DNA of 64,000 nucleotides from an uncultured archaeon (lineage in GTDB: Archaea; Aenigmatarchaeota; Aenigmatarchaeia; CG10238-14; SCSR01): contig CAYNTH010000001.1 of NCBI GenBank assembly GCA_964400475.1, forward strand, positions 819-64,818, written 5' to 3'. The stretch's first letter is position 1. Every line of letters begins with the position of its first letter. The notes beneath the pieces were generated by a model that worked only from the letters and a program-made list of their open reading frames with translations, was not told the DNA's origin and made no database searches. The position numbers and the translations under genes were made by a program. Below, piece after piece: positions 1-64,000 of this stretch.

Positions 1-3000
1 CATCCACTCGGGCAACACCAAACAGTCTTATCACCGGTATTTAGTCCATGGTAATATCCACAGTTATGATGATATATCCCATAATTGCTATCACCGTCAG
101 TATCTCTAATATAACAATTCTGGGGAGTTTGTATTTCTAGAGTTACGGTTCCAGATGAATCCGCAGATCCAAAATAAGGTCTTAATATTGTCCAATAATT
201 ATCCCATGTCCGTTGTCTCCTCAATTCGACTGTTAATCCAGAATCATCGCTGGGGTCATTCCACCAATCATGTGGGTCTATTCCACACCTGAATCTTAAG
301 AAATCATCTTGTGGGTTTGCATCATTATATCTTGTTTCGATATATCCACTCCACGAAATTGTAGATCCACGTTGATAACCTTCACCGTCTATTGAGGATG
401 TCCTTGTTATATCTAAATAGTCTTGTGTCCACACTAAACAAATCTCATCCGCATTCAATCCTGAGCTTGTTGTGTAATTAACACATGTCTTAGATTTTCT
501 ACCATGACTTAACACAGCATTGTCGTCTGTCAAAAATCTTATGTAATTGCCGTCATTGGTCGGTCCATACATATCGCCAATTTGTGGATTACCATCAAAA
601 CAATCATCATAGTCATCGTCCATTCTGTCGTTCCACCAAGTATTTGTATCCGGCTCTGCACTTCCCCAATTCTTTGCTACACCATTACAATTTCCGAATG
701 CAGTGTCTACAGTACAACCAGAATAACTACCATCGTTCTCACAACCATACATTATCCAATCAGATTCCCCTGAACTCATTGGAGATGTTATTTGAGCAAC
801 ATTCGAGTGTGAACTCGCGTCAATGTACCATGCTTCTACTCTGAAATCCTTATCCCATGAATAATATCCAGAATAATGACCACTCATTTCATCTTCAAAC
901 CAGAAATCCTGTAGATCAACTTCTACCCATTGTCCATTATAACAGCCTTCATTTCTACCATCATCGTCGGTATCGCCCCTATTATTTTCTGATTCCCATG
1001 TACCCGCATTACAATAAATCGCTTGATCATCATTACATATGTAAGAACCTGAATTCTTACATTCACCATTCCATACACATTTATTATTTGCATCACAACA
1101 CGCGTCATCATTTGAATCCGATGTACATCCAGATGTACAAGATCTGCTCCTCTTGTATTCATTCGAATCATCCCCACAACACGTAGTTGCTGCAGTCTCC
1201 CCACCAAGATTCCAGTAGCCAGAACCCACACACGCAGAACATGCGGTGGATGAATCATCGTTGTCTATCCATGTACCCGAATCACAATATTCATCTGCAG
1301 ACGCGGATGAACCAGTATTGTGGCAAGAGCCCGTATTGTAACAACCCCAATTGCTTGATGAATAATCGTCTACACAATCAGTTGAATCATCACAGCAGCT
1401 TGTACTGGAACTCCCATCAGTTTCACCCTGCTCATTTATCAACCATCCTAATAGCACATTGTCATATTCGTGACAACATGTTGTGGTATCAAACTCCCAT
1501 ACATTATTGCCTGTTGTTGACTGGGCTGATACATCGTAATATTTGTATCTCAACCAAGCATTGTTTCCACCTCCTTCAGCATCTGCAACTTTAGTTCTCT
1601 GATGATATATGTCAAATTGTGTGCTGTCCTCGGCATCATAAACATCATACATTATGCATACATCAGATGCCGAACTGATATCAGCGTACCATCCTATATC
1701 GTCTACAGTTCCAGTACCATAATTAGTAGTATCTTTTGTCCCTCTCGGGAGCGATATGGCATCTTCACAACTATAAGGTCTTGTTCCAGAATTATCTCCA
1801 TCATCACAGTATTGTAGCGAATCACATTTAGAATCAGCACAGCATCCTATATCCCCCTTGTCCACATCACAATTGTTGCTGCCGTCACAGGTGTATCCAG
1901 TGTATCTGGTATCACCTGAACAATGATCTGTGCCACTACAATAGTTGGCACTTCCACATGTACCGCCACTACACGATGTGCCTGAAGCACAATTCTCATT
2001 TTCATCGTTTGTGGCACAACTCCCGCTACCATCACACGTACCCGAATCTCTTATTCGCTGACAACCGCCGTTACAACTCCAAGACCCAACACTACAGTCT
2101 CCATGCGGATCTGAATCGCTCCCCACATTTTCACATGCAGCATCTGCATCATTACAATATTCACACGTTCCACAATTCCCCTTCTCACCACTGGAATATA
2201 TCTTACAACTACCACTACCGTCACAATCTCCAGTGTAACAATCTGTGGCAGAACAATCACCATGTGGATCCGTGTCTACGGGCACGTTCGTACATTGTCC
2301 TTCCGACCCAGAAACATCACATGCTTGGCACCCGCTGCTACAAGCAGAATTACAACAATAACCATCCACACAATTACCACTGTAACATTCTGCATCTCCA
2401 GAACACGTACACCCGTTCCTTTTCTTACACGTGTATGTGTTTTCCGAACTTATTGAGCTGTATACATAATGATCAAATCCGAATGTTTCCTTTCCACCAC
2501 TCATTGCCCAATAACTTGTTGTACTGTATTCACAGTCCGAACACGTGTGTGCGGTACAGCTGGGATTATCTGCAACATATCCGGAAGAACAGTCGCAGCC
2601 AGATGTTGATTCATAATCAACTCTGACAACATCCACGTACAGCATCGCGTCGTTCACCATGCAACTACTGGTCGAATATATCTCCGCTTTGATGTATCTG
2701 TAAGTACCTGAAACCGTATCGAAATAAGTAGATGTATAAGGGCTCCATGCACCATCACCTGCTGCATGTTCGAACGTACCCGACCTTATGGTTGACCAGG
2801 ACGAACCGTCATTCGACGCGTAAACTCCATAATCTACATCCACACAATGATCTGGAAGATAGTCTCCGGTTATATTTGCTATCCATTTTATTTTGAATGT
2901 ACCTGTGTAGCTGGAGCCGAAATCCCATGTCAGTCTACCACCCACATCCTCTTCAGACCATGCATCGTGTATGTTAATATATCCCCATGCATCATCTTCG

Positions 3001-3380
3001 CTTAACGTATTTTCAACAGAACCTGAGTTCGCATAGGTTGAACCGTAACTCCCGTATGTTGTAAATGTTGGATTGGATGGTGCATCTACGGAGTCGCCTT
3101 TACAATCCGTGCAAGAAGAATCATCGCATACGAACAGTCTTATCGTTCCACCACTGGCGCTATCCGTGGAGCTTATTGATATAGTTTCGCTGGAATTTGC
3201 CGGATTTGGATTAGCGCTGAATGATGGTGGGGATGATGATGGGGTGGCTGCATATGTGATTTCAGCGTTGTTGAGAAAGTAGACACTATATAATATGAGA
3301 AATAGAGTTACGAATAGGTAAATGCCGATCCTGGCTATAGCCTTTCTGCTACCCAATCCGTCCAAATTTGGAAATTCCAC
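1..3380 (-). CDS. Large secreted/surface cysteine-rich protein with N-terminal signal-anchor; partial, C-terminus lies beyond the window start
   Basis: Absent from the ORF track because there is no stop in the window. My manual minus-strand translation is open from GTG at 3380 to position 1, about 1126 codons. An in-frame TAA lies upstream at 3438-3440 and a GGGG SD-like element sits ~10 nt upstream of the GTG. The N-terminus VEFPNLDGLGSRKAIARIGIYLFVTLFLILYSVYFL is hydrophobic. It is followed by a Ser/Pro linker, a beta-rich module (WDFGSSYTGTFKIKW...YRYIKAEIY) and dense Cys repeats such as DTDPHGDCS..GDCDGSGSC and DSDPHGDCS..GTCDGSGSC. Start codon choice is uncertain (GTG 3380 or TTG 3365). 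Confidence 0.75.
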   Translation of the reverse strand, partial: MEFPNLDGLGSRKAIARIGIYLFVTLFLILYSVYFLNNAEITYAATPSSSPPSFSANPNPANSSETISISSTDSASGGTIRLFVCDDSSCTDCKGDSVDAPSNPTFTTYGSYGSTYANSGSVENTLSEDDAWGYINIHDAWSEEDVGGRLTWDFGSSYTGTFKIKWIANITGDYLPDHCVDVDYGVYASNDGSSWSTIRSGTFEHAAGDGAWSPYTSTYFDTVSGTYRYIKAEIYSTSSCMVNDAMLYVDVVRVDYESTSGCDCSSGYVADNPSCTAHTCSDCEYSTTSYWAMSGGKETFGFDHYVYSSISSENTYTCKKRNGCTCSGDAECYSGNCVDGYCCNSACSSGCQACDVSGSEGQCTNVPVDTDPHGDCSATDCYTGDCDGSGSCKIYSSGEKGNCGTCEYCNDADAACENVGSDSDPHGDCSVGSWSCNGGCQRIRDSGTCDGSGSCATNDENENCASGTSCSGGTCGSANYCSGTDHCSGDTRYTGYTCDGSNNCDVDKGDIGCCADSKCDSLQYCDDGDNSGTRPYSCEDAISLPRGTKDTTNYGTGTVDDIGWYADISSASDVCIMYDVYDAEDSTQFDIYHQRTKVADAEGGGNNAWLRYKYYDVSAQSTTGNNVWEFDTTTCCHEYDNVLLGWLINEQGETDGSSSTSCCDDSTDCVDDYSSSNWGCYNTGSCHNTGSSASADEYCDSGTWIDNDDSSTACSACVGSGYWNLGGETAATTCCGDDSNEYKRSRSCTSGCTSDSNDDACCDANNKCVWNGECKNSGSYICNDDQAIYCNAGTWESENNRGDTDDDGRNEGCYNGQWVEVDLQDFWFEDEMSGHYSGYYSWDKDFRVEAWYIDASSHSNVAQITSPMSSGESDWIMYGCENDGSYSGCTVDTAFGNCNGVAKNWGSAEPDTNTWWNDRMDDDYDDCFDGNPQIGDMYGPTNDGNYIRFLTDDNAVLSHGRKSKTCVNYTTSSGLNADEICLVWTQDYLDITRTSSIDGEGYQRGSTISWSGYIETRYNDANPQDDFLRFRCGIDPHDWWNDPSDDSGLTVELRRQRTWDNYWTILRPYFGSADSSGTVTLEIQTPQNCYIRDTDGDSNYGIYHHNCGYYHGLNTGDKTVWCCPSG

Positions 3381-3381
3381 T

Positions 3382-3612
3382 TCAGTTTTTCCCCTTTTTA
3401 ACCTTATTAGAAGCCTTCTCTTTGATGTAGCACAGTTTTAATGTTTTCAAATCCCTTATCTTGATCAGGTCAGCCCCCTTCATCTCGTAGAGGTATTTGG
3501 TAACGGTATTCCTATGAACACCCACTTCCCTAGAAATATGCGAGAACGTCAGTCCTTCCGGATGTTCTGAAAGGACCTTGAGGATTTTCTCCCTAATATC
3601 GTTTTTAACCAT
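3382..3612 (-). CDS. Small winged-helix DNA-binding protein (76 aa)
   Basis: REKILKVLSEHPEGLTFSHISREVGVHRNTVTKYLYEMKGADLI matches an archaeal-type wHTH pattern. The stop (3382-3384) lies 1 nt before the GTG of the giant Cys-rich gene, so the two probably form an operon. Confidence 0.7.
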   Translation of the reverse strand: MVKNDIREKILKVLSEHPEGLTFSHISREVGVHRNTVTKYLYEMKGADLIKIRDLKTLKLCYIKEKASNKVKKGKN

Positions 3613-4074
3613 CTAGAACACTTCTAATTTAAACATCGATGCTGTGTTTCAATATTGTGCAACGTTGAACAACAATATAACACTACGTTATAGCAATGCA
3701 TTATAATACAATTACGATGTCGAAGGGGATAAGTTAATGCCCGCCAGAGACGACTTTTTCAATGAAATGTATCCGTTAAGAATCTAATATATCATTTTGT
3801 CACTATTTACCCCATTTTTTGTCCAATGGGTTGATTTTAGCGGTTTAAATCATTTAAGCTCCCATTACCGGACTTTTCTATTTTGATTTTGTTTGGGTTT
3901 AGTCGAATGTAATCGAATGTTTTTTATTTACATCCAGATCCGATATAACCCATAAAGGGAGCGATTGATAATCATGTGCATGTGGGTATATCGAATGCAC
4001 CCGAATACGACTGCCATCAGCTAATTGTCGATGAGTCGAAACGCTTTTTTATCCACTAAATCAATAATAAAATA
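3613..4074. promoter_or_regulatory. Long divergent intergenic region between the wHTH gene and the coiled-coil/wHTH gene
   Basis: 462 bp without a credible ORF in an otherwise gene-dense window. It contains repeated TCGAATG-type words (3902-3919 tandem gtcgaatgtaatcgaatgt; 3990-3997; related gtcgaaacg near 4034) and AT-rich TATA-like stretches close to both starts. Confidence 0.3.
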
Positions 4075-4563
4075 ATGCCATTCTTCAAAAAGGAAAAAAA
4101 CGACGGGAAAATAAACGAGATTATCCACAAGTTAGACGAATTGAATATGGTTATGAACGATGTTCAAGAGCGTGTGGATATGATCGAAGATGTTTTGGCA
4201 AAAAGACTGCCGCCTGACATATTGACCGAACGTAAATTTGTCGAAGAAGTCGAAACAGGTGATGAGATAGTTGAGAAACTCCTATCAGATATACAGGGTA
4301 TGGTCAAAAAGAATTCCGTGCGGAGTCTGATAGAAGACAGGATAGACGACAGATTCGATGCAAAACCTACCAGGGTAGAGACCAAACGAATAGAGAAAAT
4401 CACTAGGGTTTTACAGAACCATGATAGATTATCCAGTAATGATCTATCTGATTTAATCGGACTGTCTAGAACAAGGTGTAACGAGTATTTCAAACAGATG
4501 CAGGAATTGGGTATAGTGGAGCCTGTCAGGGAAGGGAGGAAGAAGTTCTACAGACTGAGTTAG
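4075..4563 (+). CDS. Coiled-coil N-terminus plus C-terminal winged-helix DNA-binding domain protein
   Basis: The C-terminus LSSNDLSDLIGLSRTRCNEYFKQMQELGIVEPVREGRKKFYRL looks like a wHTH. The N-terminal half is charged and helical. Confidence 0.6.
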   Translation: MPFFKKEKNDGKINEIIHKLDELNMVMNDVQERVDMIEDVLAKRLPPDILTERKFVEEVETGDEIVEKLLSDIQGMVKKNSVRSLIEDRIDDRFDAKPTRVETKRIEKITRVLQNHDRLSSNDLSDLIGLSRTRCNEYFKQMQELGIVEPVREGRKKFYRLS

Positions 4564-5915
4564 ATTCTCTCATATACGAAATATGTCGGGTTGCCATCGA
4601 ATGTCTCCTTTAACTGGTATTTTGAGAATAGTTCATCGAATTCAATTCTAGACGAATAATAATTGTCCATATCTATTATGAATTCGGGGGTGTCGGACTC
4701 TATATTGTTAATAACCTCGGTCGTATTCTCGAACAACATGTGCCTTAGATATGAATCCATGTAATTCCCGGAGACTCGTCTGCCTGTTGAGAACGACACA
4801 TAATTCACCATAATCGGTTCCCCGAATATGGTGTCGTTTTTCGAGGTATTTTCTTTGATAAGCTCCGATATCTTGTAGAAGTTTTCGGAATGAGACGGAT
4901 TCAGATAGAAATCGATTGTTTGTGTGTTGGATAGAATCATTAGTAATAATATTGTAGGTATGATAATTTTCACGATTTTTTCATCGGATTTTGAAAATGC
5001 ACGACCCGCCGCTATTGAATAGAACGGCACCGAAATGAGGAAATAGTGGTAAAATATGAGGTTAATCCCGAACAATATTGTCAAATCCACTATTATTGGC
5101 ACTATGGATAATAACATCAGTTTTTTATCTTTCTCAATATATCCGACCATGGCTGATATTGTGCTGAGAAATATTGTGAAGAATCCCATGTTCCAATATT
5201 GCATTTTTTGGGATTCTGGTGAACCCATGGATACTTTTGAGAATATGTGATATTCTATTGTCTGGTCCACAAAACCTTCTCCAAACAGCAACAACAATGC
5301 GGAACCGGTTAACAAAAACAAAATAACAGAAGCTGCCAAGAACTCTTTGATTTTCTGCTTGTTCTCATAGCACAGTGCGATGATCATCGGCAGGTACAAC
5401 ATTGACAAATATCTCGTAAATATTGAGAGAACGAATGGTATAGATGCTAGATATGCTGATTTCTTATTATCCTTTAACATCAGTAACAACGAAAGCAGTA
5501 CCAATGCCCCACATTCCCACATACCGTATCCCATTGCGGAGAATGCGAAAAATGAAGGCAATGTGAGGAACACAAACACGGATGGCATTCTTTCCCAATC
5601 CAACTCATCGGTTATCATATAGATTAGCAATATACAAGAGGATGATGCAATTAGGGGTATGATTTTCGCCACAAAGAAATTAGCCCCGAATATCTTGAAT
5701 ACTGATGCCAATAGGTAGATTTGGAATGGCGGATGTGCGAAGAAAAAATCAATGTAGGGCGTTCTGCCTTCAAGGACATTTTTCGCAACATTGAAATAGA
5801 ACGTTTCATCTGAAAAGGACGGATGGATGTAAAACGATCTGATTATTATAAAAGATAGTATGAAAATTACAATGAGGTGTTTTTCACCAATATCTAATTT
5901 GATATCCTTTCCCAT
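4560..5915 (-). CDS. Polytopic membrane glycosyltransferase, GT-C fold (PMT_2/ArnT-like)
   Basis: About 10 hydrophobic segments. The first loop SDETFYFNVAKNVLEGRTPYIDFFFAHPPFQIYLLA resembles the DE...hPPl signature of GT39/GT83-type enzymes. A soluble C-terminal domain of ~130 aa follows. Confidence 0.6.
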   Translation of the reverse strand: MGKDIKLDIGEKHLIVIFILSFIIIRSFYIHPSFSDETFYFNVAKNVLEGRTPYIDFFFAHPPFQIYLLASVFKIFGANFFVAKIIPLIASSSCILLIYMITDELDWERMPSVFVFLTLPSFFAFSAMGYGMWECGALVLLSLLLMLKDNKKSAYLASIPFVLSIFTRYLSMLYLPMIIALCYENKQKIKEFLAASVILFLLTGSALLLLFGEGFVDQTIEYHIFSKVSMGSPESQKMQYWNMGFFTIFLSTISAMVGYIEKDKKLMLLSIVPIIVDLTILFGINLIFYHYFLISVPFYSIAAGRAFSKSDEKIVKIIIPTILLLMILSNTQTIDFYLNPSHSENFYKISELIKENTSKNDTIFGEPIMVNYVSFSTGRRVSGNYMDSYLRHMLFENTTEVINNIESDTPEFIIDMDNYYSSRIEFDELFSKYQLKETFDGNPTYFVYERI

Positions 5916-5960
5916 AACCCACTACTAAATGTTATAAAATTGATTGGTTAAATAATTCTT

Positions 5961-6770
5961 GTGGATATATCCTATATAATAGAACAATTGAAGAGAATTT
6001 TGGAATACAAAGACACTATCAAAATATTGACTTTGAGTGATTTGAAGTTGAAATATGCGTCATCTACCCTGGGATTCCTTTGGTCCATACTTGAGCCATT
6101 ATTACTGATAGGGGTTTATTCACTGGTATTTCCGTTAATATTAAACGCCGATTTCTACGAGTGGGTTTTGTATTTTTTGGCAGGTTTCATACCATTCAGA
6201 TATTTTGAAAGAGGTATACGATCTGCTACAACTTCTTTGGTTGACAACAGGAATGTCCTTAATCGCGTTGACATACCATATATTATTATACCAATCTCTG
6301 TTGTGTTGTCAGATTCCATATCCTTCTTTTTGGAAAGTCTATTGTTTTTTGGGCTGATACTTCTTTCGGGGATATCGCCTACGCGTTATATGATATTTTT
6401 TCCACTTTTATTCTTGATGGAATTCTTCTTTATACTCGGTATAGGTATGTATCTCTCCATATCTTATGTGAAATTGAGGGATTTGAATTATATATTGAAT
6501 GTATTATTTCAGGCATTGTTTTTCTTAACACCGACAGTTTATAGGCTTGGTATGATCCCAATAAAATACAGAAGTATATACCTGAGCAATCCAATAGCCC
6601 GGTTAGTCTTATTGTATCAAGAGATAGCTCTTAGAAATCTTGCCTCTTTTTCGGAGACAATCCCGACAATTACAAATATTTCAATATTACTTATATTTTC
6701 CATATCAACTTTAATTGTCGGTTTTTGTCATTTTATTAGAAGGAATTTTAAAATAGGGGAGAAGTTATAG
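5961..6770 (+). CDS. ABC-2 type polysaccharide exporter permease (Wzm/TagG-like)
   Basis: LKLKYASSTLGFLWSILEPLLLIGVYSLVF is the N-terminal signature typical of ABC-2 permeases. About 6 TM segments. The ATPase gene follows immediately. Confidence 0.85.
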   Translation: MDISYIIEQLKRILEYKDTIKILTLSDLKLKYASSTLGFLWSILEPLLLIGVYSLVFPLILNADFYEWVLYFLAGFIPFRYFERGIRSATTSLVDNRNVLNRVDIPYIIIPISVVLSDSISFFLESLLFFGLILLSGISPTRYMIFFPLLFLMEFFFILGIGMYLSISYVKLRDLNYILNVLFQALFFLTPTVYRLGMIPIKYRSIYLSNPIARLVLLYQEIALRNLASFSETIPTITNISILLIFSISTLIVGFCHFIRRNFKIGEKL

Positions 6771-6772
6771 AA

Positions 6773-8170
6773 ATGATGGACAGTGTAATCGAATTAAAAA
6801 ATGTATCCAAGAGATTTGAGATAACGCACCAGAAAAGGGACACCGTAAAAGAAAATTTCATAGGATTCATAAAAGGAGACAATACACACACCGAATCTCT
6901 TTGGGCGCTGAAAGATATAAATCTCGATATAAAAAGTGGACAATGTGTGGGGATAGTTGGTGAAAATGGATCAGGTAAGACAACTTTATTGAAACTTATG
7001 GGCAGAATTCTCGAACCAACTACTGGAGAAATCTCGATCAATGGCAAGGTCGCGCCTCTGCTCAGTCTTGGTGTCGGATTCGAGTCTGATTTGACAGCCA
7101 AGGAAAATGTCTATTTATACGGTTCTATAATGGGATTAACAGAAAAACAGATAGATGAGAGATATGATGATATAGTCGAATTTTCTGAATTGGGGAGATT
7201 TATGGATGCTCAACTGAAAACATTTTCATCAGGTATGAAGATACGCCTTGGATTCGCAACAGCGATTAACATAGATTGTGATATTTTATTGGTTGATGAG
7301 GTGTTGTCTGTCGGTGATGGGGCGTTCCAAAAAAAGTGCTTGGAGGAATTTGATAAATTCAAGCGACGTGGGAAGACCATAGTGTATGTATCTCACGGCA
7401 TGGGCACGATCAAAAAGTACTGTGATAAGGTGTTGTTTCTGCACGAAGGTAAAGTTAGGATATTTGGCGATACACTGGATGTTATACCTCTCTACAAGAA
7501 ACACTTACTTAGTAAAGAACTAAGGGTCAATAATTCACACATATTGGATAGTATTAACAATCGTTACATGGATATAGGACTGCCTTATATCGAAGATTTG
7601 AAAATTTACAATCACGAAGAAGAAGAAGCATATGTTTTGGATTCTGGGAAAAAATGTCATATATTGGTTAAGGTCAGGAATGTCCCAGAGAATCAAATTT
7701 TGGTAGCTGATTTGTCAGGTCAAAACGACGGCGTTTATCTATTTTCTAAAAACTATGTCGGAGATTTCCTATGTTTCAAGGTGGATTCTCTGCCGTTGAC
7801 CTGTGGTGAATACAAGTTATCTATAAAGACAGTTGATGGAGATTTGTTAACCGGGTATGAAAAATTTGACATCTCGGTTAACATCGGACCCAATGCCAAA
7901 GGAATCAGAAGGATCTTTATAGAAAATCCGGTCACTTTAGACAAGGAGGTATTATCATTTGGCAAAGAATCTGAAAATGTTTTCAAAGATTTCAATGATG
8001 GGCACACATTGATATGTTTTGATGATTTGGATGTTGCGATTGAAGGTTGTGAAGAGGGCTCGTTGTTTTTTTACAAAGAGCTCTTATTGAATGGTTCTCC
8101 CGAGAAGATTATAGGAGAGTATAATAAGAGGGTATACAAATCTGCAATTTCAATTCTTGCAAGAGCCTAA
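6773..8170 (+). CDS. ABC polysaccharide exporter ATP-binding protein (Wzt/TagH-like) with a C-terminal ~220 aa extension
   Basis: Walker A GENGSGKTTLLK, the Wzt/TagH-typical INGKVAPLLSLGVGFESDLTAKENVYLYG, signature FSSGMKIRLGFA and Walker B ILLVDEV. The C-terminal beta-rich part (LPLTCGEYKLSIKTVDGDLL) resembles Wzt-C glycan-terminus-binding domains. Confidence 0.9.
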   Translation: MMDSVIELKNVSKRFEITHQKRDTVKENFIGFIKGDNTHTESLWALKDINLDIKSGQCVGIVGENGSGKTTLLKLMGRILEPTTGEISINGKVAPLLSLGVGFESDLTAKENVYLYGSIMGLTEKQIDERYDDIVEFSELGRFMDAQLKTFSSGMKIRLGFATAINIDCDILLVDEVLSVGDGAFQKKCLEEFDKFKRRGKTIVYVSHGMGTIKKYCDKVLFLHEGKVRIFGDTLDVIPLYKKHLLSKELRVNNSHILDSINNRYMDIGLPYIEDLKIYNHEEEEAYVLDSGKKCHILVKVRNVPENQILVADLSGQNDGVYLFSKNYVGDFLCFKVDSLPLTCGEYKLSIKTVDGDLLTGYEKFDISVNIGPNAKGIRRIFIENPVTLDKEVLSFGKESENVFKDFNDGHTLICFDDLDVAIEGCEEGSLFFYKELLLNGSPEKIIGEYNKRVYKSAISILARA

Positions 8171-8183
8171 TAGAGATTTAAAT

Positions 8184-9770
8184 ATGAACAATATAGATAA
8201 ATCAGCTGTCCATATGAAATTAAAAAAAATAGTTGATAGGATAATCCGGTTGGATTTGGCAAAGAATAATGATATTGCTATAATAGGGGATGGTAAAGAT
8301 CCGAACGCTTATCCAGGTCTCAAATATTTTACATATGACGACATACCGTTAATCAAAGAAAATAGTTTCAAATTTATCATATTGAGAGATCCCAGCAAGA
8401 TAAAAAATGGACAATTGAATGATATTTTCAAATTGAGTAGAAAATACGTGCTGTTAGAAGATCCATCATATATGGGCGCGCTCAAAAAAACCAACGATTT
8501 TGTAAAGGAGACACTTGACGGTGGCTTCGGTCAGATTTACGACCCGAAAAAACGTAATAGTGATGCGAATGTAATATCCGAAGAAATCGAAAAATCAGAT
8601 ATTGATAAAAATTTTACCATATTCAGCAAAGATGGTGATATATTCAGCAATTTGGAGAGTTTATCCGATAAAAACACTTCCGAAGATGATGATTTTCTGA
8701 TAAATTTCGCACTGATACAGAATTTGAAGAAGCAGATATCTGAAAAAGAGAAGGAAATCGTTTCCAAATCTAAGGACATCGAGATTTTGAAAAAGGGCAT
8801 GGAGTCGTCAAATGAGATTTCGAGGAATAAGATAAATAATTTAAAGATTATTTTGGAGCAACGGTCAAGAGAGAAAAAGATTCTTTCTAAAAGTTTCAGA
8901 GAAAAAGAAATTGAAATGGATAAGATGAGGGGAGACTTTCAAAGAACGATAGAGGAGAGGAGTAGGAAACTGGAACAAGACTATAAAAGAAAGGTAAAGG
9001 AGATAGAAGAGCAAAAATTGAAGTATCATGAAGACATCAACAGTGAATTGGATAGATTGGAAAGGATGTACACGCAGAAAAATGAGAGACTTAAGAAAAC
9101 GATTAAAAAATTGGAGACAAAACTACGCAAGGAAAAAAGAAGATTGATAGTGAATCATAGTAAGGAATTAGAGTCATATAAAGAGAGAATATCGGCTCTC
9201 AAGGATCAATATCAGAAGGAGATAACGGGTATATCTGATGCATATGAAAAACAAATTAGGAAGTTACATGAGAAAGAAAGCGAACTTAGAGAGAGTTTCA
9301 AAAAAGAAAAGAAATTGATATCTAAAAATTATGAGAATAAAATTAGCATTAAAGGGGAGCAAATCAAAAATCTCAAGAATGAGATAAATGAGAGATTATC
9401 TGATATTGGTTTACTCGAAGATAAGATATTGGAACTGAAAAAACAACATCAGTCGGAAATGATGAAAATATCTCAAAAAATAGAGAAAATAAACGAAGAA
9501 CACGAACGCGAAAAAGAAGAGATAATAATTAAGTTGGGTCGGGAGATTAAGAAGAGAGATGATGAATTGAATGAGGTAAAATCAAAATATAAACGAGATG
9601 TGCAGGAAAAAATTTCTAAAACTATCGATATTAAACAGCGTAAAGAGCGCGAAATTTCTAAATTGAAATCGGAATTGAATTCAATAAAATCATCTCCAAT
9701 TTATAGATTGTTATCGAAATTGGATTTTTTCAACGAAAAAGACGATGAGCCTGATATAGAGTGGGTATGA
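8184..9770 (+). CDS. Long coiled-coil protein with a small N-terminal globular domain (possibly a degenerate Rossmann/methyltransferase-like fold)
   Basis: The track ORF starts at TTG 8157, inside the wzt-like gene; ATG 8184 is more likely. Roughly 350 aa are K/E-rich heptad-like sequence. The N-terminus has DIAIIGDGKD...FKFIILRD...KYVLLEDP. The C-terminal tail is SSPIYRLLSKLDFF. Confidence 0.6.
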   Translation: MNNIDKSAVHMKLKKIVDRIIRLDLAKNNDIAIIGDGKDPNAYPGLKYFTYDDIPLIKENSFKFIILRDPSKIKNGQLNDIFKLSRKYVLLEDPSYMGALKKTNDFVKETLDGGFGQIYDPKKRNSDANVISEEIEKSDIDKNFTIFSKDGDIFSNLESLSDKNTSEDDDFLINFALIQNLKKQISEKEKEIVSKSKDIEILKKGMESSNEISRNKINNLKIILEQRSREKKILSKSFREKEIEMDKMRGDFQRTIEERSRKLEQDYKRKVKEIEEQKLKYHEDINSELDRLERMYTQKNERLKKTIKKLETKLRKEKRRLIVNHSKELESYKERISALKDQYQKEITGISDAYEKQIRKLHEKESELRESFKKEKKLISKNYENKISIKGEQIKNLKNEINERLSDIGLLEDKILELKKQHQSEMMKISQKIEKINEEHEREKEEIIIKLGREIKKRDDELNEVKSKYKRDVQEKISKTIDIKQRKEREISKLKSELNSIKSSPIYRLLSKLDFFNEKDDEPDIEWV

Positions 9771-10693
9771 TGAGTGAAAAAATATCTGTTGTGGTTTGTA
9801 CTATAAACAGGGCCAGTTTGACGGATTGCTTGAAATCTATTTATCAACAGGATTATAACGATATAGAAGTTATAGTGATTTCCCCAGACGAACGCGGTGT
9901 AAAAAAGATATTGAATGATTCATTGGATACGAAAAATCTAGAGTCAACTAAATTTGTACAGTCGCCCAAAGCAAATGTTTCTATACAGAGGAATTTGGGC
10001 ATAATGAATTCTTCGTCTGATATAGTTTGTTTTATAGACGATGATGCAGTTGCAGAAAAATCTTGGGTAACCAATCTGATTAAACATTATTCTGATAAGA
10101 AAGTAATGGCAGTTGGAGGTAAAATAAATCCTAAATTTAAGGGGTCCATACCAGACGAACTCAAAGAACTACCTGATAGTATTTTCAAGGGTTTTTTAGG
10201 TGAGACATTGTTTGAAACGGATGAGACAAAGCGGCTGGATATGCCTCTTCTGTGGGGGTCTAATATATCCTTTAGGAAAGAGATTTTTGACAGGATTGGA
10301 TTTTTCAACGAGGAATTGGGTAGGGCTGGAGACAAATTGTTGTGTGAGGAAGAAATAGATATACAATCCAAAATTCTAGATAAGGGTTATGATATAATCT
10401 ATGAACCATCATCTGTTGTTATTCATTATGTGGGTAAAAATAAACTTAATAGGAATTATTTTATTAAACGTGCATTTTGGCAGGGTTATTCTGAAGTAAT
10501 TAAAATTAAAGGATATTCTGATTTTAGGAAAAATATGGGGAATATCAGAATATCACATTTGCGATATGTGAATAACATAAAGTTTTTAGAATTGCTGTTT
10601 GAATTGGAAAGTTCGCCCAACCTTAAGAACAGTGTAGAAAAGTCATATAGGTTGGGCCGTATTGTGGGTTTGTCGTGCCTCGTTAATCGGTGA
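9767..10693 (+). CDS. Family 2 glycosyltransferase (GT-A fold)
   Basis: ISVVVCTINRASLTDCLKSIYQQDYNDIEVIVISPDE plus the DxD region VCFIDDDAVAE. ATG 9767 forms an ATGA overlap with the upstream stop; the track start is GTG 9761. Confidence 0.85.
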   Translation: MMSEKISVVVCTINRASLTDCLKSIYQQDYNDIEVIVISPDERGVKKILNDSLDTKNLESTKFVQSPKANVSIQRNLGIMNSSSDIVCFIDDDAVAEKSWVTNLIKHYSDKKVMAVGGKINPKFKGSIPDELKELPDSIFKGFLGETLFETDETKRLDMPLLWGSNISFRKEIFDRIGFFNEELGRAGDKLLCEEEIDIQSKILDKGYDIIYEPSSVVIHYVGKNKLNRNYFIKRAFWQGYSEVIKIKGYSDFRKNMGNIRISHLRYVNNIKFLELLFELESSPNLKNSVEKSYRLGRIVGLSCLVNR

Positions 10694-11736
10694 TTTTCTT
10701 GGAAGATATGAGAAAAGATAAAATGTTGTTATATCTGCTGTCGTATTATTCAAACATACCACTTGTTAAACCAGATTTCATAAATTTTGGTTTGACCCAC
10801 AGATGTAATTTGGGTTGCAATATTTGTGAAACATGGGAGGAACGACCCAACGTTGAAGATGAACTAATTCTAGATGATTTGAAGAAAACAATTTTTGATA
10901 TTTCAAAATGGGGTAGGATTAATATCTCTTTTGCGGGCGGGGAACCACTTATACGGAAAGATGATTTATTGCAATGCATAAAATATGCCAGTGGGTTGGG
11001 GTTGGATACACATGTTACAACGAATGGGATATTAATAAATGATAAAACAGCTGCTGAATTGGTGAAATCTGGGTTGGATTATTTGCAAGTATCGTTGGAT
11101 GGAATAAACGAAAAGACGAACGACAGTATTCGGAATGATGGATCTTATGCTGGAGCAATTCGTGCAATAGAAAAAATCAAAAAACACATCGAATTGGAGG
11201 AATCTGATATGAAGTTATCCATTACAACTGTAATTACAGATAAGAATATCGATGAATTATTGGGCATATACACGTTCGTCGAGGAAAATGATTTGCATGA
11301 AGTTTCGTTTAATCCGTATATAGCCGATAACTCCTATACAAAAGATAAAAATTATGAAGATGACGATTTCTGGGTGTCAGAAGAAAATATACCAAAATTA
11401 AGACGTGTATCTGATGAGTTGATAAAATTAAAAAAAGACAGGGGTAAAATAGGCACACCTCTTATAACATTGAAGCTGATGGGTGATTATTTTGAGAAGA
11501 AAACTTCATTTGATTCGGGTATATGCTTGGCAGGATATAGTTATATGTATGTTAAACCCAACGGCGAGGTCGATGTCTGCGGTAAAGGTCCATCAATGAA
11601 CGTCAGAGACAGCAATATAAGAAAGATATGGTATAGCCTAAAATTCGCGAAAACAAGATTAAAGATAACGCAGTGTAAAAAACCTTGTTTGATGTTATGT
11701 TTCCCCCGTGTAAGGTTTAAAGATTTTCTAAAATAG
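10690..11736 (+). CDS. Radical SAM enzyme, array paralog 1 (subfamily A tail)
   Basis: GLTHRCNLGCNICE (CX3CX2C), FAGGEPL, TTNGIL, SLDG..TNDSIRNDGSY. Tail: GICLAGYSYMYVKPNGEVDVCGKGP...CKKPCLMLCF. Confidence 0.9.
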   Translation: MIFLEDMRKDKMLLYLLSYYSNIPLVKPDFINFGLTHRCNLGCNICETWEERPNVEDELILDDLKKTIFDISKWGRINISFAGGEPLIRKDDLLQCIKYASGLGLDTHVTTNGILINDKTAAELVKSGLDYLQVSLDGINEKTNDSIRNDGSYAGAIRAIEKIKKHIELEESDMKLSITTVITDKNIDELLGIYTFVEENDLHEVSFNPYIADNSYTKDKNYEDDDFWVSEENIPKLRRVSDELIKLKKDRGKIGTPLITLKLMGDYFEKKTSFDSGICLAGYSYMYVKPNGEVDVCGKGPSMNVRDSNIRKIWYSLKFAKTRLKITQCKKPCLMLCFPRVRFKDFLK

Positions 11737-11759
11737 AATTTATTATCAATTAGATTGTT

Positions 11760-12857
11760 ATGTTAATCGATTATAAGCGGGAATTGGATTTAATTTTGGA
11801 TTATTTGCTTAGTGTGATTTCTTATAGAACAAATATCCCGTTAGTTAAGCCAACCAGAATTAATTTCGATATAACCAACAGATGTCCATTGAGATGTGTT
11901 ATGTGCAATATCTGCAGGCGAGATCACAGAGAAAATGACGAATTGGAGTTGTCTGAGTTGGAAAGTATAATAGACCAGGCAGTTGAATGGGGTATAGATA
12001 ATATCTCTTTTGCAGGCGGCGAAACCCTGGTGAGGAAAAATGATGTTTTGGAATTGATAGATTATTGTAGTTCGAAAAATATGACAACATCTCTGATCAC
12101 GAGCGGTACAATATTCGACAAAAAAACATTTGACAAAATTTTTGAATCTGGTTTGGACAAACTTACAATATCACTCGATGGTGCAACAGAGAAAACCCAC
12201 GATTATATCAGAGGAAAGGGTGCGTTTGAGAAGGCTATGCGAACTGCAAAATATTTCTCAAATAATAGAAACGGCAAGAAAAACCTTGAATTAGAGTTCG
12301 CAACATGTGTCATGTCTTATAATTATATGGAATTGCTAGACATTTATGAACTCATGAAAGAGGTTGGTTTTGATTTTGTAAATTATCAAGCTGTTGTTCC
12401 AGACAACAATTATTCGAATTTTAATAAGTCTGTGTATGATGTAGATTTTTGGTTAGATAGTGGCGAATCAAATAATCTGAGATCGATAGTTAACAAATTG
12501 ATAAAATTAAAGGAGGAAGAAGGTAAAATACGGAATAGCAAATACTATCTTAAAAAGATGCCTGATTACTTTATATTAAAAAACGAATTCAACCCCGGGA
12601 GATGTATGGCAGGATATAGGGTGATTAACATAGACCCGTATGGTAATATCAATATCTGCGGCCTTGGCCCTAATCTGAATGTGAGGGATGCGCCATTGAG
12701 GGAGTTATGGACACATGATGAATTCAAGAAGACCAGGATAAAGATAAAAGACTGCAAGGTTCCATGCATGATGTTGTGTTACGAAAAATTGGTTTTTATG
12801 GACCTATATAACAGTTGGATTGACAAAAGGATAGGTGAAGAATTACATGATGAATGA
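11760..12857 (+). CDS. Radical SAM enzyme, array paralog 2 (subfamily A tail)
   Basis: DITNRCPLRCVMCN, FAGGETL, SLDGATEKTHDYIRGKGAFEKA. Tail: GRCMAGYRVINIDPYGNINICGLGP...DCKVPCMMLCY. Confidence 0.9.
   Translation: MLIDYKRELDLILDYLLSVISYRTNIPLVKPTRINFDITNRCPLRCVMCNICRRDHRENDELELSELESIIDQAVEWGIDNISFAGGETLVRKNDVLELIDYCSSKNMTTSLITSGTIFDKKTFDKIFESGLDKLTISLDGATEKTHDYIRGKGAFEKAMRTAKYFSNNRNGKKNLELEFATCVMSYNYMELLDIYELMKEVGFDFVNYQAVVPDNNYSNFNKSVYDVDFWLDSGESNNLRSIVNKLIKLKEEEGKIRNSKYYLKKMPDYFILKNEFNPGRCMAGYRVINIDPYGNINICGLGPNLNVRDAPLRELWTHDEFKKTRIKIKDCKVPCMMLCYEKLVFMDLYNSWIDKRIGEELHDE
12657..12783. repeat. 127-bp perfect identity tract shared by paralogs 2 and 3 (partner 13750-13876)
   Basis: Base-by-base comparison by eye: tgcggccttggccctaatctgaat...gatgttgtgttacg is identical in both genes and lies in frame in both. 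Confidence 0.9.
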
Positions 12858-13920
12858 TATTCATAAAAAATTTGATTATGTTAAGAGATATCTCGGTTAT
12901 TTGTTATCACATGAATTTAATTATCCATTATCCCATCCTAAGGAATTAAATTTTCAGGTTACCAACAGGTGTCCGTTGAATTGTATAATGTGCAACATAT
13001 CTAAATTGTCCCCATCATCTAACGAGATGACATATGAAGAAATGAGAGATGTTATAGATCAGGTAGTTGATTGGGGAGTGGAATATATTTCTTTCGTTGG
13101 AGGAGAGGCCTTAGTTAGAAAAAATGATACTTTAAGATTGATAAAATATTCAAACGAGAGAGGATTTCATACAACTTTAATATCTTCTGGTTATTTTCTC
13201 GATAGGAAAGTTTGTAAAGAGTTGATAGACAACGGTTTAAACAGGTTAACGATATCACTCGATGGTGCAACAGAGAAAACCCACGATTATATCAGAGGAA
13301 AGGGTGCGTTTGAGAAGGCTATTAGCAGCATGGGGAAACTTGTCGAATTGAGAGGTAAAGTGTCAAATTGTGACTTGGCACTCGATTTTTCCACAGTCAT
13401 TATGTCTCATAATTTTAGGGAGTTAGTGGACATATATAGATTGGCTAAGAACATCGGAGTCGACCGTATATTCTATCAAGCCGTTGTTTTAGATAATACT
13501 TATGAATCTGGTCCGTCTGGATATAATGGATGTGATTTCTGGATAAACGAAGACGATATGAATGAATTTGAAAACGTTGTTGATAAATTAATAAAAATTA
13601 AAGAAAATGATAGCGATTTCTTGTTTAATTCACGCACATATTTGGAATTATTACCGGATTATTTCAGGCTGAAAAACGAATTCAACCCTGGGAGATGTTT
13701 GGCCGGATATATGAATTTGAATATAGACCCCTACGGCAACATCAGTGTGTGCGGCCTTGGCCCTAATCTGAATGTGAGGGATGCGCCATTGAGGGAGTTA
13801 TGGACACATGATGAATTCAAGAAGACCAGGATAAAGATAAAAGACTGCAAGGTTCCATGCATGATGTTGTGTTACGGTAAATTTGAACCCAAAGAGATGA
13901 TTAAGCATTTATTAGATTGA
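12835..13920 (+). CDS. Radical SAM enzyme, array paralog 3 (subfamily A tail)
   Basis: QVTNRCPLNCIMCN, FVGGEAL, SLDGATEKTHDYIRGKGAFEKA. Tail: GRCLAGYMNLNIDPYGNISVCGLGP...DCKVPCMMLCY. Overlaps paralog 2 by 23 nt. Confidence 0.9.
   Translation: MKNYMMNDIHKKFDYVKRYLGYLLSHEFNYPLSHPKELNFQVTNRCPLNCIMCNISKLSPSSNEMTYEEMRDVIDQVVDWGVEYISFVGGEALVRKNDTLRLIKYSNERGFHTTLISSGYFLDRKVCKELIDNGLNRLTISLDGATEKTHDYIRGKGAFEKAISSMGKLVELRGKVSNCDLALDFSTVIMSHNFRELVDIYRLAKNIGVDRIFYQAVVLDNTYESGPSGYNGCDFWINEDDMNEFENVVDKLIKIKENDSDFLFNSRTYLELLPDYFRLKNEFNPGRCLAGYMNLNIDPYGNISVCGLGPNLNVRDAPLRELWTHDEFKKTRIKIKDCKVPCMMLCYGKFEPKEMIKHLLD
13750..13876. repeat. 127-bp perfect identity tract (partner 12657-12783)
   Basis: See the partner entry. 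A second perfect 71-bp tract links 12168-12238 with 13252-13322, and the sequence between the two tracts is strongly diverged. Confidence 0.9.
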
Positions 13921-13924
13921 TAAT

Positions 13925-14959
13925 ATGATTGATGATAGATTCGACAAAGTTTGCAAAGCAATCAACAGTGGGTGTAAAGTTGGCCCTGAGAAAGTTATGA
14001 TATCCCCTACCGATTATTGTAATTTAAATTGTGGTATTTGCTGGAGAAATGAAAAAGAAGAAAAATATGATGAACTCACCCTGGATGAAATAAAATCAAT
14101 ATTGGAAGAATGTAAAGAGATGGGTGTTAGGATCATAGATTTTACTGGAGGAGGGGAACCGTTTATCAGGCATGATATATTCGATATAATGAAAATGATT
14201 AAAGATTTTGGTTTTTTCGGTACACTTACAACTAATGGAACATTATTGGATAAGGATAAGATTATGAAAATTGTCGATATTGGCCTGGATGATATATGTT
14301 TTTCACTGGACGGGCATACCGCTGCGATAAATGATTCTATACGGGGCAATGGTGTTTATTCAGATGTTATAAAATCGATTAGATTATTGAAATCCATGAA
14401 GAATGATTGTAGTTCGGATTTGCCTGTAATTAGAATAGGTACTGTCATCACCTCTAAAAATTTCAAACACCTAGACGATATTGTAGAATTGGCCCATGAG
14501 TTAGACATAAATGCCATAAATTTTTCTGTTTTGATTGAATGGGAGTCGAATAGGAGTTTTTGGATGAGGGATATCGATGAAGACCATATACATAAAGAAC
14601 TTGCCATGGCCAAGAGAAAATGCGACAAATACAGTATAAATTCTAATATAGAAAGTATTCTGGAGTTTGGGGTTTTTGAACACAAGACGCCTGATTTTTG
14701 TTTTGCCCCATGGGAAATGGTCTTTATTAATGCTAGTGGAGATGTTATGGCATGTTGTACACTTGCCAGTCTTTATGAAAATATTATTGGCAACATCAAA
14801 GAAAGTTCTCTTAGGGATATTTGGTACGGGGAAAGGATGGAAAAATTTAGAAAAATGATTATAGATCACAACTTACCAAAAAATTGTAAAAAATGCATAC
14901 CCGATTTTACAAAACAATACAATAAAAAATATAATAAAATGGTATCGATCAATGGATGA
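13925..14959 (+). CDS. Radical SAM enzyme with SPASM/Twitch-type tail, array paralog 4
   Basis: SPTDYCNLNCGICW, FTGGGEPF, TTNGTL, SLDGHTAAINDSIRG. Tail: FCFAPWEMVFINASGDVMACC...NCKKC. Confidence 0.9.
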   Translation: MIDDRFDKVCKAINSGCKVGPEKVMISPTDYCNLNCGICWRNEKEEKYDELTLDEIKSILEECKEMGVRIIDFTGGGEPFIRHDIFDIMKMIKDFGFFGTLTTNGTLLDKDKIMKIVDIGLDDICFSLDGHTAAINDSIRGNGVYSDVIKSIRLLKSMKNDCSSDLPVIRIGTVITSKNFKHLDDIVELAHELDINAINFSVLIEWESNRSFWMRDIDEDHIHKELAMAKRKCDKYSINSNIESILEFGVFEHKTPDFCFAPWEMVFINASGDVMACCTLASLYENIIGNIKESSLRDIWYGERMEKFRKMIIDHNLPKNCKKCIPDFTKQYNKKYNKMVSING

Positions 14960-16049
14960 AAAAATCAAAAGGTTGTTGAAATGGGCGAATGGTGGTAAAG
15001 CGGGGCCTGTTAGGATAGAATTGCATCCCACAGATAAGTGCAATCTCAATTGTAGGTTCTGTTGGCAGAGTACTGTCGAAAATCCGGATTACAGTAAAGA
15101 ATTGAGCGAGGACAAAATACTTTCGATTATCGATGAAGCAGCTTTGATGGATGTAAGGGAATGGATAATTTCTGGCGGAGGGGAACCGTTTATGCGACGT
15201 GACACTACTATGAAAATTTTGAAAAAGATAAAGAAATATGGGATGTGGGGCCAATTGACCACGAACGGAACCCTTATTCAGGATTCTGATATAGAGATTC
15301 TCGTGAGAATTGGATGGGATCAGATACAATTTAGCATAGATGGACCCAATGCAGATATACATAATTATCTCAGACGGGGGGACGATGCTTTTGAAAAGGC
15401 CATCAATAATGTTGAAAAATTTTCTGCTATGAAGAAAAAATTGGGACTGACTAAGCCTTATATAGGATTTAATATGGTTTTGAACGCAATGAACTATGAT
15501 AAGATACCTGATATGATACGTTTGGCAGATAGTGCAGGGAGCCAATTAGTGTATATAGAACCCATTTATCCAGGGTATTTGAGCAATGAGAGACTGAGTT
15601 TAAATGATGATGAAAAAAAGGAACTTAAATATCATATAAAAGATACCATAAAAATCTCTAAGGAACTCGGAGTCAGTACGAATGCGGATCACTTTTTCCA
15701 GAAGTATCTAATAGATAAGGACAAATTCGATAAAACTATCCTTAATGAAGTATCTGGAACGAATAACACCATGTCGAACGCACCTTGTTATCAGCCATGG
15801 TATTTAATGGGGATAAAAGGATCTGGATTCGCTGGATGTTGCTCTACATTTGAGGAGGGAGAATTCATCCATGAAAAAAGTCTATCAGATGTTTGGTACG
15901 GAGATATTTTCGACAAAGTTAGGGACAGAATGATAGAAAAAAATATACCAGATTATTGTTCTAAATGTAGTGTCGTAGTGATGATGGACAATAAAAAGAT
16001 TCGTGAGAAATTTAAAAAACGAATAAGCAATGCTAATTCAAATAATTGA
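14952..16049 (+). CDS. Radical SAM enzyme with SPASM/Twitch-type tail, array paralog 5
   Basis: HPTDKCNLNCRFCW, ISGGGEPF, TTNGTL, SIDGPNADIHNYLR. Tail: PCYQPWYLMGIKGSGFAGCC...YCSKC. 8-nt overlap with paralog 4. Confidence 0.9.
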   Translation: MDEKIKRLLKWANGGKAGPVRIELHPTDKCNLNCRFCWQSTVENPDYSKELSEDKILSIIDEAALMDVREWIISGGGEPFMRRDTTMKILKKIKKYGMWGQLTTNGTLIQDSDIEILVRIGWDQIQFSIDGPNADIHNYLRRGDDAFEKAINNVEKFSAMKKKLGLTKPYIGFNMVLNAMNYDKIPDMIRLADSAGSQLVYIEPIYPGYLSNERLSLNDDEKKELKYHIKDTIKISKELGVSTNADHFFQKYLIDKDKFDKTILNEVSGTNNTMSNAPCYQPWYLMGIKGSGFAGCCSTFEEGEFIHEKSLSDVWYGDIFDKVRDRMIEKNIPDYCSKCSVVVMMDNKKIREKFKKRISNANSNN

Positions 16050-17215
16050 ATTTATATTTGTTCAATATGGATCTCGATACCATCCGATTAGAACGAAATA
16101 AGAGATTGTTGAAGTGGGAATCCGGTAAGACAGCCCCGCCACTGAGATTGATAGTTTTTCCTACCGCTAAATGTAATCTTCAATGCAGGATGTGTAAAAG
16201 AACACACAATTATCCAAATTCTTATACCGAAAATCTGGAATTAGGTGAAATGCCAATTGATAGATGGATAAAAATAACAAAAGAAGCCATAGAGATGGGT
16301 GTCAAAGATTGGTGGATACCTGGCTCGGGTGAACCTATGATGAGGTCAGATGCGGTGGTCAAAGTAGTGGAAGAGGTTAAATATCATTCAGATGATTCCA
16401 ATATAATGTTAACTACCAATGGCACACTTTTCACACCCCTGATAATAAGGAAATTTGTCAAACTAGGGGTTGATAGAATACAATTCAGCTTGGATTCAGC
16501 TGATCCTAAAATACATGATAGTATTAGAGGTGTTAAAGGTAGTTTCTATAGAACAATAAAAAATATCAGGCTTTTTAACTATTATAAAAAAATTTTTGAT
16601 ACTGACAAGCCCGACATGTATGTCAATTCTGTTATTACAAGAAAAAACTATACGAGTCTAGATAAATTAGCTGAGAAGTCTAAATTTTTAGGATGCAGTA
16701 GGATAAATTTGAATGAAATGATAGTCTATGACAAAGCAACCCCCAAAATAAAGGATTTAGTAATTTTAGATAAATCGAAAATAAAAGGCGAAATTGAAAA
16801 TTTGAAATCGTTTGGAAGCGCTGATAATTTTGATGTTTCAATAAGGATCGATACCGGGCCAGAAAAAAAAGAAATAACAAATGATAGATGTATTGGGAAA
16901 AGGAACAAAAATCAGATTATTGAGCGTAAATTCCTATCCCTCCCCTGTTTTGAGCCGTGGTACAGTATAAGTATAGACCCATACGGTTTCATTTCTCCGT
17001 GTTGCAATTGGGGAAAAGGTAAAGAAGAGTTTTCTATAGTGGGTAAGTCTCTATCAGAAGTATGGTATGGGGAATATATGGAATATTTCAGAGATATGAT
17101 CAGTGAGGGAAGATTAGAAGGACCTTGTAGAGGATGTAATATGAAATTTGTGTCAGATGAGATATCGAAAGAACTTAAGGATTATCAGACTTCAAATAAA
17201 AAAATAAGTATGTAG
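16046..17215 (+). CDS. Radical SAM enzyme with SPASM/Twitch-type tail, array paralog 6
   Basis: FPTAKCNLQCRMCK, IPGSGEPM, TTNGTL, SLDSADPKIHDSIRG. Tail: PCFEPWYSISIDPYGFISPCC...PCRGC. The start may be ATG 16067. Confidence 0.9.
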   Translation: MNLYLFNMDLDTIRLERNKRLLKWESGKTAPPLRLIVFPTAKCNLQCRMCKRTHNYPNSYTENLELGEMPIDRWIKITKEAIEMGVKDWWIPGSGEPMMRSDAVVKVVEEVKYHSDDSNIMLTTNGTLFTPLIIRKFVKLGVDRIQFSLDSADPKIHDSIRGVKGSFYRTIKNIRLFNYYKKIFDTDKPDMYVNSVITRKNYTSLDKLAEKSKFLGCSRINLNEMIVYDKATPKIKDLVILDKSKIKGEIENLKSFGSADNFDVSIRIDTGPEKKEITNDRCIGKRNKNQIIERKFLSLPCFEPWYSISIDPYGFISPCCNWGKGKEEFSIVGKSLSEVWYGEYMEYFRDMISEGRLEGPCRGCNMKFVSDEISKELKDYQTSNKKISM

Positions 17216-18825
17216 TGGGAACAATGGTAAAAGTAAAACTCATTTACGTCCCAAGATATTACAGTGGTGGGAAATTCGGATTCGGATATAGTAGATCACA
17301 CACCTTTACACCACCTTTAGGTATATCTATTTTAACATCATTGTTAAAAAAATTCGATATATATGTGAAACAAGACGATTTAGACGCGAGGATATTTTTT
17401 AATAATCCAGAAACGAGAGAAGATCTTAAAGTATTCGATGATAAAGCGCGTATAGAAGCCTTTTTAGACACAGCATATGATAGTGAGTTAGAGAGAAGAG
17501 CCGAAAAAATGCTTGAAAAAACAGAAATTAAAGGATACGATTTGATTGGTTTATCACTGTGTGGTCAGCATAATTTTTCTGTTATAGGAACGTGCGTGGT
17601 ATTGGCAAAATTGATTAAGGAAAAAACAGGCGCTAAAATTATAGTTGGTGGCGTTGATAAGAATGAATGCATGATAGAATTTTCTAAGTTAGTAGATTTT
17701 GATTATATAGATTTTGTTGTTTCTAGTAAAGGTGAAGAGGCTCTTTTGAATATTTGTCTCGAATTGGAAAATACTGGGGAAGTGGATCTTAAGATGGACA
17801 ATTTGTTTTATGTTGGTATGAAGGATGCTGATAAGAAACCAAAAATAAATATACAACCCTGGAACGATCTTTTAAAGCCAGATTTCGATGGGTTACCTCT
17901 TGATCTTTACCGATATAATCCGTATGAAGAATACGAGGATTTGAATCCATCTTTTGAAACGAATCTAAGAATTTTGATGCTGCCGTACGCGTTCACGTAT
18001 GGATGTCCAAACAATTGTGCATTTTGTTCTGAATATGAAAATAATTTTACTTACAAAAAAATACAGGATGTAATTGAAGACTTGAAATTTTTAAAAGAAA
18101 GGTACAACACGAAATATTTTTTCTTTTTAGTGAATAACATTAACCCATGGTATAATTATGCAGAGGAGCTTGCAGACGAGATAGTAAATCAAGATTTAGA
18201 TATAATGTGGACGGCTTGTGCCAATTTTAGCAATATGGATAAGAATCTACTTCATAAATTTAAGTTGTCTGGGGCTGTACGTTTGATTTATGGATTAGAA
18301 ACGGCCAGCAATAAGTTATTAAAATATGTTTTAAAGGGATTTACCCGTGAGAAGGCACGCAAAATGTTGGAGATTTCTGATAAATTTGGGATATGGAACG
18401 AGATAGAAATGATATCAGGATTACCGTTCGAACGAACCGATGATATAAAGACTAGTAAAGATTTTATCAGTCAAAATAAAGATTATATAAATTCATGCCA
18501 TCTCAATAAATTCATGCTCAAGAAGAGCTTATTCCTTAAATTTCCAGAAAGGTTTGGATTGACCAATACCAGTAGAATATCGCGCCCTTTCTATTTTTAT
18601 AGATTTGATGAAATAAACGGGTTAAAGTGGGCAGAAAAAGTTAAACAAATAGAAGATTCGTATAATGAATTACACACTGTAATAAATAACGAATTTCATT
18701 CAAAGGGATGGAAATATTATAGACCGAGTTCGAATTTCCCATTTTTGCTATATTTCTATGCAGTTATTGGAAATAAAGATGAAGTAGAATCGATTGTTTA
18801 TTCCAACACAGAATTTGGTGTGTGA
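17215..18825 (+). CDS. B12-binding-domain-type (class B-like) radical SAM enzyme
   Basis: N-terminal Rossmann-like region (PPLGISILTSLL..., IGLSLCGQHNFS...AKIIVGG) followed by AFTYGCPNNCAFCSEY (CX3CX2C). 536 aa. Confidence 0.8.
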   Translation: MGTMVKVKLIYVPRYYSGGKFGFGYSRSHTFTPPLGISILTSLLKKFDIYVKQDDLDARIFFNNPETREDLKVFDDKARIEAFLDTAYDSELERRAEKMLEKTEIKGYDLIGLSLCGQHNFSVIGTCVVLAKLIKEKTGAKIIVGGVDKNECMIEFSKLVDFDYIDFVVSSKGEEALLNICLELENTGEVDLKMDNLFYVGMKDADKKPKINIQPWNDLLKPDFDGLPLDLYRYNPYEEYEDLNPSFETNLRILMLPYAFTYGCPNNCAFCSEYENNFTYKKIQDVIEDLKFLKERYNTKYFFFLVNNINPWYNYAEELADEIVNQDLDIMWTACANFSNMDKNLLHKFKLSGAVRLIYGLETASNKLLKYVLKGFTREKARKMLEISDKFGIWNEIEMISGLPFERTDDIKTSKDFISQNKDYINSCHLNKFMLKKSLFLKFPERFGLTNTSRISRPFYFYRFDEINGLKWAEKVKQIEDSYNELHTVINNEFHSKGWKYYRPSSNFPFLLYFYAVIGNKDEVESIVYSNTEFGV

Positions 18826-19901
18826 TTATGACTGAAAAAACAGATAGATTGAAAAAATGGATGAATGGTGGGGAAGCCCCCCCAACAACAATGGAAATTA
18901 ACATAACCAACAGATGTAATTTGAAGTGTTTGTCGTGTTGGCAACGTAGCGGGAATATTAATTATGATGAACTGAGTTCCGAAAAATGGTTGGAGATTGT
19001 AAAAGATGCTGGTGAGATGGGCGTTGAAGAAATTAGAATTCCAGGAAGTGGCGAACCTCTTATAAGAAGCGACTTGGTTTTAGATATAATGGAAGAATCT
19101 AAAAAATATGGAATGAATGGTCTTATTATAACCAATGGGACGTTGTGGACGGATGAATTGGTCGAGAAGGCGATTAATGTCGGGTGGGACAATGTTACTT
19201 TCAGTATAGATGCACCTGATGCCGAGACCCACGACTATCTGAGGGGTATGGACGGTGCATTCGATAAAGCAATGAAATGGTTACGGAAGTTTAAGCATAT
19301 GAAGAGAAAAATGGATGAGACTCTTCCACTTCTGCGATTAAATGTAGTTTTGAGTAATGAGAATTTTGATAAGTTGGATAGAATGATGGAATTTGCCCAC
19401 ATAAATGGTTGCGATTCTCTTTCTCTTCAGCCAATGACGATATTTTCTCCTTTAGGTGAGAGATTAAAGCTAAACGATGAACAAATAAAGGAGTTGCCAG
19501 AGAATATTAAAAGAGCAAAAAGAATTGCAGATAAATATTCAATCTATACAAATGTAGATGATTTTGTTGATTCAGATATCGTTAAAAAAACCAATAAAAT
19601 GGATGAAGTGATAGCTGAAAAAATAGACGATTATAGTAATGAATTCCTATCCCTCCCCTGCTTCGAACCATGGTATAATATCATAATAATGCCTAACGGG
19701 ACAATGGGTCCTTGTAGTATGTTCGGGGGCGAAAAGGGCATAAGTCTGAAAAATAAATCTCTATCAGAAGTATGGTATGGGGAATATTTTACAAATATTC
19801 GGAAAAGATTACTAAATAAAAATCTCTTCGATTTTTGTAAAAATTGTTGTGTTGTTGTTTTTGAAGAAAATAAAAAAATCAGAGGAGAACTTTCAAAATA
19901 G
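18822..19901 (+). CDS. Radical SAM enzyme with SPASM/Twitch-type tail, array paralog 7
   Basis: NITNRCNLKCLSCW, IPGSGEPL, ITNGTL, SIDAPDAETHDYLRGMDGAFDKA. Tail: PCFEPWYNIIIMPNGTMGPC-x40-CKNCC. Confidence 0.9.
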   Translation: MIMTEKTDRLKKWMNGGEAPPTTMEINITNRCNLKCLSCWQRSGNINYDELSSEKWLEIVKDAGEMGVEEIRIPGSGEPLIRSDLVLDIMEESKKYGMNGLIITNGTLWTDELVEKAINVGWDNVTFSIDAPDAETHDYLRGMDGAFDKAMKWLRKFKHMKRKMDETLPLLRLNVVLSNENFDKLDRMMEFAHINGCDSLSLQPMTIFSPLGERLKLNDEQIKELPENIKRAKRIADKYSIYTNVDDFVDSDIVKKTNKMDEVIAEKIDDYSNEFLSLPCFEPWYNIIIMPNGTMGPCSMFGGEKGISLKNKSLSEVWYGEYFTNIRKRLLNKNLFDFCKNCCVVVFEENKKIRGELSK

Positions 19902-19909
19902 GTTATTAC

Positions 19910-21088
19910 ATGGATCGAGGGGACATATATCAAATTAAGATTAATCGCCTATCCGAATGGATGAAAACTGGGAGGGCGGGTCCTGTAAAAATTGACATAG
20001 AACCTACAAATACATGCAATCTCAATTGTAAATTTTGTTGGACTCAGTCTAGGGACAGACTGAACAATTGTCAGTATGATGAAATACTTACTGCTGAGAG
20101 GATACTTTCGATTATCGATGAAGCAGCTGAACTTGGAGTCGTTGAATGGCAGATAGCGGGTGGATGGGAACCAACCGTTAATCGAGATCTTCTAATAGAA
20201 ATGGCCAAACGTATAAAATCGTATGGGATGTATGGGTGTATAACGACCAATGGGACACTTTTCACAGACGAGATGATCGAAACTTTTGTTAGCATAGGCT
20301 GGGATGAAATATTATTTAGTTTAGAGGGAGCTAATCCAGAGACTCACGATTACTTAACCGGTATTAACGGTTCATTCTATAAATCAACGAGTGCAATGGA
20401 AACTTTCAAAAAAGTAAAAGAAAAATACGGTAAATCAACTCCAAATTATAGTTTTCATGCAGTTTTGACTAATAAGAATTATAAGCAACTTGAGGAGATG
20501 ATTCGGTTAGGTAAAAAGATTGGATGTACTGGGGTAAATTTTGAGCCATTGACTGTTTGGTCGGATATTGGTAAGAACTTGAAGCTAAATGAGAATGAAA
20601 TGGAAGATGTTAAGAAATACGCCAGGGATGCAATAAAAACTGCAAAAAAATTGGGAATCCATACAACTGCAGAAAATTTATTGGACACAAAACTGGTTAA
20701 AAAGGATCACATGGATGAAATTCTGATAAACGAGTTTTCGAATATGAAAAAGGACAAGGATTCTGATTCAATTTTGAATTCACCATGTTTCGAACCTTGG
20801 CTGAGTTTAGAGATTAGAGTTAACGGGAGGGTCGCTCCTTGTAGGATATGTGATTTCGATTCTAACTGCGAAACAGTTCAAAATAAATCCTTGAAGGATG
20901 TATGGGAAGGCGAATATTTTCAAAATTTGAGGAAAAAAATGGTGAGTGGACACATGCCGAAATTCTGTACTGATTGTGCAGCGGGTAATGTTGTGACTAA
21001 TTTGAAAATGAAGCGTGATATAATAGAGAATAATAAGGTGTTTTCTATCAGTAAGATTAAAAATATGGTGAGAGCTTTTTATGGATAA
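19910..21088 (+). CDS. Radical SAM enzyme with SPASM/Twitch-type tail, array paralog 8
   Basis: EPTNTCNLNCKFCW, IAGGWEPT, TTNGTL, SLEGANPETHDYLTG. Tail: PCFEPWLSLEIRVNGRVAPC...FCTDC. Confidence 0.9.
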   Translation: MDRGDIYQIKINRLSEWMKTGRAGPVKIDIEPTNTCNLNCKFCWTQSRDRLNNCQYDEILTAERILSIIDEAAELGVVEWQIAGGWEPTVNRDLLIEMAKRIKSYGMYGCITTNGTLFTDEMIETFVSIGWDEILFSLEGANPETHDYLTGINGSFYKSTSAMETFKKVKEKYGKSTPNYSFHAVLTNKNYKQLEEMIRLGKKIGCTGVNFEPLTVWSDIGKNLKLNENEMEDVKKYARDAIKTAKKLGIHTTAENLLDTKLVKKDHMDEILINEFSNMKKDKDSDSILNSPCFEPWLSLEIRVNGRVAPCRICDFDSNCETVQNKSLKDVWEGEYFQNLRKKMVSGHMPKFCTDCAAGNVVTNLKMKRDIIENNKVFSISKIKNMVRAFYG

Positions 21089-22232
21089 TCATGAACTTGA
21101 AAAATGTGAGAGGATAATTACCCAGCTAAATGGCAATTCCGCACCGCCATTTAAAATAGATTTAGAACTACACCGAAGATGTAATTTGAATTGTTTAAGT
21201 TGTTCCAGACGCTCGGCCCAAAATTATGGTAGTATAAATGAATATTCAGAAAAGGTCGAAATGTCAACGGAAAGATGGTTGGATATAGTTGATGAAGCTG
21301 GTAAGATTGGTGTAAAGGAATGGCATATAGCTGGTGGAGGGGAGCCAATGTTTCTCCCAGACAGAGCAATTCCCATCATGGATATGATTAAAAAATATGC
21401 GATGTATGGGATAATAACCACAAATGGGACCTTATGGGACGAAGAAAAGATTGAGAAATTGGTTAAAATCGGGTGGGATAGGATACATTTCAGCATAGAT
21501 GCACCTGATGCCGAGACCCACGACTATCTGAGGGGTATGGACGGTGCATTCGATAAAGCCGTTAATACCATAAAAGTTTTCAATAAATTCAAGAAAAAAT
21601 ATAATTCCGAAAAACCTATGATGAATACTAATACTGTTTTATCAGTTGAAAATTACAAAAAAATGCCGGAAATGGTGGAATTTGTTCATAGTATTGGTAT
21701 TGAGTATATGTTCATTGAACCATTGATTGTTTATTCTGACTTGGGCAGGGAACTCAAATTAAATAAATCCCATATAGCTGAGTTTTCTGTGTATTTAGAG
21801 CGCGCCAAAAAATTAGCCGATAAATATGGATTGTCAAATAATTTTTCTGGCATTGACCAAAATTTGACCAAAGATCTTATTGATAAGAGCAGTAGAATGG
21901 ATGAGGTTGTTGAGGAAGATACTAAAGAGGCACTTAATTTAGACACCGATAACGATTTTTTGAAAAAAATCTTGTCAATTCCTTGTTATAAGCCATGGTG
22001 GCATATGACAATTAAATGCGATGGTAGAGTAACTTCTTGTGATGTTCCGATTAAAGGCGGTGATAATCTCACTGATAAAAGTTTGAAGGATGTATGGGAA
22101 GGCGAATATTTTCAAAATTTGAGGAACGGATTGTTGAAAAGTAATATACCTGAATTTTGTGGCCAATGCAATCCGAGTCATACTACTCAAAGGCGTAGAA
22201 TGAGAAAAGATATTATGGATATCTTGAGTTGA
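21081..22232 (+). CDS. Radical SAM enzyme with SPASM/Twitch-type tail, array paralog 9 (ELHRRCNL subfamily)
   Basis: ELHRRCNLNCLSCS, IAGGGEPM, TTNGTL, SIDAPDAETHDYLRGMDGAFDKA. Tail: PCYKPWWHMTIKCDGRVTSC...FCGQC. Confidence 0.9.
   Translation: MDNHELEKCERIITQLNGNSAPPFKIDLELHRRCNLNCLSCSRRSAQNYGSINEYSEKVEMSTERWLDIVDEAGKIGVKEWHIAGGGEPMFLPDRAIPIMDMIKKYAMYGIITTNGTLWDEEKIEKLVKIGWDRIHFSIDAPDAETHDYLRGMDGAFDKAVNTIKVFNKFKKKYNSEKPMMNTNTVLSVENYKKMPEMVEFVHSIGIEYMFIEPLIVYSDLGRELKLNKSHIAEFSVYLERAKKLADKYGLSNNFSGIDQNLTKDLIDKSSRMDEVVEEDTKEALNLDTDNDFLKKILSIPCYKPWWHMTIKCDGRVTSCDVPIKGGDNLTDKSLKDVWEGEYFQNLRNGLLKSNIPEFCGQCNPSHTTQRRRMRKDIMDILS
21401..21559. repeat. 159-bp perfect identity tract shared by paralogs 9 and 11 (partner 24185-24343); its 3' 65 bp also occur in paralog 7 (19206-19270)
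   Basis: gatgtatgggataataaccacaaatggg...ggacggtgcattcgataaagc was checked by eye and is identical. It encodes MYGIITTNGTLWDEEKIEKLVKIGWDRIHFSIDAPDAETHDYLRGMDGAFDKA. Confidence 0.9.
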
Positions 22233-22271
22233 TGTAAGATAAAATCTAATTTATAAATATTCCAGAGATAG

Positions 22272-23462
22272 TTGAATTTAATCAGGGGTAATGAAATGGA
22301 TTTATACGATGAACGTGTCAGTAGACTTGTTAAATGGGCGAATGGTGGTAAAGCGGGGCCTGTAAGCATAGAATTAGTACCTACGGATAAGTGTAATCTT
22401 AATTGTTTAAGTTGTTGGAGGCAGGGATGGAACAAAGAAAAACTTGAAAAGAGATATTCGAAAGAAATGTCTGATGAGAGGCTCCTTAAACTTATTGATG
22501 AAGCTGCTGATTTAGATGTTAAAGAGATAGCATTTGTTGGAGGAGGGGAACCATTTTGCAGGGATATTACTCCTGAATTAATTAAGAAAATTAAGAAATA
22601 TGGGATGGAATGTGATATTGTTACGAATGGTGCACTCCTTGATAAAGAATTAATAGATATGATGATTAGAATCGGAGTTGACCGAATAAAGTTCAGTGTA
22701 GATGGTGTAAATTCAGAAACCCACGATTATCTCAGAGGTGTTGATGGAACTTTCAATAAAGTAATTGAAAATATAAAACATTTTTCCCTTCTTAAAGAAG
22801 AATTGGGCGCAGAAAGACCAAGATTGTTATTTAATACTGTTATATCTAGCAGAAATTATGAGCAACTTCCCGATATTGTTAAAATGGGTAATGACATAGG
22901 GTTAAACGGTATATGGCTTTTACCTTTGACGGTTTTCGATGATTCTGCTAAAAATCTTAAATTAACACATGAACAAACTTTGGAATTCAAAACAATTCTG
23001 GATAGGTCCATTAAGCTGTCTAAAGAATTTGGCATGAATAATAATTTTGAAAATTTTGTTGACACGAAATATATGGAAAAAACAGAAAGCATGGACGAAG
23101 TGATGATGGAAGAAGCCCCCAAAGGTAATAACTTAGATGATATTATATCAAATGAATATCCGAAGTCAAGAAACCCGTTGAAAAATTTTCAACTCTTACC
23201 TTGTTATATTCCCTGGCATCATATAACTATTATTCCAAATGGTAATATAGCACCGTGTTTCAGTCCCTGGGTTTGGGATACGAAAACGTCTATTAAAGAT
23301 AATTCTTTGGAAGAACTTTGGTATGGGGGATATTTTGATAAATTTAGGGACATTATGTTAAGTAGAAAATTACCAGATAATTGTAAGAGATGTTGTGTTT
23401 GGGAAGTGTTCAATAATAAAAAAATTAGAAAAGGTATAAAAAAATTTATGAAATCTGGATGA
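22272..23462 (+). CDS. Radical SAM enzyme with SPASM/Twitch-type tail, array paralog 10
   Basis: VPTDKCNLNCLSCW, FVGGGEPF, VTNGAL, SVDGVNSETHDYLRG. Tail: PCYIPWHHITIIPNGNIAPC...NCKRCC. The start may be ATG 22296. Confidence 0.9.
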   Translation: MNLIRGNEMDLYDERVSRLVKWANGGKAGPVSIELVPTDKCNLNCLSCWRQGWNKEKLEKRYSKEMSDERLLKLIDEAADLDVKEIAFVGGGEPFCRDITPELIKKIKKYGMECDIVTNGALLDKELIDMMIRIGVDRIKFSVDGVNSETHDYLRGVDGTFNKVIENIKHFSLLKEELGAERPRLLFNTVISSRNYEQLPDIVKMGNDIGLNGIWLLPLTVFDDSAKNLKLTHEQTLEFKTILDRSIKLSKEFGMNNNFENFVDTKYMEKTESMDEVMMEEAPKGNNLDDIISNEYPKSRNPLKNFQLLPCYIPWHHITIIPNGNIAPCFSPWVWDTKTSIKDNSLEELWYGGYFDKFRDIMLSRKLPDNCKRCCVWEVFNNKKIRKGIKKFMKSG

Positions 23463-23484
23463 ATTTTAGGAGTTGATAAATAAT

Positions 23485-23829
23485 ATGGATGATAATATTA
23501 CAAAAGAAGTTTTAGAAGAATTTGAAAATAACTTTAAACAAGAGACCGAGGAGAATTCCATTAAAGATCCAATGATAGATGAAAATCCATTAACGCACAA
23601 TGAAAACGACGATCAAACAGAAGATTTAGGTAACAAATACAGGAAAGTTATTGAGGAAAATGAATTGTTAAAAATACAGCTTAAATCCAGGCAAAAAGAA
23701 ATTGATGATTTAAGAGCTGAATTAGACGATATTCACAATTCAATTAGTTATAGATTGGGTAGAAGATTTGCTGAAACTAGTTTGGGTGGAATTATTAAGA
23801 AGATTCTTCATAAGTATTTTTTTAGATAG
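23485..23829 (+). CDS. Small acidic coiled-coil protein with an NSISYRLG tail motif
   Basis: Acidic N-terminus, then the heptad-like ENELLKIQLKSRQKEIDDLRAELDDIH, then NSISYRLGRRFAETSLGGIIKKI. No Cys. The track start is TTG 23473. Confidence 0.55.
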   Translation: MDDNITKEVLEEFENNFKQETEENSIKDPMIDENPLTHNENDDQTEDLGNKYRKVIEENELLKIQLKSRQKEIDDLRAELDDIHNSISYRLGRRFAETSLGGIIKKILHKYFFR

Positions 23830-23843
23830 TTTTGTTTTAGAAG

Positions 23844-25016
23844 TTGGTATGTTTGAGAGATTTTAGTAAGGAAGAGATGATCAATAAAGAAAGGATACGT
23901 CGTTTAGTTAATTGGTATTATGGTAAGAATGAGGGGCCTATACACATTGATGCCGAACTACACAAAAGATGTAATCTCAGTTGTCGTTTTTGTCCGAGGA
24001 GCGCATCTGATTATGATTTGAATTTAGAATCTAAAACCAAGGAGTTACCAGTTGAGCGATGGATTGGTATTGTTGAAGAAGCTGCCGATTTGGGTGTCAT
24101 GGTTTTCAATTTGGAAGGAGCAAATGAACCAATATTTGTTCCAGAATTAGCCTTTCCCGTTATAGAGAAGATAAAAGATTTGGAGATGTATGGGATAATA
24201 ACCACAAATGGGACCTTATGGGACGAAGAAAAGATTGAGAAATTGGTTAAAATCGGGTGGGATAGGATACATTTCAGCATAGATGCACCTGATGCCGAGA
24301 CCCACGACTATCTGAGGGGTATGGACGGTGCATTCGATAAAGCGATAAAAAATATCAGAATTTTGAATAAATATAAGGAACGTGAAGGTTCTGATTTTCC
24401 GATGTTGAATATGAATATAATGATTTGTAATAAAAATTTCCGGAAACTTCCAGATATGGTCGAATTGGCTAATAAGTTAAATGTGGATTATATTTTTGTT
24501 GAACCTTTAATGATATTTTCTGAAATAGGTAGGGAACTTAAGATAAATAATAATCATGTTGAGAATACTTTGCCAGAATATATAAGAACTGCTAAAAATT
24601 TAGCAGAAAAATACTTCATTGATAATAATTTTTCAACTCAGGACAAAAATCTTGATGAGGATTTAGTTACAGAAGTCGATAAGAAGAAAGTCCTTATAAG
24701 TGATGTTAAACGCTTTAGTAATGATGGTTTATTATCTTCTCCTTGTTTCAAACCTTGGTCCAGAATTGCTATAAAATATGACGGATTAATAGGGCATTGT
24801 GGTTTGATTCAAGACGGTGAAAATATTATGGAAAAAAGTTTGAAGGAGTTTTGGTATGGTCAATGGTTAAATGATATAAGAAAAAAAATGAAAAATGGTC
24901 AATTATTAAAGCATTGTTCCAATTGCATACCAAGCGATATAACTCAGAGAAGACGGTTTAGAAAGAAAATCATTGAATCCCTGAGATCTGATAAAATAGA
25001 TTCTAAGCAAATTTAG
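23844..25016 (+). CDS. Radical SAM enzyme with SPASM/Twitch-type tail, array paralog 11 (ELHKRCNL subfamily, degenerate GGEP)
   Basis: ELHKRCNLSCRFCP; the GGEP position reads LEGANEPI; TTNGTL; SIDAPDAETHDYLRGMDGAFDKA. Tail: PCFKPWSRIAIKYDGLIGHC...HCSNC. Confidence 0.85.
   Translation: MVCLRDFSKEEMINKERIRRLVNWYYGKNEGPIHIDAELHKRCNLSCRFCPRSASDYDLNLESKTKELPVERWIGIVEEAADLGVMVFNLEGANEPIFVPELAFPVIEKIKDLEMYGIITTNGTLWDEEKIEKLVKIGWDRIHFSIDAPDAETHDYLRGMDGAFDKAIKNIRILNKYKEREGSDFPMLNMNIMICNKNFRKLPDMVELANKLNVDYIFVEPLMIFSEIGRELKINNNHVENTLPEYIRTAKNLAEKYFIDNNFSTQDKNLDEDLVTEVDKKKVLISDVKRFSNDGLLSSPCFKPWSRIAIKYDGLIGHCGLIQDGENIMEKSLKEFWYGQWLNDIRKKMKNGQLLKHCSNCIPSDITQRRRFRKKIIESLRSDKIDSKQI
24185..24343. repeat. 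159-bp perfect identity tract (partner 21401-21559)
   Basis: See the partner entry. Confidence 0.9.
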
Positions 25017-25024
25017 GTGTTTAT

Positions 25025-26164
25025 ATGAATAAATACGAATTAACGAAAAAATTTGGAAAAATGGGTCATATATATCATAGTTTAATGCAATGGAATAAGA
25101 ACAACAACGGATACCCGACTCAGGCGCAGATTCATTTAACAAATTTTTGTAATTTAAAATGCTTTTTCTGCCCGACCAGAACTCTTTTAGGTGGTAATTT
25201 AAAAAAAGAAGACGAATTAACGACGAATCAGTGGTTATCTATAATTGATGAAGCAAATGAAATGGGTGTTGATGAATGGCACATATGTGGAGGAGGGGAG
25301 CCACTTTTTTTTAAGGATAGATTTTCGGCTGTTATAGAGAAAATAAAAAAATCTGGAAAAAGGGGAGAATTAATTACTAATGGTGTTTTATTCGATAATC
25401 GACTTATTGAAAAAATGGTCGAACTTAGTTGGGATAAAATAACCTTCAGTTTAGATTCTCCTTTATCGGAAATACAAAACGAATTGAGAGGTAAAGACTG
25501 TTTTGAAGATATTGTGAAAAATATCAAGTATTTTTCTAAAGTTAAGAAGGCGAGAGAAACGAATTATCCAGTATTATGCATACATTCAGTAATATGTAAT
25601 AAAAATTATAAACAGATTACTGAATTAATCGAATTAGCAAAAGAGATAGGAGTAGATGAAGTTCTGTTAAATGCACTGAATATATGGTCATCTGAAATAG
25701 AAAAACTTAAATTGACTGATGATCAGGAAAAAGAATTGATACCGATATTGGATAATGCTCGTAGACTGGCTGATGATTTAGATATAAGTACAAATATAGA
25801 GGAGTTCTTGAAATCAGAACTATTCAAAAAGGCAAATATCATGGATAAGGTAATGAAAAATGAAACCAAAAATCAAAATGACAGTAGCACGGACAACATT
25901 CTCAACGTCCCATGTTATTATCCGTGGTATAATCTTTCAATTTTTCCAGACGGTACAGTTCAGCCCTGTTTTATTCCTCAAGGGACGGGTGAACAGATTA
26001 AGGACAAGAAATTAAAAGAAATCTGGTTCGGAAGAGTATTCTCAGATTTTCGGAATCAAATGAAAAAAGGTAATGTAAGTAAATATTGTGAGAAGTGCAA
26101 TCCTTGGAACCTGGAGAAAATGTCTGAAATACGTGAAAATCTCAGGAAAGAATTAGACCATTGA
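25025..26164 (+). CDS. Radical SAM enzyme with SPASM/Twitch-type tail, array paralog 12
   Basis: HLTNFCNLKCFFCP, ICGGGEPL, ITNGVL, SLDSPLSEIQNELRG. Tail: PCYYPWYNLSIFPDGTVQPC...YCEKC. Confidence 0.9.
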   Translation: MNKYELTKKFGKMGHIYHSLMQWNKNNNGYPTQAQIHLTNFCNLKCFFCPTRTLLGGNLKKEDELTTNQWLSIIDEANEMGVDEWHICGGGEPLFFKDRFSAVIEKIKKSGKRGELITNGVLFDNRLIEKMVELSWDKITFSLDSPLSEIQNELRGKDCFEDIVKNIKYFSKVKKARETNYPVLCIHSVICNKNYKQITELIELAKEIGVDEVLLNALNIWSSEIEKLKLTDDQEKELIPILDNARRLADDLDISTNIEEFLKSELFKKANIMDKVMKNETKNQNDSSTDNILNVPCYYPWYNLSIFPDGTVQPCFIPQGTGEQIKDKKLKEIWFGRVFSDFRNQMKKGNVSKYCEKCNPWNLEKMSEIRENLRKELDH

Positions 26165-27289
26165 TTTAAGATTTTTCCTTATGTCTCTATTATTTACATA
26201 TTGGGAAAGTACACATGTTTTACAATCATCTGGGATTTTTTTATTAAGGAAGTTTTGTCTCATTTTATTGAATATTTTACCGTACCATATCTCTCTTAAA
26301 TTGTTTTTCTTCAAATTGTCCTGAAAACTCTCCATCATGCAACAGCAACTAACATCGCCGTTAGGTTTGATAAGTAGATGGAGAAATGGTTGATAACATG
26401 GTGAAAAAATAATATTATCGTTGGGTGAAGAATCTATCCTTTTCATGATTTTATTGTTCATATCATTGCTGCTTTCTATACCTTCTTTTCTGATATCTTC
26501 TAAATTTGTGTTTATTGATAAATTGTTTGAAAGTGATATTAATTCTTTGATAGAATTTTGTAATTTTCTAGATTCAGAATCATTCAATTTTAATTTTTCT
26601 ATAGTTTCATCATATGCTATTAGCGGAATAAATGTTATATCTTCACAGCCAACATCATCTGCAAGTTTGATAATGTCTTCTATTTTTTCATAGTTCCTAT
26701 TGGTAATCACTGTATTGAACACAATCTTCGGTACTTCTTTATTTAGTTTTTCTTTCAACATCTGAATTTTTTTGAGATTTTTGTAGGTTCTTTCAAACGC
26801 CCCTTTGACACCCCTTATATAATCATGTGTTTCAGCATCCGGCCCATCTATACTGAACATAATCATATTCCAGTCAATATTTACAATTTTTCTGATATCG
26901 TTTTCAGATAATAATGATCCATTAGTATTCAAGTTTCCAAATAATTCATTTTTCTTGATTTTTTGCATGATTTCTAAAGTTATTTCTTTTCGTACAAATG
27001 GTTCTCCTCCCCCGGTAATTAGAAATCTTTTTGCTCCCATTTCGATAGTTGTTTTGGTGATACTCATTAGTAATTCATCTGATAATTCATTGTTGGATTC
27101 TTCTTCTGGATTATAAAATATTCCAGATTTTTCATCTTCTCTTCGTCTGGCCCAAGTGCCACACATTTTACATTTTAGATTACATCTGTTTGTCGGCCAA
27201 ATTTCTATAGAATACGGTCCAGGTCTTTCATTATTGGACCAATCCAACAATCTTTTAATTTTATTTTCCATTCGTTCTCCTTTGTACAT
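26153..27289 (-). CDS. Radical SAM enzyme with SPASM/Twitch-type tail, array paralog 13
   Basis: WPTNRCNLKCKMCG, ITGGGEPF, NTNGSL, SIDGPDAETHDYIRGVKGAFE. Tail: PCYQPFLHLLIKPNGDVSCCC...DCKTC. Converges on paralog 12 with a 12-nt overlap. Confidence 0.9.
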   Translation of the reverse strand: MYKGERMENKIKRLLDWSNNERPGPYSIEIWPTNRCNLKCKMCGTWARRREDEKSGIFYNPEEESNNELSDELLMSITKTTIEMGAKRFLITGGGEPFVRKEITLEIMQKIKKNELFGNLNTNGSLLSENDIRKIVNIDWNMIMFSIDGPDAETHDYIRGVKGAFERTYKNLKKIQMLKEKLNKEVPKIVFNTVITNRNYEKIEDIIKLADDVGCEDITFIPLIAYDETIEKLKLNDSESRKLQNSIKELISLSNNLSINTNLEDIRKEGIESSNDMNNKIMKRIDSSPNDNIIFSPCYQPFLHLLIKPNGDVSCCCMMESFQDNLKKNNLREIWYGKIFNKMRQNFLNKKIPDDCKTCVLSQYVNNRDIRKNLKSMV

Positions 27290-27294
27290 TATTT

Positions 27295-28881
27295 TTAATC
27301 ACTATTTATTTGGTAGAATTCTATCCCATGTTTTTCTTCTAATTTCTTAACATCAAAATTGTTCTCAATATTATCCCATTCTTCAATGGTAATCACGTTA
27401 CCTGTGTTTAATTTTTTTTCGGCTATACAATCCATTACATGTTTGTTAAGTATTACATAATCTAATTCTGGATAAATGTTAGTGCGGTTTTCATTGATTA
27501 TATATGTGTTTTCTCTATTTACAAACGCCAATGCCAATGTACCGTCTATACCAATGATCGAATTTTCAGGTATTTTTTCTTTTAAGTGAATGATATAATC
27601 CCATCTTTTATCATATTCTGTCGTATTTTTTTCATACTTTAGGAATGTCCCACCTTCTTTCATTATCTGCGAATTTGGTAGAGGGCAAAAATCAGAATAA
27701 TCTAGACCGTTTTCTTTTAGATGCATATTTGGATTGAGTGTATTCGTGTTGTGTAGGATTCTGGCGTAATTTAAAAAAAGCAAAAATATTATTAGGTATG
27801 TGATTATTTTTTGATTTCTAAATTTTGGAAATTTTTTCAATCTGCTGGACAATCTCTTAATAGCATATATGGAAGATACAAAGAATATTGGTATAAGTAT
27901 GGCATTGTTATTTGACCACAAATATATGTTCTTATCTCCAATGTATGCTAAATTTTCAACAATTTTTGGGATTGCGATTAGAAGTATGTCATATCCTATA
28001 ATTGGGAGAAACATGAAGATAGAGAAAATGTTTACCAAATAACTGGCGTTGTTCGTATTTTCCAAAAAAATATTTCTAATAGCAACTATTGGTAACATGA
28101 TTAGTTTGTATTTTGTTGCATCTTCTCCAAAATGTGTTCTAATTAAATCTTCGTAGTGATTGGGGAACACAGTATATCCTTTAAACATAACAAATGCATA
28201 CAGTAGAAGAATAACAATACCTCCGATTATTGGGTATATTGTCCATTTTTTGTTCTTTTCATTGTAGAAACAATAAATGCCGAAAAAAATTGCCAAAAGT
28301 GATATATTTTCTTTAGTGAGGAGAGAGAGTGTTAGAAATAAAATGAAATATCGGAAATTCTTTTTTTCGTAAAAATACCACATAAACAAGATAAATGGGA
28401 CTGCTTGGTATACCTCAAAATCTGGAGTTAATTTTAACTGCATTAATATTAATGGGTTTAATAAGAATCCCAGTCCCAAAAGAAACGCCAATTTTTTTGA
28501 GTTAAATTTAGTTTCGGCTATTTTGTAAATCGGTATTGATCCAATGGTCAACGTAATTCCGTGAAGAAAAAAATAAGTTCCCATTGTTGGATATATGCTA
28601 AAAATTATTGCACATAATATTGCCGTGAAGCTGAGATGTCCATATAAAATATTTGCCCCATACATTTCTGAAAAAGGTATAACCATCGTTATTTTTCTGG
28701 AAAAGTTAAAGAAGCTGTTCAATTCAAATCCAATATCTCTTGATCCAGATATAAATTTGTAATTCTTAAGCCAATATGATCGAGAGTATATACCGAAAAA
28801 CATTATTAATATTATTAAAATTGCCAAAAATTTATCAGAAGTTATCTGAGTTATGATTTTCGTAGCATTTTTTAATTTCAT
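27295..28881 (-). CDS. Polytopic membrane protein, DUF2079-like (putative GT-C-type), paralog of 45068-46624
   Basis: More than 10 hydrophobic segments. YGHLSFTAILCAIIFSIYP...LHGITLTIGSIPIYKIA and WYFYEKKNFRYFILFLTLSLLTKENISL are shared with the 45068 gene. It has a C-terminal soluble domain. The family call comes from pattern memory only. Confidence 0.5.
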   Translation of the reverse strand: MKLKNATKIITQITSDKFLAILIILIMFFGIYSRSYWLKNYKFISGSRDIGFELNSFFNFSRKITMVIPFSEMYGANILYGHLSFTAILCAIIFSIYPTMGTYFFLHGITLTIGSIPIYKIAETKFNSKKLAFLLGLGFLLNPLILMQLKLTPDFEVYQAVPFILFMWYFYEKKNFRYFILFLTLSLLTKENISLLAIFFGIYCFYNEKNKKWTIYPIIGGIVILLLYAFVMFKGYTVFPNHYEDLIRTHFGEDATKYKLIMLPIVAIRNIFLENTNNASYLVNIFSIFMFLPIIGYDILLIAIPKIVENLAYIGDKNIYLWSNNNAILIPIFFVSSIYAIKRLSSRLKKFPKFRNQKIITYLIIFLLFLNYARILHNTNTLNPNMHLKENGLDYSDFCPLPNSQIMKEGGTFLKYEKNTTEYDKRWDYIIHLKEKIPENSIIGIDGTLALAFVNRENTYIINENRTNIYPELDYVILNKHVMDCIAEKKLNTGNVITIEEWDNIENNFDVKKLEEKHGIEFYQINSD

Positions 28882-28944
28882 CTCTTTGCCCTCATATGGA
28901 ATTCATTGAATTTTTATATTATCCTCTTGTTGTTGCATTTTAAA

Positions 28945-30054
28945 TTACTCGTTTCTCAAATTTGAGATTTCATATCTAATTTCTTGATTATTCAATACCG
29001 AGCCACCGCAACATCCTCTGCACCTCTCGGGTATGTTCCCATTCATTAAAGTCTTTCTAAATTCATTGAATTTTTTTCCATACCATACTTCTTTTAATGA
29101 GTTTTTTCTAACAGATTCATGTTCTTGGTCAACGGGCACAGTGGTGCAAGGCCATGCCATCCCAATCGGATTTATAGATATATGATAAAACGGAAGAAAG
29201 CATGGGATTTGTGTTGAATTTTTCTCATATCTTTTGATGTCTAAATTAAGAGATTCCTTAATGTCTGGACTTTTTTCTATAAATCCCTTTTTCAAGAAAG
29301 AGTTAAGATTTGTTTTAATTTCCAATTCTTTTGAGATATTTATACCCTTTGAAATAGTCTTGTTAACTTTTTCTATTTGTCTTTTTTCAATTATCATTTT
29401 ATCTGCATCATTGCATTTTATGTCAAAAATATGGAGAGGTTTAAAGTATATTTCTTTAACATGAAGTTTCTTGGCCAATTTTATCAATTCGGACATTTCG
29501 TTAAAGTTTTTATTTGACAAAACTGGAACAAATATAATTTTTGGGTTGGTTTTATTCAAATCTTTTTTCCAACTGTTAATCAAATTTATGGACTTTATTA
29601 TTTTTTTGAAGGTCCCTTTAACACCTCTAATACGGTCTTGTGTGCTTTCTATAGGAGAATCTATACTAAATGCTATCAAATTCCAATTATTCTCTACGAA
29701 TTTTTTTGCTATTTTCGATGTGAAAAGCGTACCGTTTGTAGTCATTGTTCTATTAATTCCAGAGTTTTTAGTTATGCCGATTATTTTTTCTATCAAGTTA
29801 AATCTCGCCAATGGTTCTCCACCACCAACTATTTCAATTCTAGATACATTTAATTCGTTTGCTTCTTCCATTATTTCAATCCATCTTTTATCACTCATTT
29901 CATTGTCGTAAATTTTTTTCTTATTAACTTTCCAAACATCACAATATCTACATCTTAGATTGCATTTGAATGTTGGTCTAATTTCAAGGGTGTGTGGGTT
30001 TGTTTTTTTCCCATCTACCCATTTTAGGATTCTTCTAATTTTTTCTTTGTTCAT
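28945..30054 (-). CDS. Radical SAM enzyme with SPASM/Twitch-type tail, array paralog 14
   Basis: RPTFKCNLRCRYCD, IVGGGEPL, TTNGTL, SIDSPIESTQDRIRG. Tail: PCFLPFYHISINPIGMAWPC...RCRGCC. Confidence 0.9.
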   Translation of the reverse strand: MNKEKIRRILKWVDGKKTNPHTLEIRPTFKCNLRCRYCDVWKVNKKKIYDNEMSDKRWIEIMEEANELNVSRIEIVGGGEPLARFNLIEKIIGITKNSGINRTMTTNGTLFTSKIAKKFVENNWNLIAFSIDSPIESTQDRIRGVKGTFKKIIKSINLINSWKKDLNKTNPKIIFVPVLSNKNFNEMSELIKLAKKLHVKEIYFKPLHIFDIKCNDADKMIIEKRQIEKVNKTISKGINISKELEIKTNLNSFLKKGFIEKSPDIKESLNLDIKRYEKNSTQIPCFLPFYHISINPIGMAWPCTTVPVDQEHESVRKNSLKEVWYGKKFNEFRKTLMNGNIPERCRGCCGGSVLNNQEIRYEISNLRNE

Positions 30055-30131
30055 TAAAATATCAGTTAATTTTTATAATTAAATAAAATTCGTTTTAAAA
30101 TATATACAGGAGTAATTAAATTATAACATTA
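30055..30131. promoter_or_regulatory. Short divergent promoter region between paralogs 14 and 15
   Basis: A 77-bp AT-rich spacer with TATA-like words (tttttataatt; ttttaaaatatata) about 20-35 nt from each start. Confidence 0.3.
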
Positions 30132-31181
30132 TTGTTTGATATGTCAGAAAATAGATTAATTAAAGAATATTTAGAAGGACATCTTCCCCAACCACACAGG
30201 GTTCAATTTCACTTGACGAATAGGTGTAACCTAAAGTGTATTTTTTGTTGGCAATATTTCGATTCGAATTCCAGCAATGAATTGAGTGATGATAAATGGG
30301 TGTCCCTCTCTAAAGAGATATTTGATTTGGGTGTCAACAGATTAACGATATCTGGTGGAGGGGAGCCTCTGATACGAAAGAATGTAGTTTCTGATATCAT
30401 TAAAAACAAAAAAAATACCGAAATTGAAATTATCACGAATGGAACGTTGATATCTTCTGATATTGCAAAAACTTTTGTAGATATGGGCCTCGAAAATATA
30501 ATTTTTAGCATAGGATCACCTTTCGATAAGAAAGATAGTTTGATACGTGGCGGGGAATCATCTCTAAAAAAAACCATTAGAGGAATTGATAATATAAACT
30601 ATTGGAAGGAGAAATTTGATAGCGATATTCCTAAGACATCGATAAATATGGTAATATTAAAGCAAAATTACAATGACATATATCCAATGACGATATTTTC
30701 AGAAAAAAATAAAATAAGTAAAATAAATCTGAGAATGGTAAACGAAAAAGGAAAAGATTATCAGTCTGGAGAAGGTCTGCTCCCAACTAGGGGACAACTT
30801 GATGAGTTTTTCATGGAAATAGACAAATCTGAAAAATTAGCAAAGTCATCTGGTATAGAATTTGATATGGAATTTAATCGAGATGACATTGATTCTTATT
30901 TGACTACTAATAACAAAATAGGGAAAATCATGGAATCTCATGAAAAAATATGTTTAATTCCTTTTCACGAAATGGTTGTTTTTGCGAATGGTAATACTTC
31001 GCAATGCTGTAATTTTTTTGATGGTGATGTCAATTTTGTAGATAATATTAAAAATAAGACATTATCAGATGTTTGGTGGGGTAATAAATTTAATAGGCTA
31101 AGAGAATCTATATTAAAAAGACATCTCTCTGAGACGTGTAAAGATTGTAGCTTAGATTTATCAATTCATCAGGTTGGATAA
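30132..31181 (+). CDS. Radical SAM enzyme with SPASM/Twitch-type tail, array paralog 15 (divergent)
   Basis: HLTNRCNLKCIFCW, ISGGGEPL, ITNGTL, SIGSPFDKKDSLIRG. Tail: ICLIPFHEMVVFANGNTSQCC...TCKDC. The start is TTG 30132 or ATG 30141. Confidence 0.85.
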   Translation: MFDMSENRLIKEYLEGHLPQPHRVQFHLTNRCNLKCIFCWQYFDSNSSNELSDDKWVSLSKEIFDLGVNRLTISGGGEPLIRKNVVSDIIKNKKNTEIEIITNGTLISSDIAKTFVDMGLENIIFSIGSPFDKKDSLIRGGESSLKKTIRGIDNINYWKEKFDSDIPKTSINMVILKQNYNDIYPMTIFSEKNKISKINLRMVNEKGKDYQSGEGLLPTRGQLDEFFMEIDKSEKLAKSSGIEFDMEFNRDDIDSYLTTNNKIGKIMESHEKICLIPFHEMVVFANGNTSQCCNFFDGDVNFVDNIKNKTLSDVWWGNKFNRLRESILKRHLSETCKDCSLDLSIHQVG

Positions 31182-31249
31182 TATTTTGATTATATTAAGG
31201 AATATCGTAGAGAACCTTGTTAGTATTTTTTGATAATGGTGTTTGTATA

Positions 31250-32338
31250 ATGAAATATAGAGAATTGGGAAAAACTGGAATGAAAGTATCTGTAATTGGG
31301 TTGGGTGGTGGAGTTTTTAATGTGAATAAAGATCCAACATTAACTGTGAAAGAAGCAAGAAATGTCGTCTCTCATGCTGTTGAAAATGGAATTAATATAA
31401 TAGATACTAGTAAGGAGTATGATGAAGAATTCCTATCTAATGTCATTGATGATTTGGAAGACGAGCTCAAAATAATTACGAAATCTGAAGCTAGGTCCAG
31501 AAAAAAAATGAAAAATGATATGAAAGATAGCTTTGATAAAATGGGAAAAGATTTTGTAGATATATATCAACTTCACATGGTCAATTCAATAAAGGATTTG
31601 AATAATAGAATTGATGCAGGAGTTTTGGATGTTCTTAAGGATGCCAAACGAGATGGAACAATTGGACATATCGGAATATTCAGCCACAAAATAGATGTTC
31701 TTAAAGAAGCGATAAAGACCGACGAATTCGATGTTGTTACAACTCTTTACAATGCGGCTCATACAAAATCAGATGAACTGAATAGTCTTGGCGAAAGTTT
31801 CGATGTAGGCCTTATTGCTGCTGCACCACTTGCTAATGGAATATTGGTTTTACCGAAATATGGTAGAAAATCTGATGTTAAAGGTGACGTCAGTCAGATG
31901 AATGTTGAATCTGCACTGAAGTTCGTTTTATCGAATAAAAATTTTTCTACAGCTCTTGTAGGATCTAGAAACATGCCCCACATCAAGGAAAATGTCAAAA
32001 TGGGTGACATAAATTTTGATATATCACAGGGCGAGAGAGCTGAAATAGAAAGAAAGGTTTTGGAGTTTTTAGGTGAAGATTTTTGCAGAGGTTGTCGATA
32101 TTGTGAACCATGTGATGTTCACGGTGATAAACTCCCGATAAGCGACATACTCAAATTGAAAATCCTTTATGAAAGGTATGGATTAAAAAACTTTGCAAAG
32201 AATCAATATTTAATGAAAAAGAAAGTACATGGCATCCCTGAGTGTACAAAATGCATGAAGTGTGAAATTAAGTGCCCTTATAATGTTCCGATTGTAGATG
32301 AATTGGATGATGCTATCAGATTATTTGAAAATGGGTGA
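31250..32338 (+). CDS. Aldo/keto reductase fused to a C-terminal Fe-S (ferredoxin-like) domain
   Basis: MKYRELGKTGMKVSVIGLGG is a typical AKR N-terminus. The C-terminus has CRGCRYCEPC plus CTKCMKCEIKCP. The track start TTG 31217 is probably too far upstream. Confidence 0.85.
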   Translation: MKYRELGKTGMKVSVIGLGGGVFNVNKDPTLTVKEARNVVSHAVENGINIIDTSKEYDEEFLSNVIDDLEDELKIITKSEARSRKKMKNDMKDSFDKMGKDFVDIYQLHMVNSIKDLNNRIDAGVLDVLKDAKRDGTIGHIGIFSHKIDVLKEAIKTDEFDVVTTLYNAAHTKSDELNSLGESFDVGLIAAAPLANGILVLPKYGRKSDVKGDVSQMNVESALKFVLSNKNFSTALVGSRNMPHIKENVKMGDINFDISQGERAEIERKVLEFLGEDFCRGCRYCEPCDVHGDKLPISDILKLKILYERYGLKNFAKNQYLMKKKVHGIPECTKCMKCEIKCPYNVPIVDELDDAIRLFENG

Positions 32339-32342
32339 TTAG

Positions 32343-33965
32343 ATGAAATATAAAGAATTGGGAAGGACCGGGTTGAAAGTTTCCGTTTTAGGAATAGGTG
32401 GTGGTGCATTTTATGGCCCCAACAAAACCCATGAAAAGGTCAGAAAAATAATAGAATATGGTGTTAATCACGGTGTTAATTTTATAGAGACAGCTGAAGA
32501 ATACGATGAGACTAAAATTGGAAATGCTCTGAAAAATGTCAATAAGGATTTGATAATCGCGTCTAAATCGTGTGCACATACACCAGAGATAATGGAAACC
32601 GCTTTGAATAATAGTATTAAGAAAATAGGTAAAAATATCGATATTTACATGTTGCAGACTGTTATGACTTCTGATCAATTGAAGACTAGAATAGGTAATG
32701 GTACTTTAGATGTGTTAAAACATGCTAAGAAAAATGGCAAAATTAAATCTATTGGAATCACAGGTCATAGGATATCCACATTAATAGAAGCGATAAAGAC
32801 CGACGAATTCGATGTTGTCGAAGTTCCTTACAGTATAGGTCAGTTTAAAAGCGAAGAACTTTTTGAAGTTGCTGAAAAGTATGGTGTGGGTGTTATTGCT
32901 ATAACTCCTTTGGCTGGTGGAGTATTAATTGATAGAGATGGTAATAGTGATGCATCTGATTTTATGAATGCTAAAAATGCAATCGGTTACGTCATTTCTA
33001 ATAATCATGTATCAACTACTTTAGTTGGTATGAGTTCAATTGAACATATAAAAGAGAATATACAGGTAATTGATAATTATATTGATATTTCCCAAGAAGA
33101 TCGGAGATACATAGAAGAAAAAGTTATAGAATTCCTTGGAGATAATTTTTGCAGAAGTTGTAAGGCGTGCATGCCTTGTAGTAAATATGGTTGGAATTTT
33201 TCAATAGATAATTTTCTCAGATTTAAGACATTTTATTTAAAATATGGGATTGATGCTTTTGCTGAAGAATATTGGAAATTGGACTTAAAGGCCAATGAAT
33301 GTATAGAATGTGGGGGTTGTATTAATAGATGTCCTTACGGAGTTGATATAATTCAAGAGTTAAACAAAACTCACAAAATTTTTAGAGAGAAATTAGATGA
33401 CGTATCTAAGGATATAATTGGTAAAATAAATGATAAGAAAGATGAAATTGAGCGGACTCTTAAAGATTTAAAGGGTAAAATACCTCCAGATTTATACGAC
33501 GAGATGAAACAAATTTGTGATTTAAATTCTGTAGAGAAATCTCTTGGAGAGATTTTTGATATGAAGAAAGAAGAGCAGATAAGGGATTTGAGAAAAATTT
33601 TAGATCAAATTAATGAAATAAAATCCAAAATGGATAATCTCGGCGGTATTAGAGAGAATATAGAAAAAACAAGAAAGGTTAGCGAATTGATAGATTCAGT
33701 TTCAAGAACAATTCAAGAAGAGGGGGCCAAAGTTTTTTCTCATCAAGATGTCCTTGAAAGGATAAATCAGATTCATGAAAGCGTTTGTAAAGTCTATAAA
33801 ACTAAAAATATACAAGATGAAGAAATAATACGTGAATATATAAGACTTAATACTCTTCATCAAAAAGCTATGATGGAAAAAGATTCCGTTCAAAAAGGAA
33901 AGATGATGGACGATGTATTGATGAGAAACATAAAATTGCTCCAAAAAATAAAATTTTTGGATTAG
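32343..33965 (+). CDS. Aldo/keto reductase with Fe-S domain and a ~170 aa C-terminal coiled-coil extension
   Basis: MKYKELGRTGLKVSVLGIGGG, CRSCKACMPC, CIECGGCINRCP, then a K/E-rich helical tail. Confidence 0.85.
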   Translation: MKYKELGRTGLKVSVLGIGGGAFYGPNKTHEKVRKIIEYGVNHGVNFIETAEEYDETKIGNALKNVNKDLIIASKSCAHTPEIMETALNNSIKKIGKNIDIYMLQTVMTSDQLKTRIGNGTLDVLKHAKKNGKIKSIGITGHRISTLIEAIKTDEFDVVEVPYSIGQFKSEELFEVAEKYGVGVIAITPLAGGVLIDRDGNSDASDFMNAKNAIGYVISNNHVSTTLVGMSSIEHIKENIQVIDNYIDISQEDRRYIEEKVIEFLGDNFCRSCKACMPCSKYGWNFSIDNFLRFKTFYLKYGIDAFAEEYWKLDLKANECIECGGCINRCPYGVDIIQELNKTHKIFREKLDDVSKDIIGKINDKKDEIERTLKDLKGKIPPDLYDEMKQICDLNSVEKSLGEIFDMKKEEQIRDLRKILDQINEIKSKMDNLGGIRENIEKTRKVSELIDSVSRTIQEEGAKVFSHQDVLERINQIHESVCKVYKTKNIQDEEIIREYIRLNTLHQKAMMEKDSVQKGKMMDDVLMRNIKLLQKIKFLD

Positions 33966-33972
33966 TATTTGT

Positions 33973-34350
33973 ATGTTAGATAAAATATTTTTTTTAGGAA
34001 ATAAGGATAAGAAAAAAGAAGATTTTATTAGAGGAGTTAAAGAAGCATCATTAAAATCGGATATAATGATGAATGAAACTGATAAAAATCTAAAATATGA
34101 AGCTATGATTGTATTGATGAATGACTTGGAAATTTTGGGGGCCCGTGATATTAGTTATGATACTGTTAGAGATTATTTAAGGAAAAAATCATGGAATAAT
34201 ATAAATTCGAAAATGTTGGGAAATTTTCTTAATAAGATGAAAAGCGATGATTTTGAAAAGTCAGTTACTGATTGGATACTTGAGGTATGCCCAGAAGAAG
34301 ATAAAATTATTTATATGAATGCACTTAATGCACTTAATACTAAATTTTAA
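33973..34350 (+). CDS. Hypothetical protein (125 aa)
   Basis: ORF only. It is co-directional with the AKR genes. I recognise no motif. Confidence 0.4.
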   Translation: MLDKIFFLGNKDKKKEDFIRGVKEASLKSDIMMNETDKNLKYEAMIVLMNDLEILGARDISYDTVRDYLRKKSWNNINSKMLGNFLNKMKSDDFEKSVTDWILEVCPEEDKIIYMNALNALNTKF

Positions 34351-34358
34351 TTATTTTT

Positions 34359-35453
34359 TCAGTCGTTCAATATTTTTCTCGGTAAGATACTCATGTCCAA
34401 TGCCATTGTTGCACAGCATGATTTGCATTTTTCAAGGAGTTTTCCACTCTCCAATGTTTTCCTGTATTTTTCGAAATATTCGCTTTTCCACATATCTTTT
34501 AAGCGTTTATTTCTGATATTTTCTCCCTTTTCATTCCATAGTACAGAACACGGGTGTGTAAACCCTTCTGCGTTAATACATATTTTTAACCATGGCGAAA
34601 AGCATGGAATCGAAAAGAAATCACCATTTCCTTTATCTACACTCGTTTCAATGATTTTAGGTATGTTGTCATTTTGTTGTATAATATTATTTGTTTCTTG
34701 AAAATTATTTTCAATTTCATAAGCATTTGCCAATGATATCAATTCGTCTAAATTAGTAGCGATTCTTTTTCTATTTTCTCTGTCTAATTTGAGATCTTTT
34801 CCAACTTCATCATGAATTGCAAGAGGTTGAATTATGAATGCATTTACTCCAATTTTTTTAGATAGTTTCAATGTTTCTTCAATTTTATCATAGTTTTTGT
34901 TTGTCAACACATACCCTATTACAATTTTTGGTTTCGTCGATCCATTTTTCTCTTTCAATTTTGATAAAATTTCTATATTTTTTGTCATTTTTTCAAATGC
35001 TCCCTCTTTACATACAATCTTATCATGTGTTTCAGCATCCGGTCCATGTAAGCTGAAAACTATGTCATCCCATTTTATATCAACTATTAGCTTTAGATTT
35101 TCTTTTGTGATTAGTGTGCCGTTGGTAACTATCCATCCTTTCATTCCACTCTCTTTGATTTTTTTCATGGCTGTCATGGTTTTTTTTGGTACAGAGAATG
35201 GTTCACCAAGACACCCTATATCCACTCGTTTAATTCCTAATTCACTTGCTTGAAGTATAATATCAACGATTTCTTTTTCGTTCAATTCGTTCTTAGGATT
35301 TATTACTTCGGGTTTTAAGTTTCTTCTCCCACACATTAAACAATTTAAGTTACATTTTCTGGTTAAACTCATATATAGAAAATATGGTTCAGCTTGGTCG
35401 CCATTTGCCCATTTTATTAAATTCTTTGCAATTTCTTTATTCATCCGATTCAA
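34359..35453 (-). CDS. Radical SAM enzyme with SPASM/Twitch-type tail, array paralog 16 (degenerate GGEP)
   Basis: SLTRKCNLNCLMCG; the GGEP position reads IGCLGEPF; VTNGTL; SLHGPDAETHDKIV. Tail: PCFSPWLKICINAEGFTHPC...KCKSCC. Confidence 0.85.
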   Translation of the reverse strand: MNRMNKEIAKNLIKWANGDQAEPYFLYMSLTRKCNLNCLMCGRRNLKPEVINPKNELNEKEIVDIILQASELGIKRVDIGCLGEPFSVPKKTMTAMKKIKESGMKGWIVTNGTLITKENLKLIVDIKWDDIVFSLHGPDAETHDKIVCKEGAFEKMTKNIEILSKLKEKNGSTKPKIVIGYVLTNKNYDKIEETLKLSKKIGVNAFIIQPLAIHDEVGKDLKLDRENRKRIATNLDELISLANAYEIENNFQETNNIIQQNDNIPKIIETSVDKGNGDFFSIPCFSPWLKICINAEGFTHPCSVLWNEKGENIRNKRLKDMWKSEYFEKYRKTLESGKLLEKCKSCCATMALDMSILPRKILND

Positions 35454-35456
35454 CTT

Positions 35457-36521
35457 TTAACTGAAATAATGCAATAATCTATTTCTAATCGTTTTTGTTC
35501 TGTGTGACATTTCCAATGGACAATTCAGACACTGATCTTTTAATTTGTCCTTGAGAATATTTTTTCTTATTTTCTGCATGTGTTTACTTAACCACATGTC
35601 CATTATGTTTTGAGTTTTCATACTATCTTTACTTTTATTACAATATGTTGTGCAGCACGGTCCTACTTTTCCATTCGATATTATTTGCATATAATACCAA
35701 GGCTCGTAACATTTTAAATTGAGAATTTTATTTTCATACTTTTTAGGTCCGATATTCATCTTGTTTGTATTTTTTACTGTGGTTTCGGACATTTTCATCG
35801 TATTCTCTAAATTTATACTCTTCATAAATTCAGTCATTTCTCTTTCTTGACCGTGATTTAATTTTAGTTTTTCTGCTTCCGGTGTAGTATCATTTAATTG
35901 GAGGAAATTTACATCACAATCGTATTTTTTTGCCAATTCTAGTAACTTCTTTAGTTTGTTATAATTCCTATTTGTGACAACTGTGCTGAAAGATATTTTA
36001 GGATAATCGATATTGAATTTCTTTTTCAGAGAAGAAAAAACATTCAGAGATTTTAGTATTTTGTCAAAAGCCCCATCAACCCCTCTCAGATAATCATGCG
36101 TTTCAGCATCCGGGCCATCCACACTTATTTCTACATGTTCCCACCCAGTCTTTACTATAAGAGATATGATATGTTCGTCAAAAAGTGTACCATTCGTGGT
36201 CAAGTATCCAATCATCCCCATAGATTTTATTTTTTCGATCATTGATATTGCACGGTTTCTATAGAAAAGTGGTTCACCCCCACCAACTAATCTAATTTTT
36301 TTGACTCCCAATTTGCCAGCTTCCTCTATTATTTCAACCCATCTTCTTGTAGAAAGTTCATTTTCATAATCGATAAATGAATCTTTATCATCCCTTTTTT
36401 TCCTGTAATCACAAAATAAGCAATTTAAATTACATCTAAATGTTGGCCATAATTCTATCGTGTGTGGTGGAGACTGGGAATCGTTGAACCATTTTAATAT
36501 TTTTGCAATTTTTTCGTCCAT
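35457..36521 (-). CDS. Radical SAM enzyme with SPASM/Twitch-type tail, array paralog 17
   Basis: WPTFRCNLNCLFCD, LVGGGEPL, TTNGTL, SVDGPDAETHDYLRGVDGAFDK. Tail: KCYEPWYYMQIISNGKVGPCC...QCLNC. Confidence 0.9.
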   Translation of the reverse strand: MDEKIAKILKWFNDSQSPPHTIELWPTFRCNLNCLFCDYRKKRDDKDSFIDYENELSTRRWVEIIEEAGKLGVKKIRLVGGGEPLFYRNRAISMIEKIKSMGMIGYLTTNGTLFDEHIISLIVKTGWEHVEISVDGPDAETHDYLRGVDGAFDKILKSLNVFSSLKKKFNIDYPKISFSTVVTNRNYNKLKKLLELAKKYDCDVNFLQLNDTTPEAEKLKLNHGQEREMTEFMKSINLENTMKMSETTVKNTNKMNIGPKKYENKILNLKCYEPWYYMQIISNGKVGPCCTTYCNKSKDSMKTQNIMDMWLSKHMQKIRKNILKDKLKDQCLNCPLEMSHRTKTIRNRLLHYFS

Positions 36522-36566
36522 AATCTTCTAGAAATTTATTTGTTTATTACAAAAATAAAAGAATGT

Positions 36567-37673
36567 TTATTGTAATTCAGACTTCAATTTTTCACTAAGC
36601 ATTTTATTAATTGGTAGATGGGTTGATACACAGTTCTCACAATCTTCAGGAAGATCTCTATCCATGATCCTTCTTCTGAATTCGTTGAATTCTTTCCCAT
36701 ACCATATCTCGCTGAACGTCTTGTTTTTAATGTTGATTTTTAGAGGTACTGTGGAACATGGCCATACATCCCCGTTTGCCTCTATTTTGGGCCATAACCA
36801 CGGTTCATAACAAGGTAGATTCATGAATGGGTCGGTATTTTCGACGTTTTCAACACTGGACAATATCTGTTCTTTAAATTCACCTGTTTTTTCGATGTAT
36901 TTGACTTTTTTTAATTTGTTGAAGTTGGTGGATATTTTAAACTTATCTGCTAGTTTTATGGATTCTGGTATAATTTTTTTAAAAAACATTTCTCTATTTC
37001 TTTTATTGAGCTTTAATTCTAGTGTATTGGGATTATTTACACATATCGGTTCTAAATTCAGATGATTTATAGATATTTTTTTACACAGTTTTATCATATC
37101 TGATATTTTATCATAATTTTTGTTGCACAGCACTGACGTTATTTCTATAATAGGCTTTTCAGATGACGTTTTAGATTTCATTTTATTGAATTTTTCTATA
37201 TTCTCTATAGCTTTGTCAAAAGCCCCATCAACCCCTCTCAGATAATCATGCGTTTCAGCATCCGGGCCATCTATACTGAACATGATATTATCCCATCCCA
37301 TATCAACTGTCTTCTCTATGAGTTCATCGGTCCATAAAGTACCGTTGTTTATTAACCGTCCAGAAAGACCATTTCTTTTGATAATTCCCATCATTTTAAT
37401 AGTTGTTTTTGGTTCGCAAAGTGGTTCTCCGCCACCACTAATTAATATCTGATTTGTATCCATTTCACATATTTCTTCTACCGTTTCCAACCATTTTTTC
37501 TCTGTTACAGAGTTTGTTAAATCATATTCTTTTAATTGCTGATAACAAAAAATGCATCTTAAATTACATTTGTTGGTAGGATATATTTGGACAGTTTCAG
37601 GAGACGCCTTCCCACCCTTCGCCCATTTACGAAGTCTAGATATACTGTTTTTCATTTTAGACATAAACTCCAA
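36567..37673 (-). CDS. Radical SAM enzyme with SPASM/Twitch-type tail, array paralog 18
   Basis: YPTNKCNLRCIFCY, ISGGGEPL, INNGTL, SIDGPDAETHDYLRGVDGAFDKA. Tail: PCYEPWLWPKIEANGDVWPC...DCENC. Confidence 0.9.
   Translation of the reverse strand: MEFMSKMKNSISRLRKWAKGGKASPETVQIYPTNKCNLRCIFCYQQLKEYDLTNSVTEKKWLETVEEICEMDTNQILISGGGEPLCEPKTTIKMMGIIKRNGLSGRLINNGTLWTDELIEKTVDMGWDNIMFSIDGPDAETHDYLRGVDGAFDKAIENIEKFNKMKSKTSSEKPIIEITSVLCNKNYDKISDMIKLCKKISINHLNLEPICVNNPNTLELKLNKRNREMFFKKIIPESIKLADKFKISTNFNKLKKVKYIEKTGEFKEQILSSVENVENTDPFMNLPCYEPWLWPKIEANGDVWPCSTVPLKINIKNKTFSEIWYGKEFNEFRRRIMDRDLPEDCENCVSTHLPINKMLSEKLKSELQ
37198..37346. repeat. 149-bp perfect identity tract shared by paralogs 18 and 22 (partner 41896-42044)
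   Basis: atattctctatagctttgtcaaaagcccc...ggtccataaagtaccgtt is identical in both genes. On the minus strand it encodes TLWTDELIEKTVDMGWDNIMFSIDGPDAETHDYLRGVDGAFDKAIENI. Confidence 0.9.
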
Positions 37674-39060
37674 ATATTTTTTTTATTTTCTTTCCTAATC
37701 TAGTTTTTCCTATTTTACTTCCTAGTTTAAAACTGATAGAATTTTTAATTTTTTCAAGTTCCTTTTCCTTGATTTCTAAAGATTTTATTCTCTTAAAATC
37801 GCTAAATGTACCTTTCATATTCGATTGAAATAATTCTCTTTTTAAATCCATATTTTCCTTTAGAAGATCCAATATTTTTTTTCTCATGTAACCCATATCA
37901 CGATATCTAATTATACTTCTTCTCATTTCTCTAGTATCTTCTATCACATTTGGTCTACACATTTTACAATAAGACGGTAAATTACCTTTTACGAATTTTT
38001 TTCTTATTTTTTCCATAGTGCTGCCAGTCCAAACATCTTTTAAACTCTTATTTCTAATATTGTCATCTACTTCTTTGCATTCACCACAGTGTATTACAGA
38101 ACCATCCGTTCTAATCATAAGAAAAAACCAAGGATAATAACATGGTATTGACAAGATTTCATCTTCTGAATATTCTGCCGCATCTTTGATTAGGATTTCC
38201 CTTATGTCACTTGTTTTTCCTATTAGTTCTTTCTGAAATTCTTTTTCAGGTGTTATACAAGTTATTGTAGGTGAAATGCAATAATCGTCTGCCAATTTTT
38301 TGGTCTTTTCTATTATTTCAGGTAATTCTTCGATTTCTTTATCAGTTAGTTTTAGTTCATCCCCCAGCGGTCCATATGATATCATAGGTTCTACAAATAT
38401 GGAATCTGCTCCCAATTCACTTGCTAGCTTTATCATGTCTGGTAGTTTTTTATAGTTCAATTTATTCAGAACAACATTTAATGTTATACATGGTGTTCCC
38501 TTATTCAATTTTTTCCTCCATTTATCAAACAATTTCACTGTTTTCGTGGCTTTTTCATATGTCCCCTCAACCCCTCTAATATAATCATGCGTCTCAGCAT
38601 CTGGGGCATCTATACTCACACAAATACTATCCCATCCAAGTTCGACCGTCTTTTTTACATCCTTTTCATCCCACAAAGTTCCATTCGTTGTTAGCTCCCC
38701 AAAAATATCATAAGTCTTTAGAACTTCCATAACTTTGAATAGTGTTTTTCGTTTGCACATTGGTTCGCTGATCCCAGAGATATTCCACGATTTAGTTCCC
38801 ATTTCCCCCGATTCTTTGGCGATTTCTACCCATCTCTTAGTACTCATTTCTATTTTTTTCGATTCTTCCGTTAGATTAGTTTTTGATGTTTTTCTAGAAC
38901 ACATCCTACAATCTAAATTGCATCTTCTGTGTAGTTCCGCATCTATGCGCATTGGCCCCCGTTTTTTTCCCTTGAACCAGTCTTCCATACGAAATGCGTA
39001 TTCTTCCATCCACAACATGTTCTTAAAAATTAATACATTTGTAAGTAAATCTTCTGGCAA
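37657..39060 (-). CDS. Radical SAM enzyme, array paralog 19 (ELHRRCNL subfamily), fused to a C-terminal coiled-coil plus NSISFKLG tail
   Basis: ELHRRCNLDCRMCS; the GGEP position reads ISGISEPM; TTNGTL; SIDAPDAETHDYIRGVEG. Tail: PCYYPWFFLMIRTDGSVIHCGEC...YCKMC. A ~100 aa extension ends in EKELEKIKNSISFKLGSKIGKTRLGKKIKKIF. Confidence 0.85.
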   Translation of the reverse strand: MPEDLLTNVLIFKNMLWMEEYAFRMEDWFKGKKRGPMRIDAELHRRCNLDCRMCSRKTSKTNLTEESKKIEMSTKRWVEIAKESGEMGTKSWNISGISEPMCKRKTLFKVMEVLKTYDIFGELTTNGTLWDEKDVKKTVELGWDSICVSIDAPDAETHDYIRGVEGTYEKATKTVKLFDKWRKKLNKGTPCITLNVVLNKLNYKKLPDMIKLASELGADSIFVEPMISYGPLGDELKLTDKEIEELPEIIEKTKKLADDYCISPTITCITPEKEFQKELIGKTSDIREILIKDAAEYSEDEILSIPCYYPWFFLMIRTDGSVIHCGECKEVDDNIRNKSLKDVWTGSTMEKIRKKFVKGNLPSYCKMCRPNVIEDTREMRRSIIRYRDMGYMRKKILDLLKENMDLKRELFQSNMKGTFSDFKRIKSLEIKEKELEKIKNSISFKLGSKIGKTRLGKKIKKIFGVYV

Positions 39061-40233
39061 TTAAACACCGGTTAAATTGTTTTCTTTTAGGTACAGATTT
39101 AGATCTTCCCTTAATTCTCTAGACATATCAAGAAGACCACACTTGGTACAACAGTCCATCATAACATCATTGGTGATATTATTCCTTATTTTTTTAAAAT
39201 ACTCACCGTACCAAATCTCTTCCAAGTCTTTGTCTCTTACATTCAAATTTTCGATACCCATTCCATGTGGGACACAATGGCTGACCCCACCCTTTGGGCA
39301 TATTAATAACCCGTAAAATGGTTCAAAACATCTGGATTTACAAAATTTATTTTTAATACGATTTTCTTTGTTGTTGTTCTCCATATCAGCGTTTTCTATA
39401 TCATTTCCAATTGAATATATTTCTTTTACCATATCCAAATCTAGTTTAAAGTTTTTGTACCTTTCAGCTATTTTTTTGGATTTTTTGATACCTTCCAGCA
39501 TAATTTTTTCTTCATTTTTATTCATTACCAAATGTTTAACTTGTGGTTCAATTTCATCATATACTCTCATGGGGTGTAATGCCAATTCATTACATCCGAC
39601 CTTTTTAACATATTTTACAATGTCTACAATCTTGTCGTAATTTCTATTAGTGATTACCGTATTGATCTGTATTATTGGTTTGTCTGTTTTGAACAACTTC
39701 TTGTATTTTTTAAAGAAAAGTAAATTTTTGGTAACCCTTTCAAATGCAGTTCCAATTCCTGAAATGTATTCCTGTGTTTCTTTATCTGATCCATGAATAC
39801 TAAAAATTATTCGATCCATTTTAAGCCCAACTAGTTTTTTGATATCATCCTGCTCAAGCAGAAAACCATTTGTTATAATTTCACAATTACTTTCCTGATT
39901 TTTTCGTTTAATTCTATATATCATAGAAAGGGTAGTGTCATATCTTACTAGTGGCTCACCTCCTCCTAAGAATCTCCATTCATGTACCCCCAATTCTATA
40001 CCTTTGTCTACAATATCCAGCCACTCTTCTTTATTTAGTTCATCTTCTCTTTTGAATCTTCCCGAATTCCTTGCAACTGAATTTGGGCAGAAAAAACATC
40101 TAAAATTACATCTGTTTGTGGGTATTATAGAGATTTTAAAGGGAGCTGATTGATTGCCTCTAGACCATTCGGCCAGTCTTCTAAGCTTTTCAACATAATG
40201 CGTATTGTTATATCTGTTATATGATTTACTCAT
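39061..40233 (-). CDS. Radical SAM enzyme with SPASM/Twitch-type tail, array paralog 20
   Basis: IPTNRCNFRCFFCP, FLGGGEPL, ITNGFL, SIHGSDKETQEYISG. Tail: RCFEPFYGLLICPKGGVSHC...CCTKC. Confidence 0.9.
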   Translation of the reverse strand: MSKSYNRYNNTHYVEKLRRLAEWSRGNQSAPFKISIIPTNRCNFRCFFCPNSVARNSGRFKREDELNKEEWLDIVDKGIELGVHEWRFLGGGEPLVRYDTTLSMIYRIKRKNQESNCEIITNGFLLEQDDIKKLVGLKMDRIIFSIHGSDKETQEYISGIGTAFERVTKNLLFFKKYKKLFKTDKPIIQINTVITNRNYDKIVDIVKYVKKVGCNELALHPMRVYDEIEPQVKHLVMNKNEEKIMLEGIKKSKKIAERYKNFKLDLDMVKEIYSIGNDIENADMENNNKENRIKNKFCKSRCFEPFYGLLICPKGGVSHCVPHGMGIENLNVRDKDLEEIWYGEYFKKIRNNITNDVMMDCCTKCGLLDMSRELREDLNLYLKENNLTGV

Positions 40234-40234
40234 T

Positions 40235-41311
40235 TTAACCCTGACTCAATTGTTTTCGTATATTTTCATTTTCCTCTACTAGAGGTACGCAACATCTTTT
40301 GCAACATTCTGGTAATTCTTTATTTTTAATCTTCTTACGTATATCGTTGAAATACTCACCGTACCAAATCTCTTCCAAGCTTTTGTCTTTAATATTTACA
40401 ACCTTCGAGTTGAATTGTGAGCATGGTGTTACATACCCATTTGAATTTATGTTAATAGCGTACCATGGAATGAAACACGGTATATAATCATCGTTTTTTT
40501 TGACATCTTCGGATAGAATTATTTCGTCCATATTATTGGATTTTATTGTTAATTCTTTTTCAATGATATCTCTAAGATTAGTCGATATTCCCAATCTTTC
40601 AGATTCTTTTTCGGCTTTTTTCAATTCCCCTTTGACATCGCTTAGAATGTTGTGATCGATTTTTAGTTTTTTGGATTTTTCAGTGAATTCAATCATGGGT
40701 AATATAAATACATGTTCACATTCCATTTTTTTGGCGAGTTTTATCACATCTATGATTTCCGTATAATTTCTTTTACAGAGTACAGTGTTTATTTCAATTT
40801 TTGGTTTTCGTAATCCAAGCTCTTTTTTGTATTTTTTGAAGAGTTCGATTGAATTGGTTGTTTTTTTGTATGAATTATCTGCACCTCGCAAATAATCATG
40901 GGTTTTTTCATTGCCATCAACACTGAATCTTATGAAATCCCATCCAATTTCCGTTAAACTAAATATTTCTTCCTCTTCTAACAATGTTCCATTTGTGACT
41001 ATTGAACCGTCCATGTTATTTTTTTTGATTTTTTTCATCATTTCTAATATAACGTCTTTTCTTACAAACGGTTCTCCTCCGAGTATGCTGAAAACTTCTA
41101 CACCCAATTCCCCTGCGGTTTCCACAATTTTTAACAATTCATCTTTATTCAATTCTTTATTGTTTTTTTCAAGTAGTGGAAAATTACAAAATTTACACTT
41201 TAAGTTGCATTTTTCTGTGATGAATACATCCATTTTTACAGGAGGTTGTGGATATCCTTCAAACCATGAAGTCACGTTTTTTGTTACGTTTTCAATATTT
41301 ATTCGTATCAC
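40235..41311 (-). CDS. Radical SAM enzyme with SPASM/Twitch-type tail, array paralog 21
   Basis: FITEKCNLKCKFCN, ILGGEPF, VTNGTL, SVDGNEKTHDYLRG. Tail: PCFIPWYAININSNGYVTPC...CCKRCC. Confidence 0.9.
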   Translation of the reverse strand: MIRINIENVTKNVTSWFEGYPQPPVKMDVFITEKCNLKCKFCNFPLLEKNNKELNKDELLKIVETAGELGVEVFSILGGEPFVRKDVILEMMKKIKKNNMDGSIVTNGTLLEEEEIFSLTEIGWDFIRFSVDGNEKTHDYLRGADNSYKKTTNSIELFKKYKKELGLRKPKIEINTVLCKRNYTEIIDVIKLAKKMECEHVFILPMIEFTEKSKKLKIDHNILSDVKGELKKAEKESERLGISTNLRDIIEKELTIKSNNMDEIILSEDVKKNDDYIPCFIPWYAININSNGYVTPCSQFNSKVVNIKDKSLEEIWYGEYFNDIRKKIKNKELPECCKRCCVPLVEENENIRKQLSQG

Positions 41312-42359
41312 CTTTCAGTATCTTCCTGACCTTTTCGTTTAATTCTGGCCTCAATTTATTACAGTTCTTGCACCTATCAGGTAATATACTCGATATCATC
41401 TTATTTCTGAATTCGTTGAATTCTTTCCCATACCATATCTCGCTGAACGTCTTGTTTTTAATGTTACCTAGATTTATTTGATTTAATGGGCATACGGTTA
41501 CATTTCCATCTGAATTTATTGTTGGTCTAATCCACGGTTCATAACAATATACGTTTTTTATATTTTTTACATTCGTTGATTTTTCATCTAACGCAATATC
41601 GTTTTTTATATTCAAATCAAGAAAGTTATATTTAATTCCATATGATTTTGCAATTTCTTCAGATTCAATCAAGAACTTTTTTGCTATTTTTCTTTGAGAA
41701 TTGTCTAATTTTATTTTTGTCGCAACATCATTTTTTTCTATCATTTCATTTACATCCATGAAATCTATATTTAATTTTGCAGCCATCTCCACGATTTCCG
41801 GAATTTCTTTATAATTTTTAGAACAAATCGTTACTTGAATACCTAATGACGGCAAATCAGACTCGATACTTTTTTTCATTTCGTTGAATTTTTTGATATT
41901 CTCTATAGCTTTGTCAAAAGCCCCATCAACCCCTCTCAGATAATCATGCGTTTCAGCATCCGGGCCATCTATACTGAACATGATATTATCCCATCCCATA
42001 TCAACTGTCTTCTCTATGAGTTCATCGGTCCATAAAGTACCGTTCGTTATAATTGTGCCCGTTATATTGTTAGATTTAATTATTTTCATAAGTTCTTTAG
42101 TAACGTCTGGGTTATGTAGTGGCTCTCCCCCACCACTTAAATAAATTTTTTCAACCCCCATTTCACACAATTCTTTAGTTACATTAATCAATTCATCCTT
42201 TTTGATATCTTTCATTGTGTTTTTTTTATAGGATGGTACATTGCAAAATATACATTTCAGATTGCATAATCTGAATGGGTGTATTTCTACTGAATATGGT
42301 GAAAATTTTATATTAGATTTCCATTTCATTATTCTTTCAGTGATTTTATCTACTTTCAT
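41292..42359 (-). CDS. Radical SAM enzyme with SPASM/Twitch-type tail, array paralog 22
   Basis: HPFRLCNLKCIFCN, LSGGGEPL, ITNGTL, SIDGPDAETHDYLRGVDGAFDKA. Tail: YCYEPWIRPTINSDGNVTVC...RCKNC. Confidence 0.9.
   Translation of the reverse strand: MKVDKITERIMKWKSNIKFSPYSVEIHPFRLCNLKCIFCNVPSYKKNTMKDIKKDELINVTKELCEMGVEKIYLSGGGEPLHNPDVTKELMKIIKSNNITGTIITNGTLWTDELIEKTVDMGWDNIMFSIDGPDAETHDYLRGVDGAFDKAIENIKKFNEMKKSIESDLPSLGIQVTICSKNYKEIPEIVEMAAKLNIDFMDVNEMIEKNDVATKIKLDNSQRKIAKKFLIESEEIAKSYGIKYNFLDLNIKNDIALDEKSTNVKNIKNVYCYEPWIRPTINSDGNVTVCPLNQINLGNIKNKTFSEIWYGKEFNEFRNKMISSILPDRCKNCNKLRPELNEKVRKILKGDTNKY
41896..42044. repeat. 149-bp perfect identity tract (partner 37198-37346)
   Basis: See the partner entry. 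A further 82-bp perfect tract links 36654-36735 with 42454-42535 (paralogs 18 and 23), and 61 bp of it recur at 41405-41465 (paralog 22). Confidence 0.9.
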
Positions 42360-42363
42360 AAAA

Positions 42364-43467
42364 TCATTTCGATTTTATTTCTTTTAGGCTATTCCTTATT
42401 TTTTTATTCAATGATAGATGGGTTGATACACAGTTCTCACAGCCCTCTGGTAAATCTCTATCCATGATCCTTCTTCTGAATTCGTTGAATTCTTTCCCAT
42501 ACCATATCTCGCTGAACGTCTTGTTTTTAATGTTGGCATTTAAACTGTTAGTCGAACAAACTCCTATTGTACCATCTGCCTCTATCTTGGGCCATAACCA
42601 CGGTTCATAACAAGGTAGATTCAGGAATGAGTTATCCAATCCCGTGTTCTCGCTATTAGATAGTATCTGTTCTTTTAATTCACCCGTTTTTTCAACGTTC
42701 TCAACTTCTAAAATATCTTCGATATTAGTCGTAATATTCAGAGATTCCGATATCTGTACGACCTTTGGTACAATATTTTCAATAAAAAACATCCTCTCAC
42801 TTTCGTCAAGTTTTAAGTTTTTTACAGATGGGTTGCTCACAAATACAGGTTCTATAGTGATGTTTTCAACCCTCAATTCACTTGCCATCTCCACGATTTC
42901 CGGAATTTCTTTATAATTTATATTTGTGAGTACGGTGCTGAATTCGAGTTTTGGTATATCTCTTTTTGTTTCTTTTTTGTAGTCGTTAAAATATTTTATA
43001 TTTTTAATGATTTTTTCGAAGCATCCTTCCACACCCCTGGATTTATTTTGAATATCTGCGTTGGGACCATCCACACTGAAAATAACATTATCCCATCCCA
43101 TATCAACTGTTTTCTCTATGAGTTCATCGGTCCACAGAGTGCCGTTATTAACCAATCTTCCAGTTTTTTTGAATGATTTTACGATTTCCATCATTTCAAT
43201 AACAATATCGGATACAATCATCGGTTCTCCACCGCCGCTAATTTGTATTATATCAACCCCCATTTCACACAATTCTTTAGTTATAGAAATCCATTTTTCT
43301 TTTCCCAATTCATCAGTATAGTCGTATGGGGACAATCTCTGGAAGCAAAATGGACATTTCAAATTGCATCTATTTGTTGGATAAACAAGAACTCTTTGAG
43401 GTCCAGCTTTATCTCCATCGGACCATTTTCCCAACCGATTAACTAAATTTTGAATTTCCATTATCAA
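42364..43467 (-). CDS. Radical SAM enzyme with SPASM/Twitch-type tail, array paralog 23
   Basis: YPTNRCNLKCPFCF, ISGGGEPM, VNNGTL, SVDGPNADIQNKSRG. Tail: PCYEPWLWPKIEADGTIGVC...GCENC. Confidence 0.9.
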   Translation of the reverse strand: MIMEIQNLVNRLGKWSDGDKAGPQRVLVYPTNRCNLKCPFCFQRLSPYDYTDELGKEKWISITKELCEMGVDIIQISGGGEPMIVSDIVIEMMEIVKSFKKTGRLVNNGTLWTDELIEKTVDMGWDNVIFSVDGPNADIQNKSRGVEGCFEKIIKNIKYFNDYKKETKRDIPKLEFSTVLTNINYKEIPEIVEMASELRVENITIEPVFVSNPSVKNLKLDESERMFFIENIVPKVVQISESLNITTNIEDILEVENVEKTGELKEQILSNSENTGLDNSFLNLPCYEPWLWPKIEADGTIGVCSTNSLNANIKNKTFSEIWYGKEFNEFRRRIMDRDLPEGCENCVSTHLSLNKKIRNSLKEIKSK

Positions 43468-43597
43468 AACGTCTTAGAATTTTATATGATTCTGCAGGAA
43501 TATTATTATCTTAAAAATTTAAGAATATTCTAATTATTTACTTAATATTTTATTATTGATTACTATATAATCGATTGTATTACGAATAGAGATATAG
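43468..43597. promoter_or_regulatory. Divergent promoter region between paralog 23 and the B12-type rSAM gene
   Basis: A 130-bp AT-rich spacer. TATA-like tttatat lies at 43481-43487 and ctatataa at 43563-43570, each ~20-35 nt from the adjacent start. Confidence 0.3.
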
Positions 43598-45010
43598 GTG
43601 GATAAAATTAAAATAGTCCTTGTCCATTCGCCACATTTCCATCAACAGTTCATGGAGAATTTAGAATTCGTTAGTAATAATTTTGGCAAGTTCCCCCCAT
43701 TGGGATTGATGTATGTATCTTCGATATTGAAATCACATGGACACGATGTTATTATCATAGATTCTAATGTAGAGGGGCTTTCTAAAAAGGAGACAGTGAG
43801 CAGAATTAAGGAATTCAATCCAAATTTGGTCGGTTTCATGCTAACTATTTTCATGGGGGGAGAAACTTTAAAATGGGCCAGATATGTTAAAGAAAAAACA
43901 GGGTTACCAATAATTGTCGGAAATTATGCAATGGTACATTATCCAGAATCCATAATATCAAATGATTTTGTGGATTATGGTATTATTGGATCTGCTAGAG
44001 AGTCATTGCCTAGATTGATTGATTCATTGGAAAATAATAACGACATTAAGAATATAGAAGGGATTGCATTCAAAGACAGTGATGGAAAATTAATAATCAA
44101 TATGCCAAAAGATATCACCGAAGATTTGAATAAATTGCCCTTTCCTGACAGAGATTCTATAGATAATTCTAAGTATTATAGCATGGCCTCCAAGAAGAAA
44201 CCATTTACCATAATGACTACATCTTATGGTTGTCCATTTAATTGCGATTTTTGTGATATGGGCAGATTCGGTTATAGGGAACGTGATGTTGGTCAGGTTG
44301 TTGATGAGATCGAAATATGTGTTAAAAAATATGGTATAAAGGAAATCGATATTTTTGATAGGGATTTTTTAATAAATAAAGAACGGAGCAGGAAAATATG
44401 TGAAAAGATAATTGAACGTGGTATAGAAGTTGATTGGTCTTGTAGAACCAGAGTCGATCAAGTTGATGAAGATATATTGAAACTTATGAAGGATGCCGGG
44501 TGTAGATTAATTTTATATGGCATAGAATCTGGAGATCAGAAGATATTGGATAATGAACATAAGGGAATAAAGTTAAGTCAGATTAAAAATTCGATACAAA
44601 TTACTAAGAATATTGGAATAGAAACACTAGGATTTATAATAATCGGTCATCCTGGTGATACGATTGAGACTATAAGAAAGACCATTAATTTTTCAAAGGA
44701 ATTACCTCTTGATTATGTTCAATTCTTTAAGATGAGTGGAAAACCTGGTGCTAAGTTGTATGATCAAATAGTCGATGAGATGGGATACGATTATTTTGAA
44801 AAGTTTTTGAGGTTAGATATAGATGAGAGAGATTTACCAAGACCATGGACGGATTTGAGTAGCGAAGAAATCGAGAAGTGGGTTTCTAGGGCGTATGTAG
44901 AGTTCTATATGAGACCTAAATATTTGTTCAAACGACTCGTTAATGTAAGGTCCCCTAATGAATTTCTTAAATATTTAAGAGTAGGTGCTGAGATGTTATA
45001 TTCAATTTAA
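43598..45010 (+). CDS. B12-binding-domain-type (class B-like) radical SAM enzyme
   Basis: KIVLVHSP...PPLGLMYVSSILKSHGHDVIIIDSN (B12-binding-like N-domain), then TTSYGCPFNCDFCDM (CX3CX2C). 470 aa. Confidence 0.85.
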   Translation: MDKIKIVLVHSPHFHQQFMENLEFVSNNFGKFPPLGLMYVSSILKSHGHDVIIIDSNVEGLSKKETVSRIKEFNPNLVGFMLTIFMGGETLKWARYVKEKTGLPIIVGNYAMVHYPESIISNDFVDYGIIGSARESLPRLIDSLENNNDIKNIEGIAFKDSDGKLIINMPKDITEDLNKLPFPDRDSIDNSKYYSMASKKKPFTIMTTSYGCPFNCDFCDMGRFGYRERDVGQVVDEIEICVKKYGIKEIDIFDRDFLINKERSRKICEKIIERGIEVDWSCRTRVDQVDEDILKLMKDAGCRLILYGIESGDQKILDNEHKGIKLSQIKNSIQITKNIGIETLGFIIIGHPGDTIETIRKTINFSKELPLDYVQFFKMSGKPGAKLYDQIVDEMGYDYFEKFLRLDIDERDLPRPWTDLSSEEIEKWVSRAYVEFYMRPKYLFKRLVNVRSPNEFLKYLRVGAEMLYSI

Positions 45011-45067
45011 TAATTCCTATTATTAAAATATCATTATATCTATAATTTGAATAATTAAGTTGGTTTA

Positions 45068-46624
45068 ATGATATTTGGTAATTTTACTGCAGGATTTGAT
45101 GCTAATATATGGAAAAAAATGATAAGCGACAGAGTTCTTCTTGCAATTTTTTTAATCGTGTTCCTCTTTTCGACGTATTCTATGATTTATTGGAAAAATA
45201 ATTACAAATATTGTTCTGCATGTTCAGATACAGCTTTCGAAATAAACGCACTTTTTAATTCAGTATCAGGAAATCTGAATAATTTTTTTTATTCCACTCT
45301 CGGAGATAGAAGTATGATACACGACCACACCAATTTGACTTTTTTATTATATATTATAATTTTCTATATTTTTCCCAGCTTTAATACATATTATTTTCTT
45401 CACGGATTGACATTATCAATAGGAGCAATTCCTGTTTATAAAATTTCAGAACTGAAATTCAAATCCAGAAGAATAGCATTTTTGTTTTCATTATTATTTT
45501 TATTCAACCCACTGACAATTTTATTTTTAAAGGGGAAGGTTCTATTAAGAACTTATTCTGCAATCCCATTTTTACTTTTTACATGGTACTTTTATGAAAA
45601 AAAGAATTTCCGATATTTTACAATATTTTTAATTTTATCTTTGTTAACAAAAGAAAATATATCCCTAGTTTCGATTATGATGGGTTTATATTTTTGGATA
45701 AAGGGAGATAAAAAATATTCAAAAATTTCATTCATTGGAGGAATTTTGATATTTTTGTTATATTTATCTAATTTATTCGGTTACTTTGATGCATCCTATC
45801 ACAAGGTTATAGAGATACATTTTGGTAAGGATTTCATCGAGAATAAATTATATTTGAATCCTTTTAATGTATTTGAAAGGATATTTTCTGTTAATAATAT
45901 TAATTATCTTATTATTATTTTCTCGTTTTTTTCTTTTCTTCCATTAGTTGCTCCAGAAATATTGATAATAGCTGTTCCCAAATTCTTGGAAAATTTATTA
46001 TACGTAGACATTGACATAACTTCCAAGAATAATGCAATATTATTTCCATTATTATTCATTTCCATGATTTATGGGACTCATAATCTTAAAAAACGTATTA
46101 AAAATCCGAATTTGAAAAGACATTCAACTTTTTTGATTTTCTTAGTTTTGTTTTTCGGTTATATCATCTTCTTTAATCATTACATGATATTTAGTGGATA
46201 TGTACATAGAATAGTTGGGGTAAATAGAGGTTGTAAAGAATTAATGACGGATACCATATACGGTACAGGTCTCGCTGATTTTTTTTATTACCCTAAAACA
46301 GATGCATACGATTTGAAATGGAATTATGTACTTGAACTAAAAGATAAACTGCCTAAAAATGCTAGTTTGGTAGTTGATAGAAGTTTAACATTACCTTTTG
46401 CAGACAGACCAGGCGTTTATATGATACATGCAGCTGAGAGAAACCAAGAAAAAATAGAGTATATTGTTTTAAACGAAGAGCTCATCGATTGTTTGGAAAA
46501 TAAAGATTCCCCGTTATCTGGAGATTTTCATTCTAAATCTAGATATTATTCATATATTGAACAAAATAACATGACTAAGATAAGCCAAAGTAATGGAATA
46601 TCGCTTTTTGGACACGAATCATGA
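45068..46624 (+). CDS. Polytopic membrane protein, DUF2079-like (putative GT-C-type), paralog of 27295-28881
   Basis: DHTNLTFLLYIIIFYIFP...LHGLTLSIGAIPVYKIS and WYFYEKKNFRYFTIFLILSLLTKENISL. The architecture matches the 27295 gene. Confidence 0.5.
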   Translation: MIFGNFTAGFDANIWKKMISDRVLLAIFLIVFLFSTYSMIYWKNNYKYCSACSDTAFEINALFNSVSGNLNNFFYSTLGDRSMIHDHTNLTFLLYIIIFYIFPSFNTYYFLHGLTLSIGAIPVYKISELKFKSRRIAFLFSLLFLFNPLTILFLKGKVLLRTYSAIPFLLFTWYFYEKKNFRYFTIFLILSLLTKENISLVSIMMGLYFWIKGDKKYSKISFIGGILIFLLYLSNLFGYFDASYHKVIEIHFGKDFIENKLYLNPFNVFERIFSVNNINYLIIIFSFFSFLPLVAPEILIIAVPKFLENLLYVDIDITSKNNAILFPLLFISMIYGTHNLKKRIKNPNLKRHSTFLIFLVLFFGYIIFFNHYMIFSGYVHRIVGVNRGCKELMTDTIYGTGLADFFYYPKTDAYDLKWNYVLELKDKLPKNASLVVDRSLTLPFADRPGVYMIHAAERNQEKIEYIVLNEELIDCLENKDSPLSGDFHSKSRYYSYIEQNNMTKISQSNGISLFGHES

Positions 46625-46636
46625 TTTTTTCATATT

Positions 46637-46798
46637 TTATACTAGCGGATATACAAAAATAGGGACAGGAGAAACACTACCAACTATGATTAGGATTCCT
46701 ATTATAAAGAGCACACATATTAATGGCAGTAACCACCATTTCTTATTTTTGAACAGATATCTCAAAAAATCTTTAATGTAATAAAATTTATTTGCCAT
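46637..46798 (-). CDS. Small (53 aa) single-pass membrane protein, DUF5989-like; not in the ORF track
   Basis: Manual translation gives MANKFYYIKDFLRYLFKNKKWWLLPLICVLFIIGILIIVGSVSPVPIFVYPLV. This matches the remembered pattern of the small DUF5989 proteins found in polysaccharide clusters (..KKWWLLPii..LLl.G.l.......s...PFIYtLF). It lies directly downstream of the SGNH gene and is co-directional with it. Confidence 0.6.
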   Translation of the reverse strand: MANKFYYIKDFLRYLFKNKKWWLLPLICVLFIIGILIIVGSVSPVPIFVYPLV

Positions 46799-46858
46799 AA
46801 TAACAACCAATATTTTTTTTCAAATTTAATTGTTTAGATATTTTTGATTAATTGCTGT

Positions 46859-47872
46859 TTATACTGTAATTTTTCTGTATATTCTTTCCGCCATTAGTCT
46901 GTGTGTAAATTCATTCGGATGATTGTCTTTTTCATGTACGCTAGTCTTTTCCCACCCATATTTATGGATTATTTCATCTGCATGTATTACTTCCCATCCA
47001 AAATTATCTGAAATCCTTTCCAGATATACGTTAAATTTACCTATAGGATGTGCAATTAAAATTATCACATCTATCTCCATATCATCGGTGGTATTATTGA
47101 GTTCTAATAAAGGATTCTCGACATTTTGCCAGACTTCTTCGGGATTACTCTCCATTTTCTTATTAAGCTCTTTTTGATATTTTTCGTATGCCGCATCATA
47201 TAATCGATTTCTGTCTCTATCCGGTATTTCCGATTGATTACTTATAGAATTTTTTTCGATGTATTCTTTGGCTAGTCCTCTATATACTTCATATAATTCT
47301 GTTCGATTATGATAATCATCTTCGGTATATTGGAATATTACCATATCTGGATTAAATTCCATTCCTTTTCCTTTCAGGATTTCAACTTTTTCGATGGCAT
47401 TATGCCCTGGGACACCGAAATTTAAGACTTCATATTTCCGATTATCTTCTGTTTTATTATTTAGCATACGTTCTAATGTTTTCACATATGTATCTTCTAA
47501 TTCAACTCCGTGTCCCCATGTGATGGAATCCCCCAATGCAATTATCCTGAAAGTATTGGTTGGTTTTTCTATGGAATATTCGTAATCTCTAAGTCCATGA
47601 GAATTTATCGATATATTCGTTGCAGGTATTTTGACGGTTAGTCCATCAAAAATAGTTTCACAATTTGGAATCAATATGTTGACAGGAATTGAACTATAAT
47701 TAGTTCGTGTGCAATGAAATTTAAATCGCGGCATTTCCGATTCTTTTTCTACATGTCCAAGAATAATGAATTTACCAGTAATCCCATCATTTAGTAACCA
47801 GAAAGATATGAGTGCTGTTACTATTAAGATTGTTGTTGCGTATATTGTATAATATCTACTTTCTTTTCTCAT
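46859..47872 (-). CDS. SGNH/GDSL-family hydrolase (esterase or acyl-modifying) with an N-terminal membrane anchor
   Basis: Block I is FRIIALGDSITWGHGV. Block V is EKDNHPNEFTH (DxxH). N-terminal TM segment YYTIYATTILIVTALISFWLL. Confidence 0.8.
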   Translation of the reverse strand: MRKESRYYTIYATTILIVTALISFWLLNDGITGKFIILGHVEKESEMPRFKFHCTRTNYSSIPVNILIPNCETIFDGLTVKIPATNISINSHGLRDYEYSIEKPTNTFRIIALGDSITWGHGVELEDTYVKTLERMLNNKTEDNRKYEVLNFGVPGHNAIEKVEILKGKGMEFNPDMVIFQYTEDDYHNRTELYEVYRGLAKEYIEKNSISNQSEIPDRDRNRLYDAAYEKYQKELNKKMESNPEEVWQNVENPLLELNNTTDDMEIDVIILIAHPIGKFNVYLERISDNFGWEVIHADEIIHKYGWEKTSVHEKDNHPNEFTHRLMAERIYRKITV

Positions 47873-47986
47873 TTAAAGCATCTAATTTTATTTTAGTTTG
47901 AAAATTTAAATTAAACCATAATTCGTGTAACTCACTTTTTAAATTAAGGTTAAATATCTTTAATCAATTTATTATTCATCCGCAAT
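47873..47986. promoter_or_regulatory. Divergent promoter region between the SGNH operon and paralogs 24-27
   Basis: A 114-bp AT-rich spacer with the TATA-like ttaaatat at 47950-47957, ~30 nt upstream of ATG 47987. Confidence 0.3.
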
Positions 47987-49108
47987 ATGATTGATATGGA
48001 AGAAAAGGTAAAACGACTTCTTAATTGGTCCAAAGGCCGTGCCCAGGGTCCAATAAGTGTTCACATAGATCCAACCAATAGATGCAATTTGAAATGTAGA
48101 TTCTGTTGGCAACGCTCGCATGAAAGATTTGGTTGGTTGAATACTGAAAATGAACTATCCAGAGAGAAATTAGTTTCAATTGTGGATGAAGCAGCTGAAC
48201 TTGGAGTGAAAGATTGGCTAATATCCGGCGGTGGTGAGCCCATGATGAGAGTGGACGATACTGTGGATATGATGGTAAATATTAAAAAACATGGGATGTG
48301 GGGAGATATAATAACAAATGGTACAATACCAAATGATTCACATCTGAGTAAAATAGTTAATTCCGGCTGGGATGTTTATAGGGTTAGCATAAACGCTCCC
48401 AATGAAAATGTTCACGATTATCTGGTCAATACTCCTGGAGCTTTTAGAAAAGCAGTTTCTAGAATTAAAAAAATAAACAAATTAAAAGAGAAGTTTGGAA
48501 TTGACAAGCCTGATATTGGGTTTAATACAGTCATAAATAGAGAGAATTATTCGCTTATGCCGGGTATAATAGAATTTCTGCACGAGTTGGGCGGTTCCTT
48601 CATAAATGTTCAAACAATTATACTTTATTCTGATGAAGAAGCTAGATGGTCACTGGACGAAAAACATAGAAGAGATTCTCAGAAATATCTGAAGGAAGCT
48701 ATTGAGATTTCCCATGACCTAAATATACGGACAAATTTAGAAAATTATCTAGACGATCAGTTAATGAGAGAATCAACTGAGATGGATAAGATGAAAAAAT
48801 TAGGTTTATCCGATTTGGAAAATATAGAACATTCTAATGCATTTTTTAAGTCGTTTTGTTTTGAACCATTCTATCTTATGACAATAAGATCTGATGGTAC
48901 CGTGGGATCTTGTAGATTGTTTGGTGATCAGGGGGATAATATAATCGATAAATCCTTGAAAGATGTATGGTTTGGTGATTATTTTGAGAAGGCCAGAAAA
49001 GCACAAATCAATGGTAATATTCCAAAATTTTGTTCAAAATGTGGTTCAAACGAATTTTTGGAAAATAGAAGAATAAGACGGGAATTGATTAAATATTCAG
49101 ATGATTAG
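47987..49108 (+). CDS. Radical SAM enzyme with SPASM/Twitch-type tail, array paralog 24
   Basis: DPTNRCNLKCRFCW, ISGGGEPM, ITNGTI, SINAPNENVHDYLV. Tail: FCFEPFYLMTIRSDGTVGSC...FCSKC. Confidence 0.9.
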   Translation: MIDMEEKVKRLLNWSKGRAQGPISVHIDPTNRCNLKCRFCWQRSHERFGWLNTENELSREKLVSIVDEAAELGVKDWLISGGGEPMMRVDDTVDMMVNIKKHGMWGDIITNGTIPNDSHLSKIVNSGWDVYRVSINAPNENVHDYLVNTPGAFRKAVSRIKKINKLKEKFGIDKPDIGFNTVINRENYSLMPGIIEFLHELGGSFINVQTIILYSDEEARWSLDEKHRRDSQKYLKEAIEISHDLNIRTNLENYLDDQLMRESTEMDKMKKLGLSDLENIEHSNAFFKSFCFEPFYLMTIRSDGTVGSCRLFGDQGDNIIDKSLKDVWFGDYFEKARKAQINGNIPKFCSKCGSNEFLENRRIRRELIKYSDD

Positions 49109-50215
49109 ATGGAAAAAATTGTCGAATCATTTATAAGTTGGATCAATGGAAACGTAAAAGGTCCATTAAAATTGCAGTTAAATCCAACCAATAGATGCAA
49201 TTTGAAATGCAGATTCTGTTGGTTACGGGATTATGATTCTAAACCTACCAATTATGATGAGGTAGACAGAGACCGGTATCTAGAAATAATTGAAGAAGCA
49301 AATGATTTAGGTGTCAACAAAATTGAAATAACCGGTGGCGGCGAACCGTTTTGTAGGTCTGATATACTCGATATCATGGAAAGAATAAAATCCTATAATA
49401 TTTTTGGGGAATTGATTACAAATGGAACTTTGTTTAACAATGATTCTATAAAAAAAATAATTGATATTGGTTGGGATAGAATCGTTTTTAGTTTGGATGC
49501 ACCTGATGCTGAGACGCATGATTATCTGAGAGGGGTTAGTGGATCATTTGAAAAAACAGCTTATTCTATAAAAGAATTCATAAAACACACTGACGATATG
49601 AAAAAAAGTCTACCTGAATTATGTGTTCATATGGTATTATGTAATGAAAACCATGATAAAATTTCAACTATGTTCGAATTCGTGAACAGTCTTGGTATAG
49701 ATAATCTATTTATAGAACCTATCGTGCTTCTAGCACCTGAAACAAATTCTGGTAATGATCTTATGATTGACTCTGAGCATAAGAAGAAATTATTATTGGA
49801 AATTGAAGATGCGATAGAAATTGCGACAAAATATGGATTTAAAACGAATATAGACAAATTAAGGCTGCAATTTATTGAGAACGTAAATAAAATGGATAAA
49901 TTCATAATTAGTGAATCGGTTCGATATGATAAGAATTCATTATTATCGATACCATGTTATTATCCGTGGTATCAGATGATAATAAGGCCTTGGGGGTCAG
50001 TTGGTCCATGTTGTATGTTCGATAATATTGGTGAGAACATAAAGGAGAAAAGTTTACATGACATATGGTATGGCGATTATTTTGAAAAAATGAGAGATAT
50101 ATTGAAAAAAAATAAACTTCCTAAATTTTGTTCAAAATGCAATCCTAGTCAAGTCCAGGAGAATAATAAAATACGTGAGTTTTTGAAAAGATATGAAAGA
50201 CGAAAAAATCAATAG
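49109..50215 (+). CDS. Radical SAM enzyme with SPASM/Twitch-type tail, array paralog 25
   Basis: NPTNRCNLKCRFCW, ITGGGEPF, ITNGTL, SLDAPDAETHDYLRGVSGSFEK. Tail: PCYYPWYQMIIRPWGSVGPCC...FCSKC. Confidence 0.9.
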   Translation: MEKIVESFISWINGNVKGPLKLQLNPTNRCNLKCRFCWLRDYDSKPTNYDEVDRDRYLEIIEEANDLGVNKIEITGGGEPFCRSDILDIMERIKSYNIFGELITNGTLFNNDSIKKIIDIGWDRIVFSLDAPDAETHDYLRGVSGSFEKTAYSIKEFIKHTDDMKKSLPELCVHMVLCNENHDKISTMFEFVNSLGIDNLFIEPIVLLAPETNSGNDLMIDSEHKKKLLLEIEDAIEIATKYGFKTNIDKLRLQFIENVNKMDKFIISESVRYDKNSLLSIPCYYPWYQMIIRPWGSVGPCCMFDNIGENIKEKSLHDIWYGDYFEKMRDILKKNKLPKFCSKCNPSQVQENNKIREFLKRYERRKNQ

Positions 50216-51269
50216 GCTGCTCAAATGGGCAGACGGTCAGACAGCACCACCATTCACTCTAGACATTAGTCCAACAGATAAATGTAATCTAAGGTGTTTG
50301 TCGTGTTGGCAACGAAGATTCGATACTATTGATTCTAATTATGAGTTATCTGATGCTAAGTTACTCGAAGTTGTCAATGAAGGTATTGGTATGGGGGTTG
50401 AAGAATTTGAAATAACCGGTGGCGGCGAACCCTTGATGCGGAGAAAGATTGTCATCGAAATGATGGAGTTAATCAAATCTAATGATAAGTTTGGAAATAT
50501 CACAACAAATGGAACTTTGTTTAGACGTCAAGATATTGAGAAAATCGTCGATATTAATTGGGATCAAATAACTTTTAGTTTGGACGGTCCTGATTCAAAA
50601 ACAAATAATTATTTGAGAGGAGATGAGTCTTTTGAAAAAGTAATGTCAGCAATTTCTACTTTTAATGAGCTCAAAGCACCGAAATCATCTTATCCTAAAT
50701 TAAAATTTAATTGCGTTCTTAGTAATGTCAATTATGATAAGATTGGTGAAATCATAGAATTGGCGAGTGCAAATAATGTTGGTATTGTTAGTTTTGAACC
50801 TCTCACTGTCCATTCATCGATAGGTGAAAAGTTAAAACTGGGTAGAGATGAAATTGAGAAGCTTAAGTCTACTATAATCAATTCGATTGAATTGGCGAAA
50901 AAATATAATATTATCACAAATTTAGACGGATTGAGGAATGAATCTTTCATTGAAAAATCTAATCAGATGGATGACGTTATTTTAGAAAATAACAAAGAAA
51001 AAATTAGAAGATTTCATTCAATCCTGTGCTACGAACCGTGGTGGCATATAGTTGTTAAAGTCGATGGATCAGTACAACCATGTTGTTTGTATGATTTAAA
51101 GGACGAAAATGTCAGAAATAATTCTCTAGAATACATATGGTTTGGCGAGACTTTTCAAAAAATCAGAAAAAATATTTTAGATAGAAACCTATCGGAATAT
51201 TGCTCTATATGTAATGCAGGTCAGGTTATGGAAAATATAAAGATTAGTAATTTGTTGAGTGGTGTATAA
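50193..51269 (+). CDS. Radical SAM enzyme with SPASM/Twitch-type tail, array paralog 26
   Basis: SPTDKCNLRCLSCW, ITGGGEPL, TTNGTL, SLDGPDSKTNNYLRG. Tail: LCYEPWWHIVVKVDGSVQPCC...YCSIC. 23-nt overlap with paralog 25. Confidence 0.9.
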   Translation: MKDEKINRLLKWADGQTAPPFTLDISPTDKCNLRCLSCWQRRFDTIDSNYELSDAKLLEVVNEGIGMGVEEFEITGGGEPLMRRKIVIEMMELIKSNDKFGNITTNGTLFRRQDIEKIVDINWDQITFSLDGPDSKTNNYLRGDESFEKVMSAISTFNELKAPKSSYPKLKFNCVLSNVNYDKIGEIIELASANNVGIVSFEPLTVHSSIGEKLKLGRDEIEKLKSTIINSIELAKKYNIITNLDGLRNESFIEKSNQMDDVILENNKEKIRRFHSILCYEPWWHIVVKVDGSVQPCCLYDLKDENVRNNSLEYIWFGETFQKIRKNILDRNLSEYCSICNAGQVMENIKISNLLSGV

Positions 51270-51303
51270 AATAAAGATATTTTATTCATAGTTTGTGTAA
51301 ATT

Positions 51304-52407
51304 GTGTTAGATATGAAAGACGAAAAAATCAATAGGCTGCTCAAATGGGCAGACGGTCAGACAGCACCACCATGGAGCATAGAGCTTAGTCCAACTTTGA
51401 AGTGCAATTTAAATTGTTTGTTTTGTTGGAGACATGGAAAGAATAATATCGATTTTGGAAATGAAATTAGTCTGGAGAAATATAAAAAAATAATAAAGGA
51501 AGCATCTGATATTGATGTTAGAGAGATTAAGATAATAGGTGGCGGCGAGCCATTTTTTAGGAATGATACAATTGAAATAATGAAAAATGTTAAGTTATAC
51601 GATATGATGGGATATATTTGTACGAACGGTACACGTTTCACATCTGATATGATTAATGAATTAACCGACATTGGTTGGGATCATATAAAAATAAGTTTAC
51701 ACGGTGCAAGAGAATCAACTCATGATAAATTAACTCAAGTGGATGGTTCATTCGAAAAATGTATAAAATCGATTGAGAAATTCAGAGAAGTTAAAAAAAT
51801 GTTAAAATCGAATAATCCTCACATCGAAATCGGATTTGTTCTAGTTAAGGATAATTATCATGAAATATCTGAAATGATTGATATTTCGGCTGAGTTGGGT
51901 GTGAATTCTTTTTTTGTTGAACCAATTACAGTATATAGCGAAATAGGTAAAAGAATGAAACCAAATCAATCCGATTACGAGACTTTTAGGGATATTGCAA
52001 AAAATGCCAATTTAAAAGCGAATGAATTTGGAATAGAAACAAACCTTTCTAATTTCGTCGAATCTAGATTCATGGAGAAGACAGGAGAAATGATAGATTT
52101 GATTAAAGAAGATTCTGGTGATAGTCTAGACTTCTATTCGATTCCATGTTATGAACCATGGTATAGAATGGGTATACGAGTTGACGGATCGGTTTGTCCA
52201 TGTGGGTTTTTCGATCAGGGGACAACAGATAACATAAAGGAGAAAAGTTTACATGACATATGGTATGGCGATTATTTTGAAAAAAGAAGGTACCAGTTAC
52301 TAAATAACGATTTACCACATCATTGTAAGAAGTGTTGTGTTACTCTTGTTGTAAATAATCAGAGATTAAGGAATGAATTAAAGAAGATGAGTCGAACTGA
52401 ACATTAA
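51304..52407 (+). CDS. Radical SAM enzyme with SPASM/Twitch-type tail, array paralog 27
   Basis: SPTLKCNLNCLFCW, IIGGGEPF, CTNGTR, SLHGARESTHDKLT. Tail: PCYEPWYRMGIRVDGSVCPC...HCKKCC. The start is GTG 51304 or ATG 51313. Confidence 0.9.
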   Translation: MLDMKDEKINRLLKWADGQTAPPWSIELSPTLKCNLNCLFCWRHGKNNIDFGNEISLEKYKKIIKEASDIDVREIKIIGGGEPFFRNDTIEIMKNVKLYDMMGYICTNGTRFTSDMINELTDIGWDHIKISLHGARESTHDKLTQVDGSFEKCIKSIEKFREVKKMLKSNNPHIEIGFVLVKDNYHEISEMIDISAELGVNSFFVEPITVYSEIGKRMKPNQSDYETFRDIAKNANLKANEFGIETNLSNFVESRFMEKTGEMIDLIKEDSGDSLDFYSIPCYEPWYRMGIRVDGSVCPCGFFDQGTTDNIKEKSLHDIWYGDYFEKRRYQLLNNDLPHHCKKCCVTLVVNNQRLRNELKKMSRTEH

Positions 52408-52910
52408 TCTTTAACAACCTTTAAACAATCGTTTTTCATTATATTGTTTTGGATTTTTCCACATTTCTTGATTGCATTTTCTTTATCAATCACCTTAAGC
52501 ACATTGGCTTCACAAAATGATTTTCTATCATTATTTCCTATTTTTTTACATTCTTCAAGTCCTCTTTGATAGTCTATTTCTCTTAACACATCGGCAAAAC
52601 AAAAAAATCCACTGTATTCGTCATTTAATCTATAGCATATCTCTTTAGCCACGTCTTCGTTTTCTCTTATGAAGTGATGTGATACACATGTATAAACACT
52701 CAGACTATAATCGAAATTTCTTTCACATGATTTGAATATGTCTTTACAAGAGTGTCTTAAATTATCTGAGTTTAGATTTTCACATACAGTTGTATCAATT
52801 TTTACGACATCTCCCGTGACATTTGGTTTATTGGGATATAGAAAAGTTATTGATATTCCAATAAAAATTAGAAAAGCTATTAATAATAATTTTGTTCTCT
52901 TAACATACAT
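52404..52910 (-). CDS. Small secreted or membrane-anchored protein with periodic Cys-pair repeats
   Basis: N-terminal hydrophobic segment LLLIAFLIFIGISITFLY. Three ~29-aa repeats show exact spacing C-x11-C-x16-C-x11-C-x16-C-x11-C (EICYRLNDEYSGFFCFADVL / ECKKIGNNDRKSFCEANVL / KCGKIQNNIMKNDCLKVV). No family recognised. Confidence 0.5.
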   Translation of the reverse strand: MYVKRTKLLLIAFLIFIGISITFLYPNKPNVTGDVVKIDTTVCENLNSDNLRHSCKDIFKSCERNFDYSLSVYTCVSHHFIRENEDVAKEICYRLNDEYSGFFCFADVLREIDYQRGLEECKKIGNNDRKSFCEANVLKVIDKENAIKKCGKIQNNIMKNDCLKVVKD

Positions 52911-52961
52911 ATTTAGACTTGGTTTTTCAAATATTTTAAATTATAGAAAGAATTTCTTCTT

Positions 52962-54158
52962 ATGAAAATATGTGTAATTAGTAGAGGTGATATCGAAATC
53001 GTCCCACCTACTCAGGGGGCATCTGTCAAATTATTTTCTACAATAAAATTTTTGTCCCTTCTAGGACATGAAGTCTATTTTGTAACAAGTGAACAAAGTT
53101 TTTACATTCATGTGAAAGATGGAAACTTTGAAAAAAGAATCTATCCAGATAAAATAAGGAATTTTTTTCCATATGGCAATATTAGAAAGAAAATATTGAT
53201 TAATTTAGGGATACCCAAAGAAGACGTTGTTTTGTATAAACCTTTACTCGATTTCAATCTTTGGGTTAAATCAATGTATGTTGCAAGAAAGGAGAAAATC
53301 GATATTGTACAAGCTGAATTTCCCGCATTTTCAATACCGGCCCTATTTTCTAAGTTAATGGCAAGAGTGCCTTCTGTTTTAGTCGAACATAATGTAGAAT
53401 ATTTTAGGATTAGGGAAACATCTAAACCGTCTAAGTTGGGTAATTTTATTTTGAAGTTGATAGAAAAAGTTGCATGTAAAATATCTGATTCTGTGGTATC
53501 TATAACTAGTGATGACAAGGTGAGACTGGAAAAGCTCGGTATAGATGATGAGAAAATACATATCATTCCACACGGTGTTAATTTGAATGATTTTATCAAT
53601 GTTGATCAAAAATATATTAAGAGTTTCTATGAATTGAATGGTACAGTGTTGTTTTTTCATGGAGTATTAGTTTATCCACCGAATAAAGAAGCTGCTAGAA
53701 TAATAACAAATAAAATCATGCCTTCTTTGAAAAAGATGGAAAATAAATACAGTGCAATGATTGTGGGTGATTACCCACCAAAAGAGTTGAAGCATGAAGA
53801 TGTTGTATTCACAGGTGTTGTAAAAGATTTACCCAAGTACATAGATGCTTGTGATATTGCAATAGTCCCGTTAACTGCTGGTGGGGGTATGAGGATGAAA
53901 ATACTCGAATACTTTGCTGCAAAAAAACCTGTTATATCTACGCCAAAAGGTGCGGAAGGATTTGATGTGACTGATGGGAAGGAATTAATACTTGCTGAGA
54001 TAGATGAATTCCCGGATAAAATTGAAGAATTGAATAATTCGAAAAAACTTCAAAAAAAATTGATAAATAATGCATATGAATTTGTTAAGGACTATGATTG
54101 GAAAAACATATGTAAGATGTATGTACGTGTCTATACTGATTTATTGAGCGATGATTAA
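52962..54158 (+). CDS. Family 4 glycosyltransferase (GT-B, Glycos_transf_1-like)
   Basis: MKICVISRG...; C-terminal motif VPLTAGGGMRMKILEYFAAKKPVISTPKGAEG. Confidence 0.85.
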   Translation: MKICVISRGDIEIVPPTQGASVKLFSTIKFLSLLGHEVYFVTSEQSFYIHVKDGNFEKRIYPDKIRNFFPYGNIRKKILINLGIPKEDVVLYKPLLDFNLWVKSMYVARKEKIDIVQAEFPAFSIPALFSKLMARVPSVLVEHNVEYFRIRETSKPSKLGNFILKLIEKVACKISDSVVSITSDDKVRLEKLGIDDEKIHIIPHGVNLNDFINVDQKYIKSFYELNGTVLFFHGVLVYPPNKEAARIITNKIMPSLKKMENKYSAMIVGDYPPKELKHEDVVFTGVVKDLPKYIDACDIAIVPLTAGGGMRMKILEYFAAKKPVISTPKGAEGFDVTDGKELILAEIDEFPDKIEELNNSKKLQKKLINNAYEFVKDYDWKNICKMYVRVYTDLLSDD

Positions 54159-54214
54159 ATCTTTGAAATAAAACAAATGTGTAATGATTTAAAGGTCAAA
54201 ATGTTGTGGAAATT

Positions 54215-55342
54215 ATGAAGATATTGTTTATAACACCCTTTAACTTGTTTCCACCGTATTGGGGTGGAGGCACGAGGACTTATAATCTAGTAGAGAAATT
54301 ATCGGAGAGTCATGAAGTTCATTTGATGTATCCATCCTTGAAACAGTTCAAATCCAAGGATTCCAATCAACACAAAGAGAAGTTAGAGAATCTTGGAGTC
54401 CGGCTTCACGAAGTATATACACCTTTAGGTATATTACAGTATGTGAATCCGTTTTTTCTATTTAAGTCGGTTTATCTTTCTATTAAAACTGACATAGATA
54501 TGATATTCTGCGATTATCCGTGGTCGGGTCTTTATACACTCTTTGTACATTTTTTAACTGGGAAAAAGTTTGTATTCATTGAGCACAATGTGGAGTATTT
54601 AATAAAATGGCAAATTGGTGCCAAGTATGTTAATGTAATGAAATATGTTGAAAAATTATTGGCTGAAAGGTCTTCTGCAGTTACAGTCGTATGTAGGGAA
54701 GATAAAGATGAATTGTCTAGGTTTGATTCAATATCCAGTAAGATTTTTGTTCTCGAGAATGGATTCGATGAGAAAAAGTTCTATCCAGATAAAAAATATA
54801 GTCGAGAGATAAGAAAAAAATTAGGTGTTGGTGAATCTCCATTCATATTATTTTTTGGAAAGTTGGATTATCCTCCTAATAAAGAAGCAGTTTATCATAT
54901 TAGGTGGGAAATAATGCCTAAGATTCTTGAAAAAATGCCTGATGCAAAATTCGTTGTTGTTGGAGATAGTTATAGGTTTGATTTAGAACACGACTCTCTG
55001 ATATTTACAGATGTAGTCGACAATATTGAAAGGTATATAAACGCATCAGATGTTGTAATAGCTCCATTGTTGAAAGGAGGTGGGACCAAGATAAAGATAC
55101 TTGAGTCGATTGCATGCGGAAAGAAAGTCATTACCACCTCAAAAGGAGCGGAAGGACTTATGAACGAATTCACTAGGGATTTCATAGAAGTTTCGGACGA
55201 TTGGGAATCGTTTTCAGAAAACATAATTGATGAATTAAAAAGTGAACATAACCCCAAAATTCCAAACGGATTTATAAAGAAATATTCTTGGAATAACATA
55301 TACGAAAAATTTGATAAAATTCTAGAGGGTATTAGTAATTAG
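54215..55342 (+). CDS. Family 4 glycosyltransferase (GT-B, Glycos_transf_1-like)
   Basis: MKILFITPFNLFPPYWGGGTRTYNL; C-terminal motif APLLKGGGTKIKILESIACGKKVITTSKGAEG. The track start is GTG 54206. Confidence 0.85.
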   Translation: MKILFITPFNLFPPYWGGGTRTYNLVEKLSESHEVHLMYPSLKQFKSKDSNQHKEKLENLGVRLHEVYTPLGILQYVNPFFLFKSVYLSIKTDIDMIFCDYPWSGLYTLFVHFLTGKKFVFIEHNVEYLIKWQIGAKYVNVMKYVEKLLAERSSAVTVVCREDKDELSRFDSISSKIFVLENGFDEKKFYPDKKYSREIRKKLGVGESPFILFFGKLDYPPNKEAVYHIRWEIMPKILEKMPDAKFVVVGDSYRFDLEHDSLIFTDVVDNIERYINASDVVIAPLLKGGGTKIKILESIACGKKVITTSKGAEGLMNEFTRDFIEVSDDWESFSENIIDELKSEHNPKIPNGFIKKYSWNNIYEKFDKILEGISN

Positions 55343-55349
55343 CGGTGGT

Positions 55350-56363
55350 TTGATTTCAAAAAAAAATATGCGTGGAATGACAATCAAAACTATTGTTCTG
55401 GTAATATGTTTATCAATTTTGCATTTTCTTTTACTGTTCTCTAGAACGGAACACATACAATATAGGGGATTCGGTTGGTATGGGTACAATGCAGATTATG
55501 AATTTGATATGGAGAGCGTTGACAAAATTAAAGATTTAGGTGGGAATAGTGTGAATTTGAATGTTTATTATGAATATTCTCTAGAAACCGGTACATTTGA
55601 TTTAAAATCTAATCTGACTAGGGTAGAAGAGAATATAGAACTTGCTCATCAGAATGATTTAACAGTTTTTTTATCGCCATTTGTTAATTTGGTTGGGGGA
55701 CATTACATGGCCAATTCTATTGTCGATAATACATCGGCTTATTTGTCTGGTGCACAGGACATTTCTATTGAGCTGGCTGAATTCAGTGAAGAAAATGATG
55801 TTGAATTGTATTCAATTTGGACAGAAATGGGACTGTCTTTAATTAGAATACCCAATTCTACCGAGCTAGTCAATGAATGGATACAAAATACTCGAATGAA
55901 AGTGGATAATGTATATGACGGTGACATCACAACGAAAGAGGGTGTGCAATTGAGGGTTTATAAGGATTATAATTTTTCTGGATTTGATTACATCGGAGTT
56001 TCATTCTACCCATTTACCGATTCATATTATACAGATCCATATACTAATATGACTTTTGCAGGTGTTCATGACTTAGATGAATATGAAAGAATTGTTAAAA
56101 ATGAATATGATAATTTGGAAGAATTAGAAAAGAAATTTGGATCTAAGGGGATAATATTGGGTGAGATTGGAATAGATGTTGTTGATGAAAAATATGTAGG
56201 GAGAGATAACGAGAGCAGACAAATCAGAGCCAAAGCTTATGATATACTTTTAGAATATGGTAAAAACAGCATAGATGGTTTTTATTTCGGCAAGTTTGAA
56301 CATAAATACGGTGGAAGTGAGAAACTGGATGACGTATTTAAGTCATATTTTAAGGACAATTAA
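55350..56363 (+). CDS. Membrane-anchored protein, possibly a TIM-barrel glycoside-hydrolase-like (clan GH-A-like) enzyme
   Basis: N-terminal TM segment. Candidate acid/base region SIWTEMG and candidate nucleophile region IILGEIGID, with alternating beta/alpha character. This is a weak, pattern-only call. Confidence 0.4.
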   Translation: MISKKNMRGMTIKTIVLVICLSILHFLLLFSRTEHIQYRGFGWYGYNADYEFDMESVDKIKDLGGNSVNLNVYYEYSLETGTFDLKSNLTRVEENIELAHQNDLTVFLSPFVNLVGGHYMANSIVDNTSAYLSGAQDISIELAEFSEENDVELYSIWTEMGLSLIRIPNSTELVNEWIQNTRMKVDNVYDGDITTKEGVQLRVYKDYNFSGFDYIGVSFYPFTDSYYTDPYTNMTFAGVHDLDEYERIVKNEYDNLEELEKKFGSKGIILGEIGIDVVDEKYVGRDNESRQIRAKAYDILLEYGKNSIDGFYFGKFEHKYGGSEKLDDVFKSYFKDN

Positions 56364-56378
56364 AAATACTATACTTTC

Positions 56379-58445
56379 TTATGATATTACGATATCCCCA
56401 ATTTTAAAGCTGATGCATCTAAAATCACATTCTCTGATTCCTAGTTGGGTTGGTCTATCACATCCGTCCGATTTAAATTTAATTTTATTCACACCTTGTT
56501 CAATTGGTATTTCTTTATTGATCCATTCGGATTTTATCATATCCTCTAACACAAGTTTGTCATTTATGTAAATTTCCAGTCTTCTTGATTTGTTGAAAGA
56601 TTTAATATTAAAATTCAATTTATTCCAATCTTTCTGATCACTGTTAAAAATAGTTAATGATGATTTTTCAGTCATCCATTGATATTCGCCTATTTTTCCA
56701 TTATGGAATTCTGGAGAATACCATCCAGAATCAAAGCTGACATTCGTTGTCTCAAAAAACATCAATATGAAAATTAAAATTAACCCAGCACTCAATACTA
56801 TCTTACTTTTTCCATTTAACCTGATTTTTTTGAAAATTTCTTTTTTCCATATAGCAAGAATAATGATGGATATTGGTATAAGCGATATGAATGGAGTTTT
56901 AAGAGAAAGTATGCCGATAGATTTCAAAGTGAGAAGATTTATTTTTGTTTTCCCAATGACGGGCGGAGTTAATCCACATGAATGTGGTGTAAGTCGAATA
57001 TCTATTTTTTTATTCAATATTAAATTTTCGAAAAGGATACTTCTTGGTCCATTATATGAAAATAACGGTAAATAGTGATTTATTAATGGATTTGACAATA
57101 CTTCAAATGTTTTTAATTTATTTTCATATTCAGATGGATTCATCGATGATATGGCGTCTTCTCCGTATTGTAATAAGAGAAAATTAACAAAAATTGAAAT
57201 AACTAAAGGAATTATGAGTAATTTATAATTAATTTTTTTTATCAATTCTGCTAGGGGTATCATGAGAAATGGAATAGTTGGTAATAGATATCTCAAGCCA
57301 AACCCACTAAACGCCCCCCACCATATGAGAACTTGAAATGGAATGATGCATATGAACAGAATAAACAAAAATAATAATAGAACAGATTCAATTCTATATT
57401 TTTTATAGATATAGACTATTCCTATAATTGAAAAAATAAGAATTGGATAATAAAAAAATATACCTTTAGATGGAAAAATCAGTATTTGAAGAATTATTGG
57501 AATTGAAGTTGATTTTAATCTGATGAAATTCTGAACGGTCGATAAGATGCCACTATTCTGGTTTATATAAATTTTTTTCAAGTTCTGTGGAATGGATATG
57601 GTTTCTATATATTCCAATCTTCCAGCAAAATCCAATGGATTGGAAAATATTGAATAATTGTAAACAATCAGAGGTAATAATCCAATAGAGGTTCCAATTA
57701 CAAAAATATAGATATAGTCTTTTCTTATAGACATTGCATATAAAAGACATATAATTGAAATCAATAAGATGGAATACCCAACCACTATACCGAAACCTAA
57801 AAAAATCCCAGCCAAGAATGGTATTCTCTTTTGCAGTGGATTTTTCTTAAATTTAAAGAGTAGATAGAACGATAAGAATCCAAAAAAAGTTTCTACAGCG
57901 TGACCTGTAAAAACCAATGAATGCGGGAATGCCAGAGTACCCAATCCATATATAGACGCAAGTAAAATCCTCTGTAGTTCATTGTTTGTAAAATATTTCG
58001 AAATTTTATACAATAATAAAACGGTCAGTGCAGAAATTAATGAACTAGTAAACGTTGTGATCAAAAACATTGAAATAAGTTCAAAGCTGCCTGGATTAGG
58101 ATAATACGTGAAAGCGACATCATTTACATAATAAATCATTTCTTCTTTGAATGTATCTTGGGGTGTTTGCGGATTATAATAACGATGTACTATTTCCCAT
58201 AATTTATAAATAGGAGTAGCTAAGAAAGACATCCCAGGGGGTTTATCTGTATAGTAATGATTTTTATAGTAAGATCTATCACCCGTTTCATTATAAAAAG
58301 AATCTATATTGAGTGTGTTTTCTTCGATTATGGATTTTGTCAAAGCAAATCTACTAAATTCGTTCCAAGATATCCATTGTGAAAAAAAAGAAAATATCAA
58401 AAAAAAGGTTAAAAATATTTTTATATCTTTGGAAATTTTAACCAT
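56379..58445 (-). CDS. Large polytopic membrane glycosyltransferase, GT-C fold (ArnT/PMT_2-like), with a C-terminal beta-rich extracytoplasmic domain
   Basis: The first loop DRSYYKNHYYTDKPPGMSFLATPIY resembles the y.eKPPl motif of ArnT/PMT_2 enzymes. About 13 or more hydrophobic segments. The C-terminal ~130 aa are soluble (GWYSPEFHNGKIGEYQWMTEKSSLTIFN...). Confidence 0.6.
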   Translation of the reverse strand: MVKISKDIKIFLTFFLIFSFFSQWISWNEFSRFALTKSIIEENTLNIDSFYNETGDRSYYKNHYYTDKPPGMSFLATPIYKLWEIVHRYYNPQTPQDTFKEEMIYYVNDVAFTYYPNPGSFELISMFLITTFTSSLISALTVLLLYKISKYFTNNELQRILLASIYGLGTLAFPHSLVFTGHAVETFFGFLSFYLLFKFKKNPLQKRIPFLAGIFLGFGIVVGYSILLISIICLLYAMSIRKDYIYIFVIGTSIGLLPLIVYNYSIFSNPLDFAGRLEYIETISIPQNLKKIYINQNSGILSTVQNFIRLKSTSIPIILQILIFPSKGIFFYYPILIFSIIGIVYIYKKYRIESVLLLFLFILFICIIPFQVLIWWGAFSGFGLRYLLPTIPFLMIPLAELIKKINYKLLIIPLVISIFVNFLLLQYGEDAISSMNPSEYENKLKTFEVLSNPLINHYLPLFSYNGPRSILFENLILNKKIDIRLTPHSCGLTPPVIGKTKINLLTLKSIGILSLKTPFISLIPISIIILAIWKKEIFKKIRLNGKSKIVLSAGLILIFILMFFETTNVSFDSGWYSPEFHNGKIGEYQWMTEKSSLTIFNSDQKDWNKLNFNIKSFNKSRRLEIYINDKLVLEDMIKSEWINKEIPIEQGVNKIKFKSDGCDRPTQLGIRECDFRCISFKIGDIVIS

Positions 58446-58598
58446 AGTATCAATTAGTATTTGTTATTGAAGATGAATAAAAGATTTTATGCATTGTTTC
58501 TAGTGGTCGTTCGCGAAGAAGTTCAGCCCCTTTTTTATTTAGAGTCTGGATAACAGTTGATAAATAATATTAATTAATAGTAAATATAACTTATTATT

Positions 58599-59861
58599 AT
58601 GGAACAAAATTTATTACAAAGCCCGTTAATCAGGGAGAAAGAAGCTTCAATTTGCCCCAGATGTGGTGAAATTGTTTCTATAAAAAAAGAGTTGAATGGG
58701 GGGTTTTTGTATGTTACAAGAGACTGTCCTAATTGTAATTTAAAGAAGGAACTTGTATGCAAAAAAGACGATATTACTGATAATTATTTCTGGAACAGCC
58801 CAACGTCTAATCTCATAAGAGAGGAAAATTATTTAAATAATATCAGAGTTTTTGACGTTCTTGTCACGCGAAAATGTAATTCCAATTGTAATGTATGTTT
58901 TGAAAAATGGTGTGGGGATAAATATGAAGAAATGAGTATATCGAATCTTGAAGAATTGTCGAAGTCTGTCAAAAATTCTAAGATAGTATTGAATGGGGGT
59001 GAGCCCACCGTAAGAGAGGATTTGGTAGAGATGATAGAGATTATTAAAAATAGTGGGAATATCCCACTATTATATACAAATGGTTTGAAACTATCAAACC
59101 GAAGTTATCTTAAAAAATTAAAGGAAAGCGGACTTAATGAAGTTTCGATATCATTCGATGGGTTCGATGGCAATATTTATGAAACAATTCGTGGAGGTAA
59201 AGAACAATATTCTGAAACTGTTAAAGCTCTTGATAATCTTGAGAAGGAGAAAATAAAGGTCTCCTTATATTCTACGATTGTTAAAAATCTTAACGAGAAA
59301 CAGATTCATAACATTATAGATTTTGCCAATTCACATAGTTTTGTATGGACGGTTTCTTTTAAGCCATTGTATTTACCTGGTGTTAATCCCTCGGCCGGGT
59401 TCGATAAAAATCATGTGATGTCTTATTCCGAAATATTGAATTTGATTAGTCAAGATATTGATGGATTAAATTATGAATATATATGTTTAACCCAGAGTAT
59501 TTTTTCATCTTTACAAGAGATATTTGCTGAGAAAAAAAATCCAGTTTACCTTTCGTGGGTCGATTTACCATGTATCTATGTGAAAAGGGGAGATAGTGGC
59601 CCTCAACTACTTTTTTCCCACGAAACTCTGAGGAAAATAAATAGCATCTTGAATACAGAAAGTGCTAGATCCTCAATAAAATTAATTTCTAAAATAATGC
59701 CATTTGGTTTGGATTCTTTGGAATCACTTATACAAGAAAGAAAAGTTTTCAGAATTCTGTTAGGAGGTATAATGCCTCAAATTTCATTATACAAGCCTCC
59801 AATAGCTATGGTATGTCAAAAGAATAACGAGTTATCTCTTTATTCTTATTTGGCATGGTAG
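58599..59861 (+). CDS. Radical SAM protein with N-terminal zinc-ribbon, tandem family member 1 (tentatively Tes/GDGT-MAS-like)
   Basis: ICPRCGE...DCPNCN (CxxC...CxxC), then VTRKCNSNCNVCFE (CX3CX2C), NGGEPTVREDL, YTNGLKL, SFDGFDGNIYETIRG. Confidence 0.75.
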   Translation: MEQNLLQSPLIREKEASICPRCGEIVSIKKELNGGFLYVTRDCPNCNLKKELVCKKDDITDNYFWNSPTSNLIREENYLNNIRVFDVLVTRKCNSNCNVCFEKWCGDKYEEMSISNLEELSKSVKNSKIVLNGGEPTVREDLVEMIEIIKNSGNIPLLYTNGLKLSNRSYLKKLKESGLNEVSISFDGFDGNIYETIRGGKEQYSETVKALDNLEKEKIKVSLYSTIVKNLNEKQIHNIIDFANSHSFVWTVSFKPLYLPGVNPSAGFDKNHVMSYSEILNLISQDIDGLNYEYICLTQSIFSSLQEIFAEKKNPVYLSWVDLPCIYVKRGDSGPQLLFSHETLRKINSILNTESARSSIKLISKIMPFGLDSLESLIQERKVFRILLGGIMPQISLYKPPIAMVCQKNNELSLYSYLAW

Positions 59862-59923
59862 TTATTTTATTGGACAATTGATTTAGTTAAATCTATATCT
59901 AATATTCTATATAATAGGAGATA

Positions 59924-61309
59924 GTGGTAATTTTGTCTAAAAGTTATCGGCATTTAAACAATATTAAAAGTGTATGCCCACAATGTTTGAAAATCATTGA
60001 AGCGGATGTTATCGAAAAAGATGGAAAAGTCATAATATCAAAGGTATGTCCAGAGCACGGAAAATTCGAATGTCTGCACATCTGGGATGATCCTTGGTGT
60101 TATGAAAAAATAAATAAACTATTTGAAAATGAACGAACCTACCCAAATGGTATACTCATAGATTTAACTTTAAGATGCAATATGAACTGCCCCTTTTGCT
60201 TTTCGTCAGACACCGATAATCAAAATTTAGATTTCAAGGAGCCGACCATCGACGATATCATAGATGATGTAAATAAATTTAAAAAAATTGTACCGTTTTC
60301 CACTGTATTTCTTTTTGGTGGTGAACCAACTATGAGGGATGATATTTTTGAAATAATATCGAGGTTAAAGGAATTAGTTCCTGATGTCTGTCTTTTTACC
60401 AATGGACTGAAATTGTCGGATGAAGATTATGTTCACAAACTTAAGAATTCTGGTATTGATTATGTTGTTTTACAATTAGATTCTTTGGATGTTGAAAAAA
60501 ATGAAAAAATTCGCGGAGAAAATTTTTTAGATGAGAAGCTGTCGGCCGTATCTAATTTAGATAAATATGATATCTCAGTCGATTTATTTACAGTGATAAT
60601 GAAAGATATCAATGAGGACGACATTGGTGGAATAATATTATTCGCATCAAAAAATTCTAAAATTATTAATAATATTTATTTATCCACTATAACTCATGAG
60701 GGAAGAGGTGAGAATACTAATATTTTTAAACAAGTTACGAATGCAGAAAGGCTCGGGATAATTGAACATAAGTTTGGAATAAAGAAAGATGATTTCTTAG
60801 AATCAACGGTATTTGATCATTATTTGTCGAGATTTTTCAGTAAACTAACAGGAACACATTGTAAACATCTTGCGGTATGTGACATGATGTGTTATATGTA
60901 CTCTTTAGACGATGATATTGTAGTTTCTTTAAACCAGTTACTTAATTTAAAAAATATCACTTCGTTTCTAGAGGAATCTATAGAAATTTTGGACAGTAAA
61001 AAATCTTTTAAACGTTTTAGAATTTTATATAATTTTCTAAAAACAATATCATGTAATGAAATGTTCATTGATATGAATATCGTTCCCAGTTTTCTATTAT
61101 CGAGCATACATTCCTTGGGACCTTTATTGAGAAACAAACCAATCAAAAATAATTTTAACAACATTTTTAGACTTATTGTGACTCAATTTCAAGACAGGTA
61201 TAATATAGATTTTGACACATTTAGGAATTGTAATTTATGGGCAAAATTACCCAATGGTGAGATTAATTCTTTTTGTAAAAAGAATATACTCTGTAGATAT
61301 ACAAAATGA
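59924..61309 (+). CDS. Radical SAM protein with N-terminal zinc-ribbon, tandem family member 2 (tentatively Tes/GDGT-MAS-like)
   Basis: VCPQCLKIIEADVIEKDGKVIISKVCPEHGKFECLHIWDDP, LTLRCNMNCPFCFS, FGGEPTMRDD, FTNGLKL, QDRYNIDFDTFRNCNLWAKLPNGEINSFCKKN. Confidence 0.8.
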   Translation: MVILSKSYRHLNNIKSVCPQCLKIIEADVIEKDGKVIISKVCPEHGKFECLHIWDDPWCYEKINKLFENERTYPNGILIDLTLRCNMNCPFCFSSDTDNQNLDFKEPTIDDIIDDVNKFKKIVPFSTVFLFGGEPTMRDDIFEIISRLKELVPDVCLFTNGLKLSDEDYVHKLKNSGIDYVVLQLDSLDVEKNEKIRGENFLDEKLSAVSNLDKYDISVDLFTVIMKDINEDDIGGIILFASKNSKIINNIYLSTITHEGRGENTNIFKQVTNAERLGIIEHKFGIKKDDFLESTVFDHYLSRFFSKLTGTHCKHLAVCDMMCYMYSLDDDIVVSLNQLLNLKNITSFLEESIEILDSKKSFKRFRILYNFLKTISCNEMFIDMNIVPSFLLSSIHSLGPLLRNKPIKNNFNNIFRLIVTQFQDRYNIDFDTFRNCNLWAKLPNGEINSFCKKNILCRYTK

Positions 61310-61344
61310 GAACGCCTTTATATCTAAAAAATAAGTTTTAGAAT

Positions 61345-62712
61345 ATGCCTATTGAGGTGCTTAATAGTACAATTAGTTTATGTCCGTCGTGTTTAGATAG
61401 AATTAATGCTAAAGTTATCGAAAAAGATGGAAAAGTCATAATATCAAAGGTATGTCCAGAGCACGGAAAATTCGAATGTCTGCATGCATGGGACGACCCC
61501 CGGCTTTATAGAGCATTTTATGAAATTTCTAAAGAAAAACAAACTTTTATCAAAGATACTACATTGGACATAACATCTAGATGCAATATGAACTGCCCCT
61601 TTTGCTTTTCCACTACAAAAAATAAATCATATGAACCGAATTTCGAAGAAATAATTAGAAGGGCGAATTTATGGAAAGATGGTAATATTCTGTTATATGG
61701 TGGTGAGCCTACACTTAGAGAAGATATTTTTGAAATAATTAAAAAAATAAAAAATAATGGGTCAGATGTACATATACTGACGAATGGTTTAAATCTTAGT
61801 AAAGAATATGTGGAAGAATTAGATAACGTTGGACTCGATAGAGTTCAACTTCAATTTGATTCATTTGATGATCAGGTAAATATTGAATTGAGGAATGAAA
61901 AAATTGTAAATCGTAAATTACGAGCAATTAGCAATTTGAAAGATACCGACATTGACTTAACTCTATTTGTTGTATTAGTCAAGAATTATAATGATGATGA
62001 ATTGGATAAAATTATTTCCTTTACTGCAAAAAATTCCAACAAAATTGTAACACTGATATTTACTCCCGTTTCTCCTGAGGGCTCTTACAACAATTTTAAA
62101 GCAGAGCATATGACAAATGATGTAATTTTCGAAAGGATTGAAGAAAAATTTGATATAAATAAAGAAGATTTTATAACTTGTACAAGATTTGATGTATCTT
62201 TGTCCAATTTCTTATACGAAATATTTGGGATCAAAAGAAGGAGCGTTGCACCATGCGAGGCACTTTGTTACATACTTGTTAAAAATCACAGAGTGTTGCC
62301 TTTAAATCGTTTAATCGAATTGGATAAATTTTCAGAAATTTTTGACAACATATGTCGGATGGATAATCGGAGTCGATTGATAAAACCATTCAGCTTTCTC
62401 TTTAAATGTATTGAAAAAAGAGTCAAAATATCCCCATCGTCTATCGGATTTTTATTTACATCATTATTGTCTATATTTATTTCCAAAATTTTTGGAAAAG
62501 CTGTTAAAAAGAATTTCACAAATACTTTTGGATTAATAATCAATCCATCCCAAGACAGGTATAATATAGATTATAATTTTATCAAGAAATGTAATTTATA
62601 CAGTGACTGTGATAATGACGAATTCACGACTTTTTGTGAAAAAAACATATTTTCTACTGGATATAAGCCTCTAGAATTATTGGATAAAAATAAAATTTTA
62701 AATCATATGTGA
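61345..62712 (+). CDS. Radical SAM protein with N-terminal zinc-ribbon, tandem family member 3 (tentatively Tes/GDGT-MAS-like)
   Basis: LCPSCLDRINAKVIEKDGKVIISKVCPEHGKFECLHAWDDP, ITSRCNMNCPFCFS, YGGEPTLRED, LTNGLNL, QDRYNIDYNFIKKCNLYSDCDNDEFTTFCEKN. Confidence 0.8.
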   Translation: MPIEVLNSTISLCPSCLDRINAKVIEKDGKVIISKVCPEHGKFECLHAWDDPRLYRAFYEISKEKQTFIKDTTLDITSRCNMNCPFCFSTTKNKSYEPNFEEIIRRANLWKDGNILLYGGEPTLREDIFEIIKKIKNNGSDVHILTNGLNLSKEYVEELDNVGLDRVQLQFDSFDDQVNIELRNEKIVNRKLRAISNLKDTDIDLTLFVVLVKNYNDDELDKIISFTAKNSNKIVTLIFTPVSPEGSYNNFKAEHMTNDVIFERIEEKFDINKEDFITCTRFDVSLSNFLYEIFGIKRRSVAPCEALCYILVKNHRVLPLNRLIELDKFSEIFDNICRMDNRSRLIKPFSFLFKCIEKRVKISPSSIGFLFTSLLSIFISKIFGKAVKKNFTNTFGLIINPSQDRYNIDYNFIKKCNLYSDCDNDEFTTFCEKNIFSTGYKPLELLDKNKILNHM

Positions 62713-62717
62713 TTTCT

Positions 62718-64000
62718 ATGAATATCATTGGAAAAACGACGAGCCTTTGTCCAAAGTGTTTTAAAAAAATAGACGCAGACATTATCGAAAAGAATGGCGT
62801 TTCGATTCTTCGTAAGGAATGTGAAAAACATGGAATTTTTGAACATCCTCATTTTTGGGACGATCCAGAAATGTATTTGTATATGTCAAAACTTTTTAGG
62901 AACATAACTGTAGAACCAGATGAGTATGGGTTTGAATTAACAACAAGATGTAATATGCATTGTCCATTCTGTTTCACAAGTGCAGATAATACTGGCGATG
63001 AGTGGAAAAAAATTGAAATGAGTAAAAAGGAGATACTCAGAACAATTAAAGGGATGAAAGATAAGACCATCTCTTTTACTGGGGGTGAGCCCACCGTAAG
63101 AGAGGATTTGGTAGAGATTTTGAATGATGTTAATAAATGTGGGTTGAGAACAGCTGTTTTAACAAATGGATTAAATTTGAATAAAAGATATATTGGACAA
63201 CTTAAAGACGCGGGAGTAGATAAGATTCAGCTTCAATTTGACTCCTTAAATGACAATGATTACCAAAAAATTAGAGGTCAAAAATGCTTAGATTCTAAAC
63301 TTGACGCAATTTCTAATTTGAGGAAATCCAATATTCATGTTAATATTTTCTCAATGCTTGCAAAAGATGTAAATGATGATCAGGTTGGTGATATAATAGA
63401 TTTTGTTATTGAACATTCAGACGTTATAAGAGCTGTTATGTTTTCTTCTTTATGTTATGAAGGAAGATATAACGAAAAATTGGAAAAAATGTCAACATCT
63501 GATATAATCGAAACTATTGAAAATCAAACTGAAATAAAGAAGAAAGATTTCATGGAATGTACCCGATTCGATGTACTGTTTTCCAATACAATCGGTCATG
63601 TCTTAAGAACCAAGAGTATTTCTCCTTGTGATACAATTTGTTATCTATACGTTGATTCGTCTAACCAACAAATTCCGATTAATCGGATAATAAATCTACA
63701 CGAGATTTCTGATATTTTTGAAAAAAATATTGAGAATAATTTAAAAATATTATTGGCACTGTTGAACCCGATGAATCTTAGAAAGATTATTAAGAATAAA
63801 AAATCAATACACCATTTACTTATGATTTCATTTAGTATTGTTAAAAATTTAGTAGGTCGTTTATTCGGAAAATCATATCATTTAGAGAATATAGTTGGCG
63901 TACTGGTAACATCGTTTCATAACAGATACAATGTTGATTTAGAATTTTTAAGGAACTGTACGATCAGAGTATATGATGGCAATAAATTCATTTCTTTTTG
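62718..64000 (+). CDS. Radical SAM protein with N-terminal zinc-ribbon, tandem family member 4; partial (runs off the window end)
   Basis: Not in the track because there is no stop in the window. Manual translation from ATG 62718 gives MNIIGKTTSLCPKCFKKIDADIIEKNGVSILRKECEKHGIFEHPHFWDDP, LTTRCNMHCPFCFT, TGGEPTVREDL, LTNGLNL and HNRYNVDLEFLRNC. The frame stays open to 64000. Confidence 0.8.
   Translation, partial: MNIIGKTTSLCPKCFKKIDADIIEKNGVSILRKECEKHGIFEHPHFWDDPEMYLYMSKLFRNITVEPDEYGFELTTRCNMHCPFCFTSADNTGDEWKKIEMSKKEILRTIKGMKDKTISFTGGEPTVREDLVEILNDVNKCGLRTAVLTNGLNLNKRYIGQLKDAGVDKIQLQFDSLNDNDYQKIRGQKCLDSKLDAISNLRKSNIHVNIFSMLAKDVNDDQVGDIIDFVIEHSDVIRAVMFSSLCYEGRYNEKLEKMSTSDIIETIENQTEIKKKDFMECTRFDVLFSNTIGHVLRTKSISPCDTICYLYVDSSNQQIPINRIINLHEISDIFEKNIENNLKILLALLNPMNLRKIIKNKKSIHHLLMISFSIVKNLVGRLFGKSYHLENIVGVLVTSFHNRYNVDLEFLRNCTIRVYDGNKFISF

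Follow-up and report, generated by a model that had tools for sequence, protein, structure and literature searches.

Short tracts of nucleotide identity among diverged radical SAM paralogs of an uncultured archaeon and their probable origin by gene conversion

The locus at positions 35457 to 43467 of a 64,000-nt stretch of DNA from an uncultured archaeon (the window, meaning the whole stretch that was analysed) includes four minus-strand genes, p17, p18, p22, and p23, that belong to a larger paralogous array. The paralogs of this array are only 28–52% identical in amino acid sequence and 45–63% identical in nucleotide sequence overall, and these four share short tracts that match without a single difference, p18 sharing different segments with different partners. 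The question raised by this locus is how genes so diverged come to carry such tracts.

The radical SAM array

The window contains an array of about 27 radical SAM/SPASM-type genes of a DPANN (Aenigmatarchaeota-like) archaeon, and 27 of 27 copies are intact, in-frame, full-length ORFs packed in operons. The array proteins are members of the radical SAM/SPASM-twitch superfamily. They match PF04055 with 62–90 bits (cut-off 29.5) and PF13186 with 33–50 bits (cut-off 21.5), and their invariant cysteines, C36, C40, C43, C288, C306, C345, and C348, comprise the CxxxCxxC motif and C-terminal auxiliary-cluster ligands. No curated NCBIfam equivalog is matched at its cut-off, the best being TIGR04317 with 100–132 bits against a cut-off of 380, and the other NCBIfam radical SAM matches likewise lie far under their cut-offs. 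The AlphaFold model of p18 has a pLDDT of 94.3, and the closest structures to this protein are SkfB, SuiB, DesII, BlsE, and anSME (Foldseek E values of 1e-14 to 1e-11). The likeness to these enzymes lies in the PF04055 and PF13186 domains, the CxxxCxxC motif, the C-terminal cysteine ligands, and the top structural matches, whereas the sequence identity between solved SPASM/twitch structures and the array proteins is only 14–20%. The database protein that corresponds to p18, P0001, starts three codons downstream of the first start codon.

The paralogs are old, since most of them have their own ortholog (45–65% amino acid identity) in other Aenigmatarchaeota MAGs, where the gene order is partly conserved. 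Orthologs of p18 are present in five other MAG loci with 49–56% amino acid identity. No ortholog of p22 was found, the best database matches being two genes of the same genome, p18 (45%) and p23 (44%); p22 is flanked by p23 and p21, two genes that are direct neighbours in four other genomes. Other genes of the locus code for glycosyltransferases, GT-C-like membrane proteins, a giant secreted protein rich in Cys, and an ABC exporter-like pair.

Table 1. Positions of the four genes under study and of shared tracts, counted from the first nucleotide of the window
Feature	Position	Strand	Description or match
p17	35457..36521	-	ORF, 354 aa, radical SAM + SPASM/twitch-like; NCBIfam rSAM/SPASM matches sub-threshold
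p18	36567..37673	-	radical SAM PF04055 + SPASM PF13186; 368 aa from first start codon
p22	41292..42359	-	355 aa, lineage-specific, p18/p23 clade
p23	42364..43467	-	367 aa; orthologs in 11 other loci, 51–59% aa identity
Tract A1, p18 copy	37198..37346	-	149/149 identical to 41896-42044; maximal exact match 149
Tract A1, p22 copy	41896..42044	-	identical to 37198-37346
Tract A2, p17 copy	36060..36119	-	60 nt identical to 37212-37271 (p18) and 41910-41969 (p22)
Tract A3, p23 copy	43087..43134	-	48 nt, 1 mismatch to 37287-37334 (p18) and 41985-42032 (p22)
Tract B1, p18 copy	36654..36735	-	82/82 identical to 42454-42535 (p23), maximal
Tract B1, p23 copy	42454..42535	-	identical to 36654-36735
Tract B2, p22 copy	41405..41465	-	61 nt identical to 36674-36734 (p18) and 42474-42534 (p23)
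Tract B3, p18	36777..36829	-	53 nt, 96% to 42577-42629 (p23); encodes PCYEPWLWPKIEA region
Tract C1, p22-p23 private	41782..41817	-	36 nt identical to 42884-42919
Tract C2, p22-p23 private	42151..42181	-	31 nt identical to 43253-43283
p9 = p11	21401..21559	+	159 nt, copy at 24185-24343
p2 = p3	12657..12783	+	127 nt, copy at 13750-13876, within 205 nt at 91.7%
p2 = p3, second tract	12168..12238	+	71 nt identical to 13252-13322
T2 = T3, Tes-like radical SAM	60008..60078	+	71 nt, copy at 61414-61484; separate paralog family
Inverted 24-mer, p25	49514..49537	+	ACGCATGATTATCTGAGAGGGGTT; reverse complement at 36078, 37230, 41928 (p17, p18, p22)

Shared tracts and their distribution

The tracts of the four genes are listed in Table 1. 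Tract A1 encodes residues 110–166, which comprise the end of β3 (NG), α3, β4 (FSIDG), and the start of α4 (DAETHDYLRGVDGAFDKAIENI), and its similarity extends over 171 nt at 97.7% (37176-37346 vs 41874-42044). Tract A2 is the only shared tract of p17. Tract A3 stops immediately upstream of NADIQNKSRG, a p23-specific motif that several p23 orthologs retain in some version. Tract B1 encodes NIKNKTFSEIWYGKEFNEFRRRIMDRD and, in its extended form of 134 nt at 93.3% (36602-36735 vs 42402-42535), continues as far as the final CxxC of the auxiliary-cluster domain. An earlier note on this DNA had reported exact tracts of 149, 82, and 61 bp and an inverted 24-mer; all of these exist, at coordinates that differ from those reported by at most 2 bp, and the p17 tract, described there as about 58 bp from about 36062, proved to be an exact match of 60 nt. 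Tracts A3, B3, C1, and C2 are additional to that list. On the plus strand, the tract shared by p9 and p11, 65 nt of which are also shared by p7 (19206-19270), covers the same protein region as tract A in another codon "allele". Other paralog families in the window, the Tes-like genes and an AKR pair, have the same tract pattern. Identities in the BLASTN tract list span from perfect to 91%, and the events are thus of different ages.

The direct tracts far exceed chance, the paralogs concerned being 30–52% identical in amino acid and 50–63% in nucleotide sequence overall. When the same 27 proteins were re-encoded with the codon usage of the array in 300 simulations and exact aligned runs were scored, 0.19 runs of at least 30 nt were expected against 20 observed; runs of at least 60 nt were observed 12 times and never simulated, and the longest run was 159 nt against a simulated maximum of 48. 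Where two paralogs have the same amino acid encoded by degenerate codons, the codons agree in 45 of 45 cases inside the tracts of p18 and p22, 25 of 25 for p18 and p23, and 20 of 20 for p17 and p18, against 52–60% outside tracts. Likewise, NG86 dS is 1.4–2.5 or undefined (saturated) outside tracts and 0.03–0.6 inside generously drawn tract regions. In sliding windows, p18 and p22 reach 100% identity at columns 435–540 and p18 and p23 at columns 1155–1215, and p18 stays near the array median (about 45–55%) across the N-terminal two thirds. The profiles of p18-p22 and p17-p18 rise from about 50% to 100% and return to about 50%, giving two breakpoints per tract; between p18 and p23, identity remains raised (67–90%) along the C-terminal third.

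In all 15 pairs that share tracts of at least 30 nt, the two genes have the same orientation and are no more than about 7.5 kb apart, and such tracts are found in none of the 170 opposite-strand pairs and in none of the 86 same-strand pairs separated by more than 9 kb, orientation and distance being confounded in this array. The two most conserved regions, namely the SAM-binding core and the auxiliary-cluster domain, contain the tracts, whose boundaries recur at columns of about 483–548 and about 1146–1207 in independent tract families. Tract hotspots lie where background identity peaks (Spearman 0.42, p=0.016). Long tracts are nevertheless absent from the CxxxCxxC region (background 0.56–0.58) and the GGGEP region (0.56) despite similar identity, so that homology by itself does not account for the hotspots. 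The GC3 of tracts is 0.44 when each family is counted once and 0.46 over all copies, compared with 0.30 in the same columns of unconverted paralogs and 0.29 elsewhere, an excess that fits either repair bias or GC-richer initiation.

The inverted match is of a different order. The 24-mer shared by p25 with p17, p18, and p22, which had been placed at about 49516-49539, exists but lies at 49514-49537; the match extends to 33 nt with one mismatch. It is the longest exact inverted match between paralogs of the array and is near chance, since protein conservation together with codon bias gives about as much: under the null, the probability that any opposite-strand pair shares at least 24 nt is 0.13, and it is 0.015 for p25 against p17, p18, and p22 only. 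The suggestion that inverted tracts could mediate inversions between the opposite-strand blocks is not borne out, for the 24-mer lies inside genes rather than at block boundaries and opposite-strand pairs share no tract of at least 30 nt.

Exchange partners and other genomes

Any two of p18, p22, and p23 have tracts that are private to them: 149 nt for p18-p22, 82 nt (134 nt extended) and 53 nt for p18-p23, and 36 and 31 nt for p22-p23. Because of these private tracts no single tree fits the three genes, which bears out the view of the earlier note that exchange is reticulate and many-to-many rather than the result of one recent duplication.

Orthologs of the p18 and p23 types were compared in six genomes, as a comparison of identities rather than a formal tree test. 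In tract B, the p18-type and p23-type genes within one genome are 0.89 identical in the window and 0.98 identical in the MAG ARS1414, where a tract of 144 nt at 93% links them, and orthologs are 0.58–0.59 identical. In the N-terminal and middle regions the order is reversed, orthologs (0.57 and 0.45) being more similar than within-genome paralogs (0.44 and 0.33), a pattern typical of concerted evolution. Agreement between tracts and flanks, which the earlier note had said would count against exchange, is thus not what is seen, as the order of identities flips between tract B and its flanks. Homogenisation of tract B is absent in four of the six genomes. These comparisons indicate that tract B was homogenised independently, at the same position, in two lineages and two assemblies. 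Tract identity to p18-type and p23-type orthologs is about equal, and the events are accordingly not polarised. In related loci, exact tracts occur in 3 of 143 same-strand neighbour pairs, a count that excludes two ORF-overlap artefacts, versus 15 of 95 in the window array; the locus L010 has three tracts of 38–41 nt.

Gene conversion and its alternatives

The tracts are most probably the product of recent and recurrent, short-patch (about 30–170 nt), non-reciprocal gene conversion between neighbouring same-orientation paralogs of an ancient tandem array. Exchange would start where conserved motifs keep DNA identity highest, at about 60% with chance runs of about 20–26 nt. The route could be strand invasion mediated by a recombinase, or else template switching during replication between direct repeats that lie close together. 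A patch of one paralog would in this way be copied into another, the direction of each transfer being a matter of inference, and each patch would extend the shared identity and so favour further exchange. Purifying selection would presumably retain only those patches that fall in modules interchangeable between paralogs, namely the SAM-binding β3-α3-β4-α4 unit and the C-terminal auxiliary-cluster helices, and the specificity-determining remainder would stay diverged. A bias towards GC, acting either when heteroduplex is repaired or when exchange is initiated, may lift the GC3 of the tracts.

An assembly or polishing artefact, in which De Bruijn-graph bubble collapsing or mis-mapped polishing reads made similar stretches identical or a contig was formed that is chimeric across repeats, is quite unlikely. 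In its favour, the sequence comes from one NCBI contig of 164,124 bp, derived from a metagenome, and the collections searched contain neither a duplicate of it nor another assembly of the source organism; proteins of this organism occur once, from one NCBI contig, in a collection of 15 billion proteins, and the exact 24-mer has no match in JGI metagenome contigs. Exact repeats of 127–159 nt equal or exceed the k-mer sizes that assemblers commonly use, exact tracts are about eight times fewer in related MAG loci, and graph simplification or polishing could turn tracts that are about 95–98% identical into 100%. Collapse, however, only sharpens prior similarity and cannot yield near-identity over 150 nt amid flanks that are about 50% identical, and a chimeric join at a repeat would leave the repeat in place. 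In addition, tract identity is continuous from 100% to 91%, decayed flanks included, all 27 ORFs are intact and in frame, the same region of the same paralog pair is homogenised in ARS1414, an independent assembly of another lineage, and the tracts of L010 provide a further instance. Unequal crossing-over or recent segmental duplication, by which the genes would be hybrids and the tracts undiverged remains, is very improbable as the source of the tracts. The position of the lineage-specific p22 between two genes that are neighbours elsewhere does imply some duplication in this lineage, but p22 is at most 44–45% identical in amino acid sequence to any gene, and no block of more than 500 nt with high identity runs from a tract to a gene end. 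A single crossover would leave one breakpoint and a long one-sided identity, whereas these tracts are short and synonymous sites are saturated on both flanks.

Selection at the nucleotide level would keep an embedded functional element, such as a structured RNA or a regulatory or protein-binding DNA site, identical across genes, and the recurrence of tract boundaries at similar columns in independent families would suit it. This reading is scarcely credible, as no Rfam match is found anywhere in the window, the RNA folding z-scores of four tracts lie between -0.81 and +0.29, and the same peptide is encoded by two codon "alleles", p7/p9/p11 and p17/p18/p22 differing at many synonymous sites. 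Orthologs elsewhere also differ, matches between the window and other loci being at most 38 nt long at 94–97%, with longer ones at 81–90%. Adaptive sharing or programmed mosaicism, with modules co-adapted to a shared partner or new enzyme combinations generated to serve a variable surface structure in an archaeon dependent on a host, is unlikely. In its favour, the tracts concentrate in two discrete modules with recurrent boundaries, some equally conserved regions escape them, a second lineage underwent its own homogenisation of the same p18/p23 region, and the locus encodes the glycosyltransferases, exporter-like pair, GT-C-like membrane proteins, and secreted protein described above. Against this stand the homogenisation of conserved rather than variable segments, the full-length, operon-packed state of all copies with no silent cassettes, and the absence of tract B homogenisation from four of six genomes. 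Inspection of the ORF list by eye showed neither a recombinase nor a diversity-generating element or repeat signal next to the tracts, and a neutral process with a selective filter accounts for the same data.

Recurrent gene conversion in this array would be a clean, quantified case between paralogs down to 30–45% amino acid identity in an uncultured, small-genome archaeon, confined to short catalytic-core patches and bearing a GC3 signature. A further proposal, possible but doubtful, is that GC-biased, proximity-limited short-patch conversion together with selection keeps two cofactor modules, the SAM-binding β3-β4 unit and the auxiliary-cluster helices, co-evolving across more than 20 ancient enzymes of one genome and one undescribed radical SAM pathway, perhaps through docking to a shared partner or scaffold, with the substrate-specific parts remaining orthologous phylum-wide; if true, this would amount to an enzyme assembly line undergoing modular concerted evolution. 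Unmasked, the tracts would distort trees, orthology calls, and dN/dS for this radical SAM family, and their exact repeats of 127–159 nt make the locus prone to assembly error. The analysis also brings into view an array of about 27 radical SAM genes that is conserved across the phylum. To our knowledge no genetics exists for DPANN archaea, and the window may yield rare DPANN data on how long recombination tracts are, how much homology they require, and a possible GC bias.

In the cassette-based antigenic variation of Neisseria pilE/pilS and Borrelia vlsE, gene conversion diversifies the variable regions of one expression site from silent, truncated cassettes. The array resembles these systems in having mosaic genes built from short non-reciprocal transfers with several linked paralogous donors, and differs from them in that its members are intact, co-oriented operon genes and its transfers homogenise the conserved catalytic core. 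Cassette-type variation of this kind was rejected for the array on two observations, the intact, full-length state of 27 of 27 copies and the location of the tracts in the two most conserved regions. In recombination of Sulfolobus acidocaldarius, short-patch, discontinuous conversion tracts have been described (PMC4471258, review). The resemblance here, very short and patchy tracts in an archaeon, suggests that strands in heteroduplex are removed and resynthesised locally and not over long tracts; the Sulfolobus tracts were obtained experimentally with near-identical donor DNA, whereas those of the array are inferred from one genome and involve highly diverged paralogs. In methanogenic archaea, partial-domain gene conversion has been reported between the mtrA-1 and mtrA-2 paralogs (PMC4632066), an example of the interparalog (ectopic) conversion and concerted evolution of prokaryotic multigene families. 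As in the array, these old paralogs share patches of near-identity, within-genome identity exceeds ortholog identity only in the converted part, the same region is homogenised again in separate lineages, and the rest of the protein diverges. Gene conversion in the array would be a known process of an ordinary kind in a new setting, an enzyme array that is unusually large: mtrA involves one gene pair, and the array has at least 15 pairs among about 27 members, with much shorter tracts (30–170 nt), partners of 28–52% amino acid identity, many-to-many sharing, and GC3 enrichment.

Mosaic tracts among p17, p18, p22 and p23

The exact tracts that the earlier note had described among the minus-strand paralogs p17, p18, p22 and p23 are all recovered. 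The tract common to p18 and p22 (A1) and that common to p18 and p23 (B1) are maximal matches, a 61-mer of the latter recurs in p22, and the copy of A1 in p17 is real. In slightly decayed form, A1 extends to 171 nt at 97.7% identity and B1 to 134 nt at 93.3%. Further tracts, absent from the earlier list, comprise 48 nt with one mismatch linking p18 and p22 to p23 (A3), 53 nt common to p18 and p23 at 96% identity (B3), and exact tracts of 36 and 31 nt confined to p22 and p23 (C1 and C2). The second half of A1 is absent from p23, the flanks of B1 as well as B3 are common to p18 and p23 and absent from p22, C1 and C2 are absent from p18, and p17 holds only its 60-nt sub-tract of A1. These pairwise patterns fit no single tree, in agreement with the claim of reticulate exchange, and we infer about four to six events at least. 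The most heavily patched gene of the array is p22, with 277 nt in exact tracts. In sliding windows, p18 reaches 100% identity with p22 across alignment columns 435-540 and with p23 across 1155-1215; identity in the N-terminal two thirds lies near the array median (~45-55%), and p18-p23 identity is still raised (67-90%) in the C-terminal third.

Overall, the paralogs share 28-52% of their amino acids and 45-63% of their DNA. Degenerate codons for shared amino acids are identical at 45/45, 25/25 and 20/20 positions inside tracts, compared with 52-60% outside. When the 27 protein sequences were held fixed and codons were redrawn from the codon usage of the array (300 simulations), 0.19 exact aligned runs of at least 30 nt and none of at least 60 nt were predicted, against 20 and 12 observed, and the longest run was 48 nt at most, against 159 observed; protein-level conservation alone is thereby rejected. 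Similarly, dS (NG86) is 0.03-0.6 inside generously drawn tract regions, whereas outside them it reaches 1.4-2.5 or is saturated and undefined.

Coordinates of genes and shared tracts in the window (gene numbers of the earlier note mapped to ORFs)
Feature	Position	Strand	Length or remark
Radical SAM array	10690-52407		27 genes
p17	35457-36521	-	
p18	36567-37673	-	
p22	41292-42359	-	
p23	42364-43467	-	
p25	49109-50215	+	
B12-binding radical SAM pair	17215-18825 and 43598-45010		inside array
DUF2079 membrane protein pair	27295-28881 and 45068-46624	opposite	inside array
Aldo-keto reductase (AKR) pair	31217-33965		inside array; Cys-rich tails
Tes-like (tetraether lipid synthase-like) paralogs T1-T4	58599-64000		four in tandem, radical SAM
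Cys-rich ORF	1-3390	-	>1132 aa; continues beyond window start
A1, p18 = p22	37198-37346 = 41896-42044		149 nt
A1 copy in p17	36060-36119		60 nt exact
B1, p18 = p23	36654-36735 = 42454-42535		82 nt
61-mer, p18 = p22 = p23	36674-36734, 41405-41465, 42474-42534		61 nt
Inverted 24-mer, p25	49514-49537	+	reverse complement at 36078, 37230, 41928
p9 = p11			159 nt
p2 = p3			127 nt and 71 nt
p7 = p9 = p11			65 nt
p26 = p27			65 nt
p25 = p27			55 nt
p8 = p9			44 nt
T2 = T3	60008-60078 = 61414-61484		71 nt exact
T1 = T4	58994-59032 = 63080-63118		39 nt exact
AKR pair	31705-31737 = 32786-32818		33 nt exact

The array and the placement of its tracts

The array comprises ~27 tandem genes of 344-467 aa, each with a radical SAM domain and a C-terminal SPASM/twitch-type cluster domain, in an AT-rich window (mostly ~30-36% GC). 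PF04055 and PF13186 score above cut-off in all five paralogs scanned against Pfam, and no NCBIfam family comes close to its cut-off in a search with the array paralogs. Interspersed are glycosyltransferase-like genes and an ABC exporter-like pair, both named from sequence. The duplicated AKR, DUF2079 (35 nt at 94%, inverted) and B12-binding radical SAM pairs suggest an expansion of the locus in which modules of several genes were duplicated. T2, the sole Tes-like paralog scanned, scores 222 bits to NF045702 (cut-off 450). The array makes up a large share of a genome that is probably small. At the window start, the Cys-rich ORF carries an N-terminal hydrophobic segment and CDGSGSC-like repeats, with a local GC content of 41-42% as compared with ~32% elsewhere and a strongly negative GC skew. 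It probably encodes a giant secreted or surface protein adjoining the array, and this protein may be a substrate.

Tracts of at least 30 nt are found throughout the array, and all 15 pairs that carry one lie on the same strand and within ~7.5 kb of each other; none occurs in the 170 opposite-strand pairs or in the 86 pairs on one strand whose distance exceeds 9 kb. The hot regions are columns 480-570, hit in 6 pairs, and 1140-1230, hit in 7, joined by a minor one at the N terminus, and they match maxima of background DNA identity (0.60-0.62; Spearman 0.42, p=0.016). The CxxxCxxC and GGGEP regions are tract-free despite their conservation (0.56-0.58). For the peptide motif D[AG]PDAETHDYLRG[MV]DGAFDKA there are two codon "alleles", one in p7, p9 and p11 of the plus block and the other in p17, p18 and p22 of the minus block (34.3-43.5 kb), as local conversion predicts.

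In the AlphaFold model of p18 (pLDDT 94.3), tract A (aa 110-166) spans the end of β3 (N110, G111), α3, β4 and most of α4; β4 reads FSIDG, in which S133 is invariant and D135 nearly invariant. In the radical SAM fold, this segment would be the SAM-binding core. The C-terminal helices of the auxiliary-cluster domain, with C345 and C348, fall in tract B (aa 313-358). In p23, A3 ends directly before the motif NADIQNKSRG, which has similar counterparts in several p23 orthologs (e.g. INDKSRG), where p18-type genes have HDYLRG; this stop fits a selective filter against conversion of subfamily-specific residues. GC3 is 0.46 in tract copies (0.44 with each tract family counted once), compared with 0.30 in the same columns of paralogs that have no tract at that place and with 0.29 in the remaining sequence (Fisher p ~1e-6, with sites treated as independent); tracts at 37198-37346, 21401-21559 (p9 = p11) and 12657-12783 (p2 = p3) are examples. 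GC-biased gene conversion would leave such an enrichment; alternatively, conversion may initiate preferentially in GC-richer stretches.

The inverted 24-mer shared with p25, in the plus block at 48.0-52.4 kb, exists and extends to 33 nt with one mismatch. By chance, some opposite-strand pair would share an inverted match of this length with a probability of 0.13, and p25 with p17, p18 or p22 with one of 0.015. The match is near the level given by conservation and codon bias, and the proposal that it mediates inversions is not supported.

Related loci and the age of the paralogs

The nearest relatives in the collections searched are MAGs labelled Aenigmatarchaeota, Nanoarchaeota or "archaeon" (DPANN); GTDB-representative genomes hold relatives at 46-56% identity only. 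Exact-protein look-up of p18, p22 and the protein P0001 returned no record, and hence no independent assembly, and the protein clusters looked up are single-member, all from a single 164,124-bp NCBI contig. Metagenome scans gave no match to the exact 24-mer and, for the p22 protein, a best match of 34% with no close relative. For most paralogs of the window, other MAG loci contain a separate best match at 45-65% amino acid identity, with gene order partly kept, and orthologs are mostly one-to-one between the array and the loci L001, L003, L006, L009, L010 and L014 of Aenigmatarchaeota-type MAGs. By this sequence comparison, the array paralogs are ancient. For p16 and p17, only weak matches (33% and 40%) are found in these loci. 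Four other genomes have p23 directly next to p21, and in the window p22 is inserted between them; p22 has no ortholog in a 5.8-billion-protein database, its best matches being p18 (45%) and p23 (44%) of its own genome. From this adjacency and these matches, p22 is a member of the p18/p23 clade that is specific to this lineage and has diverged fast.

Gene order, strand blocks and orientation differ between the window and L010 (p25 p24 / p19 / p15 p14 p20 / p23 p21 p13 / p12 p11 p10 p9 p8 p7), L006 (p27 p26 p25 p24 / p23 p21 p20) and L001 (p23 p21 p20 p19 p18). Rearrangements have therefore occurred, and no link was found between them and intragenic inverted tracts.

Comparison of p18-type with p23-type genes in six genomes reveals the discordance between tract and flank that the earlier note had set as its test. 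Within tract B (p18 aa 313-358), identity between the two genes of one genome is 0.89 for the window and 0.98 for the independent MAG ARS1414, compared with 0.58-0.59 for orthologs, whereas orthologs are the closer ones in the N-terminal part (0.57, against 0.44 for within-genome paralogs) and in the middle (0.45 against 0.33). The other four genomes lack this homogenisation. In the ARS1414 pair (contigs NZBH01000047 and NZBH01000014), the last 120 aligned nucleotides are 90-95% identical and most of the remaining gene 53-76%, with one window at 83%; the longest exact run is 33 nt, which marks the event as older. Conversion thus affected this region of the p18/p23 pair independently in two lineages, seen in two independent assemblies.

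Exact tracts of at least 30 nt occur in 15 of 95 same-strand neighbour pairs in the window and in 3 of 143 in related loci, after removal of ORF-overlap artefacts: repeats of 98 nt in L003 and 73 nt in L009 were discounted because the ORF coordinates point to physical overlap of adjacent ORFs. The p value of 0.0014 was computed with 5/143, both artefacts included, and is hence conservative. The difference may reflect conversion of higher activity or more recent date in this lineage, or be due in part to how the loci were assembled. The related Aenigmatarchaeota locus L007 contains a 106-nt exact direct repeat (2940-3045 and 3390-3495) whose 450-nt spacing differs from that of paralogs.

Origin of the tracts

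The main interpretation of the earlier note is supported. Most probably, the tracts arose by repeated short-patch gene conversion between nearby members of an ancient tandem gene family; purifying selection presumably filters the converted patches, which carry a GC3 signature. The main caveat is that the tracts are known from one assembly, in which collapse or polishing could have sharpened their similarity to 100%; however, neither could create the mosaic, yield the range of decay states or explain the parallel seen in ARS1414. Because each tract has two breakpoints and flanking dS is saturated, we reject a single recent duplication or an unequal crossover as the source. Programmed cassette variation would likewise exchange segments between copies, but here every copy is an intact gene within an operon, and the exchanged parts are conserved rather than variable. 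An embedded RNA is also rejected, with no Rfam match and folding z-scores of -0.81 to +0.29 in four tracts, and the two block-specific codon "alleles" count against a nucleotide-level function such as an embedded RNA or DNA element.

No curated family or paper was found that covers a ~27-gene radical SAM/SPASM-twitch array, and the literature searched held nothing specific on this array or on conversion within radical SAM families. Gene conversion between paralogs in general has a precedent in the mtrA paralogs of methanogens (PMC4632066), and short-patch tracts have one in Sulfolobus (PMC4471258). The process is of a known kind, and the array represents a new setting for it and an unusually rich case.

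Follow-up and report, generated by a model that had tools for sequence, protein, structure and literature searches.

The window, the 64-kb stretch of DNA analysed here, ends in an array of four intact, co-oriented open reading frames on the plus strand (58599-64000), separated by gaps of 62, 35 and 5 nt. P1 (58599..59861, 420 aa) encodes a divergent radical SAM protein of the Tes fold; P2 (59924..61309, 461 aa, GTG start), P3 (61345..62712, 455 aa) and P4 (62718..64000, 427 aa visible) encode Tes-like radical SAM proteins that lack the N-terminal auxiliary cluster. P4 passes the window end and is cut there; judged from a 445-aa orthologue, about 18 residues are missing, the last cluster cysteine among them. 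The motifs CX3CX2C, GGEPT and TNGL are common to all four proteins. Identity between paralogues is 27-41%, and P1 is about 27-29% identical to P2-P4. The original prediction had all four paralogues beginning with CPxC...CxxHG...WDDP, which is true of P2-P4 only, and assigned a C-terminal (Q/H)(D/N)RYN(I/V)D...C signature to members 2-4, where it is indeed found, being absent from P1. Since P1 carries CX2C-X20-CX2C in its N-terminal part and lacks the C-terminal signature, the wording on four paralogues overstated the case for this copy.

Fold, family and cofactor ligands

Pfam detects Zn_ribbon_HMPTM and Radical_SAM in P2-P4, and Radical_SAM only in P1. The best NCBIfam family is Tes (NF045702) for P2-P4 (208-222 bits, with 221.6 for P2) and TrsS (NF045646) for P1 (134 bits, followed by Tes with 115 bits). 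TrsS, a family of about 440 aa with the same superfamily architecture, ranks second for P2-P4. All these values lie well under the cut-offs: the array scores 115-222 bits against 450 for Tes and 134-204 bits against 490 for TrsS. Both by sequence and by fold, the closest solved structure is that of MJ0619 (7TOL/7TOM), the reference enzyme for the mechanism and ligands of Tes/GDGT-MAS (PMC9433317, PMC13459092). A phmmer search of the PDB with P3 returns 7tol at E 1.5e-46, and the AF2 model of P3 (pLDDT 92.3) matches 7TOL in Foldseek with a TMq of 0.83 across 481 columns (E 2.8e-34). For the P1 model (pLDDT 86.9), the corresponding match has a TMq of 0.68 (E 7e-23). The second-ranked fold for P3 is that of the GTP 3',8-cyclase MoaA, whose radical SAM core is the nearest one beyond the Tes family; MoaA aligns only through its partial TIM barrel (TM 0.37-0.38) and has neither a zinc ribbon nor a Tes-type C-terminal domain.

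P2-P4 share with MJ0619 a rubredoxin-like CX2C-X20-CX2H iron site, the CX3CX2C and GGEPT motifs, a (M/Q)D.YN.D motif, and a C-terminal domain in which three of the cluster cysteines correspond. The key residues in P3 are C13/C16/C37/H40, C80/C84/C87 and C304/C308/C416/C431; P2 has the same rubredoxin-like site, the radical SAM motif CNMNCPFC and C-terminal domain cysteines arranged as CX3C...C...C. Across homologues, C13, C16 and C37 never vary and at least 90% retain H40, so the Cys/Cys/Cys/His ligands of the predicted zinc ribbon are a conserved feature. In contrast to Tes, alignment shows that the [Fe4S4]N domain is absent from P1-P4, the insert of about 25 aa with the CPxDCGxC motif being missing. 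Met439 and Tyr459, strictly conserved across 1000 archaeal Tes sequences (PMC9433317), are not retained either: the Met439 column holds T, N and T in P2-P4, and Tyr459 is likewise not conserved. Furthermore, P2-P4 possess an additional cysteine four residues beyond the first cluster cysteine (CX3C).

The same pattern is apparent from a ligand census of 70 sequences with the N-terminal cluster and 155 without it. In the former group, Met occupies the Met439 column in 61/70 sequences and Cys the C308 column in 3/70, whereas in the latter there is almost no Met at the Met439 column and Cys308 is found in 70/155, P2-P4 included. Within the group without the N-terminal cluster, 143/155, 143/155 and 120/155 sequences, respectively, have the three shared cluster cysteines. 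The extra cysteine suggests that the C-terminal cluster of P2-P4 is all-Cys, with four predicted cysteine ligands. P1 departs from this scheme. It has an N-terminal CX2C-X20-CX2C, the radical SAM motif CNSNCNVC and a conserved C-terminal end, SYLAW; neither the alignment nor the census reveals ligands for a C-terminal cluster, and in the family alignment no cysteines other than those of the radical SAM motif are invariant.

The resemblance to Tes/MJ0619 that was initially proposed thus holds for fold and superfamily, with Tes giving the best structure match throughout and the best profile match for P2-P4. It does not extend to membership in Tes proper, considering scores below half of the curated cut-off, the lack of [Fe4S4]N, the replacement of Met439 and Tyr459, and the separate clade described below.

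Sequence tracts shared among the paralogues

The perfect tracts of 71, 32 and 39 nt reported earlier are all real, apart from the left coordinate of the 32-nt tract, which was off by one. The 71-nt tract of P2 (60008..60078, plus strand) is identical to 61414..61484 (plus strand) in P3 and covers the second rubredoxin knuckle (VIEKDGKVIISKVCPEHGKFECLH). The 32-nt tract (60173..60204 in P2, plus strand; 61579-61610 in P3) lies on the radical SAM CX3CX2C motif, and the 39-nt tract (58994..59032 in P1, plus strand; 63080-63118 in P4) on the GGEPTVRED SAM-binding motif. An additional tract of 22 nt pairs position 61190 with 62551. Nucleotide identity around the tracts is 45-56% (56% for P2/P3, 48% for P1/P4), and perfect tracts on such a background are micro gene conversions. 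Where P2 and P3 have identical residues, they use the same codon in only 56% of cases; with the protein fixed, a run of about 23 identical codons would therefore arise by chance with a probability of about 0.56^23, or about 2e-6. No such tracts occur in the orthologous arrays of two related loci (L001 and L003), which makes the tracts the product of recent gene conversion in this genome rather than a selected DNA element.

Phylogeny and gene neighbourhood

A neighbour-joining tree, calculated without support values, places the array genes in a clade apart from Tes, in which each copy pairs with one gene of L001: P1 with L001_a419, P2 with L001_b462, P3 with L001_c456 and P4 with L001_d445. This one-to-one pairing shows that the duplications are old. 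Orthologues in the other genome are about 55-65% identical to each window copy (63% for P3 and L001_c456). Among the top 150 representatives after clustering at 50% identity, the N-terminal cluster motif is missing in 124. Members of the clade, which comes as arrays of 1-4 paralogues, are found in DPANN archaea and, unlike archaeal Tes, also in Saccharibacteria and Omnitrophota; consequently, an archaeal isoprenoid ether lipid cannot be their universal substrate. The organism that carries the array is probably itself a DPANN archaeon, with Aenigmatarchaeota and Altiarchaeota as the closest named groups. The same phyla also harbour canonical Tes genes (L044, Altiarchaeales; L025, Aenigmatarchaeota). 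A bacterial Tes-like clade (Clostridia, Chloroflexota and others) differs in retaining both the N-terminal CPxDCGxC motif and the conserved Met.

The gene company also differs from that of canonical tes, the partners of the clade being UbiA, B12 radical SAM and SPASM radical SAM enzymes and membrane glycosyltransferases. UbiA prenyltransferases lie near clade genes in 8 of 11 loci (L001, L003, L004, L006, L074, L087, L088 and L090), and B12-radical-SAM genes are close by in 8/11. In about 76 loci with a Tes/TrsS-type gene bearing the N-terminal cluster, UbiA of this type occurs once and B12-radical-SAM five times; the UbiA screen used only this subtype as query, so that a distant UbiA could escape it. 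In the UbiA proteins that accompany the clade, the first Asp-rich motif is degenerate, and none of them fits a curated subfamily. This conserved neighbourhood, foreign to Tes, supports the earlier suspicion of a different role. Sulfatases and GT-C genes are also recurrent in the related loci.

The window was previously described as a surface-polymer island, which is incomplete: 33 of its approximately 52 open reading frames are radical SAM genes, comprising, besides the array, 27 SPASM/twitch and 2 B12 enzymes. Further genes encode GT2, GT4, PMT_2 and DUF2079 proteins, a GH-like protein and an ABC-2 exporter, and positions 3-3398 encode a secreted protein rich in Cys, at least 1132 aa long. 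The block upstream of the array (47987..56363, plus strand) contains four radical SAM/SPASM genes, a 168-aa minus-strand open reading frame, two GT4 genes and a 337-aa GH113/GH5-like protein. In L090 the same block order stands directly upstream of a single Tes-like gene that overlaps UbiA by 23 nt, the layout being otherwise identical to 47987-64000 of the window. Within the window itself no UbiA is found; one is expected downstream from the synteny with L001 and L090. Of all genes in the window, the B12-binding radical SAM gene at 43598..45010 (plus strand; HpnJ/BchE-like) is most closely related to the B12-radical-SAM gene lying inside the orthologous array of L001 (E 1.2e-39). Between the syntenic block and P1, a divergently transcribed gene (56379..58445, minus strand) encodes a 688-aa polytopic membrane protein. 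Its homologues adjoin Tes-like genes in L001, L003 and L074, which makes the protein a conserved neighbour of the clade. It has no Pfam or PDB match, shows no BLASTP similarity to the PMT_2 protein at the same position in L090, and is hit weakly by the NCBIfam LA_3751/LA_3752 putative glycosyltransferase family (56 bits vs a cut-off of 200).

Proposed role and alternative readings

We regard the array as a set of old, functionally diverged paralogues from an uncharacterised branch of the Tes/GDGT-MAS superfamily, whose most likely role would be to activate C-H bonds of a prenyl lipid by radical chemistry or to join its carbons. Three elements of GDGT-MAS persist in P2-P4: the iron site of rubredoxin type, the [4Fe-4S] cluster that cleaves SAM, and the C-terminal domain with its lipid pockets and cluster. 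The surface N-terminal [4Fe-4S] domain has been lost, and the fourth Cys of CX3C would take the place of the labile Met ligand. By analogy to MJ0619, a lipid hydrocarbon tail would be held in a hydrophobic tunnel, where the 5'-deoxyadenosyl radical would attack an unactivated sp3 carbon and abstract a hydrogen; the substrate radical could then be held by the C-terminal cluster until coupling with a second activated carbon gives a C-C bond. Because the branch lacks one iron-sulfur cluster and keeps company with UbiA and radical enzymes, the product probably differs from a tetraether. Rather than ordinary archaeol on its way to GDGT, the substrate may be a prenyl lipid that the UbiA-family enzyme expected past the window end would supply. 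The B12-radical-SAM and SPASM enzymes encoded nearby would modify this lipid further, and the island's membrane glycosyltransferases and ABC-2 exporter would make use of it. The paralogues might act at different positions or in different steps; P1, which has kept the fold with cofactors reduced to the SAM cluster, may be an accessory enzyme limited to hydrogen abstraction.

Other radical SAM enzymes also act on lipid tails. In the absence of oxygen, Mss (bacterial membrane-spanning lipid synthase), Gms (GMGT synthase) and GrsA/GrsB (GDGT ring synthases) link sp3 carbons of the tails through C(sp3)-C(sp3) bonds, with auxiliary clusters proposed to hold radical intermediates, and GrsA/GrsB are earlier examples of paralogues that differ in the position they modify (PMC13459092, PMC13159169). 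In published descriptions, Mss is a remote relative of Tes at most and the rubredoxin domain is missing from Gms, which sets both apart, and none of these systems has been reported with a combination of UbiA, B12-radical-SAM and Tes-like module.

A less likely but serious alternative is that the four enzymes, in concert with the 27 SPASM/twitch and 2 B12 enzymes, modify a non-lipid substrate of the island (a peptide or surface protein, a glycan, or a sugar head group carried on a lipid), the Tes-like C-terminal domain having been re-purposed. SPASM/twitch enzymes predominate in the island, and those of their relatives that have been characterised work for the most part on peptides or cofactors, which speaks against a lipid. 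The B12 enzyme at 17215 gives its top scores against RiPP C-methyltransferases and the SPASM genes theirs against peptide and cofactor maturases; the 33 radical SAM genes lie beside glycan-related, GH-like and exporter genes, the window also encodes the Cys-rich secreted protein, and sulfatases and GT-C genes recur at related loci. However, all SPASM matches are far beneath the family cut-offs, the models predict with high confidence that the whole GDGT-MAS fold is retained, lipid-pocket C-terminal domain included, and no partner is linked as tightly or as often as an integral-membrane prenyltransferase, whose gene overlaps the Tes-like one in L090.

It is improbable that the four genes are true Tes isozymes making GDGT or macrocyclic archaeol for the organism's own membrane, with the copies serving as dosage or chain-length variants. 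Such a role would suit the top-ranked NCBIfam family of P2-P4, the top structure, and the two tes homologues of some methanogens (PMC8941075), but it conflicts with scores of 208-222 bits against an equivalog cut-off of 450, with the missing [Fe4S4]N domain and the loss of Met439 and Tyr459, with a separate clade that reaches into bacteria and coexists with canonical Tes in the same phyla, and with conserved neighbours not found at canonical tes loci. That the array is decaying duplicated DNA without distinct functions, merely homogenised by conversion, is very hard to credit: tandem copies with conversion tracts would be expected in that case, yet the reading frames are all intact, the cofactor ligands are conserved, one-to-one orthologues are far closer than paralogues, and the conversions are short (22-71 nt) and limited to motif regions. 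Even less credible is a function as pterin C-methyltransferases (HMPTM), the original annotation of MJ0619 and source of the Pfam zinc-ribbon name, which also survives in one JGI homologue annotated as 7,8-dihydro-6-hydroxymethylpterin dimethyltransferase; MJ0619 is a tetraether/macrocyclic archaeol synthase by structure and in vitro (PMC9433317), and the genes near the array include none for pterin metabolism or methanogenesis.

Fold and metal ligands of the four tandem genes

The plus-strand array comprises P1 (58599-59861, 420 aa), P2 (59924-61309, 461 aa, GTG start), P3 (61345-62712, 455 aa) and P4 (from 62718, cut by the window end after 427 aa), separated by 62, 35 and 5 nt, respectively. 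CX3CX2C, GGEPT and TNGL motifs are present in all four, the CX3CX2C and GGE motifs being invariant, and the Pfam Radical_SAM family (PF04055) matches P1-P4 with 76-107 bits at a cut-off of 29.5. The zinc-ribbon family Zn_ribbon_HMPTM (PF23545; gathering score 27) matches P2, P3 and P4 with 58.5, 60.7 and 52.7 bits; for P1, no match to this Pfam family appears at E<=0.01. The N-terminal signature originally proposed for all four paralogues (CPxC...CxxHG...WDDP) holds for P2-P4 only, as does the C-terminal one proposed for members 2-4 ((Q/H)(D/N)RYN(I/V)D...C); P1 is about 27-29% identical to P2-P4, with CX2C-X20-CX2C at its N-terminus.

Among the NCBIfam models, tetraether lipid synthase (Tes, NF045702) scores best for P2, P3 and P4 (221.6, 221.7 and 207.9 bits), followed by TrsS (NF045646; 185-204 bits), a family for which no characterised function was found in the literature. 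For P1 the order is reversed, with TrsS (134 bits) ahead of Tes (115.2 bits). All of these scores lie far below the curated cut-offs, 450 for the Tes equivalog and 490 for TrsS. The sole close solved structure identified by sequence is the M. jannaschii enzyme MJ0619 (GDGT-MAS, PDB 7TOL/7TOM; E 1.5e-46), the next being MoaA (1.5e-14). An AlphaFold2 model of P3, computed from 29 clade sequences (mean pLDDT 92.3), matches 7TOL with TMq 0.83 over 481 columns (E 2.8e-34), and the P1 model (pLDDT 86.9) also has 7TOL as its best match (TMq 0.68, E 7e-23); MoaA follows as the next-best fold at TMq 0.37-0.43 (0.37-0.38 for P3). The predicted models contain the rubredoxin domain, the radical SAM partial TIM barrel and the C-terminal lipid-pocket/cluster domain of GDGT-MAS. 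The resemblance to Tes proposed in the original prediction is therefore correct at the level of the fold: 7TOL is the best structure by sequence and by model, the best profile and structure hits stay within the Tes superfamily, and the zinc-ribbon ligands are conserved in the clade of P2-P4.

Four metal sites are described in GDGT-MAS: a rubredoxin-like iron bound by CX2C-X20-CX2H, an N-terminal [4Fe-4S] cluster bound by C73, C77, C80 and a histidine, the radical SAM cluster, and a C-terminal [4Fe-4S] cluster with three cysteines and the labile Met439 (Lloyd et al. 2022, PMC9433317; 2026 review, PMC13459092). Met439 and Tyr459, the latter adjacent to the end of the substrate, are strictly conserved across 1000 archaeal homologues (PMC9433317). 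The first site is exact in P2-P4, and in their clade C13, C16 and C37 are invariant, with H40 at least 90% conserved. The second is absent from P1-P4 and from the whole clade, which lack both the CPxDCGxC motif (in Tes some 25 residues upstream of CX3CX2C) and its segment of about 25 residues; this segment is found without exception in the canonical archaeal Tes and the bacterial TrsS-like sequences extracted. At the fourth site, the three cysteine columns are kept in P2 and P3, and two are kept in P4, where the third falls beyond the window. In place of Met439, P2, P3 and P4 have T, N and T, respectively, along with an extra cysteine (C308 in P3), so that the C-terminal cysteines of P3 read C304-X3-C308...C416...C431. 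At the Tyr459 position, canonical Tes has IHY versus LWA in P2, LYS in P3 (Tyr one position off) and IRV in P4. Of the metal ligands, P1 and its family retain only those of the radical SAM cluster, along with a degenerate ribbon whose fourth ligand is not conserved within that family; neither the alignment nor the column census recovers any C-terminal cluster ligand in P1.

The column census covers 225 superfamily members, 70 bearing the N-terminal cluster motif and 155 lacking it. In the former group, cysteine occupies the three C-terminal ligand columns in 70/70 and methionine the Met439 column in 61/70, and a cysteine four residues after the first ligand is found in only 3/70. In the latter, the three cysteines are kept in 143, 143 and 120 of 155, methionine is almost never seen, and the extra cysteine occurs in 70/155, P2-P4 included. 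This pattern points to a Met-to-Cys ligand swap in P2-P4, with a predicted all-Cys C-terminal cluster. The hydrophobicity of the C-terminal domain hardly differs between the clades.

Phylogenetic position and genomic partners of the branch

In a neighbour-joining tree, computed with no support values, P2-P4 and P1 fall in clades outside the canonical Tes and bacterial TrsS-like groups. The phylogeny of the four copies called for in the original prediction thus separates them from the Tes clade, and pairs each window gene 1:1 with one gene of L001, a related locus on a 769-kb contig whose P3 orthologue is 63% identical. Consequently, P1-P4 are old paralogues and no recent amplification has taken place. 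A profile search of 1.84 billion representatives returned 1182 proteins at E<=1e-30, and the N-terminal cluster motif is missing from 124 of the best 150. A narrower genome scan with the clade alignment gave, among the matches listed, mostly canonical Tes at 24-35% identity, the genome of the window and its near relatives not appearing among them. The closest named relatives belong to Aenigmatarchaeota (47% identity for the ABC ATPase of the window, 41% for P1) and Altiarchaeales (43% for P3). The host is probably a DPANN archaeon. Canonical Tes genes also occur in these phyla (loci L044, Altiarchaeales, and L025, Aenigmatarchaeota), which indicates that the genes lacking the N-terminal cluster are additions to Tes and not replacements.

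Eleven independent contexts of such genes were compared: L001, L003 (Altiarchaeales), L004, L006 (Omnitrophota), L049 (Saccharibacteria), L050 (Nanoarchaeota), L074 (Aenigmatarchaeota), L086, L087, L088 and L090. A UbiA-family prenyltransferase of a distinct type is present in eight of the eleven, as are B12-binding radical SAM enzymes. Other recurrent partners are SPASM radical SAM enzymes, class I methyltransferases, PMT_2-type and other polytopic membrane proteins, and GT2 and GT4 glycosyltransferases, and the Tes-like copies number from one to four or more per locus. Around the roughly 76 loci with a gene bearing the N-terminal cluster (canonical Tes or TrsS-like), searches whose queries were limited to the clade-linked UbiA subtype gave a single weak UbiA match, and B12-radical-SAM genes were found at five. 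The literature searched contains no description of this branch or of its gene module. Relative to that literature it is a new subfamily of the Tes superfamily, its set of cofactors both smaller and changed, and its genomic partners conserved and of a different kind.

The L001 genes run GT4, 334-aa protein, GDSL-like, 689-aa membrane protein (minus strand), MiaB-like radical SAM, P1 orthologue, B12-radical-SAM (minus strand), three zinc-ribbon radical SAM, UbiA, 225-aa protein, GT2 and GT2. L090 mirrors window positions 47987-64000 almost gene for gene, with four SPASM radical SAM genes, two GT4, a 336-aa protein, a minus-strand membrane protein, a single Tes-like gene and UbiA; at 10001-12179 the last 23 nt of this lone Tes-like gene are shared with the start of UbiA, an arrangement suggestive of translational coupling. 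No UbiA gene lies within the 64-kb window. In L001, UbiA comes immediately after the orthologous array, and in L090 after the lone homologue; by this synteny, the gene is expected just beyond base 64000. The clade was defined by a single CX3CX2C, a length of about 430-470 aa, and UbiA and/or B12-radical-SAM within about 10 kb. The window proteins have the sequence features, and the nearest upstream B12-radical-SAM gene of the window is 13.6 kb from the array.

The clade-linked UbiA proteins (L001 12834-13631, L003 3229-4035, L004 14071-14907, L006 9104-9922, L074 11368-12183) form their own subfamily, with mutual E values of 1e-10 to 1e-25. At the first Asp-rich motif they carry a degenerate N[DQLR]xx[DE], and at the second an HxxxHxxED-like sequence; as judged from these motifs, they may be other than standard prenyl-diphosphate transferases. 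Weak profile matches are to chlorophyll synthase, DGGGP synthase and MenA, and a PDB sequence search gave no match. The idea that these proteins make polyprenyl-phosphoribose as a donor, in the manner of the mycobacterial DPA pathway, was not adopted, since no phosphoribosyltransferase match appears at E<=1e-5 and the weak hits are to prenyl-transfer enzymes. As a separate observation, L086 1-17353 (GCA_964415355.1) is itself a radical SAM-rich island, with three Tes-like genes lacking the N-terminal cluster, eight B12 radical SAM genes, and MiaB-like, SPASM and GT2 genes, all on one strand.

The radical SAM island and candidate function

The surroundings of the array, inventoried by all-against-all phmmer and motif scans, had been regarded as a surface-polymer island. 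This description stands in part: most of the genes are radical SAM genes, with glycosyltransferases and an ABC-2 exporter among the rest. Between 10690 and 52407, on both strands, lie 27 radical SAM ORFs of 344-467 aa with an N-terminal CX3CX2C (typically CNLxCxxC), of SPASM or twitch type among those tested. Pairwise identities among them have a median of 31% and reach at most 54%; these paralogues are old. None reaches any curated family cut-off, the usual best sub-threshold model being the tungsten-cofactor oxidoreductase maturase TIGR04317. Together with two B12-radical-SAM genes (17215-18825, plus strand, scoring best against RiPP C-methyltransferases; 43598-45010, plus strand, HpnJ/BchE-like at 195 and 188 bits, under the cut-offs) and the four Tes-like genes, the 64 kb hold 33 radical SAM genes, an unusually dense investment in radical chemistry for a probably small genome.

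A PMT_2-type membrane glycosyltransferase (4560-5915, minus strand) adjoins the genes of an ABC-2 transporter (5961-8170), a permease and an ATPase of 465 aa that is of the polysaccharide/teichoic-acid exporter type. Logan assembly SRR7048220 encodes an identical ATPase; among named organisms, Aenigmatarchaeota have the best relatives of this protein. Inside the island are two paralogous DUF2079 polytopic membrane proteins (27295-28881, minus; 45068-46624, plus) and, mid-island, two adjacent fusions of aldo/keto reductase with 4Fe-4S dicluster ferredoxin (31217-33965, plus; 373 and 540 aa), which could be electron donors or reductases of the pathway. A 168-aa ORF with 10 cysteines and no family match (52404-52910, minus) separates the four SPASM genes from the GT4 pair. 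The other genes are GT2, GDSL-like, two GT4, GH113/GH5-like and, beside P1, a 688-aa membrane protein that gave no match in a PDB sequence search; its assignment as a GT-C enzyme was discarded, BLASTP showing no similarity to the PMT_2 protein at the same L090 position. At the window start, an open frame of at least 1132 aa (3-3398, minus) runs past the edge. A hydrophobic segment stands at the N-terminus of its product, in which Cys, Asp, Ser and Gly are very abundant; no Pfam family matches, and the region has 40-42% G+C versus about 30% elsewhere in the window. The frame probably encodes a giant secreted or surface protein.

To our knowledge, no other enzyme that couples two unactivated sp3 carbons in lipid tails is understood structurally as Tes is, and its genes serve to predict which microbes make GDGT biomarkers. 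For the present array, the candidate function draws on a Tes fold that includes the C-terminal domain, on the motifs for the SAM cluster and for SAM binding, on conservation of the rubredoxin-like site and of the C-terminal cysteines, and on the tight linkage to an intramembrane prenyltransferase. P2-P4 would bind a lipid tail, from which the 5'-deoxyadenosyl radical would take a hydrogen; the C-terminal cluster would then hold the radical, by analogy with MJ0619, where the radical is parked on this cluster and the M439A variant is still active (PMC9433317). C-C bond formation would be the last step. As substrate, a prenyl lipid made by the neighbouring UbiA is envisaged, which the B12 and SPASM enzymes would process further and the membrane glycosyltransferases and exporter of the island would use. 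The paralogues probably differ by position or step, as GrsA and GrsB do (PMC13459092). P1, with no C-terminal cluster, would perform hydrogen-abstraction chemistry at most, or act as a partner. Taken as a whole, radical C-C coupling of a prenyl lipid is put forward tentatively, with a chance somewhat below even. The main competing explanation, in which the array tailors a non-lipid substrate within the radical SAM island, agrees with the many SPASM-type neighbours; we regard it as rather unlikely. That P1-P4 are true Tes isozymes would fit the shared fold, and is highly improbable: the sub-cut-off scores, the missing N-terminal cluster, the loss of Met439 and Tyr459, and the position outside the Tes clade speak against membership of Tes proper.

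Prenyl-lipid coupling can be extended to an undescribed radical SAM-rich pathway of Tes-like, UbiA, B12-radical-SAM, dozens of SPASM and membrane glycosyltransferase genes, laterally shared among ultra-small episymbionts (DPANN, Saccharibacteria, Omnitrophota). Its product, made or remodelled via two-cluster, all-Cys Tes-type C-C coupling, would be a prenyl (glyco)lipid that is cross-linked, cyclised or methylated, or else a surface polymer with a lipid anchor; this wider proposal is a doubtful one. The branch may point to an undescribed lipid or lipid-anchored product in organisms thought to be without lipid biosynthesis, and calling Tes by homology in genomes of DPANN, CPR and Omnitrophota would overestimate tetraether synthesis. 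Because this large sister branch has neither the N-terminal cluster nor the labile methionine, it can serve as a natural experiment on the metal centres that C-C coupling needs, and the island is a concrete target for heterologous expression.

Identical tracts within the array

The conversion-like tracts noticed originally are real. Perfect plus-strand matches between paralogues extend over 71 nt (60008-60078 = 61414-61484), 32 nt (60173-60204 = 61579-61610) and 39 nt (58994-59032 = 63080-63118), and a further identical tract of 22 nt is found in the array. Background identity among the codon-aligned paralogues is just 45-56%. Since the same codon is used at only about half of the identical residues, 23 consecutive identical codons are beyond protein-level constraint. 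No such tracts occur in the orthologous arrays of L001 and L003; together with the low background identity, this identifies them as recent micro gene conversions that started from the segments coding for the best-conserved motifs. Neither an Rfam nor a tRNA scan of the window gave a match, and A/T-rich TATA-like boxes lie 20-30 nt upstream of the P1 and P3 starts.
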